Origin: Escherichia phage vB_EcoA_4HA11
Length of the DNA: 64,000 nt
Sequence record: MN445184
Strand: one strand, 5' to 3'
Shown: positions 1 through 64,000 of the stretch, one piece after another
Position numbering within the stretch: the stretch's first letter is position 1
Layout of the letters: each line of letters begins with the position of its first letter
Translations under genes and position numbers: made by a program
The notes under the pieces: model-generated
Databases searched by the model: none
Seen by the model: only the letters and a program-made list of their open reading frames with translations
What the model was told of the DNA's origin: nothing

Positions 1-202
1 ATGGAATGTGTTGTCATTGATATTCTCAAGAGCAGAAATAGCTTGTTCAAATACGTGTTCGTTGAGCGAAGTCTTTTCCAGCATAATAGACAACGCTTCA
101 ACCGAAGGACGAGCATTATATTCGCAAGTGTAATGGTCAATGAGACCGAATATAATTTTCTCGCCTTCGTTATCGAAATAATCGGCTTTCAAATACGGCT
201 GG
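1..202. repeat. Direct repeat copy A, identical to 318-519
   Basis: Compared base by base: 1-202 equals 318-519; identity ends at 203 (t) versus 520 (a). The plus-strand ORFs 1..237 and 249..551 share a 67-aa translation for the same reason. Confidence 0.9.
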
Positions 203-581
203 TGTTCATCTCATCTTTACGTTTCTCATCACCATAGATGTTGACGGCGTGTTTGATCGCATTATGAACAGCTTTCTGCCGCGCCCAACTTTCTGTTTCT
301 TTTACAAGCCATTCCTGATGGAATGTGTTGTCATTGATATTCTCAAGAGCAGAAATAGCTTGTTCAAATACGTGTTCGTTGAGCGAAGTCTTTTCCAGCA
401 TAATAGACAACGCTTCAACCGAAGGACGAGCATTATATTCGCAAGTGTAATGGTCAATGAGACCGAATATAATTTTCTCGCCTTCGTTATCGAAATAATC
501 GGCTTTCAAATACGGCTGGATCTTTCTTTGATATTCTTCGTTATAGATTAATTGGGAAAGCACGACAGATTCGAGTAACAT
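189..581 (-). CDS. 41: Replicative DNA helicase gp41-like (DnaB family), N-terminal ~131 aa only; frame broken at the 202/203 repeat junction
   Basis: ORF track 189..587; ATG at 581. MLLESVVLSQLIYNEEYQ...HQEWLVKETESWARQ matches the N-terminus of T4 gp41 as recalled. The ORF stops at 189 inside repeat copy A because the 317-bp offset is not a multiple of 3. The rest of a normal ~475-aa helicase is not in the window. Confidence 0.75.
   Translation of the reverse strand: MLLESVVLSQLIYNEEYQRKIQPYLKADYFDNEGEKIIFGLIDHYTCEYNARPSVEALSIMLEKTSLNEHVFEQAISALENINDNTFHQEWLVKETESWARQKAVHNAIKHAVNIYGDEKRKDEMNTSRI
318..519. repeat. Direct repeat copy B, in native helicase context
   Basis: Flanks on both sides (203-317 and 520-581) continue the gp41-like reading frame, so this copy is the native one. 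Confidence 0.9.
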
Positions 582-587
582 TGGCAA

Positions 588-917
588 CTACCCCACCAAA
601 ATTTTGTTGTAATCCTGAGCATTTTGCTGTATCAGATCAACTAAGATATCCCCAGACACCACAGTGAACAAGTCATTTTCTTTCAAATTAACAAATAACA
701 AACGCCATGGTTTCTTCAATATATCTGTTGTAAAGGATAACCGAGGCTCTCCATTATCTAAATGGACACCCACTTTCCCTATACGAAATTGAACACCGCG
801 GAACTTGCCTTCCGTTATTTCGATAATAGCTAACTGATCAGAACCAGGGTCGATGATTTTGTAATTAACGGGGGAGTCTCCTCCCCCTGCAATATTACTC
901 GGTTGTTTTGATGACAT
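588..917 (-). CDS. Hypothetical protein, at the position of T4 gene 40 between uvsX and 41
   Basis: 109-aa ORF, ATG start, 23-nt overlap with the uvsX end; identity rests on position only. Confidence 0.4.
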   Translation of the reverse strand: MSSKQPSNIAGGGDSPVNYKIIDPGSDQLAIIEITEGKFRGVQFRIGKVGVHLDNGEPRLSFTTDILKKPWRLLFVNLKENDLFTVVSGDILVDLIQQNAQDYNKILVG

Positions 918-1980
918 TATCGAGGCGCTCCAGCATATCTGCAGGCATAACCGAACTCTGAGAGATACCGAACATGTTGTTCACATCGTCAACAAAGTCT
1001 GGGTTTTCCAGCAACGGATACCAGAAGTCATCCCCCAGCTCTGCCTTACGATATTTCTTTTCTTTTTCTGGATCAAACCCGCCTTTGGCAGTACGTTGAT
1101 ACCAAGAACCACTCACCAAATCCACATACCCCAGCATGCGCGCAATTTCTAACATACCGGACCAACGGTCAATACCGCCTTCATACAACACAGTGACAGG
1201 GAACTTGGCTTTTTCACGGACAAAGCGGCCTTTCATAATGTTGACTGTAAACTGCCATCCCAAAAGGTCTTTGTCTTCTTTTACTTGAGAACGCGTGATG
1301 AACCACAATTGGTTAGAAGACAGGAACCCCTGTTTACCGCCTTTGATGTTCGGCTCGGCGTATTGGTTCCCGATTTCATCATAGTACGAGTTGATCCATA
1401 CCAAAACGAATTTCTTTTCAGTGACCAACGGGGTGATAACACGCCAAAAACTATTGAGAGCGCGAGCGCGGGTCATATCTTGTGTGTCTTTGCCCGCGAT
1501 GGCATCATCAACTTCTTTGGTAGACGGCAACTGGCTGATTGAGTCAATGAATACGATGATCTTGTCACCTTTCTGAGCATCATTCAGAAGCTGTGTCAGT
1601 TTGATCTTCGTCTTTTCAACGTTTTCAATCGGCAGATACAAGACACGGTCCATGTCAATACCCATAGATGTCCAGTAGTTTTCATTCGCACCGCCTTCTG
1701 AATCCGCGAAGATACAAATTGCATCAGGAAACTTATCCATGTAAGCCTTAACATCCACCAGCCCAAACATGGTTTTGAATGTACGAGAATCCCCCACCAA
1801 CTGTTTGATGCCTGATATCAGACCACCATCAATACGACCGGACCAGGCCAAATTCAGAATAGGAATACCCGTACTGCAAATAATGTCAGGCTTCAGCGCA
1901 TCGGTCTTTGACAGCACTTCGGCATTCGGGTCCAGTTTCTTTGCTGTCTTGAGCATGCGAGCCATCAATGAATCGGCCAT
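895..1980 (-). CDS. uvsX: UvsX recombinase (RecA-like)
   Basis: 361 aa. Blocks VLVWINSYYDEIG, GWQFTVNIMKGRFVREKAKF and GGIDRWSGMLEIARMLGYV resemble T4 UvsX; order uvsX-40-41 as in T4. Confidence 0.9.
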   Translation of the reverse strand: MADSLMARMLKTAKKLDPNAEVLSKTDALKPDIICSTGIPILNLAWSGRIDGGLISGIKQLVGDSRTFKTMFGLVDVKAYMDKFPDAICIFADSEGGANENYWTSMGIDMDRVLYLPIENVEKTKIKLTQLLNDAQKGDKIIVFIDSISQLPSTKEVDDAIAGKDTQDMTRARALNSFWRVITPLVTEKKFVLVWINSYYDEIGNQYAEPNIKGGKQGFLSSNQLWFITRSQVKEDKDLLGWQFTVNIMKGRFVREKAKFPVTVLYEGGIDRWSGMLEIARMLGYVDLVSGSWYQRTAKGGFDPEKEKKYRKAELGDDFWYPLLENPDFVDDVNNMFGISQSSVMPADMLERLDNVIKTTE

Positions 1981-2495
1981 TTCGTTTCCTCTTGCTTGTT
2001 GATCGTAATTAATAAATCGGTGCCCAAGACTTTCTTGGACAATATATTGATTGCTTCGTGAATCGCCATTATTGACGGGAGTTTTTCATCGTTAATTTCG
2101 GAACCCCCGCGTTCTGTTAAATACATATTACGCAGACGATTGTGCTGTGCCCTGTTGACACAAGAAACATTCAATGCGATATTCAGGATATACATCATTT
2201 GTTCAGTTGTAACATCCTTTGGAATAGCATGAACATAATATATCGCATCTTCAAAATAGATATGCTGCAATGACTCTGGAATTTCTTCCCCGCCAAAAGC
2301 AAAATCTTCAATGCGTTTAAAAAGTGTTTCCGGCTCTGGTGTTGTAATATGTTGTGTTACAGTAGCCGCACCATTTGGCCCTTTCTTGAAATTGGTCGCA
2401 ATAACGACATGACCGCCTGGTTTAATAAACTCAGCGAAGTTCTCTGCCATGTACGGGGCATGTTCCGCATAATATGATACGACGACTGTAAACAT
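1965..2495 (-). CDS. Hypothetical protein
   Basis: 176-aa ORF in the operon, start/stop overlaps with neighbours; no family recognised. Confidence 0.45.
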   Translation of the reverse strand: MFTVVVSYYAEHAPYMAENFAEFIKPGGHVVIATNFKKGPNGAATVTQHITTPEPETLFKRIEDFAFGGEEIPESLQHIYFEDAIYYVHAIPKDVTTEQMMYILNIALNVSCVNRAQHNRLRNMYLTERGGSEINDEKLPSIMAIHEAINILSKKVLGTDLLITINKQEETKWPIH

Positions 2496-3040
2496 TAGAA
2501 CTCCAGAGTCAGAGGGGTTTCGGCAGACTTGTCATAGTTCGCACCGCCAGCAGCACGTAGACGATTGCGATCGTTCTTGCGCTTGTGCGCCAGCATGTAG
2601 GTTTCGGCATCCAGTCCCAAATAACCACAAGCATACGCAAGGAAAGCAGCCAGCACATTGCGCTCTGGATGAGACATAAAATGCGTAAACAGATTTGTCA
2701 CATGGAGGAAATCTGGCTTTCTCTGAATAGGTTGGTCAGACACATAACCCGTCATGTCGTACATATCATGCGGCTCTGCTTCTTTTTGTATAACGGCACA
2801 CAGCATGAAGTGGACAACATCGACCAATTCATAGACTGCATTAACTTGGTGCCATTGCTGATCATTTCCATAGATCTTCCAACTGGTCGAAACTTCATCA
2901 AGAAATTCCGCCCACTCGCGGTAGATGGAATTCGCCACCGCTACATCGGTCCAATACTTCTTCCACTCTTCCCCAAAATAGGCCACGTTGGTGGCCTTTT
3001 GAAGTTCGAGCAGATTTTTGATATGCTCTGCTGTGATCAT
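2495..3040 (-). CDS. MazG-like all-alpha dNTP pyrophosphatase (gp56-like dCTPase/dUTPase candidate)
   Basis: 181 aa; acidic helical core WAEFLDEVSTSW...AVYELVDVVHFMLCA resembles T4 gp56 and MazG-type pyrophosphatases. Confidence 0.5.
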   Translation of the reverse strand: MITAEHIKNLLELQKATNVAYFGEEWKKYWTDVAVANSIYREWAEFLDEVSTSWKIYGNDQQWHQVNAVYELVDVVHFMLCAVIQKEAEPHDMYDMTGYVSDQPIQRKPDFLHVTNLFTHFMSHPERNVLAAFLAYACGYLGLDAETYMLAHKRKNDRNRLRAAGGANYDKSAETPLTLEF

Positions 3041-3603
3041 TTCCGATCCCTATAAAATTTGACGAATGGTTGCCAACCTTCAAATGGGTTAACAAATTCA
3101 TAATCAACTTCCATCTTATCAATGAAAGCCTCAATGTCATCCTCTATGATACCACCGCGATCCGCCTTTGAAATGCGGGTGATGGGACATTTAGTGCTCA
3201 GCGCCCATTCATATTCCTGAGGGGTGCGCAAATCACTCACGATATAATGAACGTGTGGGTTCTGCTCCACCAAAGGAAGTTGATATCGTTTAAAGAATGA
3301 CAGGAACAGGTCTGGTTGTACATAACGCAAGCCCGTATCGCTGCCCAGATGAAGCCAGATCTGCCGTGGGGTTAAGCCCTTGGGGTTATCAGGGTGTACG
3401 AATGGAACGTCCTTCACAGCATCCTCCACCTCCGCTGGTAGCCATGGGTAGATGAAATTGGCGACACGTCGCAGTTCATCTGAGAAAGACAGACGACGAA
3501 TATCCTTATCACCCTGAATATGATGAAAACTGATCAGGGACTCCAAACAGAAGTCCTTGCCGGAGCGCTTGCGCCCCGTGAAGAATTCAAGGTTCTGGTA
3601 CAT
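3037..3603 (-). CDS. Deoxynucleoside monophosphate kinase (gp1-like)
   Basis: N-terminal P-loop LEFFTGRKRSGKDF resembles T4 gp1 LIFLSGVKRSGKDT; ATG at 3603 overlaps the stop of the upstream gene (ATGA). Confidence 0.6.
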   Translation of the reverse strand: MYQNLEFFTGRKRSGKDFCLESLISFHHIQGDKDIRRLSFSDELRRVANFIYPWLPAEVEDAVKDVPFVHPDNPKGLTPRQIWLHLGSDTGLRYVQPDLFLSFFKRYQLPLVEQNPHVHYIVSDLRTPQEYEWALSTKCPITRISKADRGGIIEDDIEAFIDKMEVDYEFVNPFEGWQPFVKFYRDRK

Positions 3604-4643
3604 CATTCGCCATACCCCCACATAAATTTCTGATCAACAGGGGAATGCAGTAATGCAGTACGAAGACCGTCATCAGCGATACGGCGTTTGTCAATTTTGG
3701 TATCATTGAGGCGACACCACAGGCAATATGACATATCCATCATCAATCCCGTGTCTGCTTGATATCCTTTCAGATGTTCTCTGATTTTACCAAAATCACT
3801 GCCGATGTCACAGTGATGTAACACGCCGAGGAATAGATTACAAATATCTTTTTGCGACTTCACTTTTTCTGAAGAGAATTCCAGCAAAGAATTGTACATC
3901 CCAGAAGAAGTTTTGGTCTTCTTAGTGATACCCCCGAGTTGTTTCCGACTAACTTCATTGTTGTAATAATGAAGATTGTTAGAAAACAGTTTGTAATACC
4001 CAACTTCGACATTCAGCACTTTCGCCAGAACTTCTTGCAGGATAGAGAATTCAATGAAATTGATTGAACTCATGCCCCACAAGACATCTTGGCTGCGGTT
4101 AATGACAGTGATATTCAATCGCCCTTCTGTTATACTGAACAATAGAGCAAGATTACAGATCATGTCCTTGGTCTTGGCTTCTCCAGTTTCACTATGGGCG
4201 GCCAAACCTTCATCTGAGTCCAGCGCCGGATCATAGATGGTGAGATACGCCTGACGGGTGTTGGGATTATTACGCAGACGGCTGATGACACTATCCAACT
4301 GGCCATTATTGTACAGACGTGGGCCATACGCGCCTCGCCAGGTTACACCGTCATCAGAGAAGTTGGCGGCGCGGGGTAAGACTTTCGAAAGGAAACGGAT
4401 ATCATTACGTCCGGACAACACCCAGAATGTCTCACCGATGGCAGCAATTGCCGACGAGTTGCGGCCTTCAACGGAAAGCCAACGGTCACGTGGATCTGAT
4501 ACTGTAATTGTTACACCATCAATGAAACGAGTGCCGTCAGTGTTAATCTCTGCGTTGCCAGGATCTGACTCAATGCCGTGTTCACGGATGGCCAACACAG
4601 CCTTCTTCAGCATATCATTATTGTTTAAAGCAAAAATTTCCAT
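3603..4643 (-). CDS. Thymidylate-synthase-fold pyrimidine C5 transferase (thymidylate synthase or dUMP hydroxymethylase) with ~90-aa C-terminal extension
   Basis: 346 aa from ATG 4643. TS motifs ETFWVLSGRNDIRFL, VTWRGAYGPRLY, NPNTRQAYLTIYDP, catalytic-Cys region KDMICNLALLF, NRSQDVLWGMSSINFIEFS. Asn sits where TS has the uracil-recognising Asn and T4 dCMP hydroxymethylase has Asp. Confidence 0.75.
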   Translation of the reverse strand: MEIFALNNNDMLKKAVLAIREHGIESDPGNAEINTDGTRFIDGVTITVSDPRDRWLSVEGRNSSAIAAIGETFWVLSGRNDIRFLSKVLPRAANFSDDGVTWRGAYGPRLYNNGQLDSVISRLRNNPNTRQAYLTIYDPALDSDEGLAAHSETGEAKTKDMICNLALLFSITEGRLNITVINRSQDVLWGMSSINFIEFSILQEVLAKVLNVEVGYYKLFSNNLHYYNNEVSRKQLGGITKKTKTSSGMYNSLLEFSSEKVKSQKDICNLFLGVLHHCDIGSDFGKIREHLKGYQADTGLMMDMSYCLWCRLNDTKIDKRRIADDGLRTALLHSPVDQKFMWGYGE

Positions 4644-5317
4644 CAATCAATACTCCCAAAATCACGATTGAGAAACGCAAAAACAGCCTGCTCTATAGTC
4701 AGGCCATTGGACTTCATCATACCTGCGGGAACGGTAGGGAACAAGCCTTTATGCCGTTGGCGGTGGTCATGAACTCTCTCCCACTTTTCGACAACCAGGC
4801 TTTCATTGAAGTCTGCGCCGCCGTTGCGTGATTTCACACGGGAAACACAGGTTTCAAGCGGGGTGTCCATGAAGAGCACGACTAATTCGCGCGGTGGGCG
4901 CGTCAGGCGGGGAATCCATGAGCTGAGCAAAGTTGAAGGGATGATTCCTTCAAACAACACGTCATATTTCAGATATTCCGGCTGATCAGCAATGGACAAG
5001 GCGAACAACATCTGCTCGGTATCTTTCAGGGAATCAACACCTTTAGACTTAGACTTGTCATATTTACCAATACAGATAATGTTATAGGAAGGGCAAACTG
5101 TGAGCATGATCTTGCCATTGTAGGTCACGACATACGCCTGAGGATCATTCTCCGCCAGATAGGAAGGGACAGTGGACTTGCCGCTACCGTTGGAGCCTTT
5201 AACGTAATACAACTCTCCTCGTGCCGGATATTCCCCTTCGACAGCAGGTGGTTTTACAAATAGATGTACGGGGCGCTTCAACAACCCTTTGAGCGAATAC
5301 GACATGGTGTGCTCCAA
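4643..5317 (-). CDS. P-loop kinase (Walker A GSNGSGKST), substrate unknown
   Basis: 224 aa; YYVKGSNGSGKST Walker A; immediately upstream of and translationally coupled to the TS-fold gene. Confidence 0.5.
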   Translation of the reverse strand: MEHTMSYSLKGLLKRPVHLFVKPPAVEGEYPARGELYYVKGSNGSGKSTVPSYLAENDPQAYVVTYNGKIMLTVCPSYNIICIGKYDKSKSKGVDSLKDTEQMLFALSIADQPEYLKYDVLFEGIIPSTLLSSWIPRLTRPPRELVVLFMDTPLETCVSRVKSRNGGADFNESLVVEKWERVHDHRQRHKGLFPTVPAGMMKSNGLTIEQAVFAFLNRDFGSID

Positions 5318-5377
5318 TAAACAAAAGGAGCTGCTATTATAGCAGCCCCTTCATCTATTGAATGCTTCTGAATTAAA

Positions 5378-6337
5378 TTACGCAGCAGCTTTCGCTTCGG
5401 CCAACGCCTGTGGCAACCATTCATTGATTGCTTTCACCAGAGATTCGGCATCAGTTTCTTTGATTTTCTGGCGTTTGGTGAATGATTTACCATTCACATA
5501 CAGACTGAACCCCCAGCCGCCGGAAACGATCGGCGCCAGATCAACATAAGTATTGGTGCGGGCGTGTGGATTGGCTTCATCTGCCAGTTCGGTAACAGGG
5601 AACTGGAACCAGCGCATATCCGGATTCACATAGCTCAAATAAACCCCAGGCACAACCCCCGATTCAACCGCAGCCAGGATAGGACCATAATTGGATGCGC
5701 GAGCCGCTTCAACCATTTCTTCACGCTTGTTATGACGACGCTTGCGTTCTTCGGTAGAAGATGCAGGGCGCATTTCAGAAGATTTCTTGGCCAGAACCGC
5801 CTTCGCGTTCGCTAAAGCCTGATCATCCTTCGGATTTTCAACGTCGGCGATTGCTTCAGCAACGGTTGTGCCCAGCATACGACGGCGAACTTCTTCAGCA
5901 CGGGCTTGCGCTTCTTCGTCAAGAACTTCTTCGCCTTCAACTACCAGGGAAATGGAACCGTCTTTGTTGACTTCAAGAGAACCGTCTTCGACGGTCTGGG
6001 AATTTTGATCACCGACAGGTTGCCCAACCGTTTCTTCGGCGTCAATCACCGGATTTGATTCACCGTCGCCCTGTTTAACCCCCGCATCTTCGGTCGGTTT
6101 AACTTTTTCGGCTTCAGCGCGGTCAAGAGCTTCGAGAGTCTCTTCTTTCTCTTCCTGGCTCAGACCTTCAATGAGTTCAAAGCCGTTGGCTGACTGGAGG
6201 ACGCCTTCCATCATACGGCGTAACGTGACGTTGCCGATGATAAGGTCTGCACCTTTGATTTCTGCTTGAAGATCAGCAGCGGTTTTACCATCAATTTCAA
6301 ATTTCAGGCCGGACTCGATATGAAGAATATAGGACAT
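5378..6337 (-). CDS. Hypothetical protein with long acidic low-complexity linker
   Basis: 319 aa; first gene of the operon after a ~170-bp intergenic region; E/D-rich middle between two globular ends. Confidence 0.5.
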   Translation of the reverse strand: MSYILHIESGLKFEIDGKTAADLQAEIKGADLIIGNVTLRRMMEGVLQSANGFELIEGLSQEEKEETLEALDRAEAEKVKPTEDAGVKQGDGESNPVIDAEETVGQPVGDQNSQTVEDGSLEVNKDGSISLVVEGEEVLDEEAQARAEEVRRRMLGTTVAEAIADVENPKDDQALANAKAVLAKKSSEMRPASSTEERKRRHNKREEMVEAARASNYGPILAAVESGVVPGVYLSYVNPDMRWFQFPVTELADEANPHARTNTYVDLAPIVSGGWGFSLYVNGKSFTKRQKIKETDAESLVKAINEWLPQALAEAKAAA

Positions 6338-6510
6338 AATAAAAACCCTTTTGTGTAGTAACCTTCTTTGGCAGTCTAATGTTCAACTGTGCGTCTGGAA
6401 CATTAATATACTGCCTTTTTAGAAGATGTAAACCACTTTTTATTGAAAAGTTGGTTAACACTTCTGTGTTAGACAACGGAACGCTGTATCAGCGCGGACT
6501 GGCGTGAATA

Positions 6511-6798
6511 TTAACTTTGTATATCAATATTGAAAACTGTTTCAGGTGGCCACATGGCAGACAACTCGATCTGTGTGAACTTCGGTTGAACATACTGATC
6601 TAACACTTCATCCCAGAGAGCATGTTCTATGTTAGCAATCAACAATTCGTCGTCCACTATTTCGACGGAATGAACCACTATCCGGTGGTCATAAGTCAAA
6701 GCATCGCTCACATGATCATTTTCTGCTCTCAGGTGCTGCATTATGAAATATTCGATTACAGATTCCAGTACCGTGTTCAGACGAACATATTTCTTCAT
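6511..6798 (-). CDS. Hypothetical protein
   Basis: 95-aa ORF on the coding strand of the block. Confidence 0.4.
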   Translation of the reverse strand: MKKYVRLNTVLESVIEYFIMQHLRAENDHVSDALTYDHRIVVHSVEIVDDELLIANIEHALWDEVLDQYVQPKFTQIELSAMWPPETVFNIDIQS

Positions 6799-6815
6799 AC
6801 AGCCCCCTGCTTGTG

Positions 6816-7562
6816 CTACAGATAGAAATTAGGGATTTCGCCGGATTCACAACCAAACCCGTTAAAATTCTGCTCAACGTGTAAGCGAATTTTATTCACC
6901 ACTACCTGACGATGCTCTTCTTCCATACAACGTTCAATCAAAGAATACGCTGTGTATGACAGACTGTTGAACAATCTGGAAATAACAAGGCAATTCTCTT
7001 CATTGTAAACGACTTCAGTATGGATTGCGAAAGCGTGGTCTTCGTCGGTAAGAATTTTACAGCCTTTGACCACAAATGGTTTTTCAAAGAAATCACGAGC
7101 TGAATCAGTGCCAGATTCTGGCATCAAACGGAAATCACCTTCTTCGCCGAAAACTGCTTTCAGATTTTCTTTACTGAATTCCGCTTCCATCTGTATACGT
7201 TTGTCGGCAAGATATTTCGCCGCAAAGTAGAATTTACCCACTGCATCATTAGCAGCGCGGCGGTTCGTAGCGGCTTGGGTATAACCAGAAACGAAGTCTT
7301 CAATGAATTCCAATGCTTCTGGTTTGCCAAAACGAATTTCGTCGCCCAGATCCAAGCTGGCTTCAGAATCAAGTTCAATACCCATAACCTTAAGAAGATC
7401 CGTTTCATTCAGCCTGTGCTGATTGAACAATTGTTCCTTGGAATATCCCAACTGGCTACCGAGTTCATATCCGGTTTTACCACCCGAATCTTTATGGGTG
7501 CGATCATAACGAACGCAATTAGAACTGAATTCAATACCAAAAATACGATGTAGCTGTGACAT
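6816..7562 (-). CDS. Hypothetical protein
   Basis: 248-aa ORF; no family recognised. Confidence 0.5.
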   Translation of the reverse strand: MSQLHRIFGIEFSSNCVRYDRTHKDSGGKTGYELGSQLGYSKEQLFNQHRLNETDLLKVMGIELDSEASLDLGDEIRFGKPEALEFIEDFVSGYTQAATNRRAANDAVGKFYFAAKYLADKRIQMEAEFSKENLKAVFGEEGDFRLMPESGTDSARDFFEKPFVVKGCKILTDEDHAFAIHTEVVYNEENCLVISRLFNSLSYTAYSLIERCMEEEHRQVVVNKIRLHVEQNFNGFGCESGEIPNFYL

Positions 7563-7623
7563 ATCATAACCTCATGTTTATAGAAAGCCGTTCGCGAATT
7601 ATCACGTAGAACGACTTTTAGAA

Positions 7624-8328
7624 CTAACCATTTTTGTGTTTACGACGTGCGTCCTTCCAAACAGACATCTGACTCTGTTTCTGGAATCGAGCAGTACGCA
7701 TAAACAAAACGACCTCCCAATATTGCGGTTCAATTTCATAAAGTTGTGAACGAAATTGATCTGCGCGGTATAATTTGACACAATGATTGTACAAAGGGTG
7801 ATTCGCAAACCGCTTTAGCGCATCCCAGGTAAGTCTCAAACGTGTTTTAGAACGATATGCCCGTTCATTTCTCAATTTAATGAGATCTTCAAATACCAAC
7901 AATCTGAGTTTAGGCGGTAAATAATGGAGGTTTAGGCCATAAAGATAGGTCACACCACGTTCACCGAATTTCACCCCGTCCCCCTTCACAAAATTGAAGA
8001 AGAACACCAGAGGATACATATCCCAATACGGGAGTTCATCTTTAGTCAGCGCATCATATTTGAAATAATACATGCGACCAACAATATAACGCACACCCTG
8101 AACAGGACGTTTATTTTCAGCGAATGCTTTCATCATGTGATTCGGAGATAAGTTAGCATCTTTCGACACGCGCTCCATAAACCACACATGAGAACGACGG
8201 ATATTACGCTTCGCTTCCGGCCCAAAATGTTGACGATATTTGCGGATGTAACGCTTGACCAGTTCTGGGGCGTCCATCTCGGCGGGAAGCAACAACGGGT
8301 CTTCTTCACCCATAGCGTTCTTAGCCAT
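7624..8328 (-). CDS. Hypothetical protein
   Basis: 234-aa ORF, ATG start at 8328; diverges from the plus-strand late gene. Confidence 0.5.
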   Translation of the reverse strand: MAKNAMGEEDPLLLPAEMDAPELVKRYIRKYRQHFGPEAKRNIRRSHVWFMERVSKDANLSPNHMMKAFAENKRPVQGVRYIVGRMYYFKYDALTKDELPYWDMYPLVFFFNFVKGDGVKFGERGVTYLYGLNLHYLPPKLRLLVFEDLIKLRNERAYRSKTRLRLTWDALKRFANHPLYNHCVKLYRADQFRSQLYEIEPQYWEVVLFMRTARFQKQSQMSVWKDARRKHKNG

Positions 8329-8340
8329 TTGTCAACTCCT

Positions 8341-8348
8341 TATAAATA
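8341..8348 (+). promoter_or_regulatory. T4-type late promoter TATAAATA
   Basis: Exact TATAAATA ~35 nt upstream of GTG 8383, with GGAG between. Confidence 0.6.
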
Positions 8349-8382
8349 TCAACAGATATATTATTTAAATGGAGTCCTCATC

Positions 8383-9324
8383 GTGGAAGACTATCGCAAT
8401 TTTCTAACGCAACTGCTTCAACGGGGTATTTCCCGCAAGAACAGATTTCGTGTTACAATTCCGTTGCCGCCTGGGATATTTGATTCCAATGCAACACTAG
8501 CAAATGATGGGAACGCATATCCTTCATCTTCATTCGGCGATTTATTCAAACAAAGCGCCCGTATTGTAAACGCATTCTTTGGAGGGACAAACCAAACATC
8601 CCGTTCCCTGCAAATGATGTGTATGGTCGCATCTTTACCTGGTACAGGGATTGACACTACTCCCATGACCAACAACGGCAACCACATTAAAATGCCGAAC
8701 AACAAGACGAACATTGATCTGGAGTTGTCGTTCCTCCTCGCCAACGATTATTATGAAAAGTCGGTCATGGACAAATGGAAGAATCTGATATTCGACCCAT
8801 ACACAACCAAGATGGGTTATTATGAAGATTTCGTGACCGATATTTGTATAGAACAAATGGATACAGAAGATCAGGTTGTTCATCGCGTTTATGTGACTGA
8901 GGCTCACCCCATCAACTTCAGTTCTATAGATCTGGATAAAAGCGCCGCCGATCAATTTAATCAGTACAACATTTCCTTTTCTTATAACAAAGTATTATCG
9001 GAGACTGAATATGAAACGCGCAGCCTCGCCAGCGATTTTCTTCCTTTGGGTATTACTGATGCTCTTGCTTCCGGAGACTGGGAAACCGCTGCGTCAAAAG
9101 CCGGACAGCTGTATAAAAAGATCAAAGAAGGAAACTTCACAGGTGAAGCCCTGCTGGCTTATAAGCAACTCGATCAGCTTGTAAACAATCTGGCTGGTAT
9201 CAGCTTGGCTGATTTCGAAAGGATCTCTATCGGCATCCAGAGGGATATATTAGGCAATGATAACCTGACGGCGTCTGAGAAGAGTAGTCTGTTGGGATTG
9301 TTACAGGATGTTGTCAAAAACTAA
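8383..9324 (+). CDS. Late protein, probably virion structural (313 aa)
   Basis: ORF track 8188..9324. Start placed at in-frame GTG 8383, preceded by GGAG and the late promoter; the 8188 ATG would put the promoter inside the gene and overlap the divergent gene. Confidence 0.5.
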   Translation: MEDYRNFLTQLLQRGISRKNRFRVTIPLPPGIFDSNATLANDGNAYPSSSFGDLFKQSARIVNAFFGGTNQTSRSLQMMCMVASLPGTGIDTTPMTNNGNHIKMPNNKTNIDLELSFLLANDYYEKSVMDKWKNLIFDPYTTKMGYYEDFVTDICIEQMDTEDQVVHRVYVTEAHPINFSSIDLDKSAADQFNQYNISFSYNKVLSETEYETRSLASDFLPLGITDALASGDWETAASKAGQLYKKIKEGNFTGEALLAYKQLDQLVNNLAGISLADFERISIGIQRDILGNDNLTASEKSSLLGLLQDVVKN

Positions 9325-9344
9325 AAAGCCCCCGAAGGGGCTTT
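9325..9344. terminator. Bidirectional hairpin terminator between the late gene and gp32
   Basis: AAAGCCCC-CGAA-GGGGCTTT, 8-bp stem, T-run on the minus strand. Confidence 0.6.
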
Positions 9345-9351
9345 AGTGAAA

Positions 9352-10383
9352 TTAGTCTTGCTTCAGGAACTGCTCGAACTCATCAATGGAAGCCGTCTGT
9401 TTCGCATCGGCACCACCATTATTGGCTGGAACAGATTGCTGTGCATTAGAAGGCTGAGATTGTTGTTGGTTCAGACTTTCCTGCGCTGTTGGGCGCTGGG
9501 GTTCCTGAGACTGGGTAGGCGCATGTGCCATAGTAGAAGCACCACCTTCAACCAGAGGCTGATTATCAGGGATGGCCAGAACTTTGCGCAAACGTTTTTC
9601 CAGATCTTCGTACGATTTGAAGTTGGCTGGATTAAAGAACTCAAACAGACTGTGTTCTTTTTCCCAGATCTCTTCAATGTATTCGTCGGTTCCCAGCGGT
9701 GCTGGATTATCCCACTTCACGTTGGTGAAGTTGGCAACCAGGCCTTTCCAGTTTCCGAACTCTTTCTCTTCGCCGTACAGATTCAGAATCAGATTCGCGC
9801 CTTCCCACATATCGAACGGGTCGAATTTCGGGTCGGTTGAGAACTTAGGATTCTGAGCCGAATCCAGGATTTTCTTGACGGCATTACCGAACTCAAGCAA
9901 GAAGACCTTGCCGTTGTTTTCCGGATTGTTGCCATCTTTGATCACCAGGATGTTGGCGTAGTATTTGGTGTCCGGCAGACGCTTTTTGAGAACTGTTTTC
10001 AGCTTTTCATCATTCGTTTCTTTCTGTTGTGCCCACAGAGGACGGTCATGGTCACGAACAGGATCATCGTTACCGAAAGTCTGCGGAGAGTTTTCGATAT
10101 ACCAACCACCAGCGCCCTGGAATGCGTGTTTCATGATCATGGCACACGGAGTTAACACAGCATCTTCAGGGATGGTGCCTTCTTCTTTAGCCTTCATGTC
10201 CACCAAAGGGATCGACAGGAAACGAATGATGTTTTCAGAAGTACCCTTGTCATTCCAGGTCCACTTCCAGATGCGTGGGTCACGACCGCCACCAACACGC
10301 TGGCCTTGCTGAGCGAGTCGCTGTTGCATAGCTTCGGCTTGTTGGCCACGAGATTGTTTAAGACGATCAAATAAATTACCCAT
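9352..10383 (-). CDS. 32: Single-stranded DNA-binding protein gp32
   Basis: 343 aa; YYANILVIKDGNNPENNGKVF and WEGANLILNL match the T4 gp32 core; Q-rich acidic C-terminus. Confidence 0.9.
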   Translation of the reverse strand: MGNLFDRLKQSRGQQAEAMQQRLAQQGQRVGGGRDPRIWKWTWNDKGTSENIIRFLSIPLVDMKAKEEGTIPEDAVLTPCAMIMKHAFQGAGGWYIENSPQTFGNDDPVRDHDRPLWAQQKETNDEKLKTVLKKRLPDTKYYANILVIKDGNNPENNGKVFLLEFGNAVKKILDSAQNPKFSTDPKFDPFDMWEGANLILNLYGEEKEFGNWKGLVANFTNVKWDNPAPLGTDEYIEEIWEKEHSLFEFFNPANFKSYEDLEKRLRKVLAIPDNQPLVEGGASTMAHAPTQSQEPQRPTAQESLNQQQSQPSNAQQSVPANNGGADAKQTASIDEFEQFLKQD

Positions 10384-10479
10384 TTTAATATTCCTCTATA
10401 ATCCGCCCCTTCGGGCTATTCTGTAAATGTATTTGTCAATTATTCCGACGGTGTAATTATACTGCGTTTTGCTATTGAG

Positions 10480-10719
10480 TTAACCCGCAATCATTTGTTT
10501 TGCTGGGTCTATTTCAATAATGTCGTACACATCCGAGAAGGTTTTGTGTCCTTCCAAGAATGTATGGTATTCGATGACATAGGATTTACCTTCCGGCGTC
10601 GTGTAACGTACACGATCCATATCATCAGCATGTTCATTGAGGCTACCGTGACGCCAGCGGATAGAACCTGGCAGATACTCTTGCGCCTTCAACATTTTAT
10701 AGATTTGCTCTTTGCTCAT
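10480..10719 (-). CDS. Hypothetical small protein
   Basis: 79-aa ORF. Confidence 0.4.
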   Translation of the reverse strand: MSKEQIYKMLKAQEYLPGSIRWRHGSLNEHADDMDRVRYTTPEGKSYVIEYHTFLEGHKTFSDVYDIIEIDPAKQMIAG

Positions 10720-10728
10720 GTTACAACC

Positions 10729-10971
10729 TTAAATGAGTTTTTTAGATTTCAATTCACCCTTCAACAACCGAGCATCAGAACATTCAGCTGTTAGCCTTGA
10801 CAGAAGAGGAGGCGTGATCAATTTTTTGACCTTTGCTTCTTCGATGTCATACTCTTCACAAACACTGGCCATCGTTTCAAGGATTGATTCCTTGCGTTGG
10901 CTTGCTCTCATCAACACCAATTCGGAAAAAGAATCTGGTGTGAGCACTTGTGCTATTTGTTGATCAGACAT
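10729..10971 (-). CDS. Hypothetical small protein
   Basis: ORF track 10729..11058; start placed at internal ATG (MSDQQIAQVL) that overlaps the stop of the upstream zinc-ribbon gene. Confidence 0.4.
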   Translation of the reverse strand: MSDQQIAQVLTPDSFSELVLMRASQRKESILETMASVCEEYDIEEAKVKKLITPPLLSRLTAECSDARLLKGELKSKKLI

Positions 10972-11209
10972 CGATTGTATTCCCCTTCCCTGATTGCTTC
11001 TTAATATGACGCAAAACGTCTTTGAAGCCATCAGGCGCGGACTGAGGACCACGAACACCAGATACGATCTTTGGTGCTCCGATAATCATTTTTATTTCGC
11101 CGCCACATTCAGAACATGGCTCTAATTCAGGCGTGTGACGTTCAGCACAAGATTTTCGAGCACTAAACGAATTTCCACAACCTGTACAGGCATAATCATA
11201 AAACGGCAT
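10964..11209 (-). CDS. FmdB-family zinc-ribbon protein
   Basis: ORF track 10964..11305; internal start MPFYDYACTGCGNSF...CSECGG is the classic FmdB CxxC...CxxC ribbon. Confidence 0.5.
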   Translation of the reverse strand: MPFYDYACTGCGNSFSARKSCAERHTPELEPCSECGGEIKMIIGAPKIVSGVRGPQSAPDGFKDVLRHIKKQSGKGNTIDV

Positions 11210-11492
11210 GAATCGCCTCCAATACGTGTCGTAGAAATATAATAACTGCTCCCACCAGCGTAGAAAACAGGACAATCCTGCTTGCTTTATCACGCAGCAA
11301 AACATATTCGGCCAACATATCAGATTGATTTGCAGCTCTTACATTGACGTCACTATGTGGTGAAACCGCATAGAAAGATACCATGGCACTTAATGAATGA
11401 AGGAATGTCAAGAATCCCTTAATCCAAACAAACGCCGTCATCAACAGCAAGGCGAAAAGCAGTATATCTGCCAGCAGCCAGTAGTTAATCAT
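11196..11492 (-). CDS. Small membrane protein
   Basis: 98 aa with two or three hydrophobic helices (LLADILLFALLLMTAFVWI, IVLFSTLVGAVIIFL). Confidence 0.4.
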   Translation of the reverse strand: MINYWLLADILLFALLLMTAFVWIKGFLTFLHSLSAMVSFYAVSPHSDVNVRAANQSDMLAEYVLLRDKASRIVLFSTLVGAVIIFLRHVLEAIHAVL

Positions 11493-12096
11493 TTCTTACA
11501 CCTCTATTGAAATCAGGATAATTTTCTATGAAGTAAGGACCAGAAACCATATTTGCAAACGAATCCACGAGGTCATCGATTGGCTTTGGATCCTTCACAT
11601 CCAACATGTCCATTATACCGCGCATCTTAACGTTGAACAGCTTCTCAAAGTGATCTATCATGACCAATTTGTCGGCATTTCCTTTACCACAAAAATGTTT
11701 CTTAACAAAAGACGGGGTAACAATCTGAAATTCCATATTGTTACGGCGCATCGCTTGTTTCAATAGAGATGTGTTCTCGGCGGTTTGGCATATGTTGTTG
11801 GAGTTTTTTGAATTCCCCATAGCATAGCCTTCTAGGGTGATGAAATCCGGCTTCTCTGTAAGAAGTACGGCTTCAGCCCATTTGGAAATGTTATAAAACC
11901 GTTCTTCGGGGGATTCATATTTGGGTTGACGTAAAATAAGAATATTGTGTCGCACTTGACGACAGTGCTTCTCAACGGTATGATGTGCATAGAAATGAAG
12001 ATGATCAAAATCCAGAGGATCTTTGTCGTCCCAGAAGCACATGGCTGGACAGCCGTAAGAATAGTCGATTCCGCAAAATTTCATAAAAATACCCAT
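11485..12096 (-). CDS. Hypothetical protein, possible RNase H-fold (RuvC-like) nuclease
   Basis: 203 aa; N-terminal MKFCGIDYS resembles the RuvC GIDPG start, with downstream acidic residues; weak. Confidence 0.35.
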   Translation of the reverse strand: MGIFMKFCGIDYSYGCPAMCFWDDKDPLDFDHLHFYAHHTVEKHCRQVRHNILILRQPKYESPEERFYNISKWAEAVLLTEKPDFITLEGYAMGNSKNSNNICQTAENTSLLKQAMRRNNMEFQIVTPSFVKKHFCGKGNADKLVMIDHFEKLFNVKMRGIMDMLDVKDPKPIDDLVDSFANMVSGPYFIENYPDFNRGVRND

Positions 12097-12133
12097 AACG
12101 AAGTTTCATTGTGTTATGGGTATTTAGACCGGA

Positions 12134-12619
12134 TTATCTGGTGACGATTTTGCTTTCCGGTAAAATCAGGCGAGGTTTGGAGTCCATTTCTTCTTGCATC
12201 TGACGTATCTGTTGCAGTAATGCAGAAGTGTCCACATGACGTTTGATCCCCCGCGCTTCATCACCATATGACACATGGCCGTTGGCGTCCACATAATGCG
12301 CGGTGCAAACCATCAAAACATAACCCAACTCACCAACGGCAACCGTTAAATCAACCACTTCGGAAGCCAAAGATTCTCCGTCAACACTGAGATTGGGTGA
12401 ATAATGGATTTTACCATCAGCCATAAATTCGCTATTCAGCATAATCATGCCAGCGATCGTTTGTACAACGGGGTTCCCCTGATCATCAGCAACGAAACCG
12501 TCGAATGCGCCTTCAAACCCTGGCGCAATTTCTCCCTTTTCATTTGTGATCACAGCGCGAAGGCGTTGAAGGATGACGTCTTGTACCTGCTGAATATCAG
12601 CGCGTTCTACGTTTGGCAT
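12134..12619 (-). CDS. Hypothetical protein
   Basis: ORF track 12134..12688; internal ATG (MPNVERAD) avoids overlap with the upstream ORF. Confidence 0.45.
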   Translation of the reverse strand: MPNVERADIQQVQDVILQRLRAVITNEKGEIAPGFEGAFDGFVADDQGNPVVQTIAGMIMLNSEFMADGKIHYSPNLSVDGESLASEVVDLTVAVGELGYVLMVCTAHYVDANGHVSYGDEARGIKRHVDTSALLQQIRQMQEEMDSKPRLILPESKIVTR

Positions 12620-13121
12620 TATTGTTCTCCAGTTCATAATCCCGTTCTTTAACATATTCATAAAGACGAGAAGTAATTCGGTCGGCATTGCCTGTGGTAT
12701 TCTTCACAACCCAACCGCTCGTAAGGACATCCATTTTATATCCACAATCATTATCTTGAAAATAACTTTTAATTGATTCAAGCCGACGACGTTTATGAAA
12801 ATATGGTATTAATTCGCCAATGATGACACAATCGGGATAATGCTTATCCAGAGTGTTTATGTCTCGTTGCACCCAAACCGGAATAACATCATCATCTTCA
12901 ATTGGGCTGTACGTTGGATCAACGATAATCACATTGAATCCATAATTCAATAAATCTTTAACTCCCAGCCACCCGAATTTCATATCGGACACGGTCATGG
13001 CGACATTCTTTATCCCCAATTTATTTGCAAAATCTGTGAGTAATACAAAAAAGTCCGTGTTTGCATCCGGATAATTAATTGCGAGTTGCTCCCCCACTTT
13101 ACTGAAACAGAACGCGTGCAT
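12597..13121 (-). CDS. Hypothetical protein
   Basis: 174-aa ORF, ATG at 13121. Confidence 0.45.
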   Translation of the reverse strand: MHAFCFSKVGEQLAINYPDANTDFFVLLTDFANKLGIKNVAMTVSDMKFGWLGVKDLLNYGFNVIIVDPTYSPIEDDDVIPVWVQRDINTLDKHYPDCVIIGELIPYFHKRRRLESIKSYFQDNDCGYKMDVLTSGWVVKNTTGNADRITSRLYEYVKERDYELENNNAKRRTR

Positions 13122-13134
13122 TTTCAGTCCTCGT

Positions 13135-13142
13135 TATAAATA
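13135..13142 (+). promoter_or_regulatory. T4-type late promoter TATAAATA
   Basis: Exact TATAAATA ~29 nt upstream of ATG 13171, with GTGGAG between. Confidence 0.6.
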
Positions 13143-13170
13143 CAATTACAATATACCGTGGAGATACATT

Positions 13171-13977
13171 ATGAATTTACCATCATTGCCCAAAACTGAG
13201 AGAACACATAAAAGTGATTTCTGGCCGACTGTGATCAAATACCGCGCCTTTACAGCAGGGCAACAGACCATGTTACTTCAGGTTGCTGATCCGAACACTC
13301 CTATGAGTGAGCGCGTGGCAACATTGGAGCAACTATTTGACAGTTGTGTTGATGCTGGCGTTCCCTTTAGTAAACTGCCAATCGGTGTTACTGAAGAAGT
13401 ATTTTTAAAGATGCGCTGTATATCTATCGGCGAGGTCATGAAGATACGTTACAAATGTAATAACAAAGTTCAAGCCGAAACCAATGAAGGTGGTGAAGAA
13501 CCAGTTTCTGGCCTTAAAGATTGTGGTCAAGAGCTTGTGTTACCGATCCCGCTCAATCAGGTAAAATGCGTGTCCCCAGAAGGCTTCAGGGAGACGTTTG
13601 ATCTACCAGGTGGTTATCATATAAAGATGCGCCAGCCGTCCTTCTCGGATGCCTCAGTGCTTAATGAAGCATCCTCTGTTGAACAAATGATTGCCACCTT
13701 TATCGATTGTCTGTATGACGACGATGGTCAGGTTTGGAAGGTGGAAAATCCGGCTGAACCTGGTATCGATCCAGAAGTTGCTAAAGAACGCCAACGCATT
13801 AAGGATGAATTTGTCAAATGGGTCGGGGACAATATTGAATCTGAGATTGTTCAGGACATTTCGAATGATTTCTTTAAAAAGATTCCGCGTATTCGTTACG
13901 CGACAAAAATTAAATGCCCTTCGTGTGGGAAAGAACACGAAGTCAAATTTAACAGTGTCACCGAGATTTTCATTTAA
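13171..13977 (+). CDS. Late protein, probably baseplate or virion-associated, with C-terminal CxxC
   Basis: 268 aa; late promoter and SD; followed by a hairpin terminator and then gp5/gp25. Confidence 0.55.
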   Translation: MNLPSLPKTERTHKSDFWPTVIKYRAFTAGQQTMLLQVADPNTPMSERVATLEQLFDSCVDAGVPFSKLPIGVTEEVFLKMRCISIGEVMKIRYKCNNKVQAETNEGGEEPVSGLKDCGQELVLPIPLNQVKCVSPEGFRETFDLPGGYHIKMRQPSFSDASVLNEASSVEQMIATFIDCLYDDDGQVWKVENPAEPGIDPEVAKERQRIKDEFVKWVGDNIESEIVQDISNDFFKKIPRIRYATKIKCPSCGKEHEVKFNSVTEIFI

Positions 13978-14126
13978 TTTTTGAAATTGATTTACTCTCC
14001 TATTTTGTGATGTGTGACGAATTAAAGGCACACGGCTATAGCATATTTGAAATCAGTGAATCGATGCCGTGGCATCTTGATTTGCTTACCGAGACACTGA
14101 AAATTAGATTGTCTAAGAAATCTTCC

Positions 14127-14154
14127 AACCCCACGTAATGTGGGGTTTTCTTTG
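14127..14154 (+). terminator. Rho-independent terminator
   Basis: AACCCCAC-GTAAT-GTGGGGTT followed by TTCTTTG. Confidence 0.6.
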
Positions 14155-14454
14155 CTTACCTGTATTACCGTTTAAGAAAGGATTGTTTAACCCGAAATTG
14201 CTATAACACCATTGTTCCTGATGTGAATGTTGTGTAAATCTGTTTTGAATTTGTTTTGAAACAAAAATAATGCTTTTCTACGCATGTTCTGAGGTGTACA
14301 GTATTTTCCTCGCCTTTATGCCTCCATGGCATTGGAATGGGACTGCCTGTCAAGGCGGTGTTACGAGCTTCAGCGAGTAGGAACGAAAAGAATAAAGGTT
14401 GAACGGAAGCAGAGCTTCCTATAATATATTATTCGACAGATTTCAAATCCCCGC

Positions 14455-14462
14455 CATAAATA
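14455..14462 (+). promoter_or_regulatory. Probable late promoter variant CATAAATA
   Basis: 7 of 8 match to TATAAATA, ~22 nt upstream of the gp5-like ATG. Confidence 0.35.
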
Positions 14463-14483
14463 TCACATGATTCTAATTGACTA

Positions 14484-16109
14484 ATGGGTTTCAATATGTT
14501 AGACAACTTGCGTTGGTTTTACGGGCGCGTTGAAGACGTGAATGATCCCGATCAAAACGGGCGCGTCGCAGTACGCATCTATGGGGTACACACGGAGGAT
14601 ACCACTCTCCTGCCTACAGAATTATTGCCTTGGGGTAAAATGCTTATGCCAGCATCTAACGCCTCCTCGGCAGGTTTAGGCTGGTCTCCGACGGGTATCA
14701 CTGTCGGCTCTGACGTTATGGGGTTTGCTTTGGATGAAGCATATCAGAACATCCGTATTGCATGGGTATGGCCAGCAGCAACACCAACAGATGGGTCAGA
14801 TACAAACCCATTGGCGCTGGGTCAGGTCGTTCAATCTATAGAAAGACAGAAGTATAATGCCGTCGAGAATGTTCCTGTTAAGATTGAGGATGAACCACAA
14901 CCGGATCCACAACCACCAGTAGACGGATATGATCCTGAGAAGTGGATGACCGTGGCTCGTGGGGAATTGGGTGTCAAAGAATATTCTGGTAAGTTCAATA
15001 ACAACCCAAGGATATTGGAATATCATAAGACAACTTCCCTGGGGGCGTCAGAAGATGAAGTTAGTTGGTGTGCGTCGTTTGTCGGATGGGTTCTGATACA
15101 GGCCGGATATACATCAACACGTTCTGCTTTGGCTCGTTCATATTTACAATGGGGGTCTCCTCTGTCAGAACCACGTTACGGCGCTGTTGTAGTGTTCCGG
15201 CGCGGGAACAACCCGACATTCGGTCACGTTGCATTCGTTCAGAAATTTGACGCCAACTACGTTTGGTGTATCGGGGGAAACCAATCCGATTCTGTGAAGG
15301 TGAGCCGTTTTAGCCGCTCATCCGTGTTGGGTTATCGTTGGCCAGGTCCAGCAACTACAGCTTCAGCAGCTCCGGCACAACAAAACGGTAAATGGTCTGA
15401 ACCTATTCCAGATCGTACCCCGAAAGTCCAAGAAACACCGCCTCCTTCTGGTCGTGTTCAGGATATTGACAACACAGGAGAGGTATCGGTTCCTTCGGCT
15501 GGAGGGTCTCGTTATCCATACAACAATGTTATGGCTTCTCGAGCTGGGCATATTATGGAGGTCGATGACACTCCAGGCGGGGAACGTTTGCATTGGATGC
15601 ACTCTTCTGGGTCTTACAAGCAAATGCTTCCTGACGGTGATGTTGTTAATAAATCAGTCAAAGATCATTATGACCTGACGATGTTCGACAAACGTTATTA
15701 TGTGGGGGGTGATCATAACCTGACAATTGGTGGGACTGAAGTACAGCGCAAGAAAGGAGAAGTTTACCACTTACACTCTTCTAACTATTCCAATGTGGTC
15801 GCTGGAACAGCGTTGATGAAATTTTCCCAATTGGCTGAGATACAGGCACAGAACGTGTTGCGTCTCATCTGTGAAATGTTGGAAGTTTCCAATACTTTGA
15901 AAGTGCCTAAAATACTGGCTAGTGAAATAGTTTGTGATAAGTTGTCGGTGGCGCAGACTATTGAAGGCAACATCAAATATGCTGAAGGCGCTGGCCGCGC
16001 CGCCTCACGTGCGGGGGCAACTCCTGTAACAACTACAGGCCCAGGTCCAATTGATATAAAACCGGAGTTAGAGGATAACGGCGGCAATTTTGGTGGTAAA
16101 GGCGCATGA
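14484..16109 (+). CDS. 5: Baseplate hub/central spike protein gp5-like with CHAP (NlpC/P60-type) peptidase domain
   Basis: 541 aa. N-terminal LRWFYGRVEDVNDPDQNGRVAVRIYGVHT resembles the gp5 OB domain; central WCASFVGWVL...GHVAFV is a Cys/His CHAP signature. Confidence 0.7.
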   Translation: MGFNMLDNLRWFYGRVEDVNDPDQNGRVAVRIYGVHTEDTTLLPTELLPWGKMLMPASNASSAGLGWSPTGITVGSDVMGFALDEAYQNIRIAWVWPAATPTDGSDTNPLALGQVVQSIERQKYNAVENVPVKIEDEPQPDPQPPVDGYDPEKWMTVARGELGVKEYSGKFNNNPRILEYHKTTSLGASEDEVSWCASFVGWVLIQAGYTSTRSALARSYLQWGSPLSEPRYGAVVVFRRGNNPTFGHVAFVQKFDANYVWCIGGNQSDSVKVSRFSRSSVLGYRWPGPATTASAAPAQQNGKWSEPIPDRTPKVQETPPPSGRVQDIDNTGEVSVPSAGGSRYPYNNVMASRAGHIMEVDDTPGGERLHWMHSSGSYKQMLPDGDVVNKSVKDHYDLTMFDKRYYVGGDHNLTIGGTEVQRKKGEVYHLHSSNYSNVVAGTALMKFSQLAEIQAQNVLRLICEMLEVSNTLKVPKILASEIVCDKLSVAQTIEGNIKYAEGAGRAASRAGATPVTTTGPGPIDIKPELEDNGGNFGGKGA

Positions 16110-16173
16110 TTACACTGGTGAGGGCAGATAATGCCCTCTCGTGCTGGAGAGGCAATATCCAAAGGGGTTTAAC

Positions 16174-16554
16174 ATGAAAGAGTACAAGGACATTGACCTG
16201 AAGTTTGGCATGCATCCGGTCACCAAAGATGTCACTAAGAAAACAGGCATTTATGCTGTACTACAATCTGTGCGTAATATAGTGATGGCGACGGTAGGTG
16301 ATTGGCCGACGTATCCGAGTATTGGGGCGGGGTTGTATACCATGCTGGGAGAAAATACAAATCCCACGATACAGGTCGACGTGAAGAACAAAGTTGAAGA
16401 TGCCATTGCTCTTTTTGAGCCAAGAGCTGAATTGCAATCTGTTGATGTATCATTGTCGGACGATTATCATTCTCTGGGCGTAACCATCACGTTCTATGTG
16501 GTCAACAACCCAGAGCCGATAACAGACACCATATGGTTGAAACGGACAAATTGA
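16174..16554 (+). CDS. 25: Baseplate wedge protein gp25-like
   Basis: ORF track 16141..16554; ATG 16174 with AAGGGG SD. GDWPTYPSIGAGLY...VEDAIALFEPRAEL...LGVTITFYVVNNPE parallels T4 gp25. Confidence 0.7.
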   Translation: MKEYKDIDLKFGMHPVTKDVTKKTGIYAVLQSVRNIVMATVGDWPTYPSIGAGLYTMLGENTNPTIQVDVKNKVEDAIALFEPRAELQSVDVSLSDDYHSLGVTITFYVVNNPEPITDTIWLKRTN

Positions 16555-16893
16555 TTAAAGAACGTCCGTGGCAGAGCATTTTGTCACCAACTCAAAATGA
16601 GTTAATAAACGATATAATATTTTCCCACCCGTTCTGTGGACTATGGTGGTTGGTTTCAGATTAACCACCATACCGTCCAGATTACCTGTCAACACAAATG
16701 TCAGACGGATGCGTAAGACGTTGGTGCCTTCAGAACGCATTATTTGGCAGTCATGGCTATATCCTATTTGCTTTCCCTTTAGAACCAGAGGGATACGGAC
16801 ATTTTCCTTTAACAGAATATCCAAATTTTCAAATAATGGACCTTCCTTTTTGTGAACAGAGTACACTGTTTCTAATATCGGGAATTTGTACAT
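16555..16893 (-). CDS. Hypothetical protein
   Basis: 112-aa ORF convergent with gp25. Confidence 0.35.
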   Translation of the reverse strand: MYKFPILETVYSVHKKEGPLFENLDILLKENVRIPLVLKGKQIGYSHDCQIMRSEGTNVLRIRLTFVLTGNLDGMVVNLKPTTIVHRTGGKILYRLLTHFELVTKCSATDVL

Positions 16894-16894
16894 A

Positions 16895-17356
16895 TCACGG
16901 CACCAAAGTAATGACGATCATATTGAGTACTGTATCAACCGCGACACCAGAATCTTCTTCATGGATAGTTGATGCACGTAAATGAATGTCAGAAATATAA
17001 TTGTCTATATGCATCGACGTCAAATAAGGACGGTGTTGATACACAGGACGGTTGACCTGAACATATTCACGCAGAATGCTGAATGAAAAGTCTTCACATT
17101 GAGTGGTGTCAATGCGCAAAAATCTTTGAGCATGGCAGGTCTTTAACTCGGTCACTTTCCCCAAATAATGGAGGTCTCCGGATGAACCGATGCGGAACAT
17201 CACGTCTACTTCAGATTTGAAAATTTCGCGTTCAATAAGAGTCGCTGGTGCCCAACAAACTTCTTCCTTGTCTTCTGGGAATAACGTATCGATCACTTCA
17301 GGCAATTGGATGTAACCGAAGTTGTGACGAGGGTTGGTGAGTAATTTGTTGGACAT
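16895..17356 (-). CDS. Hypothetical protein
   Basis: 153-aa ORF. Confidence 0.45.
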   Translation of the reverse strand: MSNKLLTNPRHNFGYIQLPEVIDTLFPEDKEEVCWAPATLIEREIFKSEVDVMFRIGSSGDLHYLGKVTELKTCHAQRFLRIDTTQCEDFSFSILREYVQVNRPVYQHRPYLTSMHIDNYISDIHLRASTIHEEDSGVAVDTVLNMIVITLVP

Positions 17357-17357
17357 G

Positions 17358-17612
17358 TTATGCTCCTATTACGTGCTGTTTGGCTTGTTCATAGGCTGTG
17401 CGGAGTTCAAGATAAGAATCTGCCAACAACGGTGATTTGTCGTTTTTCCGATTCATGATTATTTGGTGGTTAACGACAGCACGGCGTAATCTGAGTTCTG
17501 CCACCCAGAATGCTTTTTGTTTTGCGTGTCCTGGACGGGCGCGTAGGTCGTGATAATGCATAGAAGCATGATATATTTCAGAGTTGGTCATGATATAGTT
17601 CCTGCTATTCAA
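17358..17612 (-). CDS. Hypothetical protein
   Basis: 84-aa ORF. Confidence 0.4.
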   Translation of the reverse strand: MNSRNYIMTNSEIYHASMHYHDLRARPGHAKQKAFWVAELRLRRAVVNHQIIMNRKNDKSPLLADSYLELRTAYEQAKQHVIGA

Positions 17613-17668
17613 TTTGTGGCGTTTGCCAATAAATTACTGGGAAGTATAGGCGGAAAGGTTTCAAAAGT

Positions 17669-17691
17669 AAAGCCCCTCATTGAGGGGCTTT
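17669..17691 (-). terminator. Hairpin terminator downstream of the glutaredoxin-like gene
   Basis: AAGCCCCTC-ATTG-AGGGGCTT with a T-run on the minus strand. Confidence 0.5.
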
Positions 17692-17697
17692 GAAAGA

Positions 17698-17922
17698 TCA
17701 GCGTTTCAAACTTGCGGCGAGTCCAGTAACGTCGGTCACGGTTTGATCAGCCAGGACAATCACGGGCATAGACATGCGCTGTTTACCAGTGATTTTCTGT
17801 AATTCTTCCAGCTTGTAATCTTTATCAAGTTTCAGAATCTTATGTTCAATACCGCGAATGCGACAGATGTTTTCAGCTTGTAAACATTGCGCACAACCTT
17901 GTTTGGAATAAATCGTAATCAT
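17698..17922 (-). CDS. Glutaredoxin-like protein (NrdH/NrdC-type redoxin for ribonucleotide reductase)
   Basis: 74 aa; YSKQGCAQC active-site motif; directly downstream of nrdB. Confidence 0.65.
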   Translation of the reverse strand: MITIYSKQGCAQCLQAENICRIRGIEHKILKLDKDYKLEELQKITGKQRMSMPVIVLADQTVTDVTGLAASLKR

Positions 17923-17931
17923 TTCTCACCT

Positions 17932-19035
17932 TTAGGCAAATTTCAGACCGTCGGAGACTGATCCAGTAAGGACACCAGTCAGATAATCAGGGGCTTCCGC
18001 TTCCTGTAATGCATATTGCATTGTTTTATTATCTAGCCACTCATTTATCCATGGCACCGGATTGTCTTTACGGGCTTGTCCTGGATATGGGTGGCCAATA
18101 GCTCCCATACGGTGTGTTGCCAACCAGTCCACCATTTGATGAAGGATATTTGCATTCAGTCCCAGCATTGAGCCGTCTTTGAACAGATAATTCGCCCATT
18201 CTTTTTCTTGGTTGACAACGTCGACATACATCTGGGTCATTTCGCCGCGCAGTTCTTCTCTAATAATGGCAAAATCAGGGTCCATCAGTGGCAGACGGTT
18301 CAGGAAAGTCTGGGTCAGGATGAGGTGATCTTGCTCATCACGAGCAATCTGACGGATGATTTTAGCGTTGCCTTCCATTTTGTTGAGGAATTGCATGAAT
18401 GCCCAAGAACACGCAAATGAAACATAGAAACGGACGCCTTCGAGGGAGTTGGCGGCAAACAGAGCACGCCAGAATGCACGCTTGGCGTTCATGATGTCTT
18501 CACGGGTGAACGCGCGTCCAGCCATACGCATCCCGCTGTAACGCACCATGTCGTCGTAGTATACGCTGATCTGTCCGGCGCAATCGACGATCTCCTGAAC
18601 GTCCAGAACATGGTCAAAAACGATACCAGGATCATTCACTGTGTTACGAAGGATATGCGTGTAAGATAGTGAGTGGATGGCTTCTTGGCGCGTCCACTCC
18701 AGAATAGCAAATTGCGCTTCTGGTGTTGATGCCCATGGGCCAAACGCTTCGAACGGAGCAGCACCCTGGATAGAATCCAGCATGGTCTGTCGTTTCAGGT
18801 TGCTGAAGTAGATGTGTTGTTCCGCAGCGGATAGAGTGGCAAAGTCTGCTTTGTCTTTGGTGACATCCACTTCTTCCGGACGCCAGAATTGGCTGAGGCC
18901 TTTTTCATACCATTTTTGAACAAAAGGCCAAGCCACTTTGTCATAACGCTGGATACTTACAGGGTCGCCAAAGAATGGCAGTCCTGTATTATTTGAAGAT
19001 GGATCGAATACTGAGAATTGCTTTTGTTCGTTCAT
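17932..19035 (-). CDS. nrdB: Ribonucleotide reductase small subunit
   Basis: 367 aa; diiron/tyrosyl-radical family hallmarks (EAIHSLSY, FYVSFACSWAF, RDEQDH). Confidence 0.9.
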   Translation of the reverse strand: MNEQKQFSVFDPSSNNTGLPFFGDPVSIQRYDKVAWPFVQKWYEKGLSQFWRPEEVDVTKDKADFATLSAAEQHIYFSNLKRQTMLDSIQGAAPFEAFGPWASTPEAQFAILEWTRQEAIHSLSYTHILRNTVNDPGIVFDHVLDVQEIVDCAGQISVYYDDMVRYSGMRMAGRAFTREDIMNAKRAFWRALFAANSLEGVRFYVSFACSWAFMQFLNKMEGNAKIIRQIARDEQDHLILTQTFLNRLPLMDPDFAIIREELRGEMTQMYVDVVNQEKEWANYLFKDGSMLGLNANILHQMVDWLATHRMGAIGHPYPGQARKDNPVPWINEWLDNKTMQYALQEAEAPDYLTGVLTGSVSDGLKFA

Positions 19036-19105
19036 GTTTCTTTCCTGATGAATAAGGGGTGACGAATCACCCCTGATATTAAACGTTTGTGTTGTATAGA
19101 CCTAA

Positions 19106-21382
19106 TCAAACAACACAGGTATCACAAATTTCTTCAACTTGTTTCAACTCTTCATCTTCCTTGGAGTCTTTGTTGGTGTTGTAATACAGAGTTTTACCAC
19201 CCCACATGTAGAAAGACAGAATATCCTGCATCATAAGAGAGCGCGGGATCTTGCCTTCTGGATATTTCTCTGGGTCATACCATGTGTTGGTGCTGATAGA
19301 TTGATCTACCCAACGTTGTATGACCGCAGCCGTCTTCAGGTATTCAATACAATCCAGATTCCATTTCAGGTCATATAGAGGACCAAGGGTTTCTACATCC
19401 GGAACGATCTGTTTATAGACGCCGTCCTTGCTGCCTTTGATGCTGATGAGACCTTTTGGTGGCTCTATACCGTTCGTTGCGTTCAGCACCTGAGAGGAGC
19501 TTTCAGTTGGTGCTACGGCTAACAACGTGGCGTTACGGATCCCATACTCGGATAGGTTCTGCTTAAGACCTTCCCAGTCAAGACCATAGGCTTGCCCAAC
19601 AGGCTTTTTGCCATTGGGTAGGATGTCCAGCGGGAGAGGCTGAAGGTCGGCTGTTACAAATCCGGAATCATGGATAGTTGATTTCTTACAAGATCCGAAA
19701 CGCATGGCCAGACGGTTGGACGCTTTGACCAAGTAGAAATGAAGATGCGCCATCCACTTGTCTAGAAGTTCTAATCCGATAGGCGATCCATAACCCGTGA
19801 AATTCTTGGCCAGGAAATGTGCGACGTTGACGATACCGATACCCAGAGGACGATATTCTTCTACGGCCAAACGGGCTTGGCGAGCTGGGTAGTCCTGATA
19901 TTCCAACAACATATCCAAAGCTGAAACCAGAACGAAAGCAACATCTTCCATTTCTGTTGGATCTTCAAATGCCGTCAGGTTAAATGATGCGAGTGTACAC
20001 AGGGCAATGCGACCATCTTCATCATCATACTGTTGGAACTCACGAGTCGGGAGCGCGATTTCTAAACACAGATTAGAGCTATAAATCGTGTCCAAATTGA
20101 ACGGACTATACTCGTTCATGTGATCAACGAATGCGATGTAGATCCGTCCAGTGTCAGAACGCTGGTCTAGTAGCATTTGGAACACTTCTTCAGCTTGCAG
20201 CTTTTTGGAACGACAAAATCCGGCGTCGGCGGCCTTGATCATATTGTCGTACATTTCGCGGAATTTATTGACGTCTGCGAAAAATGCTTCATACATTTCG
20301 CGGTTGTCTTTTGGATCAAACAGGTATAGAGGCTGTTTGTTCACCAGGCGCTCGAACATGACGCGGTTAATCTGAATCCCATAGTCGATACGACGTTCAC
20401 GGTTCTCTTCCAATCCACGGTTGTTTTTGAGAACAACGACATCATCAAATTGATAATGCCAGATGGGAACATAGCATGTTGCCGATCCACCACGGATACC
20501 GCCTTGAGAGCAAGACTTCAGGGCACCAGTCAAATACTTGATGAATGGAACCAGACCTGTATGGACCATTTCTCCTTTACGGATAGGGCTACCGATGCCA
20601 CGAATTGCCCCAACATCGAATCCGATGCCAGCACGTTTGGAAACATAATCCACGATGCTTTTCGCAGTGGCATTAATTGAGTCCAATGTGTCACCAGTTT
20701 TGATCAATACACAAGAGCTGAACTGTCGGGTCGGGGTGCGGACGCCGGACATAATAGGTGTTGGAAGACTGAATTTGCCTGTACTGGCGTATTCATAGAA
20801 CTTCTTCACCATTGTCAGTCTGCTTTCTTTATCCCACGCTGAGAATAATGCCATAGCGATTGCCATGTACATGACTTGAGGGGTTTCATAATACACTTTG
20901 CTGTCAGAAGAACGATCACGCAAAAGATATTTTTGAGTCAGCTGGCCCATTGCTGCCCAAGTGAAATTCTTGTCGCGTTTGTGGTTGATGACTGTGTTAA
21001 GTTCTTCGAATTCTTCTTTAGAGTAAAGTTCGAGGAATTCGCGGTCATAAACACCCAGCTTGGTGTTCTTTGCAAAGATATCCAGCAAATGAGGTGGCTT
21101 GTACTGACCATAGACAACCTTGCGCAGGTCATACGACTTCAGGCGGGCAGCAACATATTGATAGTTGGGTTTATCAACAGAAATTAAGGTGGCCGCAGCT
21201 TGGATAATGATATCCTGAATGCGTTCGGTTTTCATGTTATCGGTGAATTGGATCTTCGATGCAGCTTCCACCTCAGACACCGATACTCCTTCAAGGCCGT
21301 CACATGCTCGTTCAATAACGGTATGGAGTTTTTCAATGTCAAAGGGGACAGAAGATCCGTCCCGCTTTATGATGTTAATCAT
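19106..21382 (-). CDS. nrdA: Ribonucleotide reductase large subunit
   Basis: ORF track 19106..21433; ATG at 21382 (MINIIKRDGS, ATP-cone start) with GAGGA SD; class I RNR length and motifs. Confidence 0.9.
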   Translation of the reverse strand: MINIIKRDGSSVPFDIEKLHTVIERACDGLEGVSVSEVEAASKIQFTDNMKTERIQDIIIQAAATLISVDKPNYQYVAARLKSYDLRKVVYGQYKPPHLLDIFAKNTKLGVYDREFLELYSKEEFEELNTVINHKRDKNFTWAAMGQLTQKYLLRDRSSDSKVYYETPQVMYMAIAMALFSAWDKESRLTMVKKFYEYASTGKFSLPTPIMSGVRTPTRQFSSCVLIKTGDTLDSINATAKSIVDYVSKRAGIGFDVGAIRGIGSPIRKGEMVHTGLVPFIKYLTGALKSCSQGGIRGGSATCYVPIWHYQFDDVVVLKNNRGLEENRERRIDYGIQINRVMFERLVNKQPLYLFDPKDNREMYEAFFADVNKFREMYDNMIKAADAGFCRSKKLQAEEVFQMLLDQRSDTGRIYIAFVDHMNEYSPFNLDTIYSSNLCLEIALPTREFQQYDDEDGRIALCTLASFNLTAFEDPTEMEDVAFVLVSALDMLLEYQDYPARQARLAVEEYRPLGIGIVNVAHFLAKNFTGYGSPIGLELLDKWMAHLHFYLVKASNRLAMRFGSCKKSTIHDSGFVTADLQPLPLDILPNGKKPVGQAYGLDWEGLKQNLSEYGIRNATLLAVAPTESSSQVLNATNGIEPPKGLISIKGSKDGVYKQIVPDVETLGPLYDLKWNLDCIEYLKTAAVIQRWVDQSISTNTWYDPEKYPEGKIPRSLMMQDILSFYMWGGKTLYYNTNKDSKEDEELKQVEEICDTCVV

Positions 21383-21466
21383 AGCGATCCTCGGTTTGTG
21401 TTTATGCAGGCTGTTATTATACGCCGCCTCCATGGATTGAAGGCGGCGGGGAAGTTCGTGTGGTAT

Positions 21467-22306
21467 TTAAATGTTGTACAGGTCGTTAATTTCTAACATC
21501 AGGCGGGTGAAGTTGCCGCGACCATTACGATCAGACTTATCGAATTCGATGATGCTGAATGGTTGAACCCACTCTGGATATTCATCCCCGATTTCTACAC
21601 CGTCAATTTGCAAGGAACCTGTTTCCAGCTTGTTGTTGAAGTCTTTAAAGGAATCCACATACGTCTGTAACGCACTATCACGCAGTCGCTTGTTAGACTG
21701 TTTGATATCTCCATTCACGAAGATGTACGAAGAATCTGAAGCACGGGTCAGTAAGTTCTTCAGCTGCTCCATATCGCATTCCTGCGCCTCTTCGATAATC
21801 AGGAAACAATCATCGAAAGTCATCCCTTTTACAGTTTCAAGGTCTTGAATTTCTATGATGCGTTTCTCCCACAGATAGTTGAAGAAACCGTCGGAACCCG
21901 TATCTGTTTTGAGAACCTTTTTGAATGTCTGTATGAGCGGCATCAAATAAGGCATCAGCTTTTCATATGTGTCACCAGGCCGGAACCCTGCTGTGGTGCC
22001 AGTTGGAAGGGGAGAACGCGTGATGATAATCTTGTTGATGGTTTTGTCAATCAGATGTTTTGCTGCAGCAGATGCACCACAATAGGATTTGCCTGTACCT
22101 GCCGGACCGATAGCGATAGTGAGATGTTCATTGAGTGCGGATTGATATGCGAGGTTCTGATTTTCTGAGAGGCCATTGAACGGAGCAATTTTGAAATCGC
22201 CTTTGGAAAACTTCATCCAGTCTTCTTCCTTCTGGATGGTGTCTTTCTTACGAGCAGATTTTGTCTTCGCTGGCTTCATGGATACAACTTTAGACGCAGA
22301 TTGCAT
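21467..22306 (-). CDS. phoH: PhoH-like ATPase
   Basis: ORF track 21467..22342; ATG at 22306 with AGGAAGG SD; Walker A GPAGTGKSY. Confidence 0.8.
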   Translation of the reverse strand: MQSASKVVSMKPAKTKSARKKDTIQKEEDWMKFSKGDFKIAPFNGLSENQNLAYQSALNEHLTIAIGPAGTGKSYCGASAAAKHLIDKTINKIIITRSPLPTGTTAGFRPGDTYEKLMPYLMPLIQTFKKVLKTDTGSDGFFNYLWEKRIIEIQDLETVKGMTFDDCFLIIEEAQECDMEQLKNLLTRASDSSYIFVNGDIKQSNKRLRDSALQTYVDSFKDFNNKLETGSLQIDGVEIGDEYPEWVQPFSIIEFDKSDRNGRGNFTRLMLEINDLYNI

Positions 22307-22390
22307 GTTGAACCTTCCTATATCTACAGGGGTTGTCGACACCTTTAATTAAGCGACACGCCCAGCATACCTGTATATCAGATAAAGAAA

Positions 22391-22407
22391 AAGGCCGTTT
22401 CCGGCCT
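22391..22407 (-). terminator. Hairpin terminator downstream of the endolysin gene
   Basis: AAGGCCG-TTTC-CGGCCTT followed by TTTTTCTTT on the minus strand. Confidence 0.6.
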
Positions 22408-22413
22408 TGAGAA

Positions 22414-23208
22414 TTAGCAGAAACTCTTGTATGCTGCCGCCAGTTTAGTATCATACTGGTTTTTCGCATATGCCGGACCATTGTACCGACGAGCAAACTC
22501 GGCCCAATTCTTATTCTTCAGGGCTTTCCACATATTGGCGTCAGCTTTGATGAATTTCACAAATGCCAGAAGATGAGCGCGTTCACCAGTCAGGAAATCA
22601 GTGAACATCTCTTTGGCATTTGAATAGCCACAGATTTGGCAGTTGAACCCCATGATCTGGAATAGGCCGTAGGAAGCACTCTCGTAAGCGCAGTCCTCGT
22701 CAAGGGCGATTGCACCCTGAAGGCGTTCCAACTCCGCGTCTCCGCCGATATACCCGCCAGAATTGGGGTTAACCAATGTTGGGTAGAGTTGGTACAGAGC
22801 ATTGGCTCTTGCTTGCCCGAATTTGGCCGTCACCTTTTTGTACATGATGTGGCGCTCAAACAGAGTTTTGATCTTGCCAGTTTTGGTAAAACCCGTGCCA
22901 CGGGATTCTACCTGATTCACAGCTTTCATACTGGCCAGCTCAACACCAAGTTCACGTGCTGCGTCAACCAAGTCCGCTTCGGTCAGATGTTCCTGGTGAG
23001 CGTCTCCAGCGTTGCGGATAGCATAGAAGGTCTTTGGCCCAGCAATACCATCAATAACCAATCCAGCACCTGCCTGAACGGATTTGACGGCATTCTCTGT
23101 TGCCTTACCAAATATGCCATCGGCTGTAAGAGAGAAACCGATTTTGTTGAGGCTTTGTTGAAGTGCTTTGACTTCAGAACCTCGGTTGCCAAGTTTTAGA
23201 ATGGCCAT
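22414..23208 (-). CDS. Endolysin: peptidoglycan-binding domain plus N-acetylmuramidase-like domain
   Basis: ORF track 22414..23226; ATG 23208 with GGAGG SD. N-terminal GSEVKALQQSLNKIGF...DGIFGKATENAV is a PG-binding repeat; C-terminal YGLFQIMGFN...NWAEFARRYNGP resembles phage muramidases. Confidence 0.7.
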   Translation of the reverse strand: MAILKLGNRGSEVKALQQSLNKIGFSLTADGIFGKATENAVKSVQAGAGLVIDGIAGPKTFYAIRNAGDAHQEHLTEADLVDAARELGVELASMKAVNQVESRGTGFTKTGKIKTLFERHIMYKKVTAKFGQARANALYQLYPTLVNPNSGGYIGGDAELERLQGAIALDEDCAYESASYGLFQIMGFNCQICGYSNAKEMFTDFLTGERAHLLAFVKFIKADANMWKALKNKNWAEFARRYNGPAYAKNQYDTKLAAAYKSFC

Positions 23209-23277
23209 AAGAAAATACCTCCGCAATGTATGCGAAGGTATTTAAAGTGAAAGTCGAACTTGAGGATTTAGTGTCGA

Positions 23278-23466
23278 TTATCTGACTACGACGATAGGCA
23301 TGATTTCTTTGAAGGAAGTCCTAACTTCGGAATCATACCCATATTTTTCAAATATTTTCAACATCGCTTGTTCCAGTTCCTCTTGGAACTGAGGAAAGTG
23401 CGCGTTGGGAATTCGGTCGGCAACCCATAGAGCGCCAGGAGAGGCTTGGATAATTGCTCTACTCAT
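23278..23466 (-). CDS. Hypothetical small protein
   Basis: 62-aa ORF. Confidence 0.35.
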   Translation of the reverse strand: MSRAIIQASPGALWVADRIPNAHFPQFQEELEQAMLKIFEKYGYDSEVRTSFKEIMPIVVVR

Positions 23467-23516
23467 GTCTCATTCTCCTACCAAAACTTTGAAAGGGGGA
23501 GGTTTCCCCCTTGCGG

Positions 23517-24005
23517 TTAAGCCAGTTTGTTCACCAGAGTTTCTACTGCGTCGGCGCTCAGTTTACCCATTTTGACATACTGGGATTTCGCTTCACCGCC
23601 AGCGGCTTTCACGATATCGCTGTTGTCATAACCCTTTTTCGGGAATACCATCACGGAGAAGGTTCCGTTGTTCAGCGGGTTCAGCTGAATGCGACCTTTA
23701 CCGACTACGATGGTGCCGTAAGTTTCGGTGTTCGCTTCGACAACGTGGATGTCATGGCCCAGGTCTTTCAGCATGCCAACCTTGTCAGCAGTCTTGGCAA
23801 CCACGGCTTTGTCTACGACAACCTGCTCTACCAGGGTGAAGCCGTTGGTCGCTTTCACTTTGCCGTTCAGCAGATTCATGAAGGAAGTTTTGCCACCAGT
23901 GAAGCCAGCTGCCTGAGCGATGCGGAACATTTCAACTTTTGCAACTTCGGTGTTCAGTTCAAAAGAGATGGTGCCGTTGGTGATCAGAGTTTTGGTAGTA
24001 GCCAT
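23517..24005 (-). CDS. Hypothetical protein, probably highly expressed
   Basis: ORF track 23517..24041; ATG 24005 (MATTKTLITNG) with GAGGA SD at -8; own upstream region with a terminator before it. Confidence 0.5.
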   Translation of the reverse strand: MATTKTLITNGTISFELNTEVAKVEMFRIAQAAGFTGGKTSFMNLLNGKVKATNGFTLVEQVVVDKAVVAKTADKVGMLKDLGHDIHVVEANTETYGTIVVGKGRIQLNPLNNGTFSVMVFPKKGYDNSDIVKAAGGEAKSQYVKMGKLSADAVETLVNKLA

Positions 24006-24155
24006 GATGTAATTCCTCATAATGTAGTTGGGTCGTTTCACTTTTCATTCGGCGGGGTGTTGTGTACCGCCCTATGTGAACTATAATAGTGCATGATTAT
24101 TGAAGAGTAAAGTCTTTTTCAATAAATTTTTAAATTATTTTTGAAGTATTTTAAA

Positions 24156-24176
24156 AGGCCTCGTAGAATGAGGCCT
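24156..24176 (-). terminator. Hairpin terminator
   Basis: AGGCCTC-GTAGAAT-GAGGCCT with TTTTAAAA on the minus strand. Confidence 0.5.
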
Positions 24177-24204
24177 AGAGAGAAGGTTTTTGAGTTAAAA
24201 AGTT

Positions 24205-24414
24205 TTAGGTCGGCTTCTTTTTCAAATACTGGCGAGCCAAATCCATTTGTTCTTCAGTGATAGGACAACCGCCGAAGTCCACCATTCCATTCCTCCAACC
24301 ATGGATGAAACTCTTAGATTCTAAGCCAGATAGGACATATCCTTCACGGGCTTGCATATACCCGCGAAGAATCTCTTCATCGTCCATACTATTCAGTTCT
24401 TTCAAATCCATCAT
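24205..24414 (-). CDS. Hypothetical small protein
   Basis: 69 aa; ATGA overlap with the primase stop. Confidence 0.4.
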   Translation of the reverse strand: MMDLKELNSMDDEEILRGYMQAREGYVLSGLESKSFIHGWRNGMVDFGGCPITEEQMDLARQYLKKKPT

Positions 24415-25475
24415 ATCTTCCTCAAGTCAGAAAATCGTAAGGACGCCGACAGTCCCTGATATACGTTCTTGGCTATGATCTGAAGCAGATCACGTATCGG
24501 GATATTTCCCTTGTCGGGGCGAACCATATCATTGATATCCTTCCACGGTATTTCCGGTGGAAACAGAACGACTTTGACTCCGCTGTCTATCATCTTCTGT
24601 ATACCGTCACAAACTTGTTTGTTCCTGTATTGGTTATCGGGGATATAGATGTCTCCCTTAGCACTTAATAAGTCGGCATCGGCAGTCGCAAGACAATTGG
24701 GTAGAAACAAGCTATCAATTGGACCTTCTACTACCAACTTTGTTTTGTTCCAAATGATGCGCTCTTCCCCGTAGATCTTAGTATCTTCGTTCTTAGGCTT
24801 GACAGTGGCATACCGTAATACCCCATCAGGAAGGTTATCGCCGAATGCGCGCCCCTGAACTATCTTCATGCGCCCGTCTTGGGTCCAGAATGGGATTACC
24901 AGCCGCTCATCTTCGGGTATCTTCTTCTGCTTCTCAACATCCGTTTCGAAACTCAGAAGATCTTGACGAAAATTTCTGCTGTAATACAACAAAGATAACG
25001 TGCTCTCCGGCATTCCCCTGCCTTCAACGTAACGACGGGCGATATGATCACGGTCAAGAAGATCAAGGCGTATCATATTCCCAAGGTGCTCTTCATCTCG
25101 TTTGGCGACCTGAGAACCGATACGCGCTGTCTGGGTCAGGCGCTGTAATGGTTTGAGTTTTTGTAACGGGCGGGAACTGGTATCCCCCATGATTCTGAAT
25201 TTTTCAAGGTTGTATTCATTATACAGACGCTCGTCAAACTTCTTCAACCAGAATTCAAACGCCCAACCGCTCATTTCATTACAGTTGTGGCACTTGAAAC
25301 GAAACACATCGTCATCACGATCATAAAAGAAGTGACCACGACGCTTGTTGGCACTCTTCTTAGAATCCCCACATAATGGGCAACGAAATTTGGCGACAGC
25401 GCCAACACGTTCCCAACTGAATTTATCAAGTCGGGGGGCGAGAAAATTGATGTATTGTTCGTCCAAGAATTTCAT
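24411..25475 (-). CDS. 61: DNA primase gp61
   Basis: 354 aa; zinc ribbon FRCPLCGDSKKS...CHNCNE; Toprim region KIYGEERII...LVVEGPIDSLF matches T4 gp61 VLEGPIDSLF. Confidence 0.9.
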   Translation of the reverse strand: MKFLDEQYINFLAPRLDKFSWERVGAVAKFRCPLCGDSKKSANKRRGHFFYDRDDDVFRFKCHNCNEMSGWAFEFWLKKFDERLYNEYNLEKFRIMGDTSSRPLQKLKPLQRLTQTARIGSQVAKRDEEHLGNMIRLDLLDRDHIARRYVEGRGMPESTLSLLYYSRNFRQDLLSFETDVEKQKKIPEDERLVIPFWTQDGRMKIVQGRAFGDNLPDGVLRYATVKPKNEDTKIYGEERIIWNKTKLVVEGPIDSLFLPNCLATADADLLSAKGDIYIPDNQYRNKQVCDGIQKMIDSGVKVVLFPPEIPWKDINDMVRPDKGNIPIRDLLQIIAKNVYQGLSASLRFSDLRKI

Positions 25476-26092
25476 TAGATATTTGGCCTCTGGAACACTT
25501 CTGTCACATTATAATCCACCCCGCGACTTTGAGCTATGCAAAGCTGTCGCCAAGCCCCATACAGAATATTTTGTTCCGCAACCTGATTGCGTTCAAAGTG
25601 GGCGAATTCTTCCAGCATCTGTTTGTACCCTAATAGATAAGGAGGGATATCTGTATGTCTTCTTTTGCCCAAAGATTTAGACAAATATGATGCATAATGT
25701 TCCGGTGAAGACAAAGAGGAATATTGCATATTCGGAACGTGAACGGGCTTCAAAGATTTTCTAGGGGTGAAGTACAACAAACCCCACTTGGGAGGGAGGT
25801 CTTCAATTTTAATAACATCTGCTGGGCAAACATAGAAACGATATGCTCCCATGCCTATGGAAGGATTCATGCGATGAGGTTTCTTTTTGTCTGTCAGGAA
25901 GTCGGCGCGGGAGACTTTAACTTCCATTAATATAGAACAACCTCCAGGTCTGAACCCGATGGCGTCAGGGGATTCACGATTATCGAATGAATTTGGTTCT
26001 ACGAACACAGCACCACAATTCATTTGTTTGTGTAGAAATTTTGCAGCGATTTGACAACCTTCTGAGTGAGAAGGTATAAAGATTTTGCCCAT
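25475..26092 (-). CDS. Hypothetical protein, possible PD-(D/E)xK nuclease fold
   Basis: 205 aa; DAIGFRPGGCSILMEVKVS looks like a D...E-x-K core; weak. Confidence 0.4.
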   Translation of the reverse strand: MGKIFIPSHSEGCQIAAKFLHKQMNCGAVFVEPNSFDNRESPDAIGFRPGGCSILMEVKVSRADFLTDKKKPHRMNPSIGMGAYRFYVCPADVIKIEDLPPKWGLLYFTPRKSLKPVHVPNMQYSSLSSPEHYASYLSKSLGKRRHTDIPPYLLGYKQMLEEFAHFERNQVAEQNILYGAWRQLCIAQSRGVDYNVTEVFQRPNI

Positions 26093-26155
26093 TGTTATCT
26101 GTATCCTATTGATGACGAATGGGCAAAATTATAACCTGATGATGATCCTATTGAG

Positions 26156-26509
26156 TTAGGACAATTGCTTCAGTTTGTAAATCGTTTGATAGCACAAAGT
26201 TTTGATTTCGTCAAGCGTGTTTTGTAAATGGCTATCACACTGATTGTAGATCCCATTAACGTCGATGACCACGCTGTTGATATACGATATCGGTTCAGGA
26301 TTGTATAATTTGATGTTCTCGAATCCTGGAATGTATATACCACCCGCACCAATATACGCTTCCGTAAAGGTGTCTAGCAAGTCCTCCAGTTCCCCGTAGA
26401 ACTCCCCGAGTGCCTTGTGCTTGGCATAGGACGTTGTAACGAAGTGGAGGGCATGAGAGTGGGCTATAGCAAGCAGTCCACGGTTGATGAATATACTCGC
26501 ATTGACCAT
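26156..26509 (-). CDS. Hypothetical protein
   Basis: 117-aa ORF. Confidence 0.4.
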   Translation of the reverse strand: MVNASIFINRGLLAIAHSHALHFVTTSYAKHKALGEFYGELEDLLDTFTEAYIGAGGIYIPGFENIKLYNPEPISYINSVVIDVNGIYNQCDSHLQNTLDEIKTLCYQTIYKLKQLS

Positions 26510-26558
26510 GATATTTACCCCTAAAAAGAAAATCCCCCTGTATTTAGGGGGATTGTAA

Positions 26559-26801
26559 TCACGGCTTGACCAGAGTCATCTTGACGGTTTCACCCGTGTC
26601 GGTGTCTGTCAGGGTCATGATGTCTTGCGCGTTCACGGACTTCACTTTCCCCTGCCGCTTATCACCGTTGCGATTGTAGTAATCGATCAGCTCGCCTTTG
26701 GTTGGACGACCAACATCCGTGATGTCGTACATGCCCTGCTGCCCAAGGCGGCGATGGTCAACCTTTGCTTCCTTCAAGAGGAAGTCCTGGAATCCTTTCA
26801 T
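26559..26801 (-). CDS. Hypothetical protein
   Basis: 80-aa ORF. Confidence 0.4.
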   Translation of the reverse strand: MKGFQDFLLKEAKVDHRRLGQQGMYDITDVGRPTKGELIDYYNRNGDKRQGKVKSVNAQDIMTLTDTDTGETVKMTLVKP

Positions 26802-26810
26802 ACAACCTCC

Positions 26811-27380
26811 TTAGACAGGTTTAACGCCAATATATTTGGCAATGTCCGCAGCTAGGGTTTTCCCCTTACTGATGTCATGCTGTTTGCCAGCGACTGTGAC
26901 AATTACATATGGATCGTCTTCTCCGCCGAAGTCGATTGCGACAGGTTTTCCAATACCAGGAATACCGGAATATTCAAACTCTGTACGACCGCTTTTACGA
27001 GATTTGCCAACGCCCAGCGCTTTACCGATCATCTTATCCATGTTCGCCAATTCTTGGGCATAGGATTCTGTGACCTGACCTTTGCTGGCATCTTTCCCAA
27101 AGAAGAACTCAAAACCGTCATGAACGGCAACAACATCTTTGCCCACAGAAACCGCATGAACCTGGTCCGGTGTGAGTTTTACTTTGGTGGTGTTGCCGTT
27201 AGTCAATTCCAGATTATAGATGTCGGCCTGATTATCTGGAGTGATCTGGGTCACGGTGGCACCAGTACACCATTGGGTTCCGTCGGCCTGTTTGGTGATG
27301 GTTACACCTTTGCCTTGTATGCCGCCATGAGTTTGCGGTTGTTGAGCTTGTTCTTTAAAATATTCGATAAACGGTTTCAT
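26811..27380 (-). CDS. Hypothetical protein
   Basis: 189 aa; AGGAG SD 8 nt before ATG 27380. Confidence 0.45.
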   Translation of the reverse strand: MKPFIEYFKEQAQQPQTHGGIQGKGVTITKQADGTQWCTGATVTQITPDNQADIYNLELTNGNTTKVKLTPDQVHAVSVGKDVVAVHDGFEFFFGKDASKGQVTESYAQELANMDKMIGKALGVGKSRKSGRTEFEYSGIPGIGKPVAIDFGGEDDPYVIVTVAGKQHDISKGKTLAADIAKYIGVKPV

Positions 27381-27431
27381 CGTGGATCTCCTAAGGATTT
27401 TGATGTATTTAGCCCCCGAAGGGGCTATGAC

Positions 27432-29819
27432 TTATTTCAGACTAATCTGAAGATTACCACCCAGTGATTGTTCATATTCACTGTATGCACTATCACCATT
27501 ACTCATAGCCCATTCGTCGGATTGGCGAGCGCGTTCAAGAGTCATGAGATTTGGCTCGGTAGGATTATAGCCTTTAGATTTCGCGTCGTTGTATACCGTT
27601 TGCAGGTATTGGTTGGCACGGTTGATCTGATCCTTGAATTCACGATATGCTCCTTCGGTCGTATTGCGACGGAAAGTGATATCCCAAGCAACATTCAGAA
27701 CTGTACCATTACTGGCTGTGTATACCTGCCAATCCAGATCTCGTCCATTAGGAGCGCTGTCACGAATGGATTCGGCATAGGTGGCCAGATCACCTGCATT
27801 CTTACCTCCAGCAGCCTGATCTTTAGCCCGAGCCAAAGCATCAATGACTGCCGTGCGGTTCCTGGACTGTGCCAAATCTTTGTCTTGGAACATAATCGCG
27901 CCAAATTTACTGACAGTGATGTCATTCAGGAACAGATTGTTAGGGTTATAGTTTGATGAACTGAGATGGCTCAGTTGCGAAGCCGCGTCTTTCAGGCGTC
28001 GAGAAATCTCATCCAATGCATCTTGCACTGATTTGACAGACAACGAAATATCATATCCATTGCTGTCTACCACATTTCGACCATTTTCAGTCAACATGGT
28101 GGTGATGTTGGCTTTATTTCGATCAAAATCGTAAGTTACGTTGGTAACGAATCTTGCGGCTTGCAACTTGCTACCAGCAGGGAACTGGAAATCCCACGCT
28201 ACAGAGAAGCCATGAACGGTTTCACCAAAAAATTTAGCGTTGCTTGGTACTTTGATGTTTGCAGTGATCACTGCATTTTCACTGGAATTGGTGTTGATTT
28301 CACCAAAGATAGTACGCTCGTCGGAAGATTGAACCAACAGAGTATCTTTTCCACGCCAATCATAGCGGACTTTGAATGTTGTACGAGGAAACTCTTTCAT
28401 CAGATCAAGTTTGACCGCCTTGCCCAAGGTAAACCGATTCAGCAGAGCGTCAGCGATCTTCAATGTGAAAGAACCACAATCAACGTAAGAATATCCCTGA
28501 GAACGGGAAATTTTTTGAATCGGATATGGGGCACCATTGATAGGAACCACACGGCATTCTACTTCTCCCGCAAATTGAGAATCGGCTGCACGGGAGATTG
28601 CGCCCACTATTTCATAAGCGGCGTTTTTCACGTCTCCTTCCAGCATAAGTTGGTAATGACCAGACAAATCTGATACTACTTCTACAGAAAGTTTTCCGTT
28701 GACAATTCCCCAGAAATAAACCTGAATGTCCAGACCACCCGAAGTACGATATTTGCCCGCGCCGATTCGTGTTAGTTTTTCACCTGCATACATACCGACC
28801 TGTTGTGGAGCATATGTGTCTACAATCCCCAGAAGGCGAGCAATATAACCCTGATTTCGTAAGTCATCCACAGATCCTGTTTTTGGCAAAGTCTGCATGT
28901 CTATTTTTCCAGAATCTCCCGTCATCTCTTTCCAGAAGATGGACGACTGCTTGGTGAAATCATTCAGAATATTCACAGGGATCTGCGGTAATCCCAGTTG
29001 GCGTACAATAGCGTCTGGGGATTGAGCGCGGATCCGTTTCTCGTTCATGATACTACCAGCATACACACCAGGTTCATTCGCGTGAGGTGCGATATTGGCG
29101 GTAATAGTCCGCCCACGTTCTTTACCAGACCAGACCAGCATAGGCTGAGTATGATCAGCCTTGGTCAGAATCCAGCGAGAATCGGCATTTATGGCTTGGC
29201 TCAAATCATCCATGTCACCTTGTAGTGCGGCGTCACGAGCAGCCTGGTCAGGAACGTCGCCGACTTTGTCTGGGTCGTCCCAAGTCACGCCTTTCATTTT
29301 CGGACCATCGAATACCTGAGCAGGATCCTTACCTTTACGCACAACCCATACGAATGCACGATCAGGGATAGGGGTATACGTCAGGTCCATGACATTGAGC
29401 TTCTGCTTCAGGCCGGACTGACGGATGATCTTCGGCAGGAGGGTAACACCACGTTCCAATGCTTTCTTGGAGAAGTTAATTGCAAAGCCGTCAATGGTTT
29501 TCCCCAAAGGCGTCGCCATGAATTGCTTTGTTGCTTCGATCATGGATGCGATGACACGCATTGGGTTTTTGAAACGACCGATTGCGTCTGGATAGGTCGA
29601 ACCACGTTTCTGGCCTATGAAGACCTGACGAACGTTCTTGCCCAGCCCCTGCGGGGTATAAAATTGGATGCGGAATTCTTTTTCGTCTTCATCAACAAAT
29701 GTGAAGAAAATGTCACCAGCGTTCTTCTTACCGAATGTCAATTCATACGGGGATGAGTTAAACGCTTCGTCTAATTGTTTAGACTCTTCAAGAAAGTTCA
29801 AGAAAGATGGGATGGCCAT
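27432..29819 (-). CDS. Large hypothetical protein (795 aa)
   Basis: Long uninterrupted ORF; no catalytic motif recognised. Confidence 0.55.
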   Translation of the reverse strand: MAIPSFLNFLEESKQLDEAFNSSPYELTFGKKNAGDIFFTFVDEDEKEFRIQFYTPQGLGKNVRQVFIGQKRGSTYPDAIGRFKNPMRVIASMIEATKQFMATPLGKTIDGFAINFSKKALERGVTLLPKIIRQSGLKQKLNVMDLTYTPIPDRAFVWVVRKGKDPAQVFDGPKMKGVTWDDPDKVGDVPDQAARDAALQGDMDDLSQAINADSRWILTKADHTQPMLVWSGKERGRTITANIAPHANEPGVYAGSIMNEKRIRAQSPDAIVRQLGLPQIPVNILNDFTKQSSIFWKEMTGDSGKIDMQTLPKTGSVDDLRNQGYIARLLGIVDTYAPQQVGMYAGEKLTRIGAGKYRTSGGLDIQVYFWGIVNGKLSVEVVSDLSGHYQLMLEGDVKNAAYEIVGAISRAADSQFAGEVECRVVPINGAPYPIQKISRSQGYSYVDCGSFTLKIADALLNRFTLGKAVKLDLMKEFPRTTFKVRYDWRGKDTLLVQSSDERTIFGEINTNSSENAVITANIKVPSNAKFFGETVHGFSVAWDFQFPAGSKLQAARFVTNVTYDFDRNKANITTMLTENGRNVVDSNGYDISLSVKSVQDALDEISRRLKDAASQLSHLSSSNYNPNNLFLNDITVSKFGAIMFQDKDLAQSRNRTAVIDALARAKDQAAGGKNAGDLATYAESIRDSAPNGRDLDWQVYTASNGTVLNVAWDITFRRNTTEGAYREFKDQINRANQYLQTVYNDAKSKGYNPTEPNLMTLERARQSDEWAMSNGDSAYSEYEQSLGGNLQISLK

Positions 29820-29897
29820 TGTAATTCTCCTGATTATAAAATCGGTGCGGTTTCCCTTAATTAGCGAAAAGAAAGGGATGCTAACACCCCTTTATTC

Positions 29898-30194
29898 TTA
29901 ACGACGGAACGGGCGAGACGCGTTTTGGCGATTGTTGTAATTCTTATCAAATTGTGCCAACGCCGCCGGACTCCATTCGCGTTCCCATTCTTTGTCAACT
30001 TCGGTTTGGTTGGCAGGTTCAATCATTTCAACAGTAGGAAAATCGCGTTTCATAATTTCACGCAATTGTTCAGAAGGGGCGGTTTGGGCGTGGACTAATT
30101 CTTCACCGTCGTAAACTTTGGCCATCAACCATTTGCTGCCGTAACGGATATATGCGTCGAGGATGATTTTCATAATGTAGTTCCTGCTTTTCAA
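29898..30194 (-). CDS. Hypothetical protein
   Basis: 98-aa ORF. Confidence 0.4.
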   Translation of the reverse strand: MKSRNYIMKIILDAYIRYGSKWLMAKVYDGEELVHAQTAPSEQLREIMKRDFPTVEMIEPANQTEVDKEWEREWSPAALAQFDKNYNNRQNASRPFRR

Positions 30195-30277
30195 GTTGGT
30201 GTCGTACTGCTTATGTTTAGAATTATACGTGGGTTATTGAAGAAGTAAAGGGGCTTTTGCCCCTTTTATTGAATATT

Positions 30278-30916
30278 TTAAGGTGTTGGATTGACAACGG
30301 GAATATGGAACCTGATTCCAGAGACAATGTCCTTCAGCTGAGGCTTCCAGCCGTCCACCAGGCGGGACAACGCGTTAGAACCAGGATAGACAATAATGAT
30401 ATCGCTTCCGGTTACATTATGTTGAGGGAATTGTGACATGTATTGCTCCATCGTCACCCCTGGGTCTATCAACACAGGACCGACATCCGAAGATGCATAT
30501 GTTGCCCCCAAACCGTCGACGCCCCATGCTAGTATTCCATAATCAGGAATATTCGCTTCAGAAGTTATGGTGAATCCGAAGATACGATTCAGCGCAGAAA
30601 AATCATACACGCTGTGAGCACTGTCATATGTCAGATAACCCTTTGACAGCATATCGGCGAATATCGCGTCTGTGTCACCAGTTGCCGGAGTCGGTATGGT
30701 AAACAATAACTCACCAGCAGGAGGGGATGGATACGTGCCGAGTGCATAAAGGCACCAAGCGTCGATGCATTTCTTGATGAATGCTTCCGGCGCGACATAA
30801 TCCGCAAGGCGCATTGTACCGGAATATTCTGAAGTAATGATCCCTTCCTTCGCGCCCTGAATAGCCAGAAACACCATTATGTGTTCATATCCGGTCTGAG
30901 ATGGAGTGATATTCAT
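30278..30916 (-). CDS. Hypothetical protein
   Basis: 212-aa ORF, start abuts the upstream gene stop. Confidence 0.45.
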   Translation of the reverse strand: MNITPSQTGYEHIMVFLAIQGAKEGIITSEYSGTMRLADYVAPEAFIKKCIDAWCLYALGTYPSPPAGELLFTIPTPATGDTDAIFADMLSKGYLTYDSAHSVYDFSALNRIFGFTITSEANIPDYGILAWGVDGLGATYASSDVGPVLIDPGVTMEQYMSQFPQHNVTGSDIIIVYPGSNALSRLVDGWKPQLKDIVSGIRFHIPVVNPTP

Positions 30917-31533
30917 TATCTGGTCCTCTTGAGTTTCTCAATCGTGCGCTTATTCATGGCGATCACTCCTGGGTCGACCTTTGGGTTTATTGCCATGCTT
31001 TTGAAAGACACACATCGTTGAAGATATTTAGCCTTCTTCACGACGTCGGCTGCATAAGAATTGGATTTCTGGTTACGATTGAACCCAGCATTGTAAGAGG
31101 AAAGGGATTTGCGGATGTTTTGGTTGTGATATTCTAGCCAGAAATTCATTTCATCAAGGGCAGCATTGGCAGCATATTCTTGATTGACCAGTAATTTGAT
31201 CGCGACATTGGCGTAACACTTCTGTGTTTTGCATCCCTCCCGTTTCCCGACGGTTTGGACGCGATTTTGAAATGCCCCCATATTAGCCGATTTGAGGTTA
31301 TTCCGCATGGATACAACATCTTCTCCGGCGCGGCTTTCCCTCCATGATATTGCGGCGAGGGTGAAACCAAGGTCTTGTTGTTTTCCCACGTGATAGGCTG
31401 TGGCCATGGTTGAAAGTTGTTGATCAGAAAACTCATAATCACATTGGGTGGTACTTTGGGAAGCGTGCACACTCCCGCTGGCAATGGTAAAGGTCACGGA
31501 CAAGGCCATGGCCTTCAACGTTGTCATCGTCAT
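30916..31533 (-). CDS. Secreted lytic transglycosylase-like protein (SLT domain with signal peptide)
   Basis: 205 aa; N-terminal MTMTTLKAMALSVTFTIASGSVHA signal peptide; AISWRESRAG (catalytic Glu-Ser), NMGAFQ and SSYNAG are SLT-family motifs. Confidence 0.55.
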   Translation of the reverse strand: MTMTTLKAMALSVTFTIASGSVHASQSTTQCDYEFSDQQLSTMATAYHVGKQQDLGFTLAAISWRESRAGEDVVSMRNNLKSANMGAFQNRVQTVGKREGCKTQKCYANVAIKLLVNQEYAANAALDEMNFWLEYHNQNIRKSLSSYNAGFNRNQKSNSYAADVVKKAKYLQRCVSFKSMAINPKVDPGVIAMNKRTIEKLKRTR

Positions 31534-31629
31534 GATGGCGTTCCTTATGTGTTTGTCGACTTGCAGCTCGCTGGAGCCTCCTGACAGGGTTAAAAGATAA
31601 AGGGCACGTGATATTTAGTGCCCTTCACC

Positions 31630-31914
31630 TTATTCGTAGATCAGATGGTATGATTCCTCGATGCATTCCAACCAACCGTAGACAAATTCCATAGGATCAT
31701 CCCAAGCTGTATTGGAAGCAATAGTGAAATTCCCGTCCAAGATTTGCATGTCAGTATATTTGTTGAAACCTAACACGGCATCAACGACTATTAAGCCACC
31801 TTGCTCTAGATAACGCTTTGGGGTCAACGTCACCTGATAATGTTTGTTTCGCTGATTCCATAACTCGACAGCGATATCACAAGCAATCTGAATTTCATCT
31901 TTCTCTTCTGACAT
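31630..31914 (-). CDS. Hypothetical protein
   Basis: 94-aa ORF. Confidence 0.4.
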   Translation of the reverse strand: MSEEKDEIQIACDIAVELWNQRNKHYQVTLTPKRYLEQGGLIVVDAVLGFNKYTDMQILDGNFTIASNTAWDDPMEFVYGWLECIEESYHLIYE

Positions 31915-32224
31915 ATGTTTGTCTCAAATATTCAGTAAAAGATTTACCCAACTTACGGAATAGTTTAATACGACCGATCACTTTGACATAAACATCTCCA
32001 TGACATGGGCGCGGCTTACACCAGCATCCCAAGGTCTTTCCATCTAATTCAAGGAGTTCATCTTCGGTGATATCCCCTTCAATCAGGCGCACATACAAGT
32101 CGTCTTCAAACAACTCAATACAGTTTCCCCGCCCGTGGTCTTTGACCTCGAACGGGTTTCCCCATTTGCCAGGACGGCCAATGTAGACGTCGTGTGGTTC
32201 CTTCTTGAAGTGGACGACTTTCAT
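31895..32224 (-). CDS. DUF4326-like protein
   Basis: 109 aa; PGKWGNPF...GCWCKP...CHGD pattern recalled from the DUF4326 family. Confidence 0.45.
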   Translation of the reverse strand: MKVVHFKKEPHDVYIGRPGKWGNPFEVKDHGRGNCIELFEDDLYVRLIEGDITEDELLELDGKTLGCWCKPRPCHGDVYVKVIGRIKLFRKLGKSFTEYLRQTYVRRER

Positions 32225-32379
32225 ATGATTGTATCAGCTAACCAGTATGCTGCCCAAACGCTTACACCACCGTACATAAAACCATAGATAATTTCTCCAG
32301 AGTTTATGTGGCGTAAACACATATTCACAGAACAAATTGTGATTAAAATCAAAAATACCAAACAAATAGTAGCCATCAT
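32221..32379 (-). CDS. Small membrane protein (52 aa), below ORF-track size cut-off
   Basis: Translated by hand: MMATICLVFLILITICSVNMCLRHINSGEIIYGFMYGGVSVWAAYWLADTII. ATG overlaps the TGA of the upstream gene; its own TGA overlaps the ATG of the downstream gene; two hydrophobic helices. Confidence 0.4.
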   Translation of the reverse strand: MMATICLVFLILITICSVNMCLRHINSGEIIYGFMYGGVSVWAAYWLADTII

Positions 32380-32690
32380 GACATATCCTCATAATTAGAT
32401 AGATTGATCAAGAAGGACAGGTTCCGGTCATATATGAGGTCAATGGCCTTGCGGCTACCCACAGCCTCACATGTCCAATAACTGTAATTCCCTGCGATCT
32501 TCAATGCTAGTCGGACGACATGACGCCTCATATTGTACTGAGCCAACTGATATCGGGCGCGTGTCTTCTTGCGCCAGCATTGATTCTCCGCTTTGTACTT
32601 GTAGAGGATCATCAGGCGAACGGCTTTGTACAGGCGCTTTTCAGCGCCCTTGGATTTCTTTGATACACGAATCAGGCTACCCATGATCAA
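32376..32690 (-). CDS. Hypothetical basic protein
   Basis: 104 aa, K/R-rich; immediately downstream of gp46. Confidence 0.4.
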   Translation of the reverse strand: MIMGSLIRVSKKSKGAEKRLYKAVRLMILYKYKAENQCWRKKTRARYQLAQYNMRRHVVRLALKIAGNYSYWTCEAVGSRKAIDLIYDRNLSFLINLSNYEDMS

Positions 32691-35020
32691 TCCTTCTTAA
32701 TCACTTCGGTCATGCCATTACGCAGACCATAACGAATGTTATGTTGGAAATATTCTTGGAACTCCTGTTCACGCTGACTGATGACAAACAGATTGTTCCC
32801 ACCAAATTTATGTTTCAGCATCTCAACCGATTCTTGTACGCCACGCTCGCTCATGTTCTCAAGGATTTCATCTAACACAAACAGGTTACATTGCACCGAC
32901 GCCTTGAGGTTGGCCACGTCCCGTAGGGCTAATGTCACAGCCAGATTGAGTCGGCTGCGTTGTCCTGTAGACAGGGAGAATATGCTTTGCCCTTTACGAC
33001 CTGCAGCGCTCATGGTGATTTCAAATGTATCATCAACAGCAATATCCAAGAACATATTGAGTGCTTCAAGATACTCGTTTATTTTACTATTGAGGAAAGG
33101 CAAATACAGGCTGATAATTCGAGCCTTGGTCTGATCATCTTTTAGGAAGAACAGAAGATGGTTCAGGTCTTGCAATTTCTCATCCAACTCTACGCGCCGC
33201 GCATTCAGATCTTCCATTAATGCCGTGATGCGAGCGATCTCTCCTTCCAGGGCTTCAGTTGGTGTCGGCTTAACCGCCAATTTACGCTCTAAATCGGCAA
33301 TGGATGCCTCTAGAGGGGCACGGCGTGATTTCAGGCTGGTGAGTTTATCAGCCGTGTCGTTGATACTCTTAGAGAGCTGCTCACGCGCTTGACGGATTGA
33401 CGTCGTGATATCTTCGTAACGGGTGTCTACGGCCTTGAGGACGTCGTTAATTTTGGACTGTTGTTCCCGCTGTAAAGATGTTTTCTCAACAGCAGCGACA
33501 TCATAGAATCCTTGGATGTCGCGTTTTAATGTAGCGATCGCCGATTCCGCTTCTCGGATTTCATTGCGCAAAGCATCCAGTTCTTTGTCAATAACCGAAA
33601 TCTGAGAAGATAATTCTGAATCTCTGACATTGTAATTCTCAATCAGGGAATTCACTTCTTCTAGGGCTGTATCAACCTGAAGAATCTTGTCAGTCAGTTC
33701 ACTGATTTGTGGATAATATTGACTTTCAATGCGTGATTTGGTATCGTCCGACACTAATTGCGTACACGTAGGGCAAGTGCCCATATCGTGGAAACGTTTG
33801 ATGGCAGATTCATGTCCTTCCATTTCTGTTACGAATTTGATACGGAAGTTCTCACCCTGCTGACGCCGCGCTAATGCTTTGTTCAGTTCATCCAGGTTAG
33901 CATTCCGTTGGCTGACCAGATCATTTTTACGTTCCGCGACTACCGCCATTCTCTCCCGAATTTCTTGTAATGAACGTTCGCCATCAGACACCTCGATACG
34001 TTCATAGTCTTCAGCCTTGGTATCAGCATCATCCTGAACTGCTTGGATTTTGGCCGCATACTCTTCATTGATGGAATCGATATCCACCTTCATTTCAGCG
34101 TTCAGGCGATTACGGACTTCTGATAATTCAGTTTCTAATTTAGAATCTTGGGCACGGAATTCCGTCAGTTCGTCTTGAGAAGCACCAATATCTGAATTCA
34201 AACTATTCAGACGTTCCTTCTCTTGGACAAGGATATCAGCAGATTGTTGCTGGATCATCGCATTGGAATTATTGATCTGTTCCAACTGCGCTTGCTGGCC
34301 TTTTAAATTTACATCATGAAAGGCGTAATCATTGGTGACCGTCGTGAGTTCATTCGTTACTGTCTTGATAGATGCTTTTACATCTTCATTCATCAGACTG
34401 AAGAACCCCAAATCCCAGATTGTCTCTACCATAGCGCGACGGTCGGCAGTGTACATTTCCGTGAATGGGATGAACTTCTCTTTGCCCAGAACCAGGGAGT
34501 TCTCAAACATCTTCTGGTCCACGCCAATCAGGTTCACAATATATTTGTTCATGTCGGCTTTGGCCGCATCATTCACGACCTTCTTCCACTCACCGTCTAC
34601 CATCTGATAGACTTCTACGAAATCAGGTTTGATACCACGACGGACTTTCCATTCACTTCCTCGAGTGGAGAACTCAACTTCACCCACGCATTCCTTTTTG
34701 TTTTGGGAATTGACTAATCCGGCTTTCTTTTCTTTCTTGCTGTATGTGTCATTATACAGAACGAAGAACAGCAGCCAGACAAGCATGGTGGATTTACCAG
34801 CGCCATTGTCATCGGATGTAACCAAGGTTGCCGAATTGCGTTGGTAATCAATTTCCATGAATTCATTACCGATAGAACGGAAGTTTTTAGCGCGACCGCG
34901 ATGGAAAGTCAGTTTGTGGGTAATTTCCCCACGGATTTCAAATGGTGCTTCAACAGAAACAGGAGTGTCCGCTTCTTTCAGAAGGGAACCGAATTTAGAC
35001 AGTAGATCTACATTGCTCAT
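32687..35020 (-). CDS. 46: Recombination endonuclease subunit gp46 (Rad50/SbcC-like ATPase)
   Basis: 777 aa; Walker A DDNGAGKSTML, long coiled-coil middle, C-terminal signature/Walker B region LFVLDE; follows gp47 as in T4. Confidence 0.85.
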   Translation of the reverse strand: MSNVDLLSKFGSLLKEADTPVSVEAPFEIRGEITHKLTFHRGRAKNFRSIGNEFMEIDYQRNSATLVTSDDNGAGKSTMLVWLLFFVLYNDTYSKKEKKAGLVNSQNKKECVGEVEFSTRGSEWKVRRGIKPDFVEVYQMVDGEWKKVVNDAAKADMNKYIVNLIGVDQKMFENSLVLGKEKFIPFTEMYTADRRAMVETIWDLGFFSLMNEDVKASIKTVTNELTTVTNDYAFHDVNLKGQQAQLEQINNSNAMIQQQSADILVQEKERLNSLNSDIGASQDELTEFRAQDSKLETELSEVRNRLNAEMKVDIDSINEEYAAKIQAVQDDADTKAEDYERIEVSDGERSLQEIRERMAVVAERKNDLVSQRNANLDELNKALARRQQGENFRIKFVTEMEGHESAIKRFHDMGTCPTCTQLVSDDTKSRIESQYYPQISELTDKILQVDTALEEVNSLIENYNVRDSELSSQISVIDKELDALRNEIREAESAIATLKRDIQGFYDVAAVEKTSLQREQQSKINDVLKAVDTRYEDITTSIRQAREQLSKSINDTADKLTSLKSRRAPLEASIADLERKLAVKPTPTEALEGEIARITALMEDLNARRVELDEKLQDLNHLLFFLKDDQTKARIISLYLPFLNSKINEYLEALNMFLDIAVDDTFEITMSAAGRKGQSIFSLSTGQRSRLNLAVTLALRDVANLKASVQCNLFVLDEILENMSERGVQESVEMLKHKFGGNNLFVISQREQEFQEYFQHNIRYGLRNGMTEVIKKD

Positions 35021-35022
35021 TA

Positions 35023-36138
35023 TTATGCATCCAATGTGTTCAGGCGTTGTTGGGCAGCATTATAGAATTGTTCTGCTAATTTGCAAACATTTTCAGGGCG
35101 CTGGATATTATTGGCGGCGCGGATATCTTTCTTCAAGACTTCCACCGCATCAGTAGCCACCATCTCTTCAGTGACTTCTACCTTCTCGGAAGCAACAGTA
35201 ATCGTCCGATCGATGAAGTTGTAATCGATGCATTTACAGCGCTTCAATGCGTCACAGAACTTTTCATAATGCTTGGCATTGTCACGGTTCTGTACAATCA
35301 CCTTAACGATTTGCCCTTCAATACCCAAAACATTGTTTAACCAATCGGGGTCGATCCAATTACCTTCAGTATCAGAAGACATTTGGGTGTAGTCGTATTC
35401 CACGAACCGGAACAACGTTTGTTGTTCGTTGTTGGGGATAAACAATTCCCCGCCATTCATGTCGTCTACATAGAATCCTCGGTTCGTCCCGTCTTTGTGG
35501 TCTTCCCAGGTAAGGTGATAAGGAGTCCCAATATACTGAATGTTACCTTCCATCGAACGGGTATGGAAATGTCCGGTATCCACGCGCTCGAATTTCGAAA
35601 GGAGCGCCAAGTCGATCTGACCTTTATCACATACAGAGGACTGGTACATTTTGAACCCTGCCAACTCCAGATGCGCAAAACAGTACTTGGCGTCTGTATC
35701 TTGTATCGCTTTAATGGACGCATCATAGTTCTCTTTGTTAATCCACGGCAGTAGGAGGGTCTTGACACCTTCAATCATTACTTCAGTTGGTTCGCTGTAA
35801 TAATGATAAACATCCGGTGCCAATTCATTAAGATAAGAAGGCCAGTTAATACGATTGGACTCTTCTAACGTGATATCATGGTTGCCGACGATGCCATTCC
35901 ATTTAATACCTGCTTTGCGCAGCGCTGGCGTCAATTCATCTTTCAACCAATCTTTATCGCGACCATACATGAATTTGCGAACATCAAACGTATCACCAAA
36001 TTGCCAAACTTCTTTAATATCGGCGTCAACCAATTCTGGAATAAAATAATTGATGAGATAATTCTTTATGAATTCTCGAACGTAACGGGAACCATTACGG
36101 CTCCCAATATGTAAATCGCCAATTTTAGCAATCGCCAT
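35023..36138 (-). CDS. 47: Recombination endonuclease subunit gp47 (Mre11/SbcD-like phosphoesterase)
   Basis: 371 aa; calcineurin-like phosphoesterase motifs IGDLHIG, GDTFD, GNHD, GHFH. Confidence 0.85.
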   Translation of the reverse strand: MAIAKIGDLHIGSRNGSRYVREFIKNYLINYFIPELVDADIKEVWQFGDTFDVRKFMYGRDKDWLKDELTPALRKAGIKWNGIVGNHDITLEESNRINWPSYLNELAPDVYHYYSEPTEVMIEGVKTLLLPWINKENYDASIKAIQDTDAKYCFAHLELAGFKMYQSSVCDKGQIDLALLSKFERVDTGHFHTRSMEGNIQYIGTPYHLTWEDHKDGTNRGFYVDDMNGGELFIPNNEQQTLFRFVEYDYTQMSSDTEGNWIDPDWLNNVLGIEGQIVKVIVQNRDNAKHYEKFCDALKRCKCIDYNFIDRTITVASEKVEVTEEMVATDAVEVLKKDIRAANNIQRPENVCKLAEQFYNAAQQRLNTLDA

Positions 36139-36931
36139 TATTTTGTTGCTCCCGTTCTAATGCTCGTTTCTTTGCTTCTTCCCAATCTGGTTCCATAGAA
36201 CATATTTCGTCTTCCAGATTGAATTGAGTAGAGCCGAAGTCATAGTCTGAATTATCTTCGGCGTCGGCGGTAATGGTATTTTCACTCTTTGTGAGACATT
36301 GAAGTATACCGCGAGGAATTTTCTTATTCTTTTCCTCTTCTTTGATGGCGATTTGCTTTTGGCGTTCCTTTTCGCGCTGGGCTTCTTTCTTAGTTTCAAA
36401 ATTTCCGATACGCTCACGAAAGTCCATTGTTATACCAGTGCTGTCTACGAATGTCTGTTGCTGGAAGTCTGGGTCATCTGATAATGCAGCGAAACCACCT
36501 GCTTCTTCAAATGAACGCAACTTGATATAATTGTGTTCTTCTTCACTGGTGAGTTTCTTGGCGAATGAACGATCGGCGCACATCGTTACCCAAGAGAAGA
36601 AATTGATTTTTCCTTTCTTGCCGATATGACTGACGTCAAATGTATGGAGGTAACGAAGGATGTTGACAACGGCCTCACTGACCATGTCTTCGCGGTATGG
36701 ATAATCACGATAGTTGTAGCGCATACTCATGTTCTTAATAATCATCTGAACATTCATGGCCACATAATTGGGGATTCTTGGTAGGGGTGTTCCTTCGGCC
36801 AAAGCCTTTTTGCGAGCCGGAATCCAATCTCTCAATATTCCAACAACACGGTCATTATCTTCGTCTGTGAAATATTTGGTGACGTTATCACCCCTGTCTA
36901 CAAAATTCATACCCATCGTGATAATCCTCAA
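36125..36931 (-). CDS. 55: Late-transcription sigma factor gp55-like, with C-terminal extension
   Basis: 268 aa; RYNYRDYPY...ILRYLHTFD...NFFSWVTMCADRSFAKKL parallels T4 gp55 RFNFSGY...IKGLHNFDE...AYITQACFNAFVQRIKKE; sits upstream of 47-46 as in T4. Confidence 0.65.
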   Translation of the reverse strand: MRIITMGMNFVDRGDNVTKYFTDEDNDRVVGILRDWIPARKKALAEGTPLPRIPNYVAMNVQMIIKNMSMRYNYRDYPYREDMVSEAVVNILRYLHTFDVSHIGKKGKINFFSWVTMCADRSFAKKLTSEEEHNYIKLRSFEEAGGFAALSDDPDFQQQTFVDSTGITMDFRERIGNFETKKEAQREKERQKQIAIKEEEKNKKIPRGILQCLTKSENTITADAEDNSDYDFGSTQFNLEDEICSMEPDWEEAKKRALEREQQNNGDC

Positions 36932-37455
36932 ATACCAATGAATTCATTGAAAGAACCAACGACTTTCTTGACCGAGAAACGGTTATTTTCAAGAACCATT
37001 GAACTATCTTCTTTGGCTCTAACGCTCCACTGATCCGCAATTTCGTTGCCCATCGTTCCTGCATGACCTTTCACCCATTTTAATTCAAGTTCACAAATTG
37101 AACAAACTTTGTCATAATAATCGAACAACTCGAGCAGAAGTTCTGTGTTCTTAGGCGGCATTCCTTCATATTCCCATTTACGACGCCACTCCAAAACGCT
37201 ATTGATAACATATTGGCTGTCGGATATAATGCGGGCTGGGGGAATGCAGCGTTCACCACAATTAGAGAATTTCCATAGGATCTTCATTGCGTTTATAACC
37301 CCGAGTAACTCAGCTATATTGTTCGTTGACGGCGGGGGTAAATACCCATAAAACACTTTCCATTGCTCTCCAGTGATTGGACTGATGGCAAATGCCCAAC
37401 CAGCGGCTCGTGTCTTCTGAGGGGACGATGCCCCGTCAGTGTATATTTCAATCAT
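36928..37455 (-). CDS. Ribonuclease HI
   Basis: ORF track 36928..37470; ATG 37455 (MIEIYTDGAS). RNase HI motifs IYTDGAS, NNIAEL, KWVKGHAG, GNEIAD. Confidence 0.75.
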   Translation of the reverse strand: MIEIYTDGASSPQKTRAAGWAFAISPITGEQWKVFYGYLPPPSTNNIAELLGVINAMKILWKFSNCGERCIPPARIISDSQYVINSVLEWRRKWEYEGMPPKNTELLLELFDYYDKVCSICELELKWVKGHAGTMGNEIADQWSVRAKEDSSMVLENNRFSVKKVVGSFNEFIGI

Positions 37456-37497
37456 GTATAAGTATCCCAAACTGGTTTTATCGATGAGGAACGAATC

Positions 37498-38265
37498 ATG
37501 TCAGAACGCGCATATCGTTTCAGTCTGACCGCCCCAGAAATTGAGCGTTTGCTCTTGTCCATAAACGACTCCATCCAAAAGCTGGACATCGTATATGACT
37601 ACACGGCGGGTGGGACTGAAGGTCAGGTCGCAGCTGCGTCAGCTGTCAAAAACATGTGGCTAAAACTTAATGAGATGGTCACAGGTGAAGGTCTTAAAGA
37701 CGCAATCAATGCAGCTAACGACAGCAACGTATTCACCGATTATTATAAGTCTATTTTAGATCGCGAAACTTGGAAATTTATTGGTTCTCCGGCAGATTTA
37801 TTAGCAAGGGACGATATAGACACTTCCAATTTTGAAGGCGGTGAAGTAATCCTCCTACAAAAGAACGCTTCGGGCAACCCAGAATTCCAATACTGGAAAA
37901 GAACTCCTGTGGCAGGAGGTGATCCAATATTTGGTTGGGAATCTGTTTATGAAGGAAACTCCAACGACTCTTCTATTGATATTCCGGTTGTTGGGACCAG
38001 CATACTGAAGACAATCCCAAAAGCATTGTTTCATATGGTCGAATTCCGAGTACACGCTCGAGAGTCTACCCTCGGTCATTGGCAGGACACTGATGGCAAA
38101 ATCGGTTATCGTGGTGAAGATCTGATTTATAGCCTGTATAATCATGTTCAAACCAAACCGATCGCAAATATATCTTTCAGCCAAGATGTGGACAATATGA
38201 TTATCACGATAACGACACTTGAACCAAATATCAAGTGCCATTTATCGTTTATTGCGGGTTATTAA
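37498..38265 (+). CDS. Hypothetical protein (plus-strand islet)
   Basis: 255-aa ORF with GAGGA SD; no exact late promoter found upstream. Confidence 0.45.
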   Translation: MSERAYRFSLTAPEIERLLLSINDSIQKLDIVYDYTAGGTEGQVAAASAVKNMWLKLNEMVTGEGLKDAINAANDSNVFTDYYKSILDRETWKFIGSPADLLARDDIDTSNFEGGEVILLQKNASGNPEFQYWKRTPVAGGDPIFGWESVYEGNSNDSSIDIPVVGTSILKTIPKALFHMVEFRVHARESTLGHWQDTDGKIGYRGEDLIYSLYNHVQTKPIANISFSQDVDNMIITITTLEPNIKCHLSFIAGY

Positions 38266-39983
38266 ACCTCAAACACTGCATCGGTGAACCAGGTTGGGAA
38301 GAATTCTGGGTTGCGCATCATAAGAGATTCAAAAGATGAATCAATGATGTATGTCGCAGCCCAGTCATCAACACCCCTGACCGAACGCCCACACATTTGA
38401 ACAATGCGCAGTACTGCATTGCGGAAATATGCCGACGGATCCACTGAATTGATATGTGCTATCAGTGGATCGCCCAGATAATCATAAGGGACTTTGATCA
38501 GTATTTGGAAACGGCTGTAATCCCCTTTGAAATCATAACCTTCTTCCATAGCCGGACTGGCAATGACGCATGGGGACTTTGTTCTAAAAGCATTTTCCAT
38601 AATATCCATCAACGCCTTTCGGGTACGCGGAACATGGATAAAATTCTGATATTTGCTGAATTTTTGTATTGCCAAGGCGCGATCATAACTCACTGTATGG
38701 ATAATGCCGGACTGACCTGGGTGGAACGCGATTATTTCATCAATATATTCCGTCAACCTTTTCATTTCATAGTCGCCCATATTGTTAGTCATCTTCACTA
38801 TGGGCATATAGTTGACTTTTCTGTTTTCAATTGGGATAGGATTGCCGATCTGAATGGAATGATAATCCCCCTGTCGAATACCCAATGAACGAGCATACGA
38901 ATCTATACCACAGATCGTTGCTGACATATGAACGTGATAATCGGCTTTTCGGAATAACCCGAATTCACTTACATCAGAAGGCATAACGGGTTTAAACCGA
39001 ATAAAGTCATCTCCCTTTTCCTGTACGATAAAGGTGCTGGCCTTTGTCTGAGACATAATACCACAATAATCACTCAAGTTATGCAAGACATCTATAATGT
39101 CTGCGAGTTTCATCACTTGGCTTTCACTCAGGCGGTCATCTTCAACCAATTCTTCAAGAACTTCCAACAAAGACTCCACTTTAAGATGGAGGTCTTCAAA
39201 CATCGAATGCATTTCACCAGACAAAGAATACAACTTGCCCAAGACATAGTCCTTGGTGCGTTCTACGATATCGGCAATGATAGAGACTATCTCCTTCCCT
39301 TCGGGGATAGTTCGCAGTCCGTCCACAGCCTTTGTATTGTATTCCATTATCGTGTGCTCTAGGAGCGTAGAGGGCATCTTATGACACTCGTCTAAGATCA
39401 GCATATCGGAACGGTTTTCAGGCTTCATACAGATGGTGGTGCACATCTCAATCATCATAGCTGCATTAGTGCAACGCAATGACGAAATATCAGTCCATAA
39501 ATTGCGCGCCTGTACATAAGGACAACGGCGTTTGCTACAATGCCCGTCGCGGCATGCTATACGGCATTGGACAGCGTTGTAATACACATCTGGGTGTACG
39601 TGGCAACGATAGTTCTTCTTGCCTTTCAGGATGTCTATCGCCACCGCCTTTTCAGCAGCATACTGATCTTGTAGACCTTTGGTAGGCGTACTGATAGACG
39701 TGCGGAATTGTCCATAAGGATCGGCCTGTAAAACCAAATGACGAATCACTTTATGAATTGTTGTCCCAATCAAAGATTTCCCCACGCCAGTTGGGGCTTC
39801 AATGATTACGTGTTTGACCTTTTTGTTGATAAGCGCATCTATGGCTTCGACGATGCATTCCATCTGGCCTGGGTTCGCTTTGTCATATGGGAATTCATCT
39901 TTGGTAAGGCGTTGTATTTCTTCCACAGGAACCTTACGGCCTATGGCGTCAATCGCCTTTCGGTGTTGATTAAATGCTGTCAC
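38262..39983 (-). CDS. SF2 DNA helicase, Rad3/XPD/DinG-like with Fe-S cysteine cluster
   Basis: 573 aa; Walker A APTGVGKS, DEAH-type box ILDECH, four Cys between them (CHVH...CRIACRDGHC...C). Confidence 0.65.
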   Translation of the reverse strand: MTAFNQHRKAIDAIGRKVPVEEIQRLTKDEFPYDKANPGQMECIVEAIDALINKKVKHVIIEAPTGVGKSLIGTTIHKVIRHLVLQADPYGQFRTSISTPTKGLQDQYAAEKAVAIDILKGKKNYRCHVHPDVYYNAVQCRIACRDGHCSKRRCPYVQARNLWTDISSLRCTNAAMMIEMCTTICMKPENRSDMLILDECHKMPSTLLEHTIMEYNTKAVDGLRTIPEGKEIVSIIADIVERTKDYVLGKLYSLSGEMHSMFEDLHLKVESLLEVLEELVEDDRLSESQVMKLADIIDVLHNLSDYCGIMSQTKASTFIVQEKGDDFIRFKPVMPSDVSEFGLFRKADYHVHMSATICGIDSYARSLGIRQGDYHSIQIGNPIPIENRKVNYMPIVKMTNNMGDYEMKRLTEYIDEIIAFHPGQSGIIHTVSYDRALAIQKFSKYQNFIHVPRTRKALMDIMENAFRTKSPCVIASPAMEEGYDFKGDYSRFQILIKVPYDYLGDPLIAHINSVDPSAYFRNAVLRIVQMCGRSVRGVDDWAATYIIDSSFESLMMRNPEFFPTWFTDAVFEV

Positions 39984-40035
39984 GTTGTTCCTCCTTTGGA
40001 TTCTGTTATAGTTTACCCGAATCCCAACAACGAAA

Positions 40036-40059
40036 AAGCCGAGGCATTAACCTCGGCTT
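40036..40059 (-). terminator. Hairpin terminator downstream of the HU-like gene
   Basis: AAGCCGAGG-CATTAA-CCTCGGCTT followed by TTTTTCG on the minus strand. Confidence 0.6.
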
Positions 40060-40118
40060 CTCCTTTTAGCCTTGCGCCGCTGCACTGCAGACATGCGCTG
40101 GGCCGACGCCTGGTGTGA

Positions 40119-40397
40119 TTACTGGCCGTTGGCAGCAGCTTTCAGACCTTCACCGACTTTGAATTTAACTACATTTTTCGCTTCGATCTGGATCTGTTGT
40201 CCGTTCAGCGGGTTGCGGCCAGTGCGCGCTTCCTGATGTTTAACTTCGAACGCGCCGAAGCCTACGAATTGGACAGATTGGCCAGCCGCGACTGCAGTTT
40301 TCACGCCATTGATAAAAGATGCAACGATTTTCTCAGCTTCGCCTTTGGTCATACCCTGGGTTTGAGCGATGTGGGCGATAAAATCAGTACGGTTCAT
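40119..40397 (-). CDS. HU/IHF-family DNA-binding protein
   Basis: ORF track 40119..40433; ATG 40397 (MNRTDFIAHIAQ) with GGAG SD; GFGAFEVK...RTGRNP arm motif. Confidence 0.7.
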   Translation of the reverse strand: MNRTDFIAHIAQTQGMTKGEAEKIVASFINGVKTAVAAGQSVQFVGFGAFEVKHQEARTGRNPLNGQQIQIEAKNVVKFKVGEGLKAAANGQ

Positions 40398-40480
40398 TCG
40401 GATTACTCCAGTTGGTTGTTTACGATGTTTCACTACAAGAGGACTACAGCTTACCTAACAAATATTATTGAATAAAGCGT

Positions 40481-41275
40481 TTATTTGCCGACGTTCAGCA
40501 TTTTACCTGAGCCGGATCCGTCAACGATTAGAGTACATTTCCCACTGTTGGCGCAAGATTGCAACACCATGTTATATTCGTGTTGTAAATATTCAGGTGT
40601 CAGAGATGTCGTCAGTTTCTGATTCGCCTTGGCTTCTTGGTCGCGAATTTCAACGTTCTTTCTTGCTGTATCCAAACGTTTGTCGGCCATGACATTATCA
40701 CGGATAGATTGCTCAATCGAAGGATCTGTCAGCGCCTTTTTCACCAACACACGTGTGATTGTGAACATGCCAGGCGCAGCAGTTTCCAATTGCTGCTGGG
40801 TGCGTTCCTTGATCATCTTTTCTAACTCAGCCCGTTGGGTGTGAATTGTCATAGAATCCAAAGAGGAAACGGCGTCCATCGTTGAGGATGCTGCGGCGGT
40901 TTTAACCAGGTTGAATCCCACCGCTATCGTGCCGTCACCGAGTTCAGCGCTCTGACCTGCAAATTTGGTATGGAACCAAGGAACCTTCGCGACGTTCGGT
41001 GTGTAATAAACGTCCACATCCAGATCTTCCAAGGTCAGGTTGTCTTTGGCCTTTGGCGTCATTTTCGTCAGACTCACGACGGCTTCTTTAGTCGTATAGA
41101 CATCTACACTTGAAACGAAACTGGTGTAGATACCTGCGGTTACAGGGTTCATGTCCACTTCACCCCATTGGGTTCGAACACCGACGTTTCCTTCATCGAT
41201 AACACCGCCGCAGCCCGAAAGAAGGCTTGCCGCTAGGACCATAATTGCGCCAAATACCAGTTTCTTGAACATCAA
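40481..41275 (-). CDS. SPFH/band-7 domain lipoprotein
   Basis: 264 aa; signal peptide with lipobox LLSGC; SPFH-like core VGVRTQWGEV...TKMTPKAKDNLTLEDLDVDVYYT and a coiled-coil tail. Confidence 0.55.
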   Translation of the reverse strand: MMFKKLVFGAIMVLAASLLSGCGGVIDEGNVGVRTQWGEVDMNPVTAGIYTSFVSSVDVYTTKEAVVSLTKMTPKAKDNLTLEDLDVDVYYTPNVAKVPWFHTKFAGQSAELGDGTIAVGFNLVKTAAASSTMDAVSSLDSMTIHTQRAELEKMIKERTQQQLETAAPGMFTITRVLVKKALTDPSIEQSIRDNVMADKRLDTARKNVEIRDQEAKANQKLTTSLTPEYLQHEYNMVLQSCANSGKCTLIVDGSGSGKMLNVGK

Positions 41276-41490
41276 TGTACTCCTTCAAAAATGTAAATAT
41301 AAGCACCCAATGTGAGTGCAGTTATTGTAACCGAAGAAATCAGCAGTAGGAAAGTTACTCTCACCCGTTTGCGCCAACGTTTACTTCGGTAGATTTTAGT
41401 CTCTTTCAAGTATTTGAAAAAGAAAAATAAAATGAATGTTGAAATTACGAATATGAACAGATAACGGATTAACCCGATCATATTTCCCAC
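41272..41490 (-). CDS. Small membrane protein, upstream partner of the SPFH lipoprotein
   Basis: 72 aa, two TM helices separated by a basic loop (RSKRWRKRVR); ATGA overlap with the SPFH gene. Confidence 0.45.
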   Translation of the reverse strand: MGNMIGLIRYLFIFVISTFILFFFFKYLKETKIYRSKRWRKRVRVTFLLLISSVTITALTLGAYIYIFEGVH

Positions 41491-41798
41491 CCTGTGCTAC
41501 GCAGATGATCAAAATAATCGTTGAGTTCGTCAATATCTTCGATATCAACCCAACGATCATCCAGTCCCATATCATTTAGATCTTCTTCAGTCAGATCATG
41601 TTGATAAATCTGAATGCCCGAAACATTACAATAATCCGGCTTGATATTGTTGTTGAACTGGAACAAATCATAATCAGCCAGAGTATTCTTCAGGCGCTGC
41701 GCTTCTTCAAATGTTGGAACCTCAACATGAAAAGCGATCCCAGGAACCTGGGGAATATGCCAAACACGAAATTTAAGTTCAAATGGTTTATTCGACAT
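41478..41798 (-). CDS. Hypothetical protein
   Basis: 106-aa ORF. Confidence 0.4.
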   Translation of the reverse strand: MSNKPFELKFRVWHIPQVPGIAFHVEVPTFEEAQRLKNTLADYDLFQFNNNIKPDYCNVSGIQIYQHDLTEEDLNDMGLDDRWVDIEDIDELNDYFDHLRSTGWEI

Positions 41799-42117
41799 GG
41801 GGTTCTCCCTGAGACAGTATGGTTTTCATCTGTTCACGCGTGATAATTGTTTCAACAAGATTCTCGTCAATCATCATTTCGTTTAACAGTTCACAACCCA
41901 GCACGTGTGGTCGTGCCATATACGGCATGGCGTTGAGTTTTTCTTCTATGTCAAGAACGCGCTTGACGGTCAGACCCATAGAAGAAAAGGGAACAGGATA
42001 AAAGAATGAAATAATCTGGTTATCCATCCCGTTTGAAAATCTTACCAACAATACATCACACCATACGCCGGACATATTACACCTCCAGACGGTTACAATG
42101 AGAAAGCGCGTTATCAA
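41788..42117 (-). CDS. Hypothetical protein
   Basis: 109-aa ORF; the true start may be an internal Met. Confidence 0.4.
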   Translation of the reverse strand: MITRFLIVTVWRCNMSGVWCDVLLVRFSNGMDNQIISFFYPVPFSSMGLTVKRVLDIEEKLNAMPYMARPHVLGCELLNEMMIDENLVETIITREQMKTILSQGEPHVE

Positions 42118-42745
42118 TCTGTTCCCGAGACAGATATTCCAACGGGTTGCGAGAATACGCTTCTAACAGCAGCAGTTGGAGCACAGCGCGATTACGAGTT
42201 TCACTCTCCATCATGATACCGTTCATATGTGGTGAACGGGCTGTCCATACAACATACTGACCTAAATCGTCGTTGGCAGTCAGGCTAATGCGAAACTGAT
42301 TGCACAATTTGTCGATTAACACATAATCATGTGTGAACGTCCCTTCAGTTTTCCAGCTTGATTTCTTCACCTGAAGAGCTTCACCACGAGTTCTGAATTC
42401 TAACGTCACTCCATGAGTTTCATTGTCGAAATGAACAACTCTCTGAGTTTCATTTATTAGAGTCCGGTTCATATTATATGCGAAGAAACGGGCGTCGATC
42501 TCCCTATTGCTCATGGAATTAAAATCGATCGGCCAAAATCGTGCACGCATAATCGCGCCTTCTGGCAATACAATTAGTCCATTTTCACGGGAGACATAGC
42601 AAAGACGTTTAACTGCAGGGTCAGGATGTTCCACACAATAAACGGAAATTCCAGTGGGAAGGATAGCGTGGGCGACAACACCAGATCTTTCAAAATATAA
42701 ATTACCCTGGTCAGCCCCGATGATAATACGGCTCTTGTTGTTCAT
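42077..42745 (-). CDS. Hypothetical protein
   Basis: 222-aa ORF. Confidence 0.45.
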   Translation of the reverse strand: MNNKSRIIIGADQGNLYFERSGVVAHAILPTGISVYCVEHPDPAVKRLCYVSRENGLIVLPEGAIMRARFWPIDFNSMSNREIDARFFAYNMNRTLINETQRVVHFDNETHGVTLEFRTRGEALQVKKSSWKTEGTFTHDYVLIDKLCNQFRISLTANDDLGQYVVWTARSPHMNGIMMESETRNRAVLQLLLLEAYSRNPLEYLSREQIDNALSHCNRLEV

Positions 42746-42801
42746 AATATAGATCTCTCAAATAAAGGCGGTTTAATAATAACCGCCCTTGTATTATAGA
42801 A

Positions 42802-43605
42802 TTATTTTATATCACCGACATACATGTTCAAACTTTCATCCCATTCTAAACGAACACGAATAGTGCCAGAATCGTTTGGGAAAGACAATTTGTCGCACAT
42901 ATGACGATTTGCATATGTTCCGCTCTTATTAACAGGATAATCTTTACCTTCACCGATTGCGAATCGTTTGAAGTTCCGACTCACCATCATATTGATGTTA
43001 GTCCACTGCAATTGTTCCCGTAGGGTTTTGCACAATATAATCTTCCCATTAGACCGGAAAGACACGAATAAATCATTTGGTGAAGAAAATCGTCTTTCTT
43101 GCGGACATAACTGCCTGATTGAAATAAATTCAGATTCTTCTTTATTCTCAACCGGAGACTTCACGGGTTCTTCTTTTCGTTTTTCTGCATATTGCTCAAC
43201 AGCCTTTTGGCTGACAGGCGGCAGATCAATAGAAGGGGAGATGACTGCTGGCTTAATGACTGGTGAAGTACGAGCAGCAACAAGTTTTTCCTGAGCTTCC
43301 AGAATTCTCTCTTGGCGAGATTTTGGTCGAGTATCAACCTTGGAGCTGAAATCACAAACCGTAACCCAGTCACCCTGGTCGTTGCGCTTGGCAACCAGAG
43401 TTAATTTGTAAATGATGCCCTGTAGCTTGCTTTCACGCATAGTGTCTGCAAACCAGAAAGCACACCCTTGCTCAAATTTTTCAGCGAAGACCACGCGACC
43501 ACCATCATGGATCAGAATAACCTTTGCTTTGCTAGGTGCGAACATTTTATTCTTTTCAACGATCGCCTCAGCGATCTTTTTGGTAATGATCATCACGAAA
43601 TACAC
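42802..43605 (-). CDS. Hypothetical protein
   Basis: 267-aa ORF. Confidence 0.45.
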   Translation of the reverse strand: MYFVMIITKKIAEAIVEKNKMFAPSKAKVILIHDGGRVVFAEKFEQGCAFWFADTMRESKLQGIIYKLTLVAKRNDQGDWVTVCDFSSKVDTRPKSRQERILEAQEKLVAARTSPVIKPAVISPSIDLPPVSQKAVEQYAEKRKEEPVKSPVENKEESEFISIRQLCPQERRFSSPNDLFVSFRSNGKIILCKTLREQLQWTNINMMVSRNFKRFAIGEGKDYPVNKSGTYANRHMCDKLSFPNDSGTIRVRLEWDESLNMYVGDIK

Positions 43606-43642
43606 CTTTCAGTTCAATGGGGAATAAAATTTTAACCTGAAA

Positions 43643-43963
43643 CTATCTTTGATTTCCAACGAAATTAGTTGCAATTTCACGGCACATAGTCAAATCTTTA
43701 ATAGTCTGTTTGCTGTTGTCTGCAGCAGATTCCATCATGGGTAAATCAAGCGCATTCTCTATCTGGTCCACACTATAGAGATCAAGGCGTTTCAATTCAC
43801 CTTCATAATCAGATAAAAGGATTGATGTGTCCTTATCATCCGGATGAAATTGTTGATATGTAGACAACCAAGCAGCACAAATATTCAACTTACTGGCCTG
43901 AGCTGCCAATACTTGGGAAGACATGAAAGCGTACAGGAATAACAATAAGATTTTGATTTTCAT
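43643..43963 (-). CDS. Small secreted protein
   Basis: 106 aa; signal peptide MKIKILLLFLYAFMSSQVLAAQA. Confidence 0.45.
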   Translation of the reverse strand: MKIKILLLFLYAFMSSQVLAAQASKLNICAAWLSTYQQFHPDDKDTSILLSDYEGELKRLDLYSVDQIENALDLPMMESAADNSKQTIKDLTMCREIATNFVGNQR

Positions 43964-44649
43964 CTTTCGTTCTCCTTCATCATATTATCGCAGTCAATTC
44001 TTGTTTGCTTGAGTTCACGCGAAAGCCTTGGGTCGTCTAGATTGACAGACAAATTAGTGGAAAGATCTTTCAAACCATTCTGAACACGGTCTTCATAATA
44101 ATGATCATTTTCCACTAGCCATGCTCTCAGGCCAAGGGCGCGAGTCCGCCATTCCTTTTTCAAACGTTGATCTGATTCTTGATCAGCACTATATTCAAAT
44201 ACTCGGATACATTGGTTGCCATCATTGATGAGATCCAGCTGACGTCGGCCAACCTGCACACCTTTTTGTAATGCTGGAGAAGGAAGAGAACGGCACTGTC
44301 TTACGGTCATTCGTCCTTGTGTGCCCATACGACCAGTCATAATAAGATCGCCAGCCTCCATGCCTCCTCGGTTAAATTCTTTGTCGTTCATATATCCTTT
44401 CAGGTTGAACGCGCCTTGCTTATATCGATTAAACTCAATACCAGCATTTACAACGGCATCTGTGACATTACCTGTGGCCCAGAGTTCAGCAAAGTTCTCT
44501 ATGGAACCAGTTTTGTCTATAGCGACGGCTTGGGAGAACCCAGCACAGTAGGAAAGATCAGACCACAGTTTTTCACCCGTGGAATTCAGCTTGGCGGTGG
44601 CAGGAAGTGCCAGACCAGCCAGCACAACCCCGATGATTAAACGTTTCAT
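43960..44649 (-). CDS. Secreted protein
   Basis: ORF track 43960..44814; ATG 44649 (MKRLIIGVVLAGLALPATA signal peptide) preceded by AAGGAGA SD. Confidence 0.5.
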   Translation of the reverse strand: MKRLIIGVVLAGLALPATAKLNSTGEKLWSDLSYCAGFSQAVAIDKTGSIENFAELWATGNVTDAVVNAGIEFNRYKQGAFNLKGYMNDKEFNRGGMEAGDLIMTGRMGTQGRMTVRQCRSLPSPALQKGVQVGRRQLDLINDGNQCIRVFEYSADQESDQRLKKEWRTRALGLRAWLVENDHYYEDRVQNGLKDLSTNLSVNLDDPRLSRELKQTRIDCDNMMKENER

Positions 44650-44728
44650 GGTGATTCTCCTTATTTCATTGGATAAAATGATAGGGCTGTCACCATGTTG
44701 AGTAAAGGGTTTCAATAAACTATCGTAT

Positions 44729-45178
44729 TCAGAAACGGGTATCGCTGACCGTTCTGTATCGCACACCCTGAAACTGTTTAGCGAGTTTAACAAATTCCAT
44801 CGCTGGCAAATCAACTTTGTAGACCTTCATGCGCTGTTTGCCGTCCATGTTCAACGCAGCGACAAATCGGTGAGAACCGTCAACAACGTAATTGTCAGAA
44901 GATACCCAAACTCGACCCATAGGTTTCTTATTTCTGATCTGCTTCATGATCTTCCAGACCTTCATTTTATTGATTTCGTTCTGGGTAAGACGAAGCATTT
45001 TGATGGGCACTTGCGCAGCATCTATAGACACGCCGTTGTCTTCAAGATATTTGTGAAAATCTTCTTGTTTGTCGGCATCGATTTGCGGCATAGAAGAACG
45101 AGAAAGCCCGAGGTTCCCAACAGGGATCCTCAGGCCATTTATGATATTCATCCAGTCAATAAAGGATGTAAGGAACAT
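44729..45178 (-). CDS. ParB/Srx-like nuclease-domain protein
   Basis: 149 aa; YVVDGSHRFVAA resembles the ParB N-terminal domain motif; weak. Confidence 0.4.
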   Translation of the reverse strand: MFLTSFIDWMNIINGLRIPVGNLGLSRSSMPQIDADKQEDFHKYLEDNGVSIDAAQVPIKMLRLTQNEINKMKVWKIMKQIRNKKPMGRVWVSSDNYVVDGSHRFVAALNMDGKQRMKVYKVDLPAMEFVKLAKQFQGVRYRTVSDTRF

Positions 45179-45210
45179 GACACACCTCGGGATATAGGGT
45201 TATCCCTTAG

Positions 45211-45369
45211 TTAGTTCATCCACCTATCTTTTCTTCTCGATTCTTGTCGTTCCCTCCGCTTATGTTCAAACCGGAATAACAGATAGAAGAAATTACCACC
45301 CAATACGAAGATGACTCCGATTATCACCAGGATACCCTTTACAATTTCCCAAATTAATTCATTATCCAA
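45211..45369 (-). CDS. Possible small single-pass membrane protein (52 aa, TTG start)
   Basis: Hand translation LDNELIWEIVKGILVIIGVIFVLGGNFFYLLFRFEHKRRERQESRRKDRWMN; GAGGTG 5 nt upstream of the TTG; non-ATG start, so tentative. Confidence 0.25.
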   Translation of the reverse strand: MDNELIWEIVKGILVIIGVIFVLGGNFFYLLFRFEHKRRERQESRRKDRWMN

Positions 45370-45371
45370 AG

Positions 45372-45656
45372 TTACACCTCATCTTTATTAATTCCATCGA
45401 TTAAGACACGAGCGGAATCAAAATCTTCCCCGCTAGTATTCAGCATCTTAGTCAAATCATCAATTTCGTGAACTGGGCCAAGATCAGATTCTCGCAAAAT
45501 GAAACCCAGAATCCCATTCAACGCGGAAGTGATATCTCCCTTGTCGATATCATTTTTGATCACCATAAGTTTTACAACAGAATTAGTCTGACGGGAATCC
45601 AGATTTAATTTGTTTGACACCATGATGTTCAATTTGTTACGGATTATTCTTTGCAT
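45372..45656 (-). CDS. Hypothetical protein
   Basis: 94-aa ORF. Confidence 0.4.
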   Translation of the reverse strand: MQRIIRNKLNIMVSNKLNLDSRQTNSVVKLMVIKNDIDKGDITSALNGILGFILRESDLGPVHEIDDLTKMLNTSGEDFDSARVLIDGINKDEV

Positions 45657-45668
45657 AATATAGCCTCT

Positions 45669-46124
45669 TCAAAATTGGAATGTTTGTTTCATAACGTTCA
45701 CCATGTAGGATGGATCTACTGGTGTTCTGTTATACGTGATCTTGCCCATGCCATTCAGACGTTCGACAATGCGCTCGGCATTCTCTTCTACTGCTGCCTG
45801 GGTCGGTTGGTAATCGTTCAAATAGATCGCGAGTTCCTGTCGATTGTCGGACGTCACCTGATTGCGGAGCGAAGGATAGTTGACAACATACCCACGAGAA
45901 ATCAGTTCGGCAACAAGCTGATCGTAACGCTCGATCAAATAAATGAGTTTGTCGCGGAAGAACAGCACATGACCTTCGTTGAGTTTGTACTGCTTTGGAG
46001 CGCCCTTGAGATTACGGCGTTTTCCATTCACCACGTTGAGGACAACAGGCGCAAGTTCTTTATACTCGGCAAGGAGGTGTTGGTCGCAAAGAGATTCAAC
46101 GGGAATAACATTGATGCGAGTCAT
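45669..46124 (-). CDS. denV: Pyrimidine-dimer DNA glycosylase (endonuclease V)
   Basis: ORF track 45669..46172; ATG 46124. MTRINVIPVESLCDQHLLAEYKELAPV...NGKRR closely parallels T4 DenV [27 protein letters not shown]. Confidence 0.85.
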   Translation of the reverse strand: MTRINVIPVESLCDQHLLAEYKELAPVVLNVVNGKRRNLKGAPKQYKLNEGHVLFFRDKLIYLIERYDQLVAELISRGYVVNYPSLRNQVTSDNRQELAIYLNDYQPTQAAVEENAERIVERLNGMGKITYNRTPVDPSYMVNVMKQTFQF

Positions 46125-46183
46125 GGTATAGTTCCTGCATTTCAAATCGACGGGGTAATCATACCCCGCCATAATTTATAGAA

Positions 46184-46423
46184 TTAATTGATATGCTTCA
46201 AAAGAGCGAAAAGAATATTCGCCTTGGCTTTAACCTTACCGACGACACCCGTTTCGGCATCAACCTCTTCAGCAACCCATACTTTTCCTTTCTTGCTAAT
46301 GATAACATCTCGGCGCGAAGCATAGACTTCCTTGGTCATGTACACACGGCGGAATCCTTTAGCGCGGAGCAAGCCCCAATTGCGGTCTATTTCTACTGCC
46401 GTTTCTACTTTCTTGTTTGACAT
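46184..46423 (-). CDS. Hypothetical protein
   Basis: 79-aa ORF. Confidence 0.4.
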   Translation of the reverse strand: MSNKKVETAVEIDRNWGLLRAKGFRRVYMTKEVYASRRDVIISKKGKVWVAEEVDAETGVVGKVKAKANILFALLKHIN

Positions 46424-46517
46424 GTTATAATCAACCTATTCAATTTCTGACCAACCCCACGTTAGCCAGTTATTGAATAATACGGCAAATGTTTATTCAA
46501 GTAAAGCCCTTGAAAGT

Positions 46518-46544
46518 AAAAATCCCCAATAATATTGGGGATTT
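46518..46544 (-). terminator. Hairpin terminator downstream of the ACP-like gene
   Basis: AAATCCCCAAT-AAT-ATTGGGGATTT followed by TTTTAC on the minus strand. Confidence 0.55.
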
Positions 46545-46553
46545 CATGGATTA

Positions 46554-46871
46554 TTATTTGCAGAGAACAACGACGAGTTCAGCTAACTCTCCGAGGGTAG
46601 GATCATCTCCATGTTTACCCACCCACTCGTCACTAATTTCTACATCGTACTCTTCTTCGATTTCCATGACCAGCTCAATCATGTCAAGATCGTCACCACC
46701 GAGGTCATTCTTAACCCGTAACGGCGCTAATGCATCGATATTATCATCAATGTTATCAAACTTTTCCTTGTGATCCCCGTTGCGCCAAGTTTCCATGTTC
46801 AGGTTGTCACAAGCGTACTGAGCCAGAACACGCATTACTTCAACATAAGTTGGTTTGTTTGACATAAGCAT
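46554..46871 (-). CDS. Acyl-carrier-protein-like protein with Asp replacing the phosphopantetheinylated Ser
   Basis: 105 aa; DLGGDDLDMIELVMEIEEEYDVEISDE aligns with the ACP core [27 protein letters not shown]; the Ser position is Asp. Confidence 0.6.
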   Translation of the reverse strand: MLMSNKPTYVEVMRVLAQYACDNLNMETWRNGDHKEKFDNIDDNIDALAPLRVKNDLGGDDLDMIELVMEIEEEYDVEISDEWVGKHGDDPTLGELAELVVVLCK

Positions 46872-46908
46872 ATCTCAAAATGAAGGCGGGTTTCCCCGCC
46901 AGTTGAAT

Positions 46909-49296
46909 TTAGATTTTGACTTCTTTTTCAGCCAGTTCGGCAGTGACGGTGTATTTCACCCCATCAACTTCCACATCCATAGTGGATTCTTCCAAATCCA
47001 GGTCGGTAAACCAACCATGGCCTGCAACAATCCCATAAACTACCTTGGACAGCGTTTTGTTCAGGGCGCGGACTTCGTTGATAGCTGCTTTTGCTGCGTC
47101 TCCGATCCAACTTTCGATCAGCTTTTTCTGAGTCTCTTCCGGTACGCTGGTGATCATCGGTGATTTAACGAATGCATTGTATTCAGCCAGGGCATTAGCG
47201 ATCAGCTGATCAGCGACATTCAGTTTTTTACCGTCCGTCTGTTTTTTGATAACAGACGCGATGCTCGGCAGTGAAGATGCGCCTTTGATTTTCACATTCA
47301 ATTCACGACTCATATAGACATCGGTTGATTCTACAGAAGAAGTCTTCGGTGAAAATCCATAGTCGCGAATGCCGTTTGCTGACAGGAAATCAGCCGCTTC
47401 TTTGCCATATTTTGAAGCCAGACCAGTAGCGTTGCCTTTACCAACCAGTTCATCACGGTAGAATTTCAGAACTTTTTGCTTTGCCTTCAATGCTTCACGG
47501 CGCACATTGTCTGCAAAGAATTCAGCAGCACTGATATTCTTTGTCATGGCGCGGTTAACCATTGGGACACTTTCCAGATTTACAATGAAGACTTCCGGCC
47601 CACCAAACACATGAACACCCATGGCAGTCAAATCCTGTGCCACCTTAGCCCGAACAATCGGAGAATCTGCAGTGATAGGCATTGTTTTCAGGTTGATGAT
47701 ACCATCCTTGACAATAGTGTAATTGCGATAACGCCAGGTTCCCAGCTCTTCAGGAAGTTCATATTTCTTCTGTACAAACTCAGGCACAACAACCGTTCCG
47801 TGTTGAACTGTCTGCACACTGATGTTAGGACGTTCTGAATTGTAGACCAAATTGCTGATCGGGACAATCCCTTTATCATCTGCTGGATTGAATTCGGGGG
47901 TCCAATCTTCGTGCTCGGCCAGTTTGAGCGCCAGGGCTTTACGCTCTTCTTTAGAAGTCGCATTCGCAATCTCTTCGGCCAACTTGTCTTCGGTGTCATC
48001 AACTTTCTGTACAGTACCGCGCCCAATGCTCTTGTAAGAGAATAGCGGATGCTTGGTGACGATAGAGACATCGGCTTCGGCCAGGTAGGTCAAAACATCA
48101 ACAATGGTCGTTGCATCTTCAGCCGGAACCATATTATAATCGATGCCATCAACTCCTCGCAGAGATTCGTCTACGATAGCCTGAGTCAGATCGACTTTGA
48201 TGTTGGAATAGTCCTGCTTGGTGAAACAGTTGCTGTACTGTTTGATGAAGTGGACGTCACCCGTCTTCTTCAGCGCGGCCCAGACCAGATCGGCGTCCAT
48301 GGTATACACGCCGTAAAATGCCAGCACGTATGCCGCTTGGATGTCTGCCAGATTATCCAGCTGGTCGATCATGTTGGGGTTTACAACCCACAGCTGAGAA
48401 ACGCTTTCAGGGATGCTGACGTGGCCAATAGGGTGCTCTTCATCAGGATGCACAGCTAAAACAGTCGCCACGCCATTTTCAACATAAATGGCATGGGTAT
48501 AAACCAGAGGAACATCGACTACAACTTTCGGTGAAGAAGTTTTCAGCACGTTTTCCAATTCGGTCTGATATTCATTCTGGCCTTCGGCGAATACGTGGGT
48601 CGCACCAGAACGTTCTGCCATTAGCGCCAGCAGTTCGCGATTACAATACCAACCGTATTCGATGAAGGTAATGTTATCAAACGCTTTGGGCAGTACTTCA
48701 GCGGCATCCAGGATTTCATTAGAACGCCAGCAGTTGTCATATCCGTCGGTCATGAATGCCAGGTTGTTAACATAACCAGGTTTATTCAGGCTAATGGCAG
48801 TTTCCGCAGCCAGTTTCAGCGGCTCAACAAAACCAGTACAACCAGAAGGCTTCAGGAAACGGTCAATTAGATTATTGATCTCACTGAGGTCGGTTGCACT
48901 GTTAATCTGACGTCCGGCAAATACCGTTCCGAAATCACCGCGAGATGAAAAGTAAAGGATGCTCACAGTATCTTCCGGTTTCACCAGGGAAGGCAGGTTC
49001 TCCTTCAGATGCTTACGGACTTCTGGAAGTGAACGATACATGGAACCGGAGATATCCACAACGATTACATGGTTAGACGGCGCGACGGTCGCAACCGCAT
49101 TCTTAAATGTTAATGATTCAATCATCGTTTTGACCTTTTTGGGCTTTGGAGTGTGTTTGGAGTTCGCGTCGGCGTTCTCCAGCATAGTTTCAATGAAATC
49201 CCGGTTGTTTTCCATTTGGGCGACCAGAACATCACTGGGACGGAATGAATTGTCAAGACAATCAAGTCCGGCGCGTTTTAATTTGTTGTCGGTCAT
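46909..49296 (-). CDS. Large von Willebrand factor A (vWA) domain protein
   Basis: ORF track 46909..49323 (TTG); ATG at 49296. HVIVVDISGSMYRS is a MIDAS-type DxSxS motif, with FMTDGYD downstream. Confidence 0.6.
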   Translation of the reverse strand: MTDNKLKRAGLDCLDNSFRPSDVLVAQMENNRDFIETMLENADANSKHTPKPKKVKTMIESLTFKNAVATVAPSNHVIVVDISGSMYRSLPEVRKHLKENLPSLVKPEDTVSILYFSSRGDFGTVFAGRQINSATDLSEINNLIDRFLKPSGCTGFVEPLKLAAETAISLNKPGYVNNLAFMTDGYDNCWRSNEILDAAEVLPKAFDNITFIEYGWYCNRELLALMAERSGATHVFAEGQNEYQTELENVLKTSSPKVVVDVPLVYTHAIYVENGVATVLAVHPDEEHPIGHVSIPESVSQLWVVNPNMIDQLDNLADIQAAYVLAFYGVYTMDADLVWAALKKTGDVHFIKQYSNCFTKQDYSNIKVDLTQAIVDESLRGVDGIDYNMVPAEDATTIVDVLTYLAEADVSIVTKHPLFSYKSIGRGTVQKVDDTEDKLAEEIANATSKEERKALALKLAEHEDWTPEFNPADDKGIVPISNLVYNSERPNISVQTVQHGTVVVPEFVQKKYELPEELGTWRYRNYTIVKDGIINLKTMPITADSPIVRAKVAQDLTAMGVHVFGGPEVFIVNLESVPMVNRAMTKNISAAEFFADNVRREALKAKQKVLKFYRDELVGKGNATGLASKYGKEAADFLSANGIRDYGFSPKTSSVESTDVYMSRELNVKIKGASSLPSIASVIKKQTDGKKLNVADQLIANALAEYNAFVKSPMITSVPEETQKKLIESWIGDAAKAAINEVRALNKTLSKVVYGIVAGHGWFTDLDLEESTMDVEVDGVKYTVTAELAEKEVKI

Positions 49297-49385
49297 CAGG
49301 CTCTCGTGAGTTATATTTCCCAACTATTTCAACATGGGACTATTATATTACGACAGGCGGTATTGATGCCAATTAATATAATAAA

Positions 49386-49413
49386 AATGCCCGATTGAAT
49401 ATAACCGGGCATT
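49386..49413 (-). terminator. Hairpin terminator
   Basis: AATGCCCG-loop-CGGGCATT with TTTTTAT on the minus strand. Confidence 0.55.
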
Positions 49414-49446
49414 ATATTATTGACAGGTTGAAATATTATTCAGAGC

Positions 49447-50319
49447 TTATTTAAAGGAGTCTACAATGGATTTGAAAATATAATCTTTGGAGCGTTGTTG
49501 TACCGGGAGTTCTCCATACGGAACCATGCAAGGGTGTTGCTTGGTCTGAGGGTCTTTGACTGGGCCATACACCCATCCCTCAGCCTCCTTCTCCGCCATC
49601 CAGCTCTCATGCGATTCGCTGGGCTTACGATCACCAGTGAGATGGAAGATAACACCTTTGCAAGCGCTCTCACGCTGCCAGGCCGGAGATTGTTCCCAAG
49701 GCAGTTGAGAGTCGTCACCAACAGACTTGCAGTATGCGCGGTTGGCTTCATGACAAATCTTGGCGATGCGCAGAACCAATGGCGAATAAGTGAGATCGAG
49801 TTTGGAGTTGGCGCGCAGGAAATCACTAACAGCCTTACGAGATTTGGCGTTGTGAGAGTCAACAACAAGTTCCATGTCATCCGGCCCACAAACGAAAGAC
49901 GCCAAGAAGCGCTCGCCATTTTCCGCTCTGAACATCACGTCCTGAATCATCACATTGAAGCCGAGGTGATAGGCCGGGCAGAGGGCGCTACGTTCAACAG
50001 CGTATTGATCGATCCGGATCTCTGCCGTTTCCGTGGCTTTGGCCAACAGATCTTGTTCAACAAGCGCCCGGTACGCCTCCAGCTGCCACAGCTGGTCGAA
50101 GGTGTTATTGTAGGAAATCTCTTTGCCCAGGGCTTCATCGAAGTTGGCCGGGTCTATGGATGTGCTGGGCTTGGTGCCGTGAACGACGAAGCCGTTATCC
50201 ATCTTGAAATGACAAGTGATAGCCCGGTGACCGCCGACTTCGCGGTCTTCGTAAATCACCTCAGCGATATGTGACTTCAGGACTTCAGGAGTGAGTTTGA
50301 TGCCAGTACGAGTTGTCAT
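49447..50319 (-). CDS. Gp49-like N-terminal domain plus RyR-repeat protein
   Basis: 290 aa; N-terminal GIKLTPEVL...ITCHFKMDNGFVVHG; C-terminal WMAEKEAEGWVYGPVKDPQTKQHPCMVPYGELP matches the RyR-domain signature as recalled. Confidence 0.5.
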   Translation of the reverse strand: MTTRTGIKLTPEVLKSHIAEVIYEDREVGGHRAITCHFKMDNGFVVHGTKPSTSIDPANFDEALGKEISYNNTFDQLWQLEAYRALVEQDLLAKATETAEIRIDQYAVERSALCPAYHLGFNVMIQDVMFRAENGERFLASFVCGPDDMELVVDSHNAKSRKAVSDFLRANSKLDLTYSPLVLRIAKICHEANRAYCKSVGDDSQLPWEQSPAWQRESACKGVIFHLTGDRKPSESHESWMAEKEAEGWVYGPVKDPQTKQHPCMVPYGELPVQQRSKDYIFKSIVDSFK

Positions 50320-50327
50320 GTGTTATC

Positions 50328-50702
50328 CTATGATATTTGTTTACAGACCTCCACTACTTTACGGCACATGACGATATCGAACAAGCCGATATGGCAATCG
50401 CGCTTCTTGATCCCCAGATTATGAGCCAGCCAGCTGTAAGCATCACTCCTGCTCCTCTGCCCACTTTTCCAGATAGGGTCAAACGACCTATGAGCTTCCT
50501 GCTTAGCAGCACGGAGAGCGGCATTCGCCATCCTTCCCAGAGGTTGTCTACCATCCCCATGGGTATGGCAACCCACACGAGCGTCGCATGGCGAGCATCC
50601 CCAGAACTTCAGTTTGTGTAGATCTGGGCGATGAGGGTAGAGTACATCACCACTGACGTATTTGGCAGGAAGACCGCAATAATCACAAATAACTTGTTTC
50701 AT
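50328..50702 (-). CDS. Cys/His-rich zinc-binding protein
   Basis: 124 aa; ICDYCG...GCSPCDARVGCHTH. Confidence 0.4.
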   Translation of the reverse strand: MKQVICDYCGLPAKYVSGDVLYPHRPDLHKLKFWGCSPCDARVGCHTHGDGRQPLGRMANAALRAAKQEAHRSFDPIWKSGQRSRSDAYSWLAHNLGIKKRDCHIGLFDIVMCRKVVEVCKQIS

Positions 50703-50719
50703 ATTCTTTACCTAAAAGA

Positions 50720-50740
50720 AACCCCGCACACGGCGGGGTT
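50720..50740 (-). terminator. Hairpin terminator
   Basis: AACCCCGC-ACACG-GCGGGGTT followed by TCTTTT on the minus strand. Confidence 0.55.
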
Positions 50741-50761
50741 GCTCAGGCCGGAGCCGACAGA

Positions 50762-51133
50762 TTATTTCAGGAGTTTTTCCAGTTCTTCAACAGAGAGACC
50801 TTCCAGTTCCTGCTGTTTCTTACGCTGGATCAGTTCCATGATCGCCTGGTTATTCGCTTTACGTTCGGCGGCGGTTGCGCTTTCGTCACGTTCTTTCAGT
50901 TTAACACCGATGATCGCTTTCACGATATCGAAACGCAGTTGTAACTGAGAGTCGACTGCGCTTTTCACGCCGATGAAATCTTCTTCATCGCTGGCGGCTT
51001 CCTTCACCTGACGGCTGAGGTCTTTCGCCAGTTCGTTTAGGGCATTCAGGTTCAGATCCCAAACCTGCTCAACAGACAGCAGACCTTTGTTAGAGTTGAA
51101 ACGCAGTTTTAAACGGGTTGCTTGATCAAACAT
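50762..51133 (-). CDS. Hypothetical protein
   Basis: 123-aa ORF, helical and charged. Confidence 0.4.
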   Translation of the reverse strand: MFDQATRLKLRFNSNKGLLSVEQVWDLNLNALNELAKDLSRQVKEAASDEEDFIGVKSAVDSQLQLRFDIVKAIIGVKLKERDESATAAERKANNQAIMELIQRKKQQELEGLSVEELEKLLK

Positions 51134-51170
51134 TTCATTGTTCCTTATTACGAATTTGTGGTCAAATCAA

Positions 51171-53189
51171 TTAGAAAATGACTTTTACAGTACGGTTAAA
51201 CGCGCCGGACACTTTGACGAACACGTGGTTGCGTTGCGTCGTCGAGAATCCCAGACCGGACAGTTGGTTTTCATTCGGCTGGACTTTCATTTTACTACCC
51301 AACATTTCAAAAACCTTACGATGTTTATCCAGTTCCGGCTTCAGATATTCGTTGTAGAAACCACGAGTACCTTCAGGATTAGCACAGCCTTCAAGAATGA
51401 AGAACACGTGCTTGTTGCCTGTCTGCTCGCCATCCCAATGGTTTGGTGAATTCAGGACCAGCTGTACTTTCTGGAAGGTCGCAGTCTTGATACCCCAAAC
51501 TTCTTTAGACTTATCAACATTAGCCAGTTCGGACTTAATGCCAACAACTTGTTTGTCTTTAACAGTCAGGATGACTGCAGTGATACGCCCCTGATCTTTC
51601 AGGCCAGGATGGCTGAAACGATGCGTTGCGCCTTTGTATTCTACTTCGACTTCAAACCCTTCGTCGATTTTTTCACGTTGATTGTAGTTGTGGATTTCGA
51701 AACGGTATTCACCATCGCGCAGCTTGCTTTCATCTGTAAAGATGATATTTTCCACCGGGGCGCGGTTTGGATCAATACCATCCATACCGTTCATATCGAT
51801 ATCCAGATGGGCACCTGTCATAGAGCGGCGATCACGGAAGTAAACGTGCTCCATGTTGTTGAACATATGCAGATCGAGGTCGTCGTTGTTGTGCCACGCC
51901 AAGGAAACGCGCAGATACCCGTCAACTTTACCACCAGCAGCCTTTACACGTTCTTTAATGGAATCGGTCACTTCACCGTTGTAAGACCAGGAGAAACCGT
52001 TGTTCCACTTGAACAGGTTAGGCGCATCTGGGTTCGCCGGAGCAACCAGGGACATCAGGTTGCTAGTATGAGAATTCTCTACAAGCACTTCCATTGAATG
52101 CGCTTTTGGCAGAACATTGCTCAGGAAATCATCAACGCTGATCTCTTCAACTTTTTCCAGGGATTTGGTCGGAGTTTTCACTTCGGCGGCCAGCTGTGCA
52201 AACGGATCCATCGCTTTCTGAGCGGCCAGATCTGCGAACAGAACGTTGTTGATTGTCAGATCATCGTAAACCGCATAACGACGCGCCAGTGAGTCTTCCA
52301 AACCCAGAGCAATAACTTCTTTCTGAGCGTTTTCGATCATGGATTTTGAAACCAGCGCTGTCGGACGTTTGTAGTTCGCCGGAGCAACTTTGGATTCAAA
52401 CGATTTAACAGCCTTTTCCAGTTCCACGCCTTCGCTGATATCTGTCAGCAGAGTGCCGATAACTGTGTTGCGGATGCCGTGTGGAACATGATTGTTTGAA
52501 CGGTATCCAGTATGCCACGCCCACAGAGAACGGGCTGATTCGGGGACTTGTTCATATGCCTTTTTGGTTTCAACAAATCCCTTCACTGCTGCTTTGTGTT
52601 CTGCGCCGCGATACAGAGAATTCTGGTCAATCAGTTCCAGAACGATTTCAGCTGATTCCAGAGTAATTTCACGCAGACCGCGTTCAAACAATTCAATAGC
52701 CTGGCGAATTTCACCTTTTTTCGAAGCGATTGCGTCCGGACGCAGAACATAGCTACCAAGTAATTGGGTATGGAAATGATTGTAAGTACGGATTTTGCCA
52801 TCTTCACCAGATTCGTGATTGTGAGACAGGCCGACTTTGGCAGAATCGTTAAAATAAACATCGACGATTGCGTGTTGTTTGACATACGCGGAAAGAGCCG
52901 CAGCCACCACGTCATATTCATTACCCAGATCAATGTTGTCCCAGATAGAAATTACGTTCAGTTCTGAATCGATGGTGACAACACCGCCGATGTTACGGAT
53001 GAATTGTTTACAGCAGGTGCAATCGTGTTCAGTACGTTCGCGGTACAGCGGGTTAGTACCAGCAGGGAAAGATGCCAGATACAGATCCCAAAGAGCATCT
53101 TTATCGATATTGGTCATGAACAGACCAGTTGCGGACATCGCCAGCACGTTGTTATTAACTGCCGTTGCGAAGGGTTTGAATTCTGCCAT
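51171..53189 (-). CDS. Large hypothetical protein (672 aa)
   Basis: Long ORF; no Walker or polymerase motifs seen; Cys cluster HDCTCCKQF near the N-terminus. Confidence 0.55.
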   Translation of the reverse strand: MAEFKPFATAVNNNVLAMSATGLFMTNIDKDALWDLYLASFPAGTNPLYRERTEHDCTCCKQFIRNIGGVVTIDSELNVISIWDNIDLGNEYDVVAAALSAYVKQHAIVDVYFNDSAKVGLSHNHESGEDGKIRTYNHFHTQLLGSYVLRPDAIASKKGEIRQAIELFERGLREITLESAEIVLELIDQNSLYRGAEHKAAVKGFVETKKAYEQVPESARSLWAWHTGYRSNNHVPHGIRNTVIGTLLTDISEGVELEKAVKSFESKVAPANYKRPTALVSKSMIENAQKEVIALGLEDSLARRYAVYDDLTINNVLFADLAAQKAMDPFAQLAAEVKTPTKSLEKVEEISVDDFLSNVLPKAHSMEVLVENSHTSNLMSLVAPANPDAPNLFKWNNGFSWSYNGEVTDSIKERVKAAGGKVDGYLRVSLAWHNNDDLDLHMFNNMEHVYFRDRRSMTGAHLDIDMNGMDGIDPNRAPVENIIFTDESKLRDGEYRFEIHNYNQREKIDEGFEVEVEYKGATHRFSHPGLKDQGRITAVILTVKDKQVVGIKSELANVDKSKEVWGIKTATFQKVQLVLNSPNHWDGEQTGNKHVFFILEGCANPEGTRGFYNEYLKPELDKHRKVFEMLGSKMKVQPNENQLSGLGFSTTQRNHVFVKVSGAFNRTVKVIF

Positions 53190-53285
53190 GGTATAGTCTT
53201 CCTGTTTCAGTTCAAAGTGAGCGCCCTTATCGGGGCGCGTCGTTAAAGTGAGGTCAATATACGCTGAAAAGATTTATTGAAAAGT

Positions 53286-53693
53286 TTAAACGGGAATCAT
53301 GTTTACTCGAATACTTCTGAACCGTTTCCCGTCATAACTGGTGTAACCAACAACCGTAACTGATCTTGTTCCCTTTGGATAACCCTTTGGAGTACTCACA
53401 ACGCGCACAGGGCGCTTGCTTTCTTTATCGTATTTCGAAATCAATTTCAAAAGATGTTTATCGATCTGGCTTAAACTATCACCATACACGGTATATTGAT
53501 ATTGCTCGCAATTACCCAACAAAATGATAAATTTATAAATTTTGTCGACCAAAGATCGACATTTTGGATCATCATAATGATGCCGACAGACTTGACATTC
53601 ATATTTCCCAGTATTCATGTTGAACAATTTTGTCGCCCGACTTGAACACGCTGGGCATACTTTCCATGAACGATGATGTTTTACGGGTTTCAT
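53286..53693 (-). CDS. Zinc-ribbon protein
   Basis: 135 aa; CPACSS...CQVCRHHYDDPKC. Confidence 0.45.
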   Translation of the reverse strand: MKPVKHHRSWKVCPACSSRATKLFNMNTGKYECQVCRHHYDDPKCRSLVDKIYKFIILLGNCEQYQYTVYGDSLSQIDKHLLKLISKYDKESKRPVRVVSTPKGYPKGTRSVTVVGYTSYDGKRFRSIRVNMIPV

Positions 53694-54916
53694 TTTTTCA
53701 TCTTCTCTAACAGATTAATAGAACGAACGGGAGTCTTCTGTAATGGCTGATTAACTTCACCACCATTATACCCCACCTTTCCTCGAGGTTTCTCCCCGCG
53801 CATCACCGCCTCAACGCAGCGGGTATATTTCTGAAGTTCACAGAACATGTTCTCCAACTGCATAACATTCATGCAACGGTCTTCCGGTTCTTCTGCCGAC
53901 CAAAATTCATTACGTTTATACCCGTACTGAGCGAACAATTGATCTTGATGATCACGAACCCAGAATATGCATTCTTCATGCGTCATGCCGTCCTTGTCCA
54001 AAAATAACAGATCGATACCAGCACGGCAACCTGGACCAGCGATAGTGAAGTGGTTTTCACTGAATGGATATTCATCGATGTATGTAAAATCAACCCAAAT
54101 CTGGTATGCCAAGAATGGTCCAAGCCCCTCAATGTCGTCATACATCGCCTGGTAAACAGAGTCGGGACGGCTAAATTCCCTGAGGCGATCAAAGTAATGA
54201 GGGTGTTTGTTGACGAATGCCTTCAAAGAGCGGATGACTCGCATCGGCATGTATGGTTCCCAGCCTTCTATTTTGTATTCACCAGGATTATCTTCGGCCA
54301 GCTTCTTGGCAACCTTGTAATCCATTTCATCTATAACACCGCCAACCCGATGGACTTTTACCTTCATGCCGCCAAAGCGTTGCTCCTTGTGGTTGACAAC
54401 TAGTTCAGGGAAAGCCAGGCATTGTTTCAGACCGCCTGTATTAAACGCATTGGTGAAAACTTTGCCACCTTTAGATTCGAATTCCTGAAGAACATCTCGA
54501 CACCATTCAAGATTTATGTTTCCGAATTCTTCGATCGTCCATGGACCACCCAAAGCCTGTATAGGTTCCCACATGTTGTACATTCGGAACAATACACAGT
54601 TGAACATTTTGTCAGATAGCGTGAGATCCTGATCGAGGATGATATTATTGATCAAATTTCGAGACTGCCTATCGTGCTCTCTCCGCACGTTACAAAACTT
54701 GACTTGGCGTAATACCGGATTATCCGTCCATGGCGCTGGAAGGCATTGCACGTCCTTCTTGACATGTATCGCATAACGATCCCTCATCCATTCATATGCC
54801 AGCTGGCGGTGGAATGAACTTAACATAGGATGGGCTGATTTGATTTTGGTTTCACGGACACCGCAATATGGGATGTCATGTGGTTTATCTTTCATGGTAT
54901 CCTCTCTAGAATACAA
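53690..54916 (-). CDS. Hypothetical protein (408 aa)
   Basis: Long ORF, ATGA overlap with the downstream zinc-ribbon gene; no family recognised. Confidence 0.55.
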   Translation of the reverse strand: MYSREDTMKDKPHDIPYCGVRETKIKSAHPMLSSFHRQLAYEWMRDRYAIHVKKDVQCLPAPWTDNPVLRQVKFCNVRREHDRQSRNLINNIILDQDLTLSDKMFNCVLFRMYNMWEPIQALGGPWTIEEFGNINLEWCRDVLQEFESKGGKVFTNAFNTGGLKQCLAFPELVVNHKEQRFGGMKVKVHRVGGVIDEMDYKVAKKLAEDNPGEYKIEGWEPYMPMRVIRSLKAFVNKHPHYFDRLREFSRPDSVYQAMYDDIEGLGPFLAYQIWVDFTYIDEYPFSENHFTIAGPGCRAGIDLLFLDKDGMTHEECIFWVRDHQDQLFAQYGYKRNEFWSAEEPEDRCMNVMQLENMFCELQKYTRCVEAVMRGEKPRGKVGYNGGEVNQPLQKTPVRSINLLEKMKK

Positions 54917-54917
54917 A

Positions 54918-54942
54918 AACAGAGGCCATTATAGCCTCTGTT
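54918..54942 (-). terminator. Hairpin terminator
   Basis: AACAGAGGC-CATTATA-GCCTCTGTT with TTTTTGTAT on the minus strand. Confidence 0.55.
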
Positions 54943-54964
54943 GTTTAGTGAATAACGGATTATA

Positions 54965-55828
54965 TTAATCGAAGCGAGAGAGGTGTGTCACAGTGTTTTG
55001 AACAGGTGCGCACGCGTATACACGAACATTAGCACCCCACACCCCACACAGCTTAGGCATATTGGTATCGTTAATGATATACGCTGGCACATAACTTTCA
55101 ATTTGGCCGTTAACATCTACGGGTCGAGAAGATTTTTCAACTGCCATAGAAAGAATTACTTCCAACGTTTTTGGAGATACCAACGCCACGCCGTTCATAT
55201 CATCAACAAATACCTGACCTTCTTCAATTGCCATGCTGGCAACGATGTCATTGATCTGACGGGAAGGGGTATTCGTCAGCATATCAGAGAAATCAGGCTC
55301 TTTGAACACAGCCATGTTTTTCAGGAATTTTCCTTTCGGATATTCTTTGCCATTCCACATCACAGTCTCATTCACTTTGATGCATGCCTGAGGGAATTCA
55401 CCTTCAACGCGTAACTGGCCATCTGGGAAACCGCGTGAATAATAATATTCCAGTGCCGGACCGACTTCATCTTCTGAGCGAATAAATTTGCTCATGTTAG
55501 AGGCAAACACACGTTGTAAACATTCATCACCATTAAAACCAGCGATATGGGCCACGCCGTCATTAACAGTTGTGATATCACCCTGAGCGTCCATGATGGC
55601 TTTCAGGATTTTATCCATATCAACATCATCGGTGTCTTCTTTTGGAGTTGCCACCAGCTCAAGTTTGATGTCATGATCGAAATAAGCCGCTTCCAGTAAT
55701 TCGCGGGTCTCTTCCAGAACCAGTTTGGCCTGATTGCGAATTTTACCGAAGTCAGGGGCTGTAATATATCCAGCCGCATTACCAAAAGCCAAATTCAATC
55801 TCACGTTTTTATTAAATGTAGTTGTCAT
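54965..55828 (-). CDS. Hypothetical protein with possible MazG-like N-terminal domain
   Basis: ORF track 54965..55915; internal start MTTTF used. AKLVLEETRELLEA is MazG/HisE-like; the rest is unrecognised. Confidence 0.35.
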   Translation of the reverse strand: MTTTFNKNVRLNLAFGNAAGYITAPDFGKIRNQAKLVLEETRELLEAAYFDHDIKLELVATPKEDTDDVDMDKILKAIMDAQGDITTVNDGVAHIAGFNGDECLQRVFASNMSKFIRSEDEVGPALEYYYSRGFPDGQLRVEGEFPQACIKVNETVMWNGKEYPKGKFLKNMAVFKEPDFSDMLTNTPSRQINDIVASMAIEEGQVFVDDMNGVALVSPKTLEVILSMAVEKSSRPVDVNGQIESYVPAYIINDTNMPKLCGVWGANVRVYACAPVQNTVTHLSRFD

Positions 55829-55844
55829 AATATAGCGACTCCAG

Positions 55845-56240
55845 TTATTCGCTTTTTGCCCGACTTGGGCGAATAGTGTATTTTGGAACCAATTTCCACT
55901 CAGAAACTTGGTCATGTTTTACAACTTTGATCCGAGACATGTCAGCCACTTCGGTTATTTGTTCCGGATGCAAGATCTTAACCATATTCCATTGCTCCAG
56001 AAGCCGTATAATCCGATTCATACGCAGGACATCTTCACGCGTAAAGCCGTTATAGTGCCCATCTAGCATGAACAAATGCTTGAAATGCACGATGTGATAT
56101 CTGCCAAATTTATGCAGGATATGACACGTTTGATACAAGGTGTTAGGCTCTTGACGAGTGTTAACCCCTATCCGACTCAGCGTTTCCTTGATACCCAGGA
56201 AAATCCCTGGTTTGTCTTGGTTCAATTGAACTTCAACCAT
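55845..56240 (-). CDS. regA: Translational repressor RegA
   Basis: ORF track 55845..56309. From the internal ATG at 56240, MVEVQLNQ...KETLSRIG...LYQTCHILHKFGRYHIVHFK...EWKLVPKYTI parallels T4 RegA; a longer form from 56309 is possible. Confidence 0.8.
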   Translation of the reverse strand: MVEVQLNQDKPGIFLGIKETLSRIGVNTRQEPNTLYQTCHILHKFGRYHIVHFKHLFMLDGHYNGFTREDVLRMNRIIRLLEQWNMVKILHPEQITEVADMSRIKVVKHDQVSEWKLVPKYTIRPSRAKSE

Positions 56241-56338
56241 ACAGTCAACAATGCTGGCCTCATCGTTGACAGCTGAAAGTTTTAAGATGTCCAGCGTATT
56301 ACGCGCCATGACTCATACCCCTTTAACAATTATTTGAA

Positions 56339-56761
56339 TTACTTAGCCTTGCGCGGTTTGGCTTTTTCGTTGCTGTTGGAACGTTCGACCTTCGCCTTGA
56401 TTTCAGCCAGGACTTCTTTCGGCAGGAATCGAACATATTCTGAAGCCTTTTCAGGACTGATGTAATAATACTCAGAAATCAATTTCACATCAGGATCCAT
56501 AGCTCCCTTCTTAGACCACTTGTCATAGCGACGTTTTGCCGGAATGCTATGAAACGCCAGGTTCCATTGCATCCAAGGAGTAATGGCATGGAAGCGGTTC
56601 ATTTGTTCGGCAACCACAAGCGTGTCTTTACTCTGAGCAAGGCCGCGCCGAGTCATGAAAGGATCAAAAGCCTTTCTGATTTCGGGGTCTTCGGTCATCA
56701 ACAGATTCTCTTTGGTGCTATTCAACGCACCGAGGTAATCGAACAGTGACGGAGCGGCCAT
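56339..56761 (-). CDS. 62: Clamp-loader small subunit gp62
   Basis: 140 aa between gp44 and regA as in T4; SIPAKRRYDKWSKK resembles T4 gp62 AVPRGKRYGKWAK. Confidence 0.6.
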   Translation of the reverse strand: MAAPSLFDYLGALNSTKENLLMTEDPEIRKAFDPFMTRRGLAQSKDTLVVAEQMNRFHAITPWMQWNLAFHSIPAKRRYDKWSKKGAMDPDVKLISEYYYISPEKASEYVRFLPKEVLAEIKAKVERSNSNEKAKPRKAK

Positions 56762-56765
56762 AATA

Positions 56766-57755
56766 TTACTTCCATTTGATGTTGAGCATGACGTTAGTCA
56801 AGAAGTAAACGCCGTGCAACCAGACGTCGCCGACGGAACGATGTTCGATCTGAGACTGACCACAGACGCATACCAGATCAGGGATTGACTCGTTTTGAAT
56901 CAAAGGAGTCTTTTCCTTGTTCTGGGGAACGCAGAAATGGAAGAAACGGGAATAAAAATCTTCAGTGATGTAGTTTTGGTTGTCGGTCACCCACTGCTTC
57001 ATCCCAGCCCAATCATTGGTTTTTAGGAAATCCACCAACGCTTGGAATTCCCCTGCTTTAACCTGTGCCAGAGCGCGTTCATCGATTTTACCAAACGTGG
57101 TGGCATTATCCTGAAGAGTTCCCATAATTTTGCGATTATCTGGGAAATATGATTTCACAATGGAAGCAATTACACCAGCTTCATACGGAATGCCTTCCTC
57201 TGTCAGGATAGTTGCGCAACGACGCATGAATTGAAGTTTAACTTCATCTGCTTCCTTTTCAGACCAGATAAAATCAATTTCGCGACAGCGGGAACGCAGA
57301 GGTTCGTTAACGCGCTGTTTCGCATTAGTCGTCAGGATGAAGGAGCAGTTTTTGGAGACTTTCTCTACGATGCCTTTCAGGGATTCCTGTGCCGCCATAG
57401 AAAGTCGCTCAACTTCATCAAGGATAACGACTTTACGGCCACCGAAAACACTGACGCCAGTTGCGTATTGAATAACACGGTCACGGATGACATCAATGCT
57501 GTTATCCAGTGACGCATTGATCATCAACGGTTTGATACAACCGATTTCGTTGCAAACAGCCAGAGCAGAAGTAGTCTTGCCCGTACCAGGCTGAGGGGAA
57601 TAGAACAGCATTGAGGGGATGTTTCCATTGCCTGATGTAACATAGCCATGGATTTTTGCACGGACGTCTGAAGGGAGGACGATCTCATCCAGATTGTCAG
57701 GGCGATATTTGTTTTCCCACGCGTATTGATCTGTGACGATAGTGATGTTAGACAT
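56766..57755 (-). CDS. 44: Clamp-loader large subunit gp44 (AAA+ ATPase)
   Basis: 329 aa; ENKYRP, Walker A SPQPGTGKTT, Walker B ILDE, SRC motif SRCREI. Confidence 0.85.
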   Translation of the reverse strand: MSNITIVTDQYAWENKYRPDNLDEIVLPSDVRAKIHGYVTSGNGNIPSMLFYSPQPGTGKTTSALAVCNEIGCIKPLMINASLDNSIDVIRDRVIQYATGVSVFGGRKVVILDEVERLSMAAQESLKGIVEKVSKNCSFILTTNAKQRVNEPLRSRCREIDFIWSEKEADEVKLQFMRRCATILTEEGIPYEAGVIASIVKSYFPDNRKIMGTLQDNATTFGKIDERALAQVKAGEFQALVDFLKTNDWAGMKQWVTDNQNYITEDFYSRFFHFCVPQNKEKTPLIQNESIPDLVCVCGQSQIEHRSVGDVWLHGVYFLTNVMLNIKWK

Positions 57756-57833
57756 TGCAGCCTCTTTAGATAAAACGTTTCAAAGGGCGGGGAAACCCCC
57801 GCCACCGATAATAAAGCGCCGAATCGTTATTGA

Positions 57834-58517
57834 TTAATCCAGCTGCATGCCGACGTAATAGTTGATGGTGCCGTCTGCGGATTGGAAGTTAACCAGTTGC
57901 ATTTCGGCACAGGCGCGGATCACGTAGTTGCCTTCGATCATTTTCAGGTTGACCACATCAACAGGCATAGCAAAATCACCCAGAGTTGTTTCACCCAACT
58001 CAACAGTGTAATCGTTGGAATTGTCGATAGTAGTGGTCGTGCCCACCAGACGAGTTTTACCGCCGCTGGCAACCAGACGTACAGTTTTGTGGCCCAGAGT
58101 AGAACAGGCGCGAGTCAGCTCTTTCATTTTTTCAGGAGTGACTGTTGCTTCAAATTCTACAGACGGAAGATCGATGCTGTCTGCCGGAACGACAGTCAGT
58201 TCTTTAGCGGAACGCCAGAATTGCAGTTGGGAGTTTTCACCTTTCAGCAAAATGTGGTCTTCCGACATTTCAATTTTACCGCCTTTAAAACTCGGCAGAC
58301 GCTGGATTGCCAGCAATTTGGTCAGATCCAGAATCGGGAATTCGAACGGGAAGTCTTCGTCAATGTCGGCAATAGCGATAACTGTACTGGAATCGTTAAC
58401 AGTGCGCAACTTTTTACCAGGTGCCAGAACGATAGAGGGGCAGATGGTTTCAAAGTTAGCCAGCAGTTGTAAAGTGCGTTCGGAGAGAGTGATCTCTTGC
58501 ATTAGTTGTATCCTCAA
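57834..58517 (-). CDS. 45: Sliding clamp gp45
   Basis: 227 aa; position upstream of 44-62-regA and overall pattern similar to T4 gp45; GAGGA SD. Confidence 0.8.
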   Translation of the reverse strand: MRIQLMQEITLSERTLQLLANFETICPSIVLAPGKKLRTVNDSSTVIAIADIDEDFPFEFPILDLTKLLAIQRLPSFKGGKIEMSEDHILLKGENSQLQFWRSAKELTVVPADSIDLPSVEFEATVTPEKMKELTRACSTLGHKTVRLVASGGKTRLVGTTTTIDNSNDYTVELGETTLGDFAMPVDVVNLKMIEGNYVIRACAEMQLVNFQSADGTINYYVGMQLD

Positions 58518-58840
58518 AATATAGTGGGGTTCAAGTCATATTTGACGCAAATTAGTATCGCGTGTTTGTAGTTATAGAACAAGTGATAAATTGCCCTACG
58601 CGCGATAAATAAATGCCTGACGGCATTTATAATATTCTGTTTTAATAAAACCTTTCTTTATCAGTCTACTCGCTTCGCTCGTGATAATACTCGTTGCTCG
58701 CAAAGCTCACAACTCGTATATTACGCACGGATTGTTCAACAAGAAAGCGATTTTTATTCAACAATTAAAATATTTTATTTGGTCTAAACAGAGCATGACA
58801 TTATTATGTAGCCAAGTTTGCTAACACGCGAGAAATACAT

Positions 58841-59206
58841 ATGAAGCAATTTGTTGGTTTATACGCAGTAGGGGAAGACCAAGAAGCAATTCTTTCCATA
58901 TCAGAACAACGTTCGTCATTAAAAGGCGTTTATTTACAAAGCCTTTTCTGTACATCGGGGTTTGTTGTGACACCGATGATGGTGATACCATTACTCCCAA
59001 ATAACAAAGGTCTGTATGTTGGCATTATTCAACAAGGCCAGGCGCGGGAAGTGAAAGTTGTTCCACTGCTGGCATCTAATGAAGAATTGTTTTCTCAGAT
59101 TCTTGAGCCGAAAGTGCTACAACAATGTATTGGCACGATCGACTGTTTATTTGGTTCCAACAAAGAAGGCGAGGCAACCCCCGCCTATGTGAACCAAGAT
59201 CTTTGA
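58841..59206 (+). CDS. Hypothetical protein
   Basis: 121-aa plus-strand ORF after a ~320-bp AT-rich divergent control region. Confidence 0.4.
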   Translation: MKQFVGLYAVGEDQEAILSISEQRSSLKGVYLQSLFCTSGFVVTPMMVIPLLPNNKGLYVGIIQQGQAREVKVVPLLASNEELFSQILEPKVLQQCIGTIDCLFGSNKEGEATPAYVNQDL

Positions 59207-59211
59207 AATAG

Positions 59212-60714
59212 TTAGAGCGCCACTTTTTTCATTTTAACAGGGTGGCGCTCCATAAGATAAAATTTATATCTCTCATGAGAATGCCTGAGAGCATGGTTGT
59301 AGGAACCGTTGTAGCGCAGGTTGTCTACCAGGTCCCAGATTCGCGCAACATCCTTAGAGGAATGCTGACGCATCAAACGCCCCAATGTCTGTATAACACG
59401 GATATAAGATTTGCTGGGATGGGCCAATATCAGATGATGGAGTTTTTTGATAGATACGCCCTGTTGCATAGTACCATATGATGCCAACAGTGTTATATCT
59501 TCCCCTTCTTCCATAGCAGCCTGAATCTGTTTACGAACTTCTGTCTTGACTTCCCCGTTGATGACGAATACGTTTTTCTTGACTGCCGATAGCATTTCAT
59601 AAACCAACATCATGTGTGCATCGATACGTTCGAACATGACCGCCACGTTCCCTTTCAAAGACAGAGCCATTCGGGCTATCAATTCATTGCGGCGTTCGTT
59701 AGCAATGAGAAATTCTATTTCCTTTTGATACTCAGCACCGTGCATTTCAATACAGTCTGCCATAGGATGTATGACTTCAATCATATTAACATTGATGTCT
59801 GCCGCATATCCTAGATCGATTAAATCGCGCGCTGTAATAATTTTATGATATGCGCCAAAGTGAGCAACGACTTGTAACCCTGCGACCTTTGTATTCGCCA
59901 GGGTTCCGGTTACTCCCAAACGTTGATCAGCGTTAATACAGTTGTTCAAGATGTAAGACAATTTATCTGATTTTGATGTATGTACTTCGTCGACGACGAT
60001 ATCTCCAAATTGATGGAACCACTCTTTGGGTTGGTTCTGGATACCTTGCCAAGTTGAAATAACTATGGGTTTGAAAATCTCTTTCGTTGCCCCTTCGTAT
60101 ATTGTCTGGACGTTCATCAATGGCTTCCATTCTGTCCCGTGGCTATATTCTTCGAAGTTGTCATACAACTGAGTCACCAAATGAATGGATGGTACAACGA
60201 TTAACGTCCTCAGATTACTTTCGAGGGCATCTCTGCGTTGCCTGTAGTAACGCGCCATGATGTACAAAATAAAGGATTTACCAGCACTCGTGGCAGCTTC
60301 GAGGACACATCTACTTTGCCGTATTGCTGTGGCAATAGAATCAAATTGATATTCGCGGACAAACGCTTTTTGATATTGTTTGTTTTCGTCTCGGTACACT
60401 GCATTCAATGTATCGATGAACGCATGAATTTCTTCATCCGGAATATCTTGAATATATTTTAAGGCCGGATCTAATTTGATGGTGTAACCGTTCATCTTAC
60501 AGAATTTGAACACCTCAAATAACAGGCCGATGTCGATAAGCCCAGAACTCTTTGTGAACAGCCGCACTACGCCGTCCCATTTACTGAACGGATTCGGTTG
60601 GAAATTAGGATCTTCAAATTTGAAGTAATCGTTGAGTTCTTCACGGATATAATCCTCGGTAAGGATCCGCATTCTAACTTCGTTCACTTTGACTATTTGG
60701 ATCTCAGACATCAC
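59212..60714 (-). CDS. uvsW: UvsW SF2 helicase
   Basis: 500 aa; Walker A ATSAGKS, DEVH box, KEWFHQFG, and C-terminal GVSIKKLHHLILAHPSKSYIRVIQTLGR all parallel T4 UvsW. Confidence 0.85.
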   Translation of the reverse strand: MMSEIQIVKVNEVRMRILTEDYIREELNDYFKFEDPNFQPNPFSKWDGVVRLFTKSSGLIDIGLLFEVFKFCKMNGYTIKLDPALKYIQDIPDEEIHAFIDTLNAVYRDENKQYQKAFVREYQFDSIATAIRQSRCVLEAATSAGKSFILYIMARYYRQRRDALESNLRTLIVVPSIHLVTQLYDNFEEYSHGTEWKPLMNVQTIYEGATKEIFKPIVISTWQGIQNQPKEWFHQFGDIVVDEVHTSKSDKLSYILNNCINADQRLGVTGTLANTKVAGLQVVAHFGAYHKIITARDLIDLGYAADINVNMIEVIHPMADCIEMHGAEYQKEIEFLIANERRNELIARMALSLKGNVAVMFERIDAHMMLVYEMLSAVKKNVFVINGEVKTEVRKQIQAAMEEGEDITLLASYGTMQQGVSIKKLHHLILAHPSKSYIRVIQTLGRLMRQHSSKDVARIWDLVDNLRYNGSYNHALRHSHERYKFYLMERHPVKMKKVAL

Positions 60715-60740
60715 TAATTTCCCCCAATATTATGGAGTAT

Positions 60741-61487
60741 TTAGCGATCCGCCCAGATTCCGTTCTGTTCTTTATCCATTTTGTGATACAGACGGACACG
60801 GTCAAACATTTTAGAAATAACGTCTTTGCGATCGAATTCGATTATGGTGGGAACAAGGGCATTTTCGTTGGATATAATATTGATTAAACGCTCTATCTTG
60901 ACATTAAACATTTGTTGAAACATGACGGAGTATAGACACAATTGAATACTATAATCTTCTATCATGCTTCGAGTTTTTAGGGTGTTAGATGTTTTGAAAT
61001 CGATTATGCTTGGAATTCCTTCGTAAACCCCGATGAGGTCAACACGACCAGCAAGACCCAGGACTTCGCTATATAATGGAATCTCTTGTGCATATATCTT
61101 GCTCATTTTGTTAAGGTAGGGGAAAACCTGTTTGAACATAAACACGTATTCCCCTGCAGCTTCCAGAACTTCCTTCATTGGTCTGTTTTTGAGATACAAC
61201 TCACAAGCCAAATGAAGTTTTTCCCCACGGTCTGCGCAACGATGTGTTTCTATATCAGCAGCTTCATGCCCCAACTTGTCCCGCCAGGCTTCTAACCATG
61301 TGTGGTCACCAGTACGCCCTAACATGGTCGTCACTGAAGTCAGTTTGACTCCAGTGGGAGAAACATAGTGACGACCATTTTCGGTAGTTACGCAAGTCAA
61401 TTCCTTAAAAGGCAAGGAATATTGCTGAAATGTATGATGACGATTTTCAAAGTCATTAAGTTTGCGCAAAGCCTGTAGAGAAACCAT
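60741..61487 (-). CDS. PD-(D/E)xK nuclease, RecB/Cas4-like
   Basis: ORF track 60741..61514; GRVDLIGVY...IIDFKTS...IQLCLYSVMF shows D, D-x-K and QxxxY motifs. Confidence 0.45.
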   Translation of the reverse strand: MVSLQALRKLNDFENRHHTFQQYSLPFKELTCVTTENGRHYVSPTGVKLTSVTTMLGRTGDHTWLEAWRDKLGHEAADIETHRCADRGEKLHLACELYLKNRPMKEVLEAAGEYVFMFKQVFPYLNKMSKIYAQEIPLYSEVLGLAGRVDLIGVYEGIPSIIDFKTSNTLKTRSMIEDYSIQLCLYSVMFQQMFNVKIERLINIISNENALVPTIIEFDRKDVISKMFDRVRLYHKMDKEQNGIWADR

Positions 61488-61942
61488 TACATCCCATCCA
61501 AATATTTTCGCCAATCAATAGCATTCTTCACTTCATATCCGAGTTTGTTCAAACGATCTAAGCAACTTTCGATGAACTTGACTTTGGCTTTCTGCTCTTG
61601 AAGCATGCTAGACAATTCGATATAATCATCATCTGCTTTTACCCAAACATCTATATCAGATTTCAGGGGTCGAACTTTTAATGGGCGTTCAACATAAACG
61701 TTGGGCGGCAATTCCCCTGCATAAAATCGGCGTAAATAGAGATCTATTTGGCGAAATTTGCCAGTTAGATACTCCAGATATCTTCCTTCACGAATATAAT
61801 GGCGTTGCACAGTCATCCACGAACGACCAATTTTCAATGACATTTGGTCTAAGTTCATGTCTTCAGGATTTACCGAAATAAGAGGTTCCAATTCTGCCAT
61901 TATATCTTCGGTTTTCATCGTTTCAAGTTTTGTTTCGCTCAT
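61487..61942 (-). CDS. uvsY: Recombination mediator UvsY
   Basis: 151 aa; RYLEYLTGKFRQIDLYLRRFYAGE...IDVWVKADDDYIELSS...IESCLDRLNKLGYEVKNAIDWRKY parallels T4 UvsY; adjacent to uvsW. Confidence 0.7.
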   Translation of the reverse strand: MSETKLETMKTEDIMAELEPLISVNPEDMNLDQMSLKIGRSWMTVQRHYIREGRYLEYLTGKFRQIDLYLRRFYAGELPPNVYVERPLKVRPLKSDIDVWVKADDDYIELSSMLQEQKAKVKFIESCLDRLNKLGYEVKNAIDWRKYLDGM

Positions 61943-61980
61943 GATTTATTCCCTGCTGTTTCAACTCTCTGTATTATAAC

Positions 61981-62478
61981 TTATTGTTTATCAATTTCGC
62001 GGGTGACGCGAGTCGGAGTCAGTTTCAAATATTTGAACGTGACAGTCGTGACCAGTTGGGGAACCGCAGCATCCACATCCACCAATACGTTGTCCAAAGC
62101 TGTGGGACGGGCTTCTTCCAACAACAATTGTAGACCAACAGGGCGATTCATGTTATCAAGAAGGTCGATGGTGATGTCACGGCTAACAGCTAAATCAGAT
62201 CCAGCATTAGACGCAATCCAATTGTAAATCTGTTCCCAGTTGTACCAACTCTCATCGATAACGAACGTAAATACGATGGGGTCATACGTGAGACGTTCTG
62301 AAGGTATGGAGTTGAGCACATCGCCAGGGGATGGTCCCTCGATACCTTCAGAATACACTCCAGGAATACTGAAGTCATGTATTGAACGAGTAAGCAATAT
62401 CAGGTCTCCGATAGTTAAGCGCCATTTATCGGAAGCCGCGAAATTAGGATTTTCGTTTTTGAATTGTACACCTGTCAT
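61981..62478 (-). CDS. Hypothetical protein
   Basis: 165-aa ORF downstream of uvsY. Confidence 0.45.
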   Translation of the reverse strand: MTGVQFKNENPNFAASDKWRLTIGDLILLTRSIHDFSIPGVYSEGIEGPSPGDVLNSIPSERLTYDPIVFTFVIDESWYNWEQIYNWIASNAGSDLAVSRDITIDLLDNMNRPVGLQLLLEEARPTALDNVLVDVDAAVPQLVTTVTFKYLKLTPTRVTREIDKQ

Positions 62479-62508
62479 GTTAGCACCTTTGCTGTGGAGA
62501 ACGTTTTA

Positions 62509-63162
62509 GTGTTCCTGATACGCGGATTCAGAAAATGGATCATGACGATGATAATGGTGCTTGCACTCACAAGTTGCCGTATCTTTGTCACGTCCGTCAT
62601 TTCTGTAACCGACCTCTGGGATCCTGAAATCAGAACCATACCTGTTAACATCTCAGCCGACATTGATAAATGCAATAAAAATATTCTGAATCAAGTAGTA
62701 TCTGATTTTCAGAACTTCCAGACTCTTCAAGCTGTTGGTTGTTTTGATGATAACAACCAGTCACTGAGACCATACTGGAAAACCACGATTCCCCTATTGA
62801 GGAAAGGTGACGAAGGAAAGATCCCATATCTATCCGCAAGTATTTATTACTCTCAGAATAATAGCATCATAGCGACTTTCAATCCTTCTTTCTTTGACAA
62901 ACTCAGAAGGAATACTCAAGCAAGGGACGTCGAAATCACCAGAGACGTTGCAATATCATTTCAGATAGTTAATAACACCAAATCTCCGATTCGAATTGCC
63001 ACTCAGGGTGTTTTCGTTAATGGATCTGCTGTGGGTAATGAAATGAACATCTATGAAATAAGACCAGGCGGTAAAGTATGGATTCGAATGAGTGATGTTG
63101 GGGTGAACTCCCTGGTGATGGAAGGTATCGAACCAGTGGGAGTTCTCCCCGCTAGACATTGA
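62509..63162 (+). CDS. Possible lipoprotein (plus-strand islet)
   Basis: ORF track 62464..63162 (TTG). A GTG at 62509 preceded by GGAG gives a signal-peptide-like FLIRGFRKWIMTMIMVLALTSC with lipobox-like LTSC; start uncertain. Confidence 0.35.
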   Translation: MFLIRGFRKWIMTMIMVLALTSCRIFVTSVISVTDLWDPEIRTIPVNISADIDKCNKNILNQVVSDFQNFQTLQAVGCFDDNNQSLRPYWKTTIPLLRKGDEGKIPYLSASIYYSQNNSIIATFNPSFFDKLRRNTQARDVEITRDVAISFQIVNNTKSPIRIATQGVFVNGSAVGNEMNIYEIRPGGKVWIRMSDVGVNSLVMEGIEPVGVLPARH

Positions 63163-63891
63163 TTATTTCAGGGACTCTTTTAATTCTGGAGTCCCTATTT
63201 TATCAATAACGCCTCCAGCACAGAGATCTTTAGCCCATTCTCCAAGAACATTCGCAAAAGAGAAGTTTAGACATTCTTTGATCATACTTTCAATATGAGC
63301 AAGTTCTGCAGCTATCCCATCGGTGATATCGTTTATAACTCCATTGACGGCGGTTATTGCCTCATTGATATGTCCTGTTACTTCAGCAGCCAATTGCTGT
63401 AGTTTTGCCATCCCTTCTGAGGCACCTTCCATAATCATGTCATACAATTCCGATATCTTGTTTGTTACGGTCTGTAGAGCACCTTCCATAGCATTCAGCC
63501 ATTGGCGTCCTAAATCCTGAACAACACCAAAAGCCTTGTTGATCAAATCACAATTGTTTGGCTCTCGTGATATACCCTTCAGACCTGATTTGTATGACAC
63601 GGAAGTACCGATGCGAGAATACGCGTCATTGATACTTTGGTCTCCATATGTGTTCAGTGTCGTTATCCCCGTGTTGGCGGCGCTATACATGGTGGTGGCT
63701 GCTGTGAGTTTTTCTGGTGTTAGTCCACCAGCAACCATAGCCGCCTGCATCTCCGGAGTCGCGTTGGCAGTTATCAATGGTATATTGGTACTACCACTGG
63801 TGATTAAATCCTGTGAGGGACCGGAGAGGGACGGAAGCGGGTTGCTAAATGCATTACCAGAGGAAAGGACATCGTAGATTTGTGCGTTCAT
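63163..63891 (-). CDS. Late protein, probably virion structural
   Basis: 242 aa; ATG 63891 preceded by a minus-strand late promoter; Ser/Thr/Gly-rich N-terminus. Confidence 0.5.
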   Translation of the reverse strand: MNAQIYDVLSSGNAFSNPLPSLSGPSQDLITSGSTNIPLITANATPEMQAAMVAGGLTPEKLTAATTMYSAANTGITTLNTYGDQSINDAYSRIGTSVSYKSGLKGISREPNNCDLINKAFGVVQDLGRQWLNAMEGALQTVTNKISELYDMIMEGASEGMAKLQQLAAEVTGHINEAITAVNGVINDITDGIAAELAHIESMIKECLNFSFANVLGEWAKDLCAGGVIDKIGTPELKESLK

Positions 63892-63914
63892 AAAATACCC
63901 CCAATTTTGGGGGT

Positions 63915-63922
63915 ATTTATAA
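63915..63922 (-). promoter_or_regulatory. T4-type late promoter TATAAATA (minus strand)
   Basis: Plus-strand TATTTATA is TATAAATA on the minus strand, ~24 nt upstream of ATG 63891. Confidence 0.55.
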
Positions 63923-64000
63923 TCATGGAAGATGATAGATAAAATTCTCGCAGAACTTTTTGGTGTATTTCTTTAGAAATATAAATTTAGGTTCGCGTGG

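Follow-up and report, generated by a model that had tools for sequence, protein, structure and literature searches.

The genes that follow regA in Escherichia phage vB_EcoA_4HA11 (sequence record MN445184), located at positions 51171-55828 of the 64,000-nt stretch analysed here (the window), are, taken as a whole, probably best explained as a mosaic made up of three units that are unrelated to one another and recur in ViI-like (Ackermannviridae) phages, with no substitute for a DNA polymerase among them. These genes belong to the standard complement of the ViI-like phages examined and mostly represent known biology, and the finding as originally posed, a block of large unrecognised proteins at the position of the T4 polymerase gene, matters little. 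Two points deserve specialist attention, i.e. the role of the gp160-type protein and the DUF8224 gene pair.

All features of the locus are located on the minus strand. The genes for the gp45 sliding clamp (57834-58517) and the gp44 and gp62 clamp-loader proteins (56766-57755 and 56339-56761, respectively), identified as ORFs and named alike in the annotations of Mutine and ViI, precede regA (55845-56309), whose product, a translational repressor, matched Pfam Translat_reg (4.1e-35) and phrog_242. Next come ORFs of 287, 408 (401 aa from its most likely start), 135 and 672 aa, confirming the gene order described in the earlier note, and the interval given there corresponds exactly to the distance from the stop of the 672-aa gene to the start of the 287-aa gene. 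A further gene, outside this interval (50762-51133), encodes a 123-aa protein that matches phrog_2018 (2.3e-47). Terminator-like hairpins, each followed by a T-run and each coinciding with an annotated terminator of Mutine, were observed between the MazG-like and gp160-like genes (54918-54942; 11-bp stem) and 3' of the 123-aa gene (50720-50740; 8-bp stem with six GC pairs), and together enclose a putative four-gene transcription unit. As terminator-like sites are not enriched in the region (10, compared with 8.3 expected from shuffling), the call of the putative terminator at 50720-50740 rests on its position and stem strength. The whole window was shown to share 99.9% identity with Salmonella phage S117 (Kuttervirus, an assignment taken from the records of close relatives), and Salmonella phage S118 is 99.7% identical over the block. 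Furthermore, the block genes are conserved in 265-558 phage records, except for the 135-aa gene (80 records).

In T4, the order gp45-gp44-gp62-regA continues with gp43. A motif scan of the four proteins encoded downstream of regA revealed none of the family-B polymerase motifs A (DxxSLYPS), B (KxxxNSxYG) and C (YGDTDS), the sole near-match being 'DTD' in the 287-aa protein, which is attributable to chance. Similarly, none of the five block proteins contains the Walker A pattern [AG]xxxxGK[ST], even when the pattern was loosened, and no polymerase family of Pfam, including DNA_pol_B, was matched by the four proteins even at E<=10. These results uphold the earlier statement that such motifs are lacking, and profile searches of the four proteins did not bring to light a divergent DNA polymerase. 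S118 carries an intact T4 gp43-like gene at 144957-147953, ~57 kb from the block, and this genome type possesses a complete T4-type set of replication genes, including gp43; the notion that the four genes stand 'in place of' the polymerase therefore has no functional sense.

The 287-aa protein (54965-55828) was recognised from its ORF, the start of which agrees with the public annotation, and from matches to phrog_2144, annotated as 'MazG-like pyrophosphatase' (6.3e-135), and phrog_671 (1.9e-18). A mechanical 316-aa ORF (to 55915) was rejected as the MazG-like gene, as it overlaps regA. The protein is orthologous to ViI Vi01_131c (85% identity) and is predicted to be composed of an N-terminal, all-alpha, divergent NTP pyrophosphohydrolase (MazG/PRA-PH-like) domain of ~190 aa and a variable C-terminal domain of ~95 aa. 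The protein itself has no match in Pfam, NCBIfam or PDB. When superfamily profiles (PF03819, PF01503, PF12643 and PF08761) were applied, the PRA-PH cut-off (21.3 bits) was exceeded by two relatives found by tblastn, i.e. a homologue encoded by an Ackermannviridae phage of Vibrio (42% identity; 21.6 bits) and one from Pseudomonas Pa BHU-17 (32%; 31.6 bits), the latter being the only one to reach the MazG cut-off (22.0 against 22 bits). Two acidic motifs, LVLEETRELLEA and DAQGDITTVNDG, do not vary across 34 sequences, nor do residues E39, E40, E43, E46, D80, D84 and D90, which were assigned to the canonical EExxE...ExxD-type motif by eye and not by structure, and the C-terminal third is weakly conserved; the helical part was modelled poorly by AF2. 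Membership of the MazG/PRA-PH superfamily is thus indicated indirectly, by the profile scores of relatives, with which the PHROG labels are in agreement, and by motif conservation.

Such an enzyme would convert a (d)NTP to (d)NMP and PPi by means of Mg2+-binding acidic residues on helices, and its substrate would most likely be a pyrimidine dNTP, keeping the pool fit for 5-hmdU DNA. By analogy, the 287-aa protein could function in nucleotide-pool control in the manner of gp18 of Acinetobacter phage 15599, a dTTPase/dUTPase from a phage that builds 5-hmdU-derived DNA (PMC13458397). The same genome type encodes a dUTPase_2-type protein beside the hydroxymethylase, as well as another MazG-like protein. 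Stand-alone homologues of the N-terminal domain occur in N4-like phages, which to our knowledge do not use 5-hmdU, and a role specific to hypermodification is weakened by this distribution.

For the gp160-like gene (53690-54895), the most likely start is the ATG at 54895, preceded by the ribosome-binding site GAGAGGA and yielding a protein of 401 aa. The mechanical ORF of 408 aa extends to a TTG at 54916, which was rejected as the start, being situated in the T-tail of the terminator-like hairpin. The protein matched Pfam HMUDK_hel (PF18723) at 1.7e-83 (280.7 bits against a cut-off of 25), with residues 38-370 aligned to positions 5-278 of the 281-position profile. It is 78% identical over 405 residues to ViI Vi01_130c ('orf00160'), which occupies the same neighbourhood after a MazG-like gene, and sequence comparison has thus shown it to be the orthologue of ViI gp160. 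Among its 417 homologues, all 120 of the 120 matches listed carry PF18723 alone. This family, now named '5-hmdU DNA kinase, helical domain', was formerly designated 'aG/PT-PPlase1' or aGPT-Pplase clade 1.

Published work lists gp160 as aG/PT-PPlase1 (Table 3 of PMC5889632), counts it as one of the five proteins of ViI with which 5-NeOmdU synthesis was reconstituted and describes gp160-type proteins as common to SP10, PhiW-14, ViI and M6 (PMC5889632). In the present genome, the gp160-like gene is accompanied by genes for a 5-hmdU DNA kinase and for a dUMP hydroxymethylase. The window encodes a thymidylate-synthase-family, dUMP hydroxymethylase-like protein (3603-4646) and a gp67-like HMUDK_HMUD1 kinase (4643-5317; 1.7e-116), which together with a dUTPase_2 gene span positions 2495-5317, and the near-identical S118 also has ADDT, HMUD2 and a PLP enzyme.

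The gp160-like protein contains an HhH-like hairpin (IAGPGCRAG, residues 292-300 in 408-aa numbering), and its GPGC sequence and the motif E355-N356-x-x-C359-E360 (with M-F at x-x) are invariant in 29 sequences of the family. E355-N356-x-x-C359 aligns with E243-T244-x-x-C247 of PaMx11 gp46 and with 'VETILC' of ZC01_009, a Pfam ADDT protein (4.1e-27), Thr being replaced here by Asn. In PaMx11 gp46 (PUGT), E243 and T244 bind metal and C247 attacks C6 of the flipped base (PMC11472151). At the profile level, the gp160-like protein matched only HMUDK_hel at E<=0.01, with no match to PF18724 (ADDT); hhalign against ZC01_009 was not significant (E 0.032, probability 1.6%) and gave nothing against the gp247-like protein, and the shared motif could be the result of convergence or chance. 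As the hairpin and the Glu-(Thr/Asn)-x-x-Cys motif are retained, we infer that the gp160-like protein may be an active enzyme with 5-phosphomethyl-dU as its substrate. It would work on this base in newly replicated DNA, beside the makers of 5-NeOmdU, i.e. the gp67- and gp243-like kinases, the gp247-like serine:DNA transferase and the gp226-like PLP decarboxylase. Against this reading, 5-NeOmdU forms in vitro without the gp160-like protein, and in Pfam the family is now regarded as a helical domain that is possibly non-catalytic.

A different reading, to which we assign a modest though appreciable likelihood, is that the gp160-like protein is a non-enzymatic DNA-binding helper that recruits the 5-hmdU DNA kinase or sets its sequence preference. 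The Pfam name of the family points in this direction, as does the finding that neither gp160 nor M6 gp55 is needed for product formation in vitro (PMC8989533). The helper reading also fits the fusion in SP10, where gp186 has a gp160-type C-terminal part (Table 3 of PMC5889632), and the arrangement in M6- and PaMx11-like phages, where a gp160-type gene adjoins the kinase gene; in ZC01, the homologue is located directly after the kinase gene and before the dUMP hydroxymethylase gene. Furthermore, hypermodification is selective for TG/TC sites, and some component therefore needs a specificity factor. However, the invariant Glu-Asn-x-x-Cys-Glu, with the spacing of the catalytic and metal-binding residues of the transferases, would be unexpected in a pure binding domain, and in Kuttervirus the gp160-like gene lies ~49 kb from the gp67-like kinase gene. 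The conserved Glu/Cys motif argues for gp160-type proteins as catalysts, a proposal that existing 5-PmdU DNA assays could address directly.

The 135-aa gene (53286-53693) and the gp160-like gene share 4 nt, the start of the former lying over the stop of the latter. The product of the 135-aa gene (CPAC...CQVC) yielded weak matches to zinc-ribbon families of Pfam, below cut-off, and forms its own family, phrog_16119. The gene is present in 80 phage records, compared with ~400 carrying a gp160-like gene, which it always adjoins, and ViI lacks it, the corresponding interval being ~110 nt. The zinc-ribbon protein is an optional, accessory passenger.

The 672-aa protein (51171-53189) was assigned as a probable member of DUF8224 (PF26675) from the labels of its homologues: nearly all of the 120 listed (49-97% identity, mostly full length) carry this family name, and the local Pfam copy yielded no match, including at E<=10. 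Its conserved core (residues ~1-400 and ~560-672) is interrupted by a segment (residues ~400-560; nt 51510-51992) that was shown by fold comparison to resemble a TerD-like beta-sandwich. TerD was not matched in Pfam at E<=10, and neither the profile nor the isolated segment found a sequence match to TerD in PDB; the insert does contain acidic clusters.

A phrog_2018 homologue is encoded on the same strand as the DUF8224 gene in all 80 IMG/VR viral loci inspected, being directly downstream in 70, within 300-800 nt in seven and directly upstream in three, and also follows the DUF8224 gene in four unrelated contigs. No other conserved neighbour was found. DUF8224 and phrog_2018 were thereby shown to constitute a strictly linked two-gene module of many large virulent phage families. 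Conversely, short DUF8224 relatives are devoid of both the TerD-like insert and the phrog_2018 partner (the latter checked in two of them). Hundreds of unrelated large phages carry the family, with 40-50% identity across phage families, and the module sits among nucleic-acid-metabolism genes in diverse genomes. Among the carriers are Vequintavirinae, phiCbK-like, Bacillus, N4-like and cyanobacterial phages without hypermodification genes, a distribution which indicates that the module is independent of thymidine hypermodification. The two proteins may act as a complex, in which the conserved core of the DUF8224 protein would be the working part and the TerD-like insert a Ca2+-binding or regulatory module. 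Our literature search found no paper mentioning the DUF8224 family, which with its partner is among the more widespread and strongly conserved pairs in large lytic phages, whose hosts include Gram-negative and Gram-positive bacteria and cyanobacteria.

Two alternatives concern the block itself. In the first, the 672-aa protein would fill the gp43 slot of T4 as a protein of replication (polymerase, primase or accessory factor) that is divergent or split. This reading would fit the position of the gene beside the clamp and clamp-loader genes, the location of the DUF8224 module near DNA polymerase A, helicase and ligase genes in other phages and the name 'DNA-directed RNA polymerase' given to homologues of the protein in two public records. 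It is nevertheless highly improbable, as the protein is devoid of polymerase motifs and Pfam matches and resembles no polymerase of PDB in sequence or fold, the full T4-type replication set with gp43 is already present and phrog_2018 is the only conserved neighbour of the gene. The proposal that a set of novel, large enzymes, acting in the tailoring of DNA modification or in anti-defence, occupies the place of the polymerase appears unlikely too. It draws on the membership of one of the four proteins in the published 5-NeOmdU thymidine-hypermodification gene set, on the ability that a MazG-like protein could have to shape dNTP pools, as for gp18 of phage 15599, and on the apparent organization of the four distal genes as one transcription unit. 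Against it stand the optional nature of the zinc-ribbon gene, the many phages that carry DUF8224 and its partner in the absence of hypermodification genes, and the intact polymerase gene of S118. Novelty does not apply to genes for which hundreds of phages already provide sequences and annotations, and 'unrecognised' holds only in part, given the HMUDK_hel, MazG-like and DUF8224 assignments of the 408-, 287- and 672-aa ORFs, respectively. The modification guess proved apt for the gp160 orthologue and is plausible for the 287-aa protein, but does not extend to the 672-aa protein. For anti-defence, no link was found: PADLOC, which covers defence rather than anti-defence proteins, returned nothing for the five proteins at E<=0.01.

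Beyond the mosaic reading, a bolder proposal, which we consider speculative and rather unlikely, is that the clade 1 protein of the gp160 type functions as an enzyme instead of a helical accessory, and that its Glu/Asn/Cys centre would attack phosphorylated 5-hydroxymethyl-dU in DNA to give a product other than an amino-acid adduct, plain thymidine being the most interesting option, and, separately, that DUF8224 and phrog_2018 form an undescribed two-protein machine of many large virulent phage families. If the gp160-type product were thymidine, this would account for the ~60% of ordinary T that accompanies 40% 5-NeOmdU, and for which sites stay unmodified.

Comparison with known systems places the three units at different distances from characterized proteins. 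The TerD tellurite-resistance/Ca2+-binding proteins (PDB 2qz7 and 2kxt) resemble the insert of the 672-aa protein by fold only; here, the domain is an insertion in a larger protein, the other ~510 residues of which match no solved fold, and no ter operon context surrounds the gene. The 287-aa protein shares with the MazG/PRA-PH (HisE)/dimeric dUTPase family a predicted helical N-terminal domain with an EExxE...D acidic signature, and differs in its lack of a direct Pfam match and in its extra variable C-terminal domain of ~95 aa; as with 15599 gp18, it occurs in a phage with 5-hmdU-derived DNA. The amino-acid:DNA transferases (PF18724 ADDT; ViI gp247, M6 gp51, PaMx11 gp46/PUGT and the Pplase2 proteins of YuA and 15599) are HhH-type DNA enzymes of the same pathway as gp160, and have D-R-x-x-N-(I/V)-x-x-(L/V)-E-(T/N)-x-x-C in common with the gp160-like protein. 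In contrast to them, the latter exhibits no significant sequence or profile similarity, is ~120 residues longer than ZC01_009 and is dispensable for amino-acid transfer in vitro (PMC8989533). The closest counterparts of the 401-aa protein are ViI gp160, from which it does not differ substantially, M6 gp55 and the C-terminal part of SP10 gp186, all of the same Pfam family, and ViI possesses the same genome-wide partners, i.e. two 5-hmdU DNA kinases, an amino-acid:DNA transferase, a PLP decarboxylase and a dUMP hydroxymethylase.

The interval at 51171-55828, which the earlier note had described as a block of large, unrecognised proteins where T4 has its DNA polymerase, is not novel and does not form a functional unit. 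This 4.7-kb block shares 99.9% identity with Salmonella phage S117 and with many other Kuttervirus (Ackermannviridae, ViI-like) genomes, with an identical gene order in annotated relatives, and is ordinary for a well-sequenced phage family. A match of 99.7% identity was also observed in record MN871475.1 ('Pseudomonas phage Pa-sanjiao', host given as P. aeruginosa PAO1), which probably carries a wrong host label or derives from a contaminated sample.

All genes across 50.7-58.5 kb are located on the minus strand. ORF coordinates confirmed the order described earlier, i.e. the clamp gene (57834-58517), two clamp-loader genes (56766-57755 and 56339-56761) and regA (55845-56309; Pfam Translat_reg, 4.1e-35), followed by ORFs of 287 aa (MazG-like, 54965-55828), 408 aa (an orthologue of ViI gp160, 53690-54916), 135 aa (53286-53693) and 672 aa (DUF8224, 51171-53189). 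In T4 itself, regA is followed by gene 43. A motif scan detected neither Walker A nor family-B polymerase motifs in any of the block proteins, in agreement with the earlier note, and none had a polymerase match in Pfam. The block is nevertheless not a stand-in for the polymerase: since a T4 gp43-like DNA polymerase gene is intact in the related phage S118 (144957-147953, ~57 kb away from the block) and the remaining T4-type replication genes are also present in this genome type, the polymerase is kept elsewhere in this phage family and nothing replaces gp43.

Strong terminator-like hairpins at 54942-54918 and 50740-50720 enclose the gp160-like, 135-aa and DUF8224 genes together with a 123-aa gene (phrog_2018; 50762-51133, minus strand), which lies directly downstream of the DUF8224 gene. 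Annotated terminators of phage Mutine are found at positions matching both hairpins, suggesting a single transcription unit of these four genes, confined to this genus. The gp160-like ORF most likely starts at ATG 54895, yielding a 401-aa protein, as this codon is preceded by a GAGAGGA ribosome-binding site, whereas TTG 54916 is positioned within the T-tail of a strong hairpin (residue numbers below follow the 408-aa ORF). The 135-aa gene, the start of which overlaps the gp160-like stop by 4 nt, encodes two CxxC pairs with zinc-ribbon Pfam matches only below threshold. It always adjoins a gp160-like gene, yet is present in 80 phage records compared with ~400 for this neighbour and is absent from ViI; the gene is accessory.

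The 672-aa protein had no match in the local Pfam copy, while nearly all of the 120 homologues listed for it bear the label PF26675 (DUF8224), for which no mention was found in the literature. With 4493 clusters at 50% identity, of which 1237 lie at E<=1e-30, the family is very large, and it is strongly conserved (40-50% identity across phage families). Because isolated phages encoding it range from Ackermannviridae, Vequintavirinae-type (CR3, CR9 and BIS47) and phiCbK-like Caulobacter phages to Bacillus phages, N4-like phages, Microcystis LMM01 and Cellulophaga phages, DUF8224 is independent of thymidine hypermodification. Two short distant relatives, Xanthomonas phage Bosa gp06 and Klebsiella phage FBKp24 gp207, match only profile positions 8-397 and 560-663, so that the TerD-like part (approximately residues 400-560) is an insert within a conserved core. 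The ViI record (NC_015296, 9301-11320) lists the gene as a pair of ORFs, Vi01_129c and Vi01_128c, which together cover residues 1-480 and 489-672 of the window protein; this split near residue 480-490 points to a frameshift, or else to a sequencing error, in the ViI entry. A papain/OTU-like N-terminal domain was considered from Cys57 at a helix start and the invariant His138, and is not claimed here. Searches of PDB sequences with single sequences and family profiles (the 287-, 408- and 672-aa proteins, the TerD-like segment and the 123-aa family) returned chance-level matches only, and PADLOC, whose profiles represent defence rather than anti-defence proteins, returned no match.

The strict pairing of DUF8224 with phrog_2018 is a point worth carrying forward. 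phrog_2018 homologues directly follow the DUF8224 gene in four unrelated contigs, and all 80 IMG/VR loci retrieved with the DUF8224 profile (identity 44-100%) encode such a homologue in the same orientation, immediately downstream in 70 loci, within 300-800 nt in 7 and immediately upstream in 3. The partner is missing in both TerD-less relatives examined (n=2; Bosa and FBKp24). No other conserved neighbour was observed around DUF8224 genes: among the 52 non-Ackermannviridae loci, no family accounted for more than 4 of 141 neighbours, and minus-strand ORFs that seemed conserved proved to be antisense shadows of the DUF8224 and phrog_2018 genes themselves. The genes around the pair generally serve nucleic-acid metabolism, encoding DNA polymerase A, helicases, ligases and tRNA enzymes. 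A polynucleotide kinase, a DNA ligase or an RNA ligase is encoded near some DUF8224 genes, e.g. in Bosa (2854-6364) and in another DUF8224 contig (L005; 4873-6516 and 12750-13397). A role in nucleic-acid repair is hinted at, but was not general in the neighbourhood survey.

Downstream of the pair in the window, also on the minus strand, are genes for a zinc-finger protein of the DUF3268 family (50328-50702), a 290-aa protein with an N4 gp49/Sf6 gp66 domain and an RyR domain (49447-50319), a VWA-domain protein with an ORF of 804 aa (46909-49323; annotated in relatives as 738 aa and a separate small ORF upstream) and an acyl carrier protein (46554-46871). In one N4-like contig, MoxR-like AAA and DUF2201/VWA genes flank the pair; a link between DUF8224 and a nearby VWA protein was seen in one contig only and is not general.

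The suggestion that the block encodes DNA-modification enzymes held in part: the gp160-like gene is a DNA-modification gene and the 287-aa protein is a plausible nucleotide-pool enzyme, while the 672-aa protein is widespread and unrelated. In Pfam, the gp160-like protein falls into PF18723 (HMUDK_hel, '5-hmdU DNA kinase, helical domain'; 1.7e-83), and it is 78% identical to ViI Vi01_130c, the record note of which reads 'orf00160'. ViI gp160 was named aG/PT-PPlase1, with a predicted HhH DNA-glycosylase fold, and was used together with gp67, gp226, gp243 and gp247 to reconstitute 5-(2-aminoethoxy)methyl-dU (5-NeOmdU) (Lee et al. 2018, PMC5889632). Current Pfam names (ADDT, HMUD2 and HMUDK_hel) differ from the 'aGPT-Pplase1/2' of the papers, and a 2023 Ackermannviridae paper calls the gene at the equivalent position aGPT-Pplase1; we infer that PF18723 is a renamed entry, formerly aGPT-Pplase1.

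[quoted passage not shown] S118 carries ADDT, HMUD2 and the PLP enzyme, completing the set. In its RefSeq record, the 5-hmdU DNA kinase is annotated as 'terminase small subunit' and the HMUD2 kinase as 'guanylate kinase', which look like misannotations. Adjoining the polymerase and HMUD2 kinase genes of S118, a 260-aa protein (41338-42120 in S118 locus L008) matches the NT5C deoxypyrimidine 5'-nucleotidase family (7.4e-08) and may be a dTMP/dUMP phosphatase that helps to shape the nucleotide pool.

Whether the gp160-like protein is itself catalytic was considered by aligning 29 proteins of the family (42-90% identity), in which G294-P295-G296-C297, within an HhH-like hairpin (IAGPGCRAG), and E355-N356-x-x-C359-E360 are invariant. 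In PaMx11 gp46 (PUGT), Glu243 and Thr244 are the metal ligands and Cys247 is the nucleophile that attacks the flipped base at C6 (PMC11472151). The corresponding stretch reads DRPVNIQEVETILCKWKS in its close relative ZC01_009 of phage ZC01 (Pfam ADDT, 4.1e-27), DRCMNVMQLENMFCELQKY in the window protein and VEHTLCEFDKY in ZC01_013 (HMUDK_hel, 9.3e-40). The best local hhalign alignment of the gp160 family with ZC01_009 fell exactly on this motif, at a non-significant level (E 0.032, probability 1.6%), and no signal was obtained against a gp247-like ADDT protein. From the invariant motif, we infer that the protein may be an enzyme acting on 5-phosphomethyl-dU.

A serious rival is that it represents a helper domain, as the Pfam name implies: SP10 gp186 contains a gp160-type domain fused to a kinase (PMC5889632), and in ZC01, the gp160-type gene comes after the kinase gene. 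Purified kinase, clade-2 transferase and PLP decarboxylase suffice in vitro, and M6 reactions succeeded without gp55, the gp160 equivalent (Lee et al. 2021, PMC8989533). ViI-type DNA contains ordinary thymidine beside ~40% 5-NeOmdU and thymidine hypermodification is site-selective, so that either a specificity factor or an enzyme resolving the remaining sites would have a role. The catalytic-type motif also merits carrying forward.

The 287-aa protein belongs to phrog_2144 ('MazG-like pyrophosphatase'), its first ~190 residues additionally matching phrog_671 ('nucleotide pyrophosphohydrolase'), and itself had no match in Pfam, NCBIfam or PDB. Its annotated and conserved start is ATG 55828, with a TGGAG ribosome-binding site; the mechanical ORF (54965-55915, 316 aa) overlaps regA by 71 nt. 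The full-length family (276 proteins) is essentially restricted to Ackermannviridae, with E39/E40/E43/E46 and D80/D84/D90 invariant and the C-terminal ~95 residues highly variable in the family alignment. Relatives of the N-terminal domain alone (~170-250 aa) were found by tblastn in a Vibrio Ackermannviridae phage, where the gene is syntenic after regA, in Pseudomonas phage Pa BHU-17 and in N4-like phages of Pectobacterium and Klebsiella. The Pfam PRA-PH cut-off is reached by two of these relatives, and that of Pa BHU-17 also reaches the MazG cut-off.

A role in shaping the nucleotide pool is plausible by analogy with phage 15599, in which a bifunctional dTTPase/dUTPase works in the 5-hmdU pathway (PMC13458397). 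Against this role counts the presence of two more all-alpha pyrophosphatases in this genome type, to which hhalign revealed no kinship of the 287-aa family. Its N-terminal domain is, moreover, present in N4-like phages, which are not known to use hmdU. The 287-aa protein and the phage 15599 enzyme both derive from phages with a 5-hmdU pathway.
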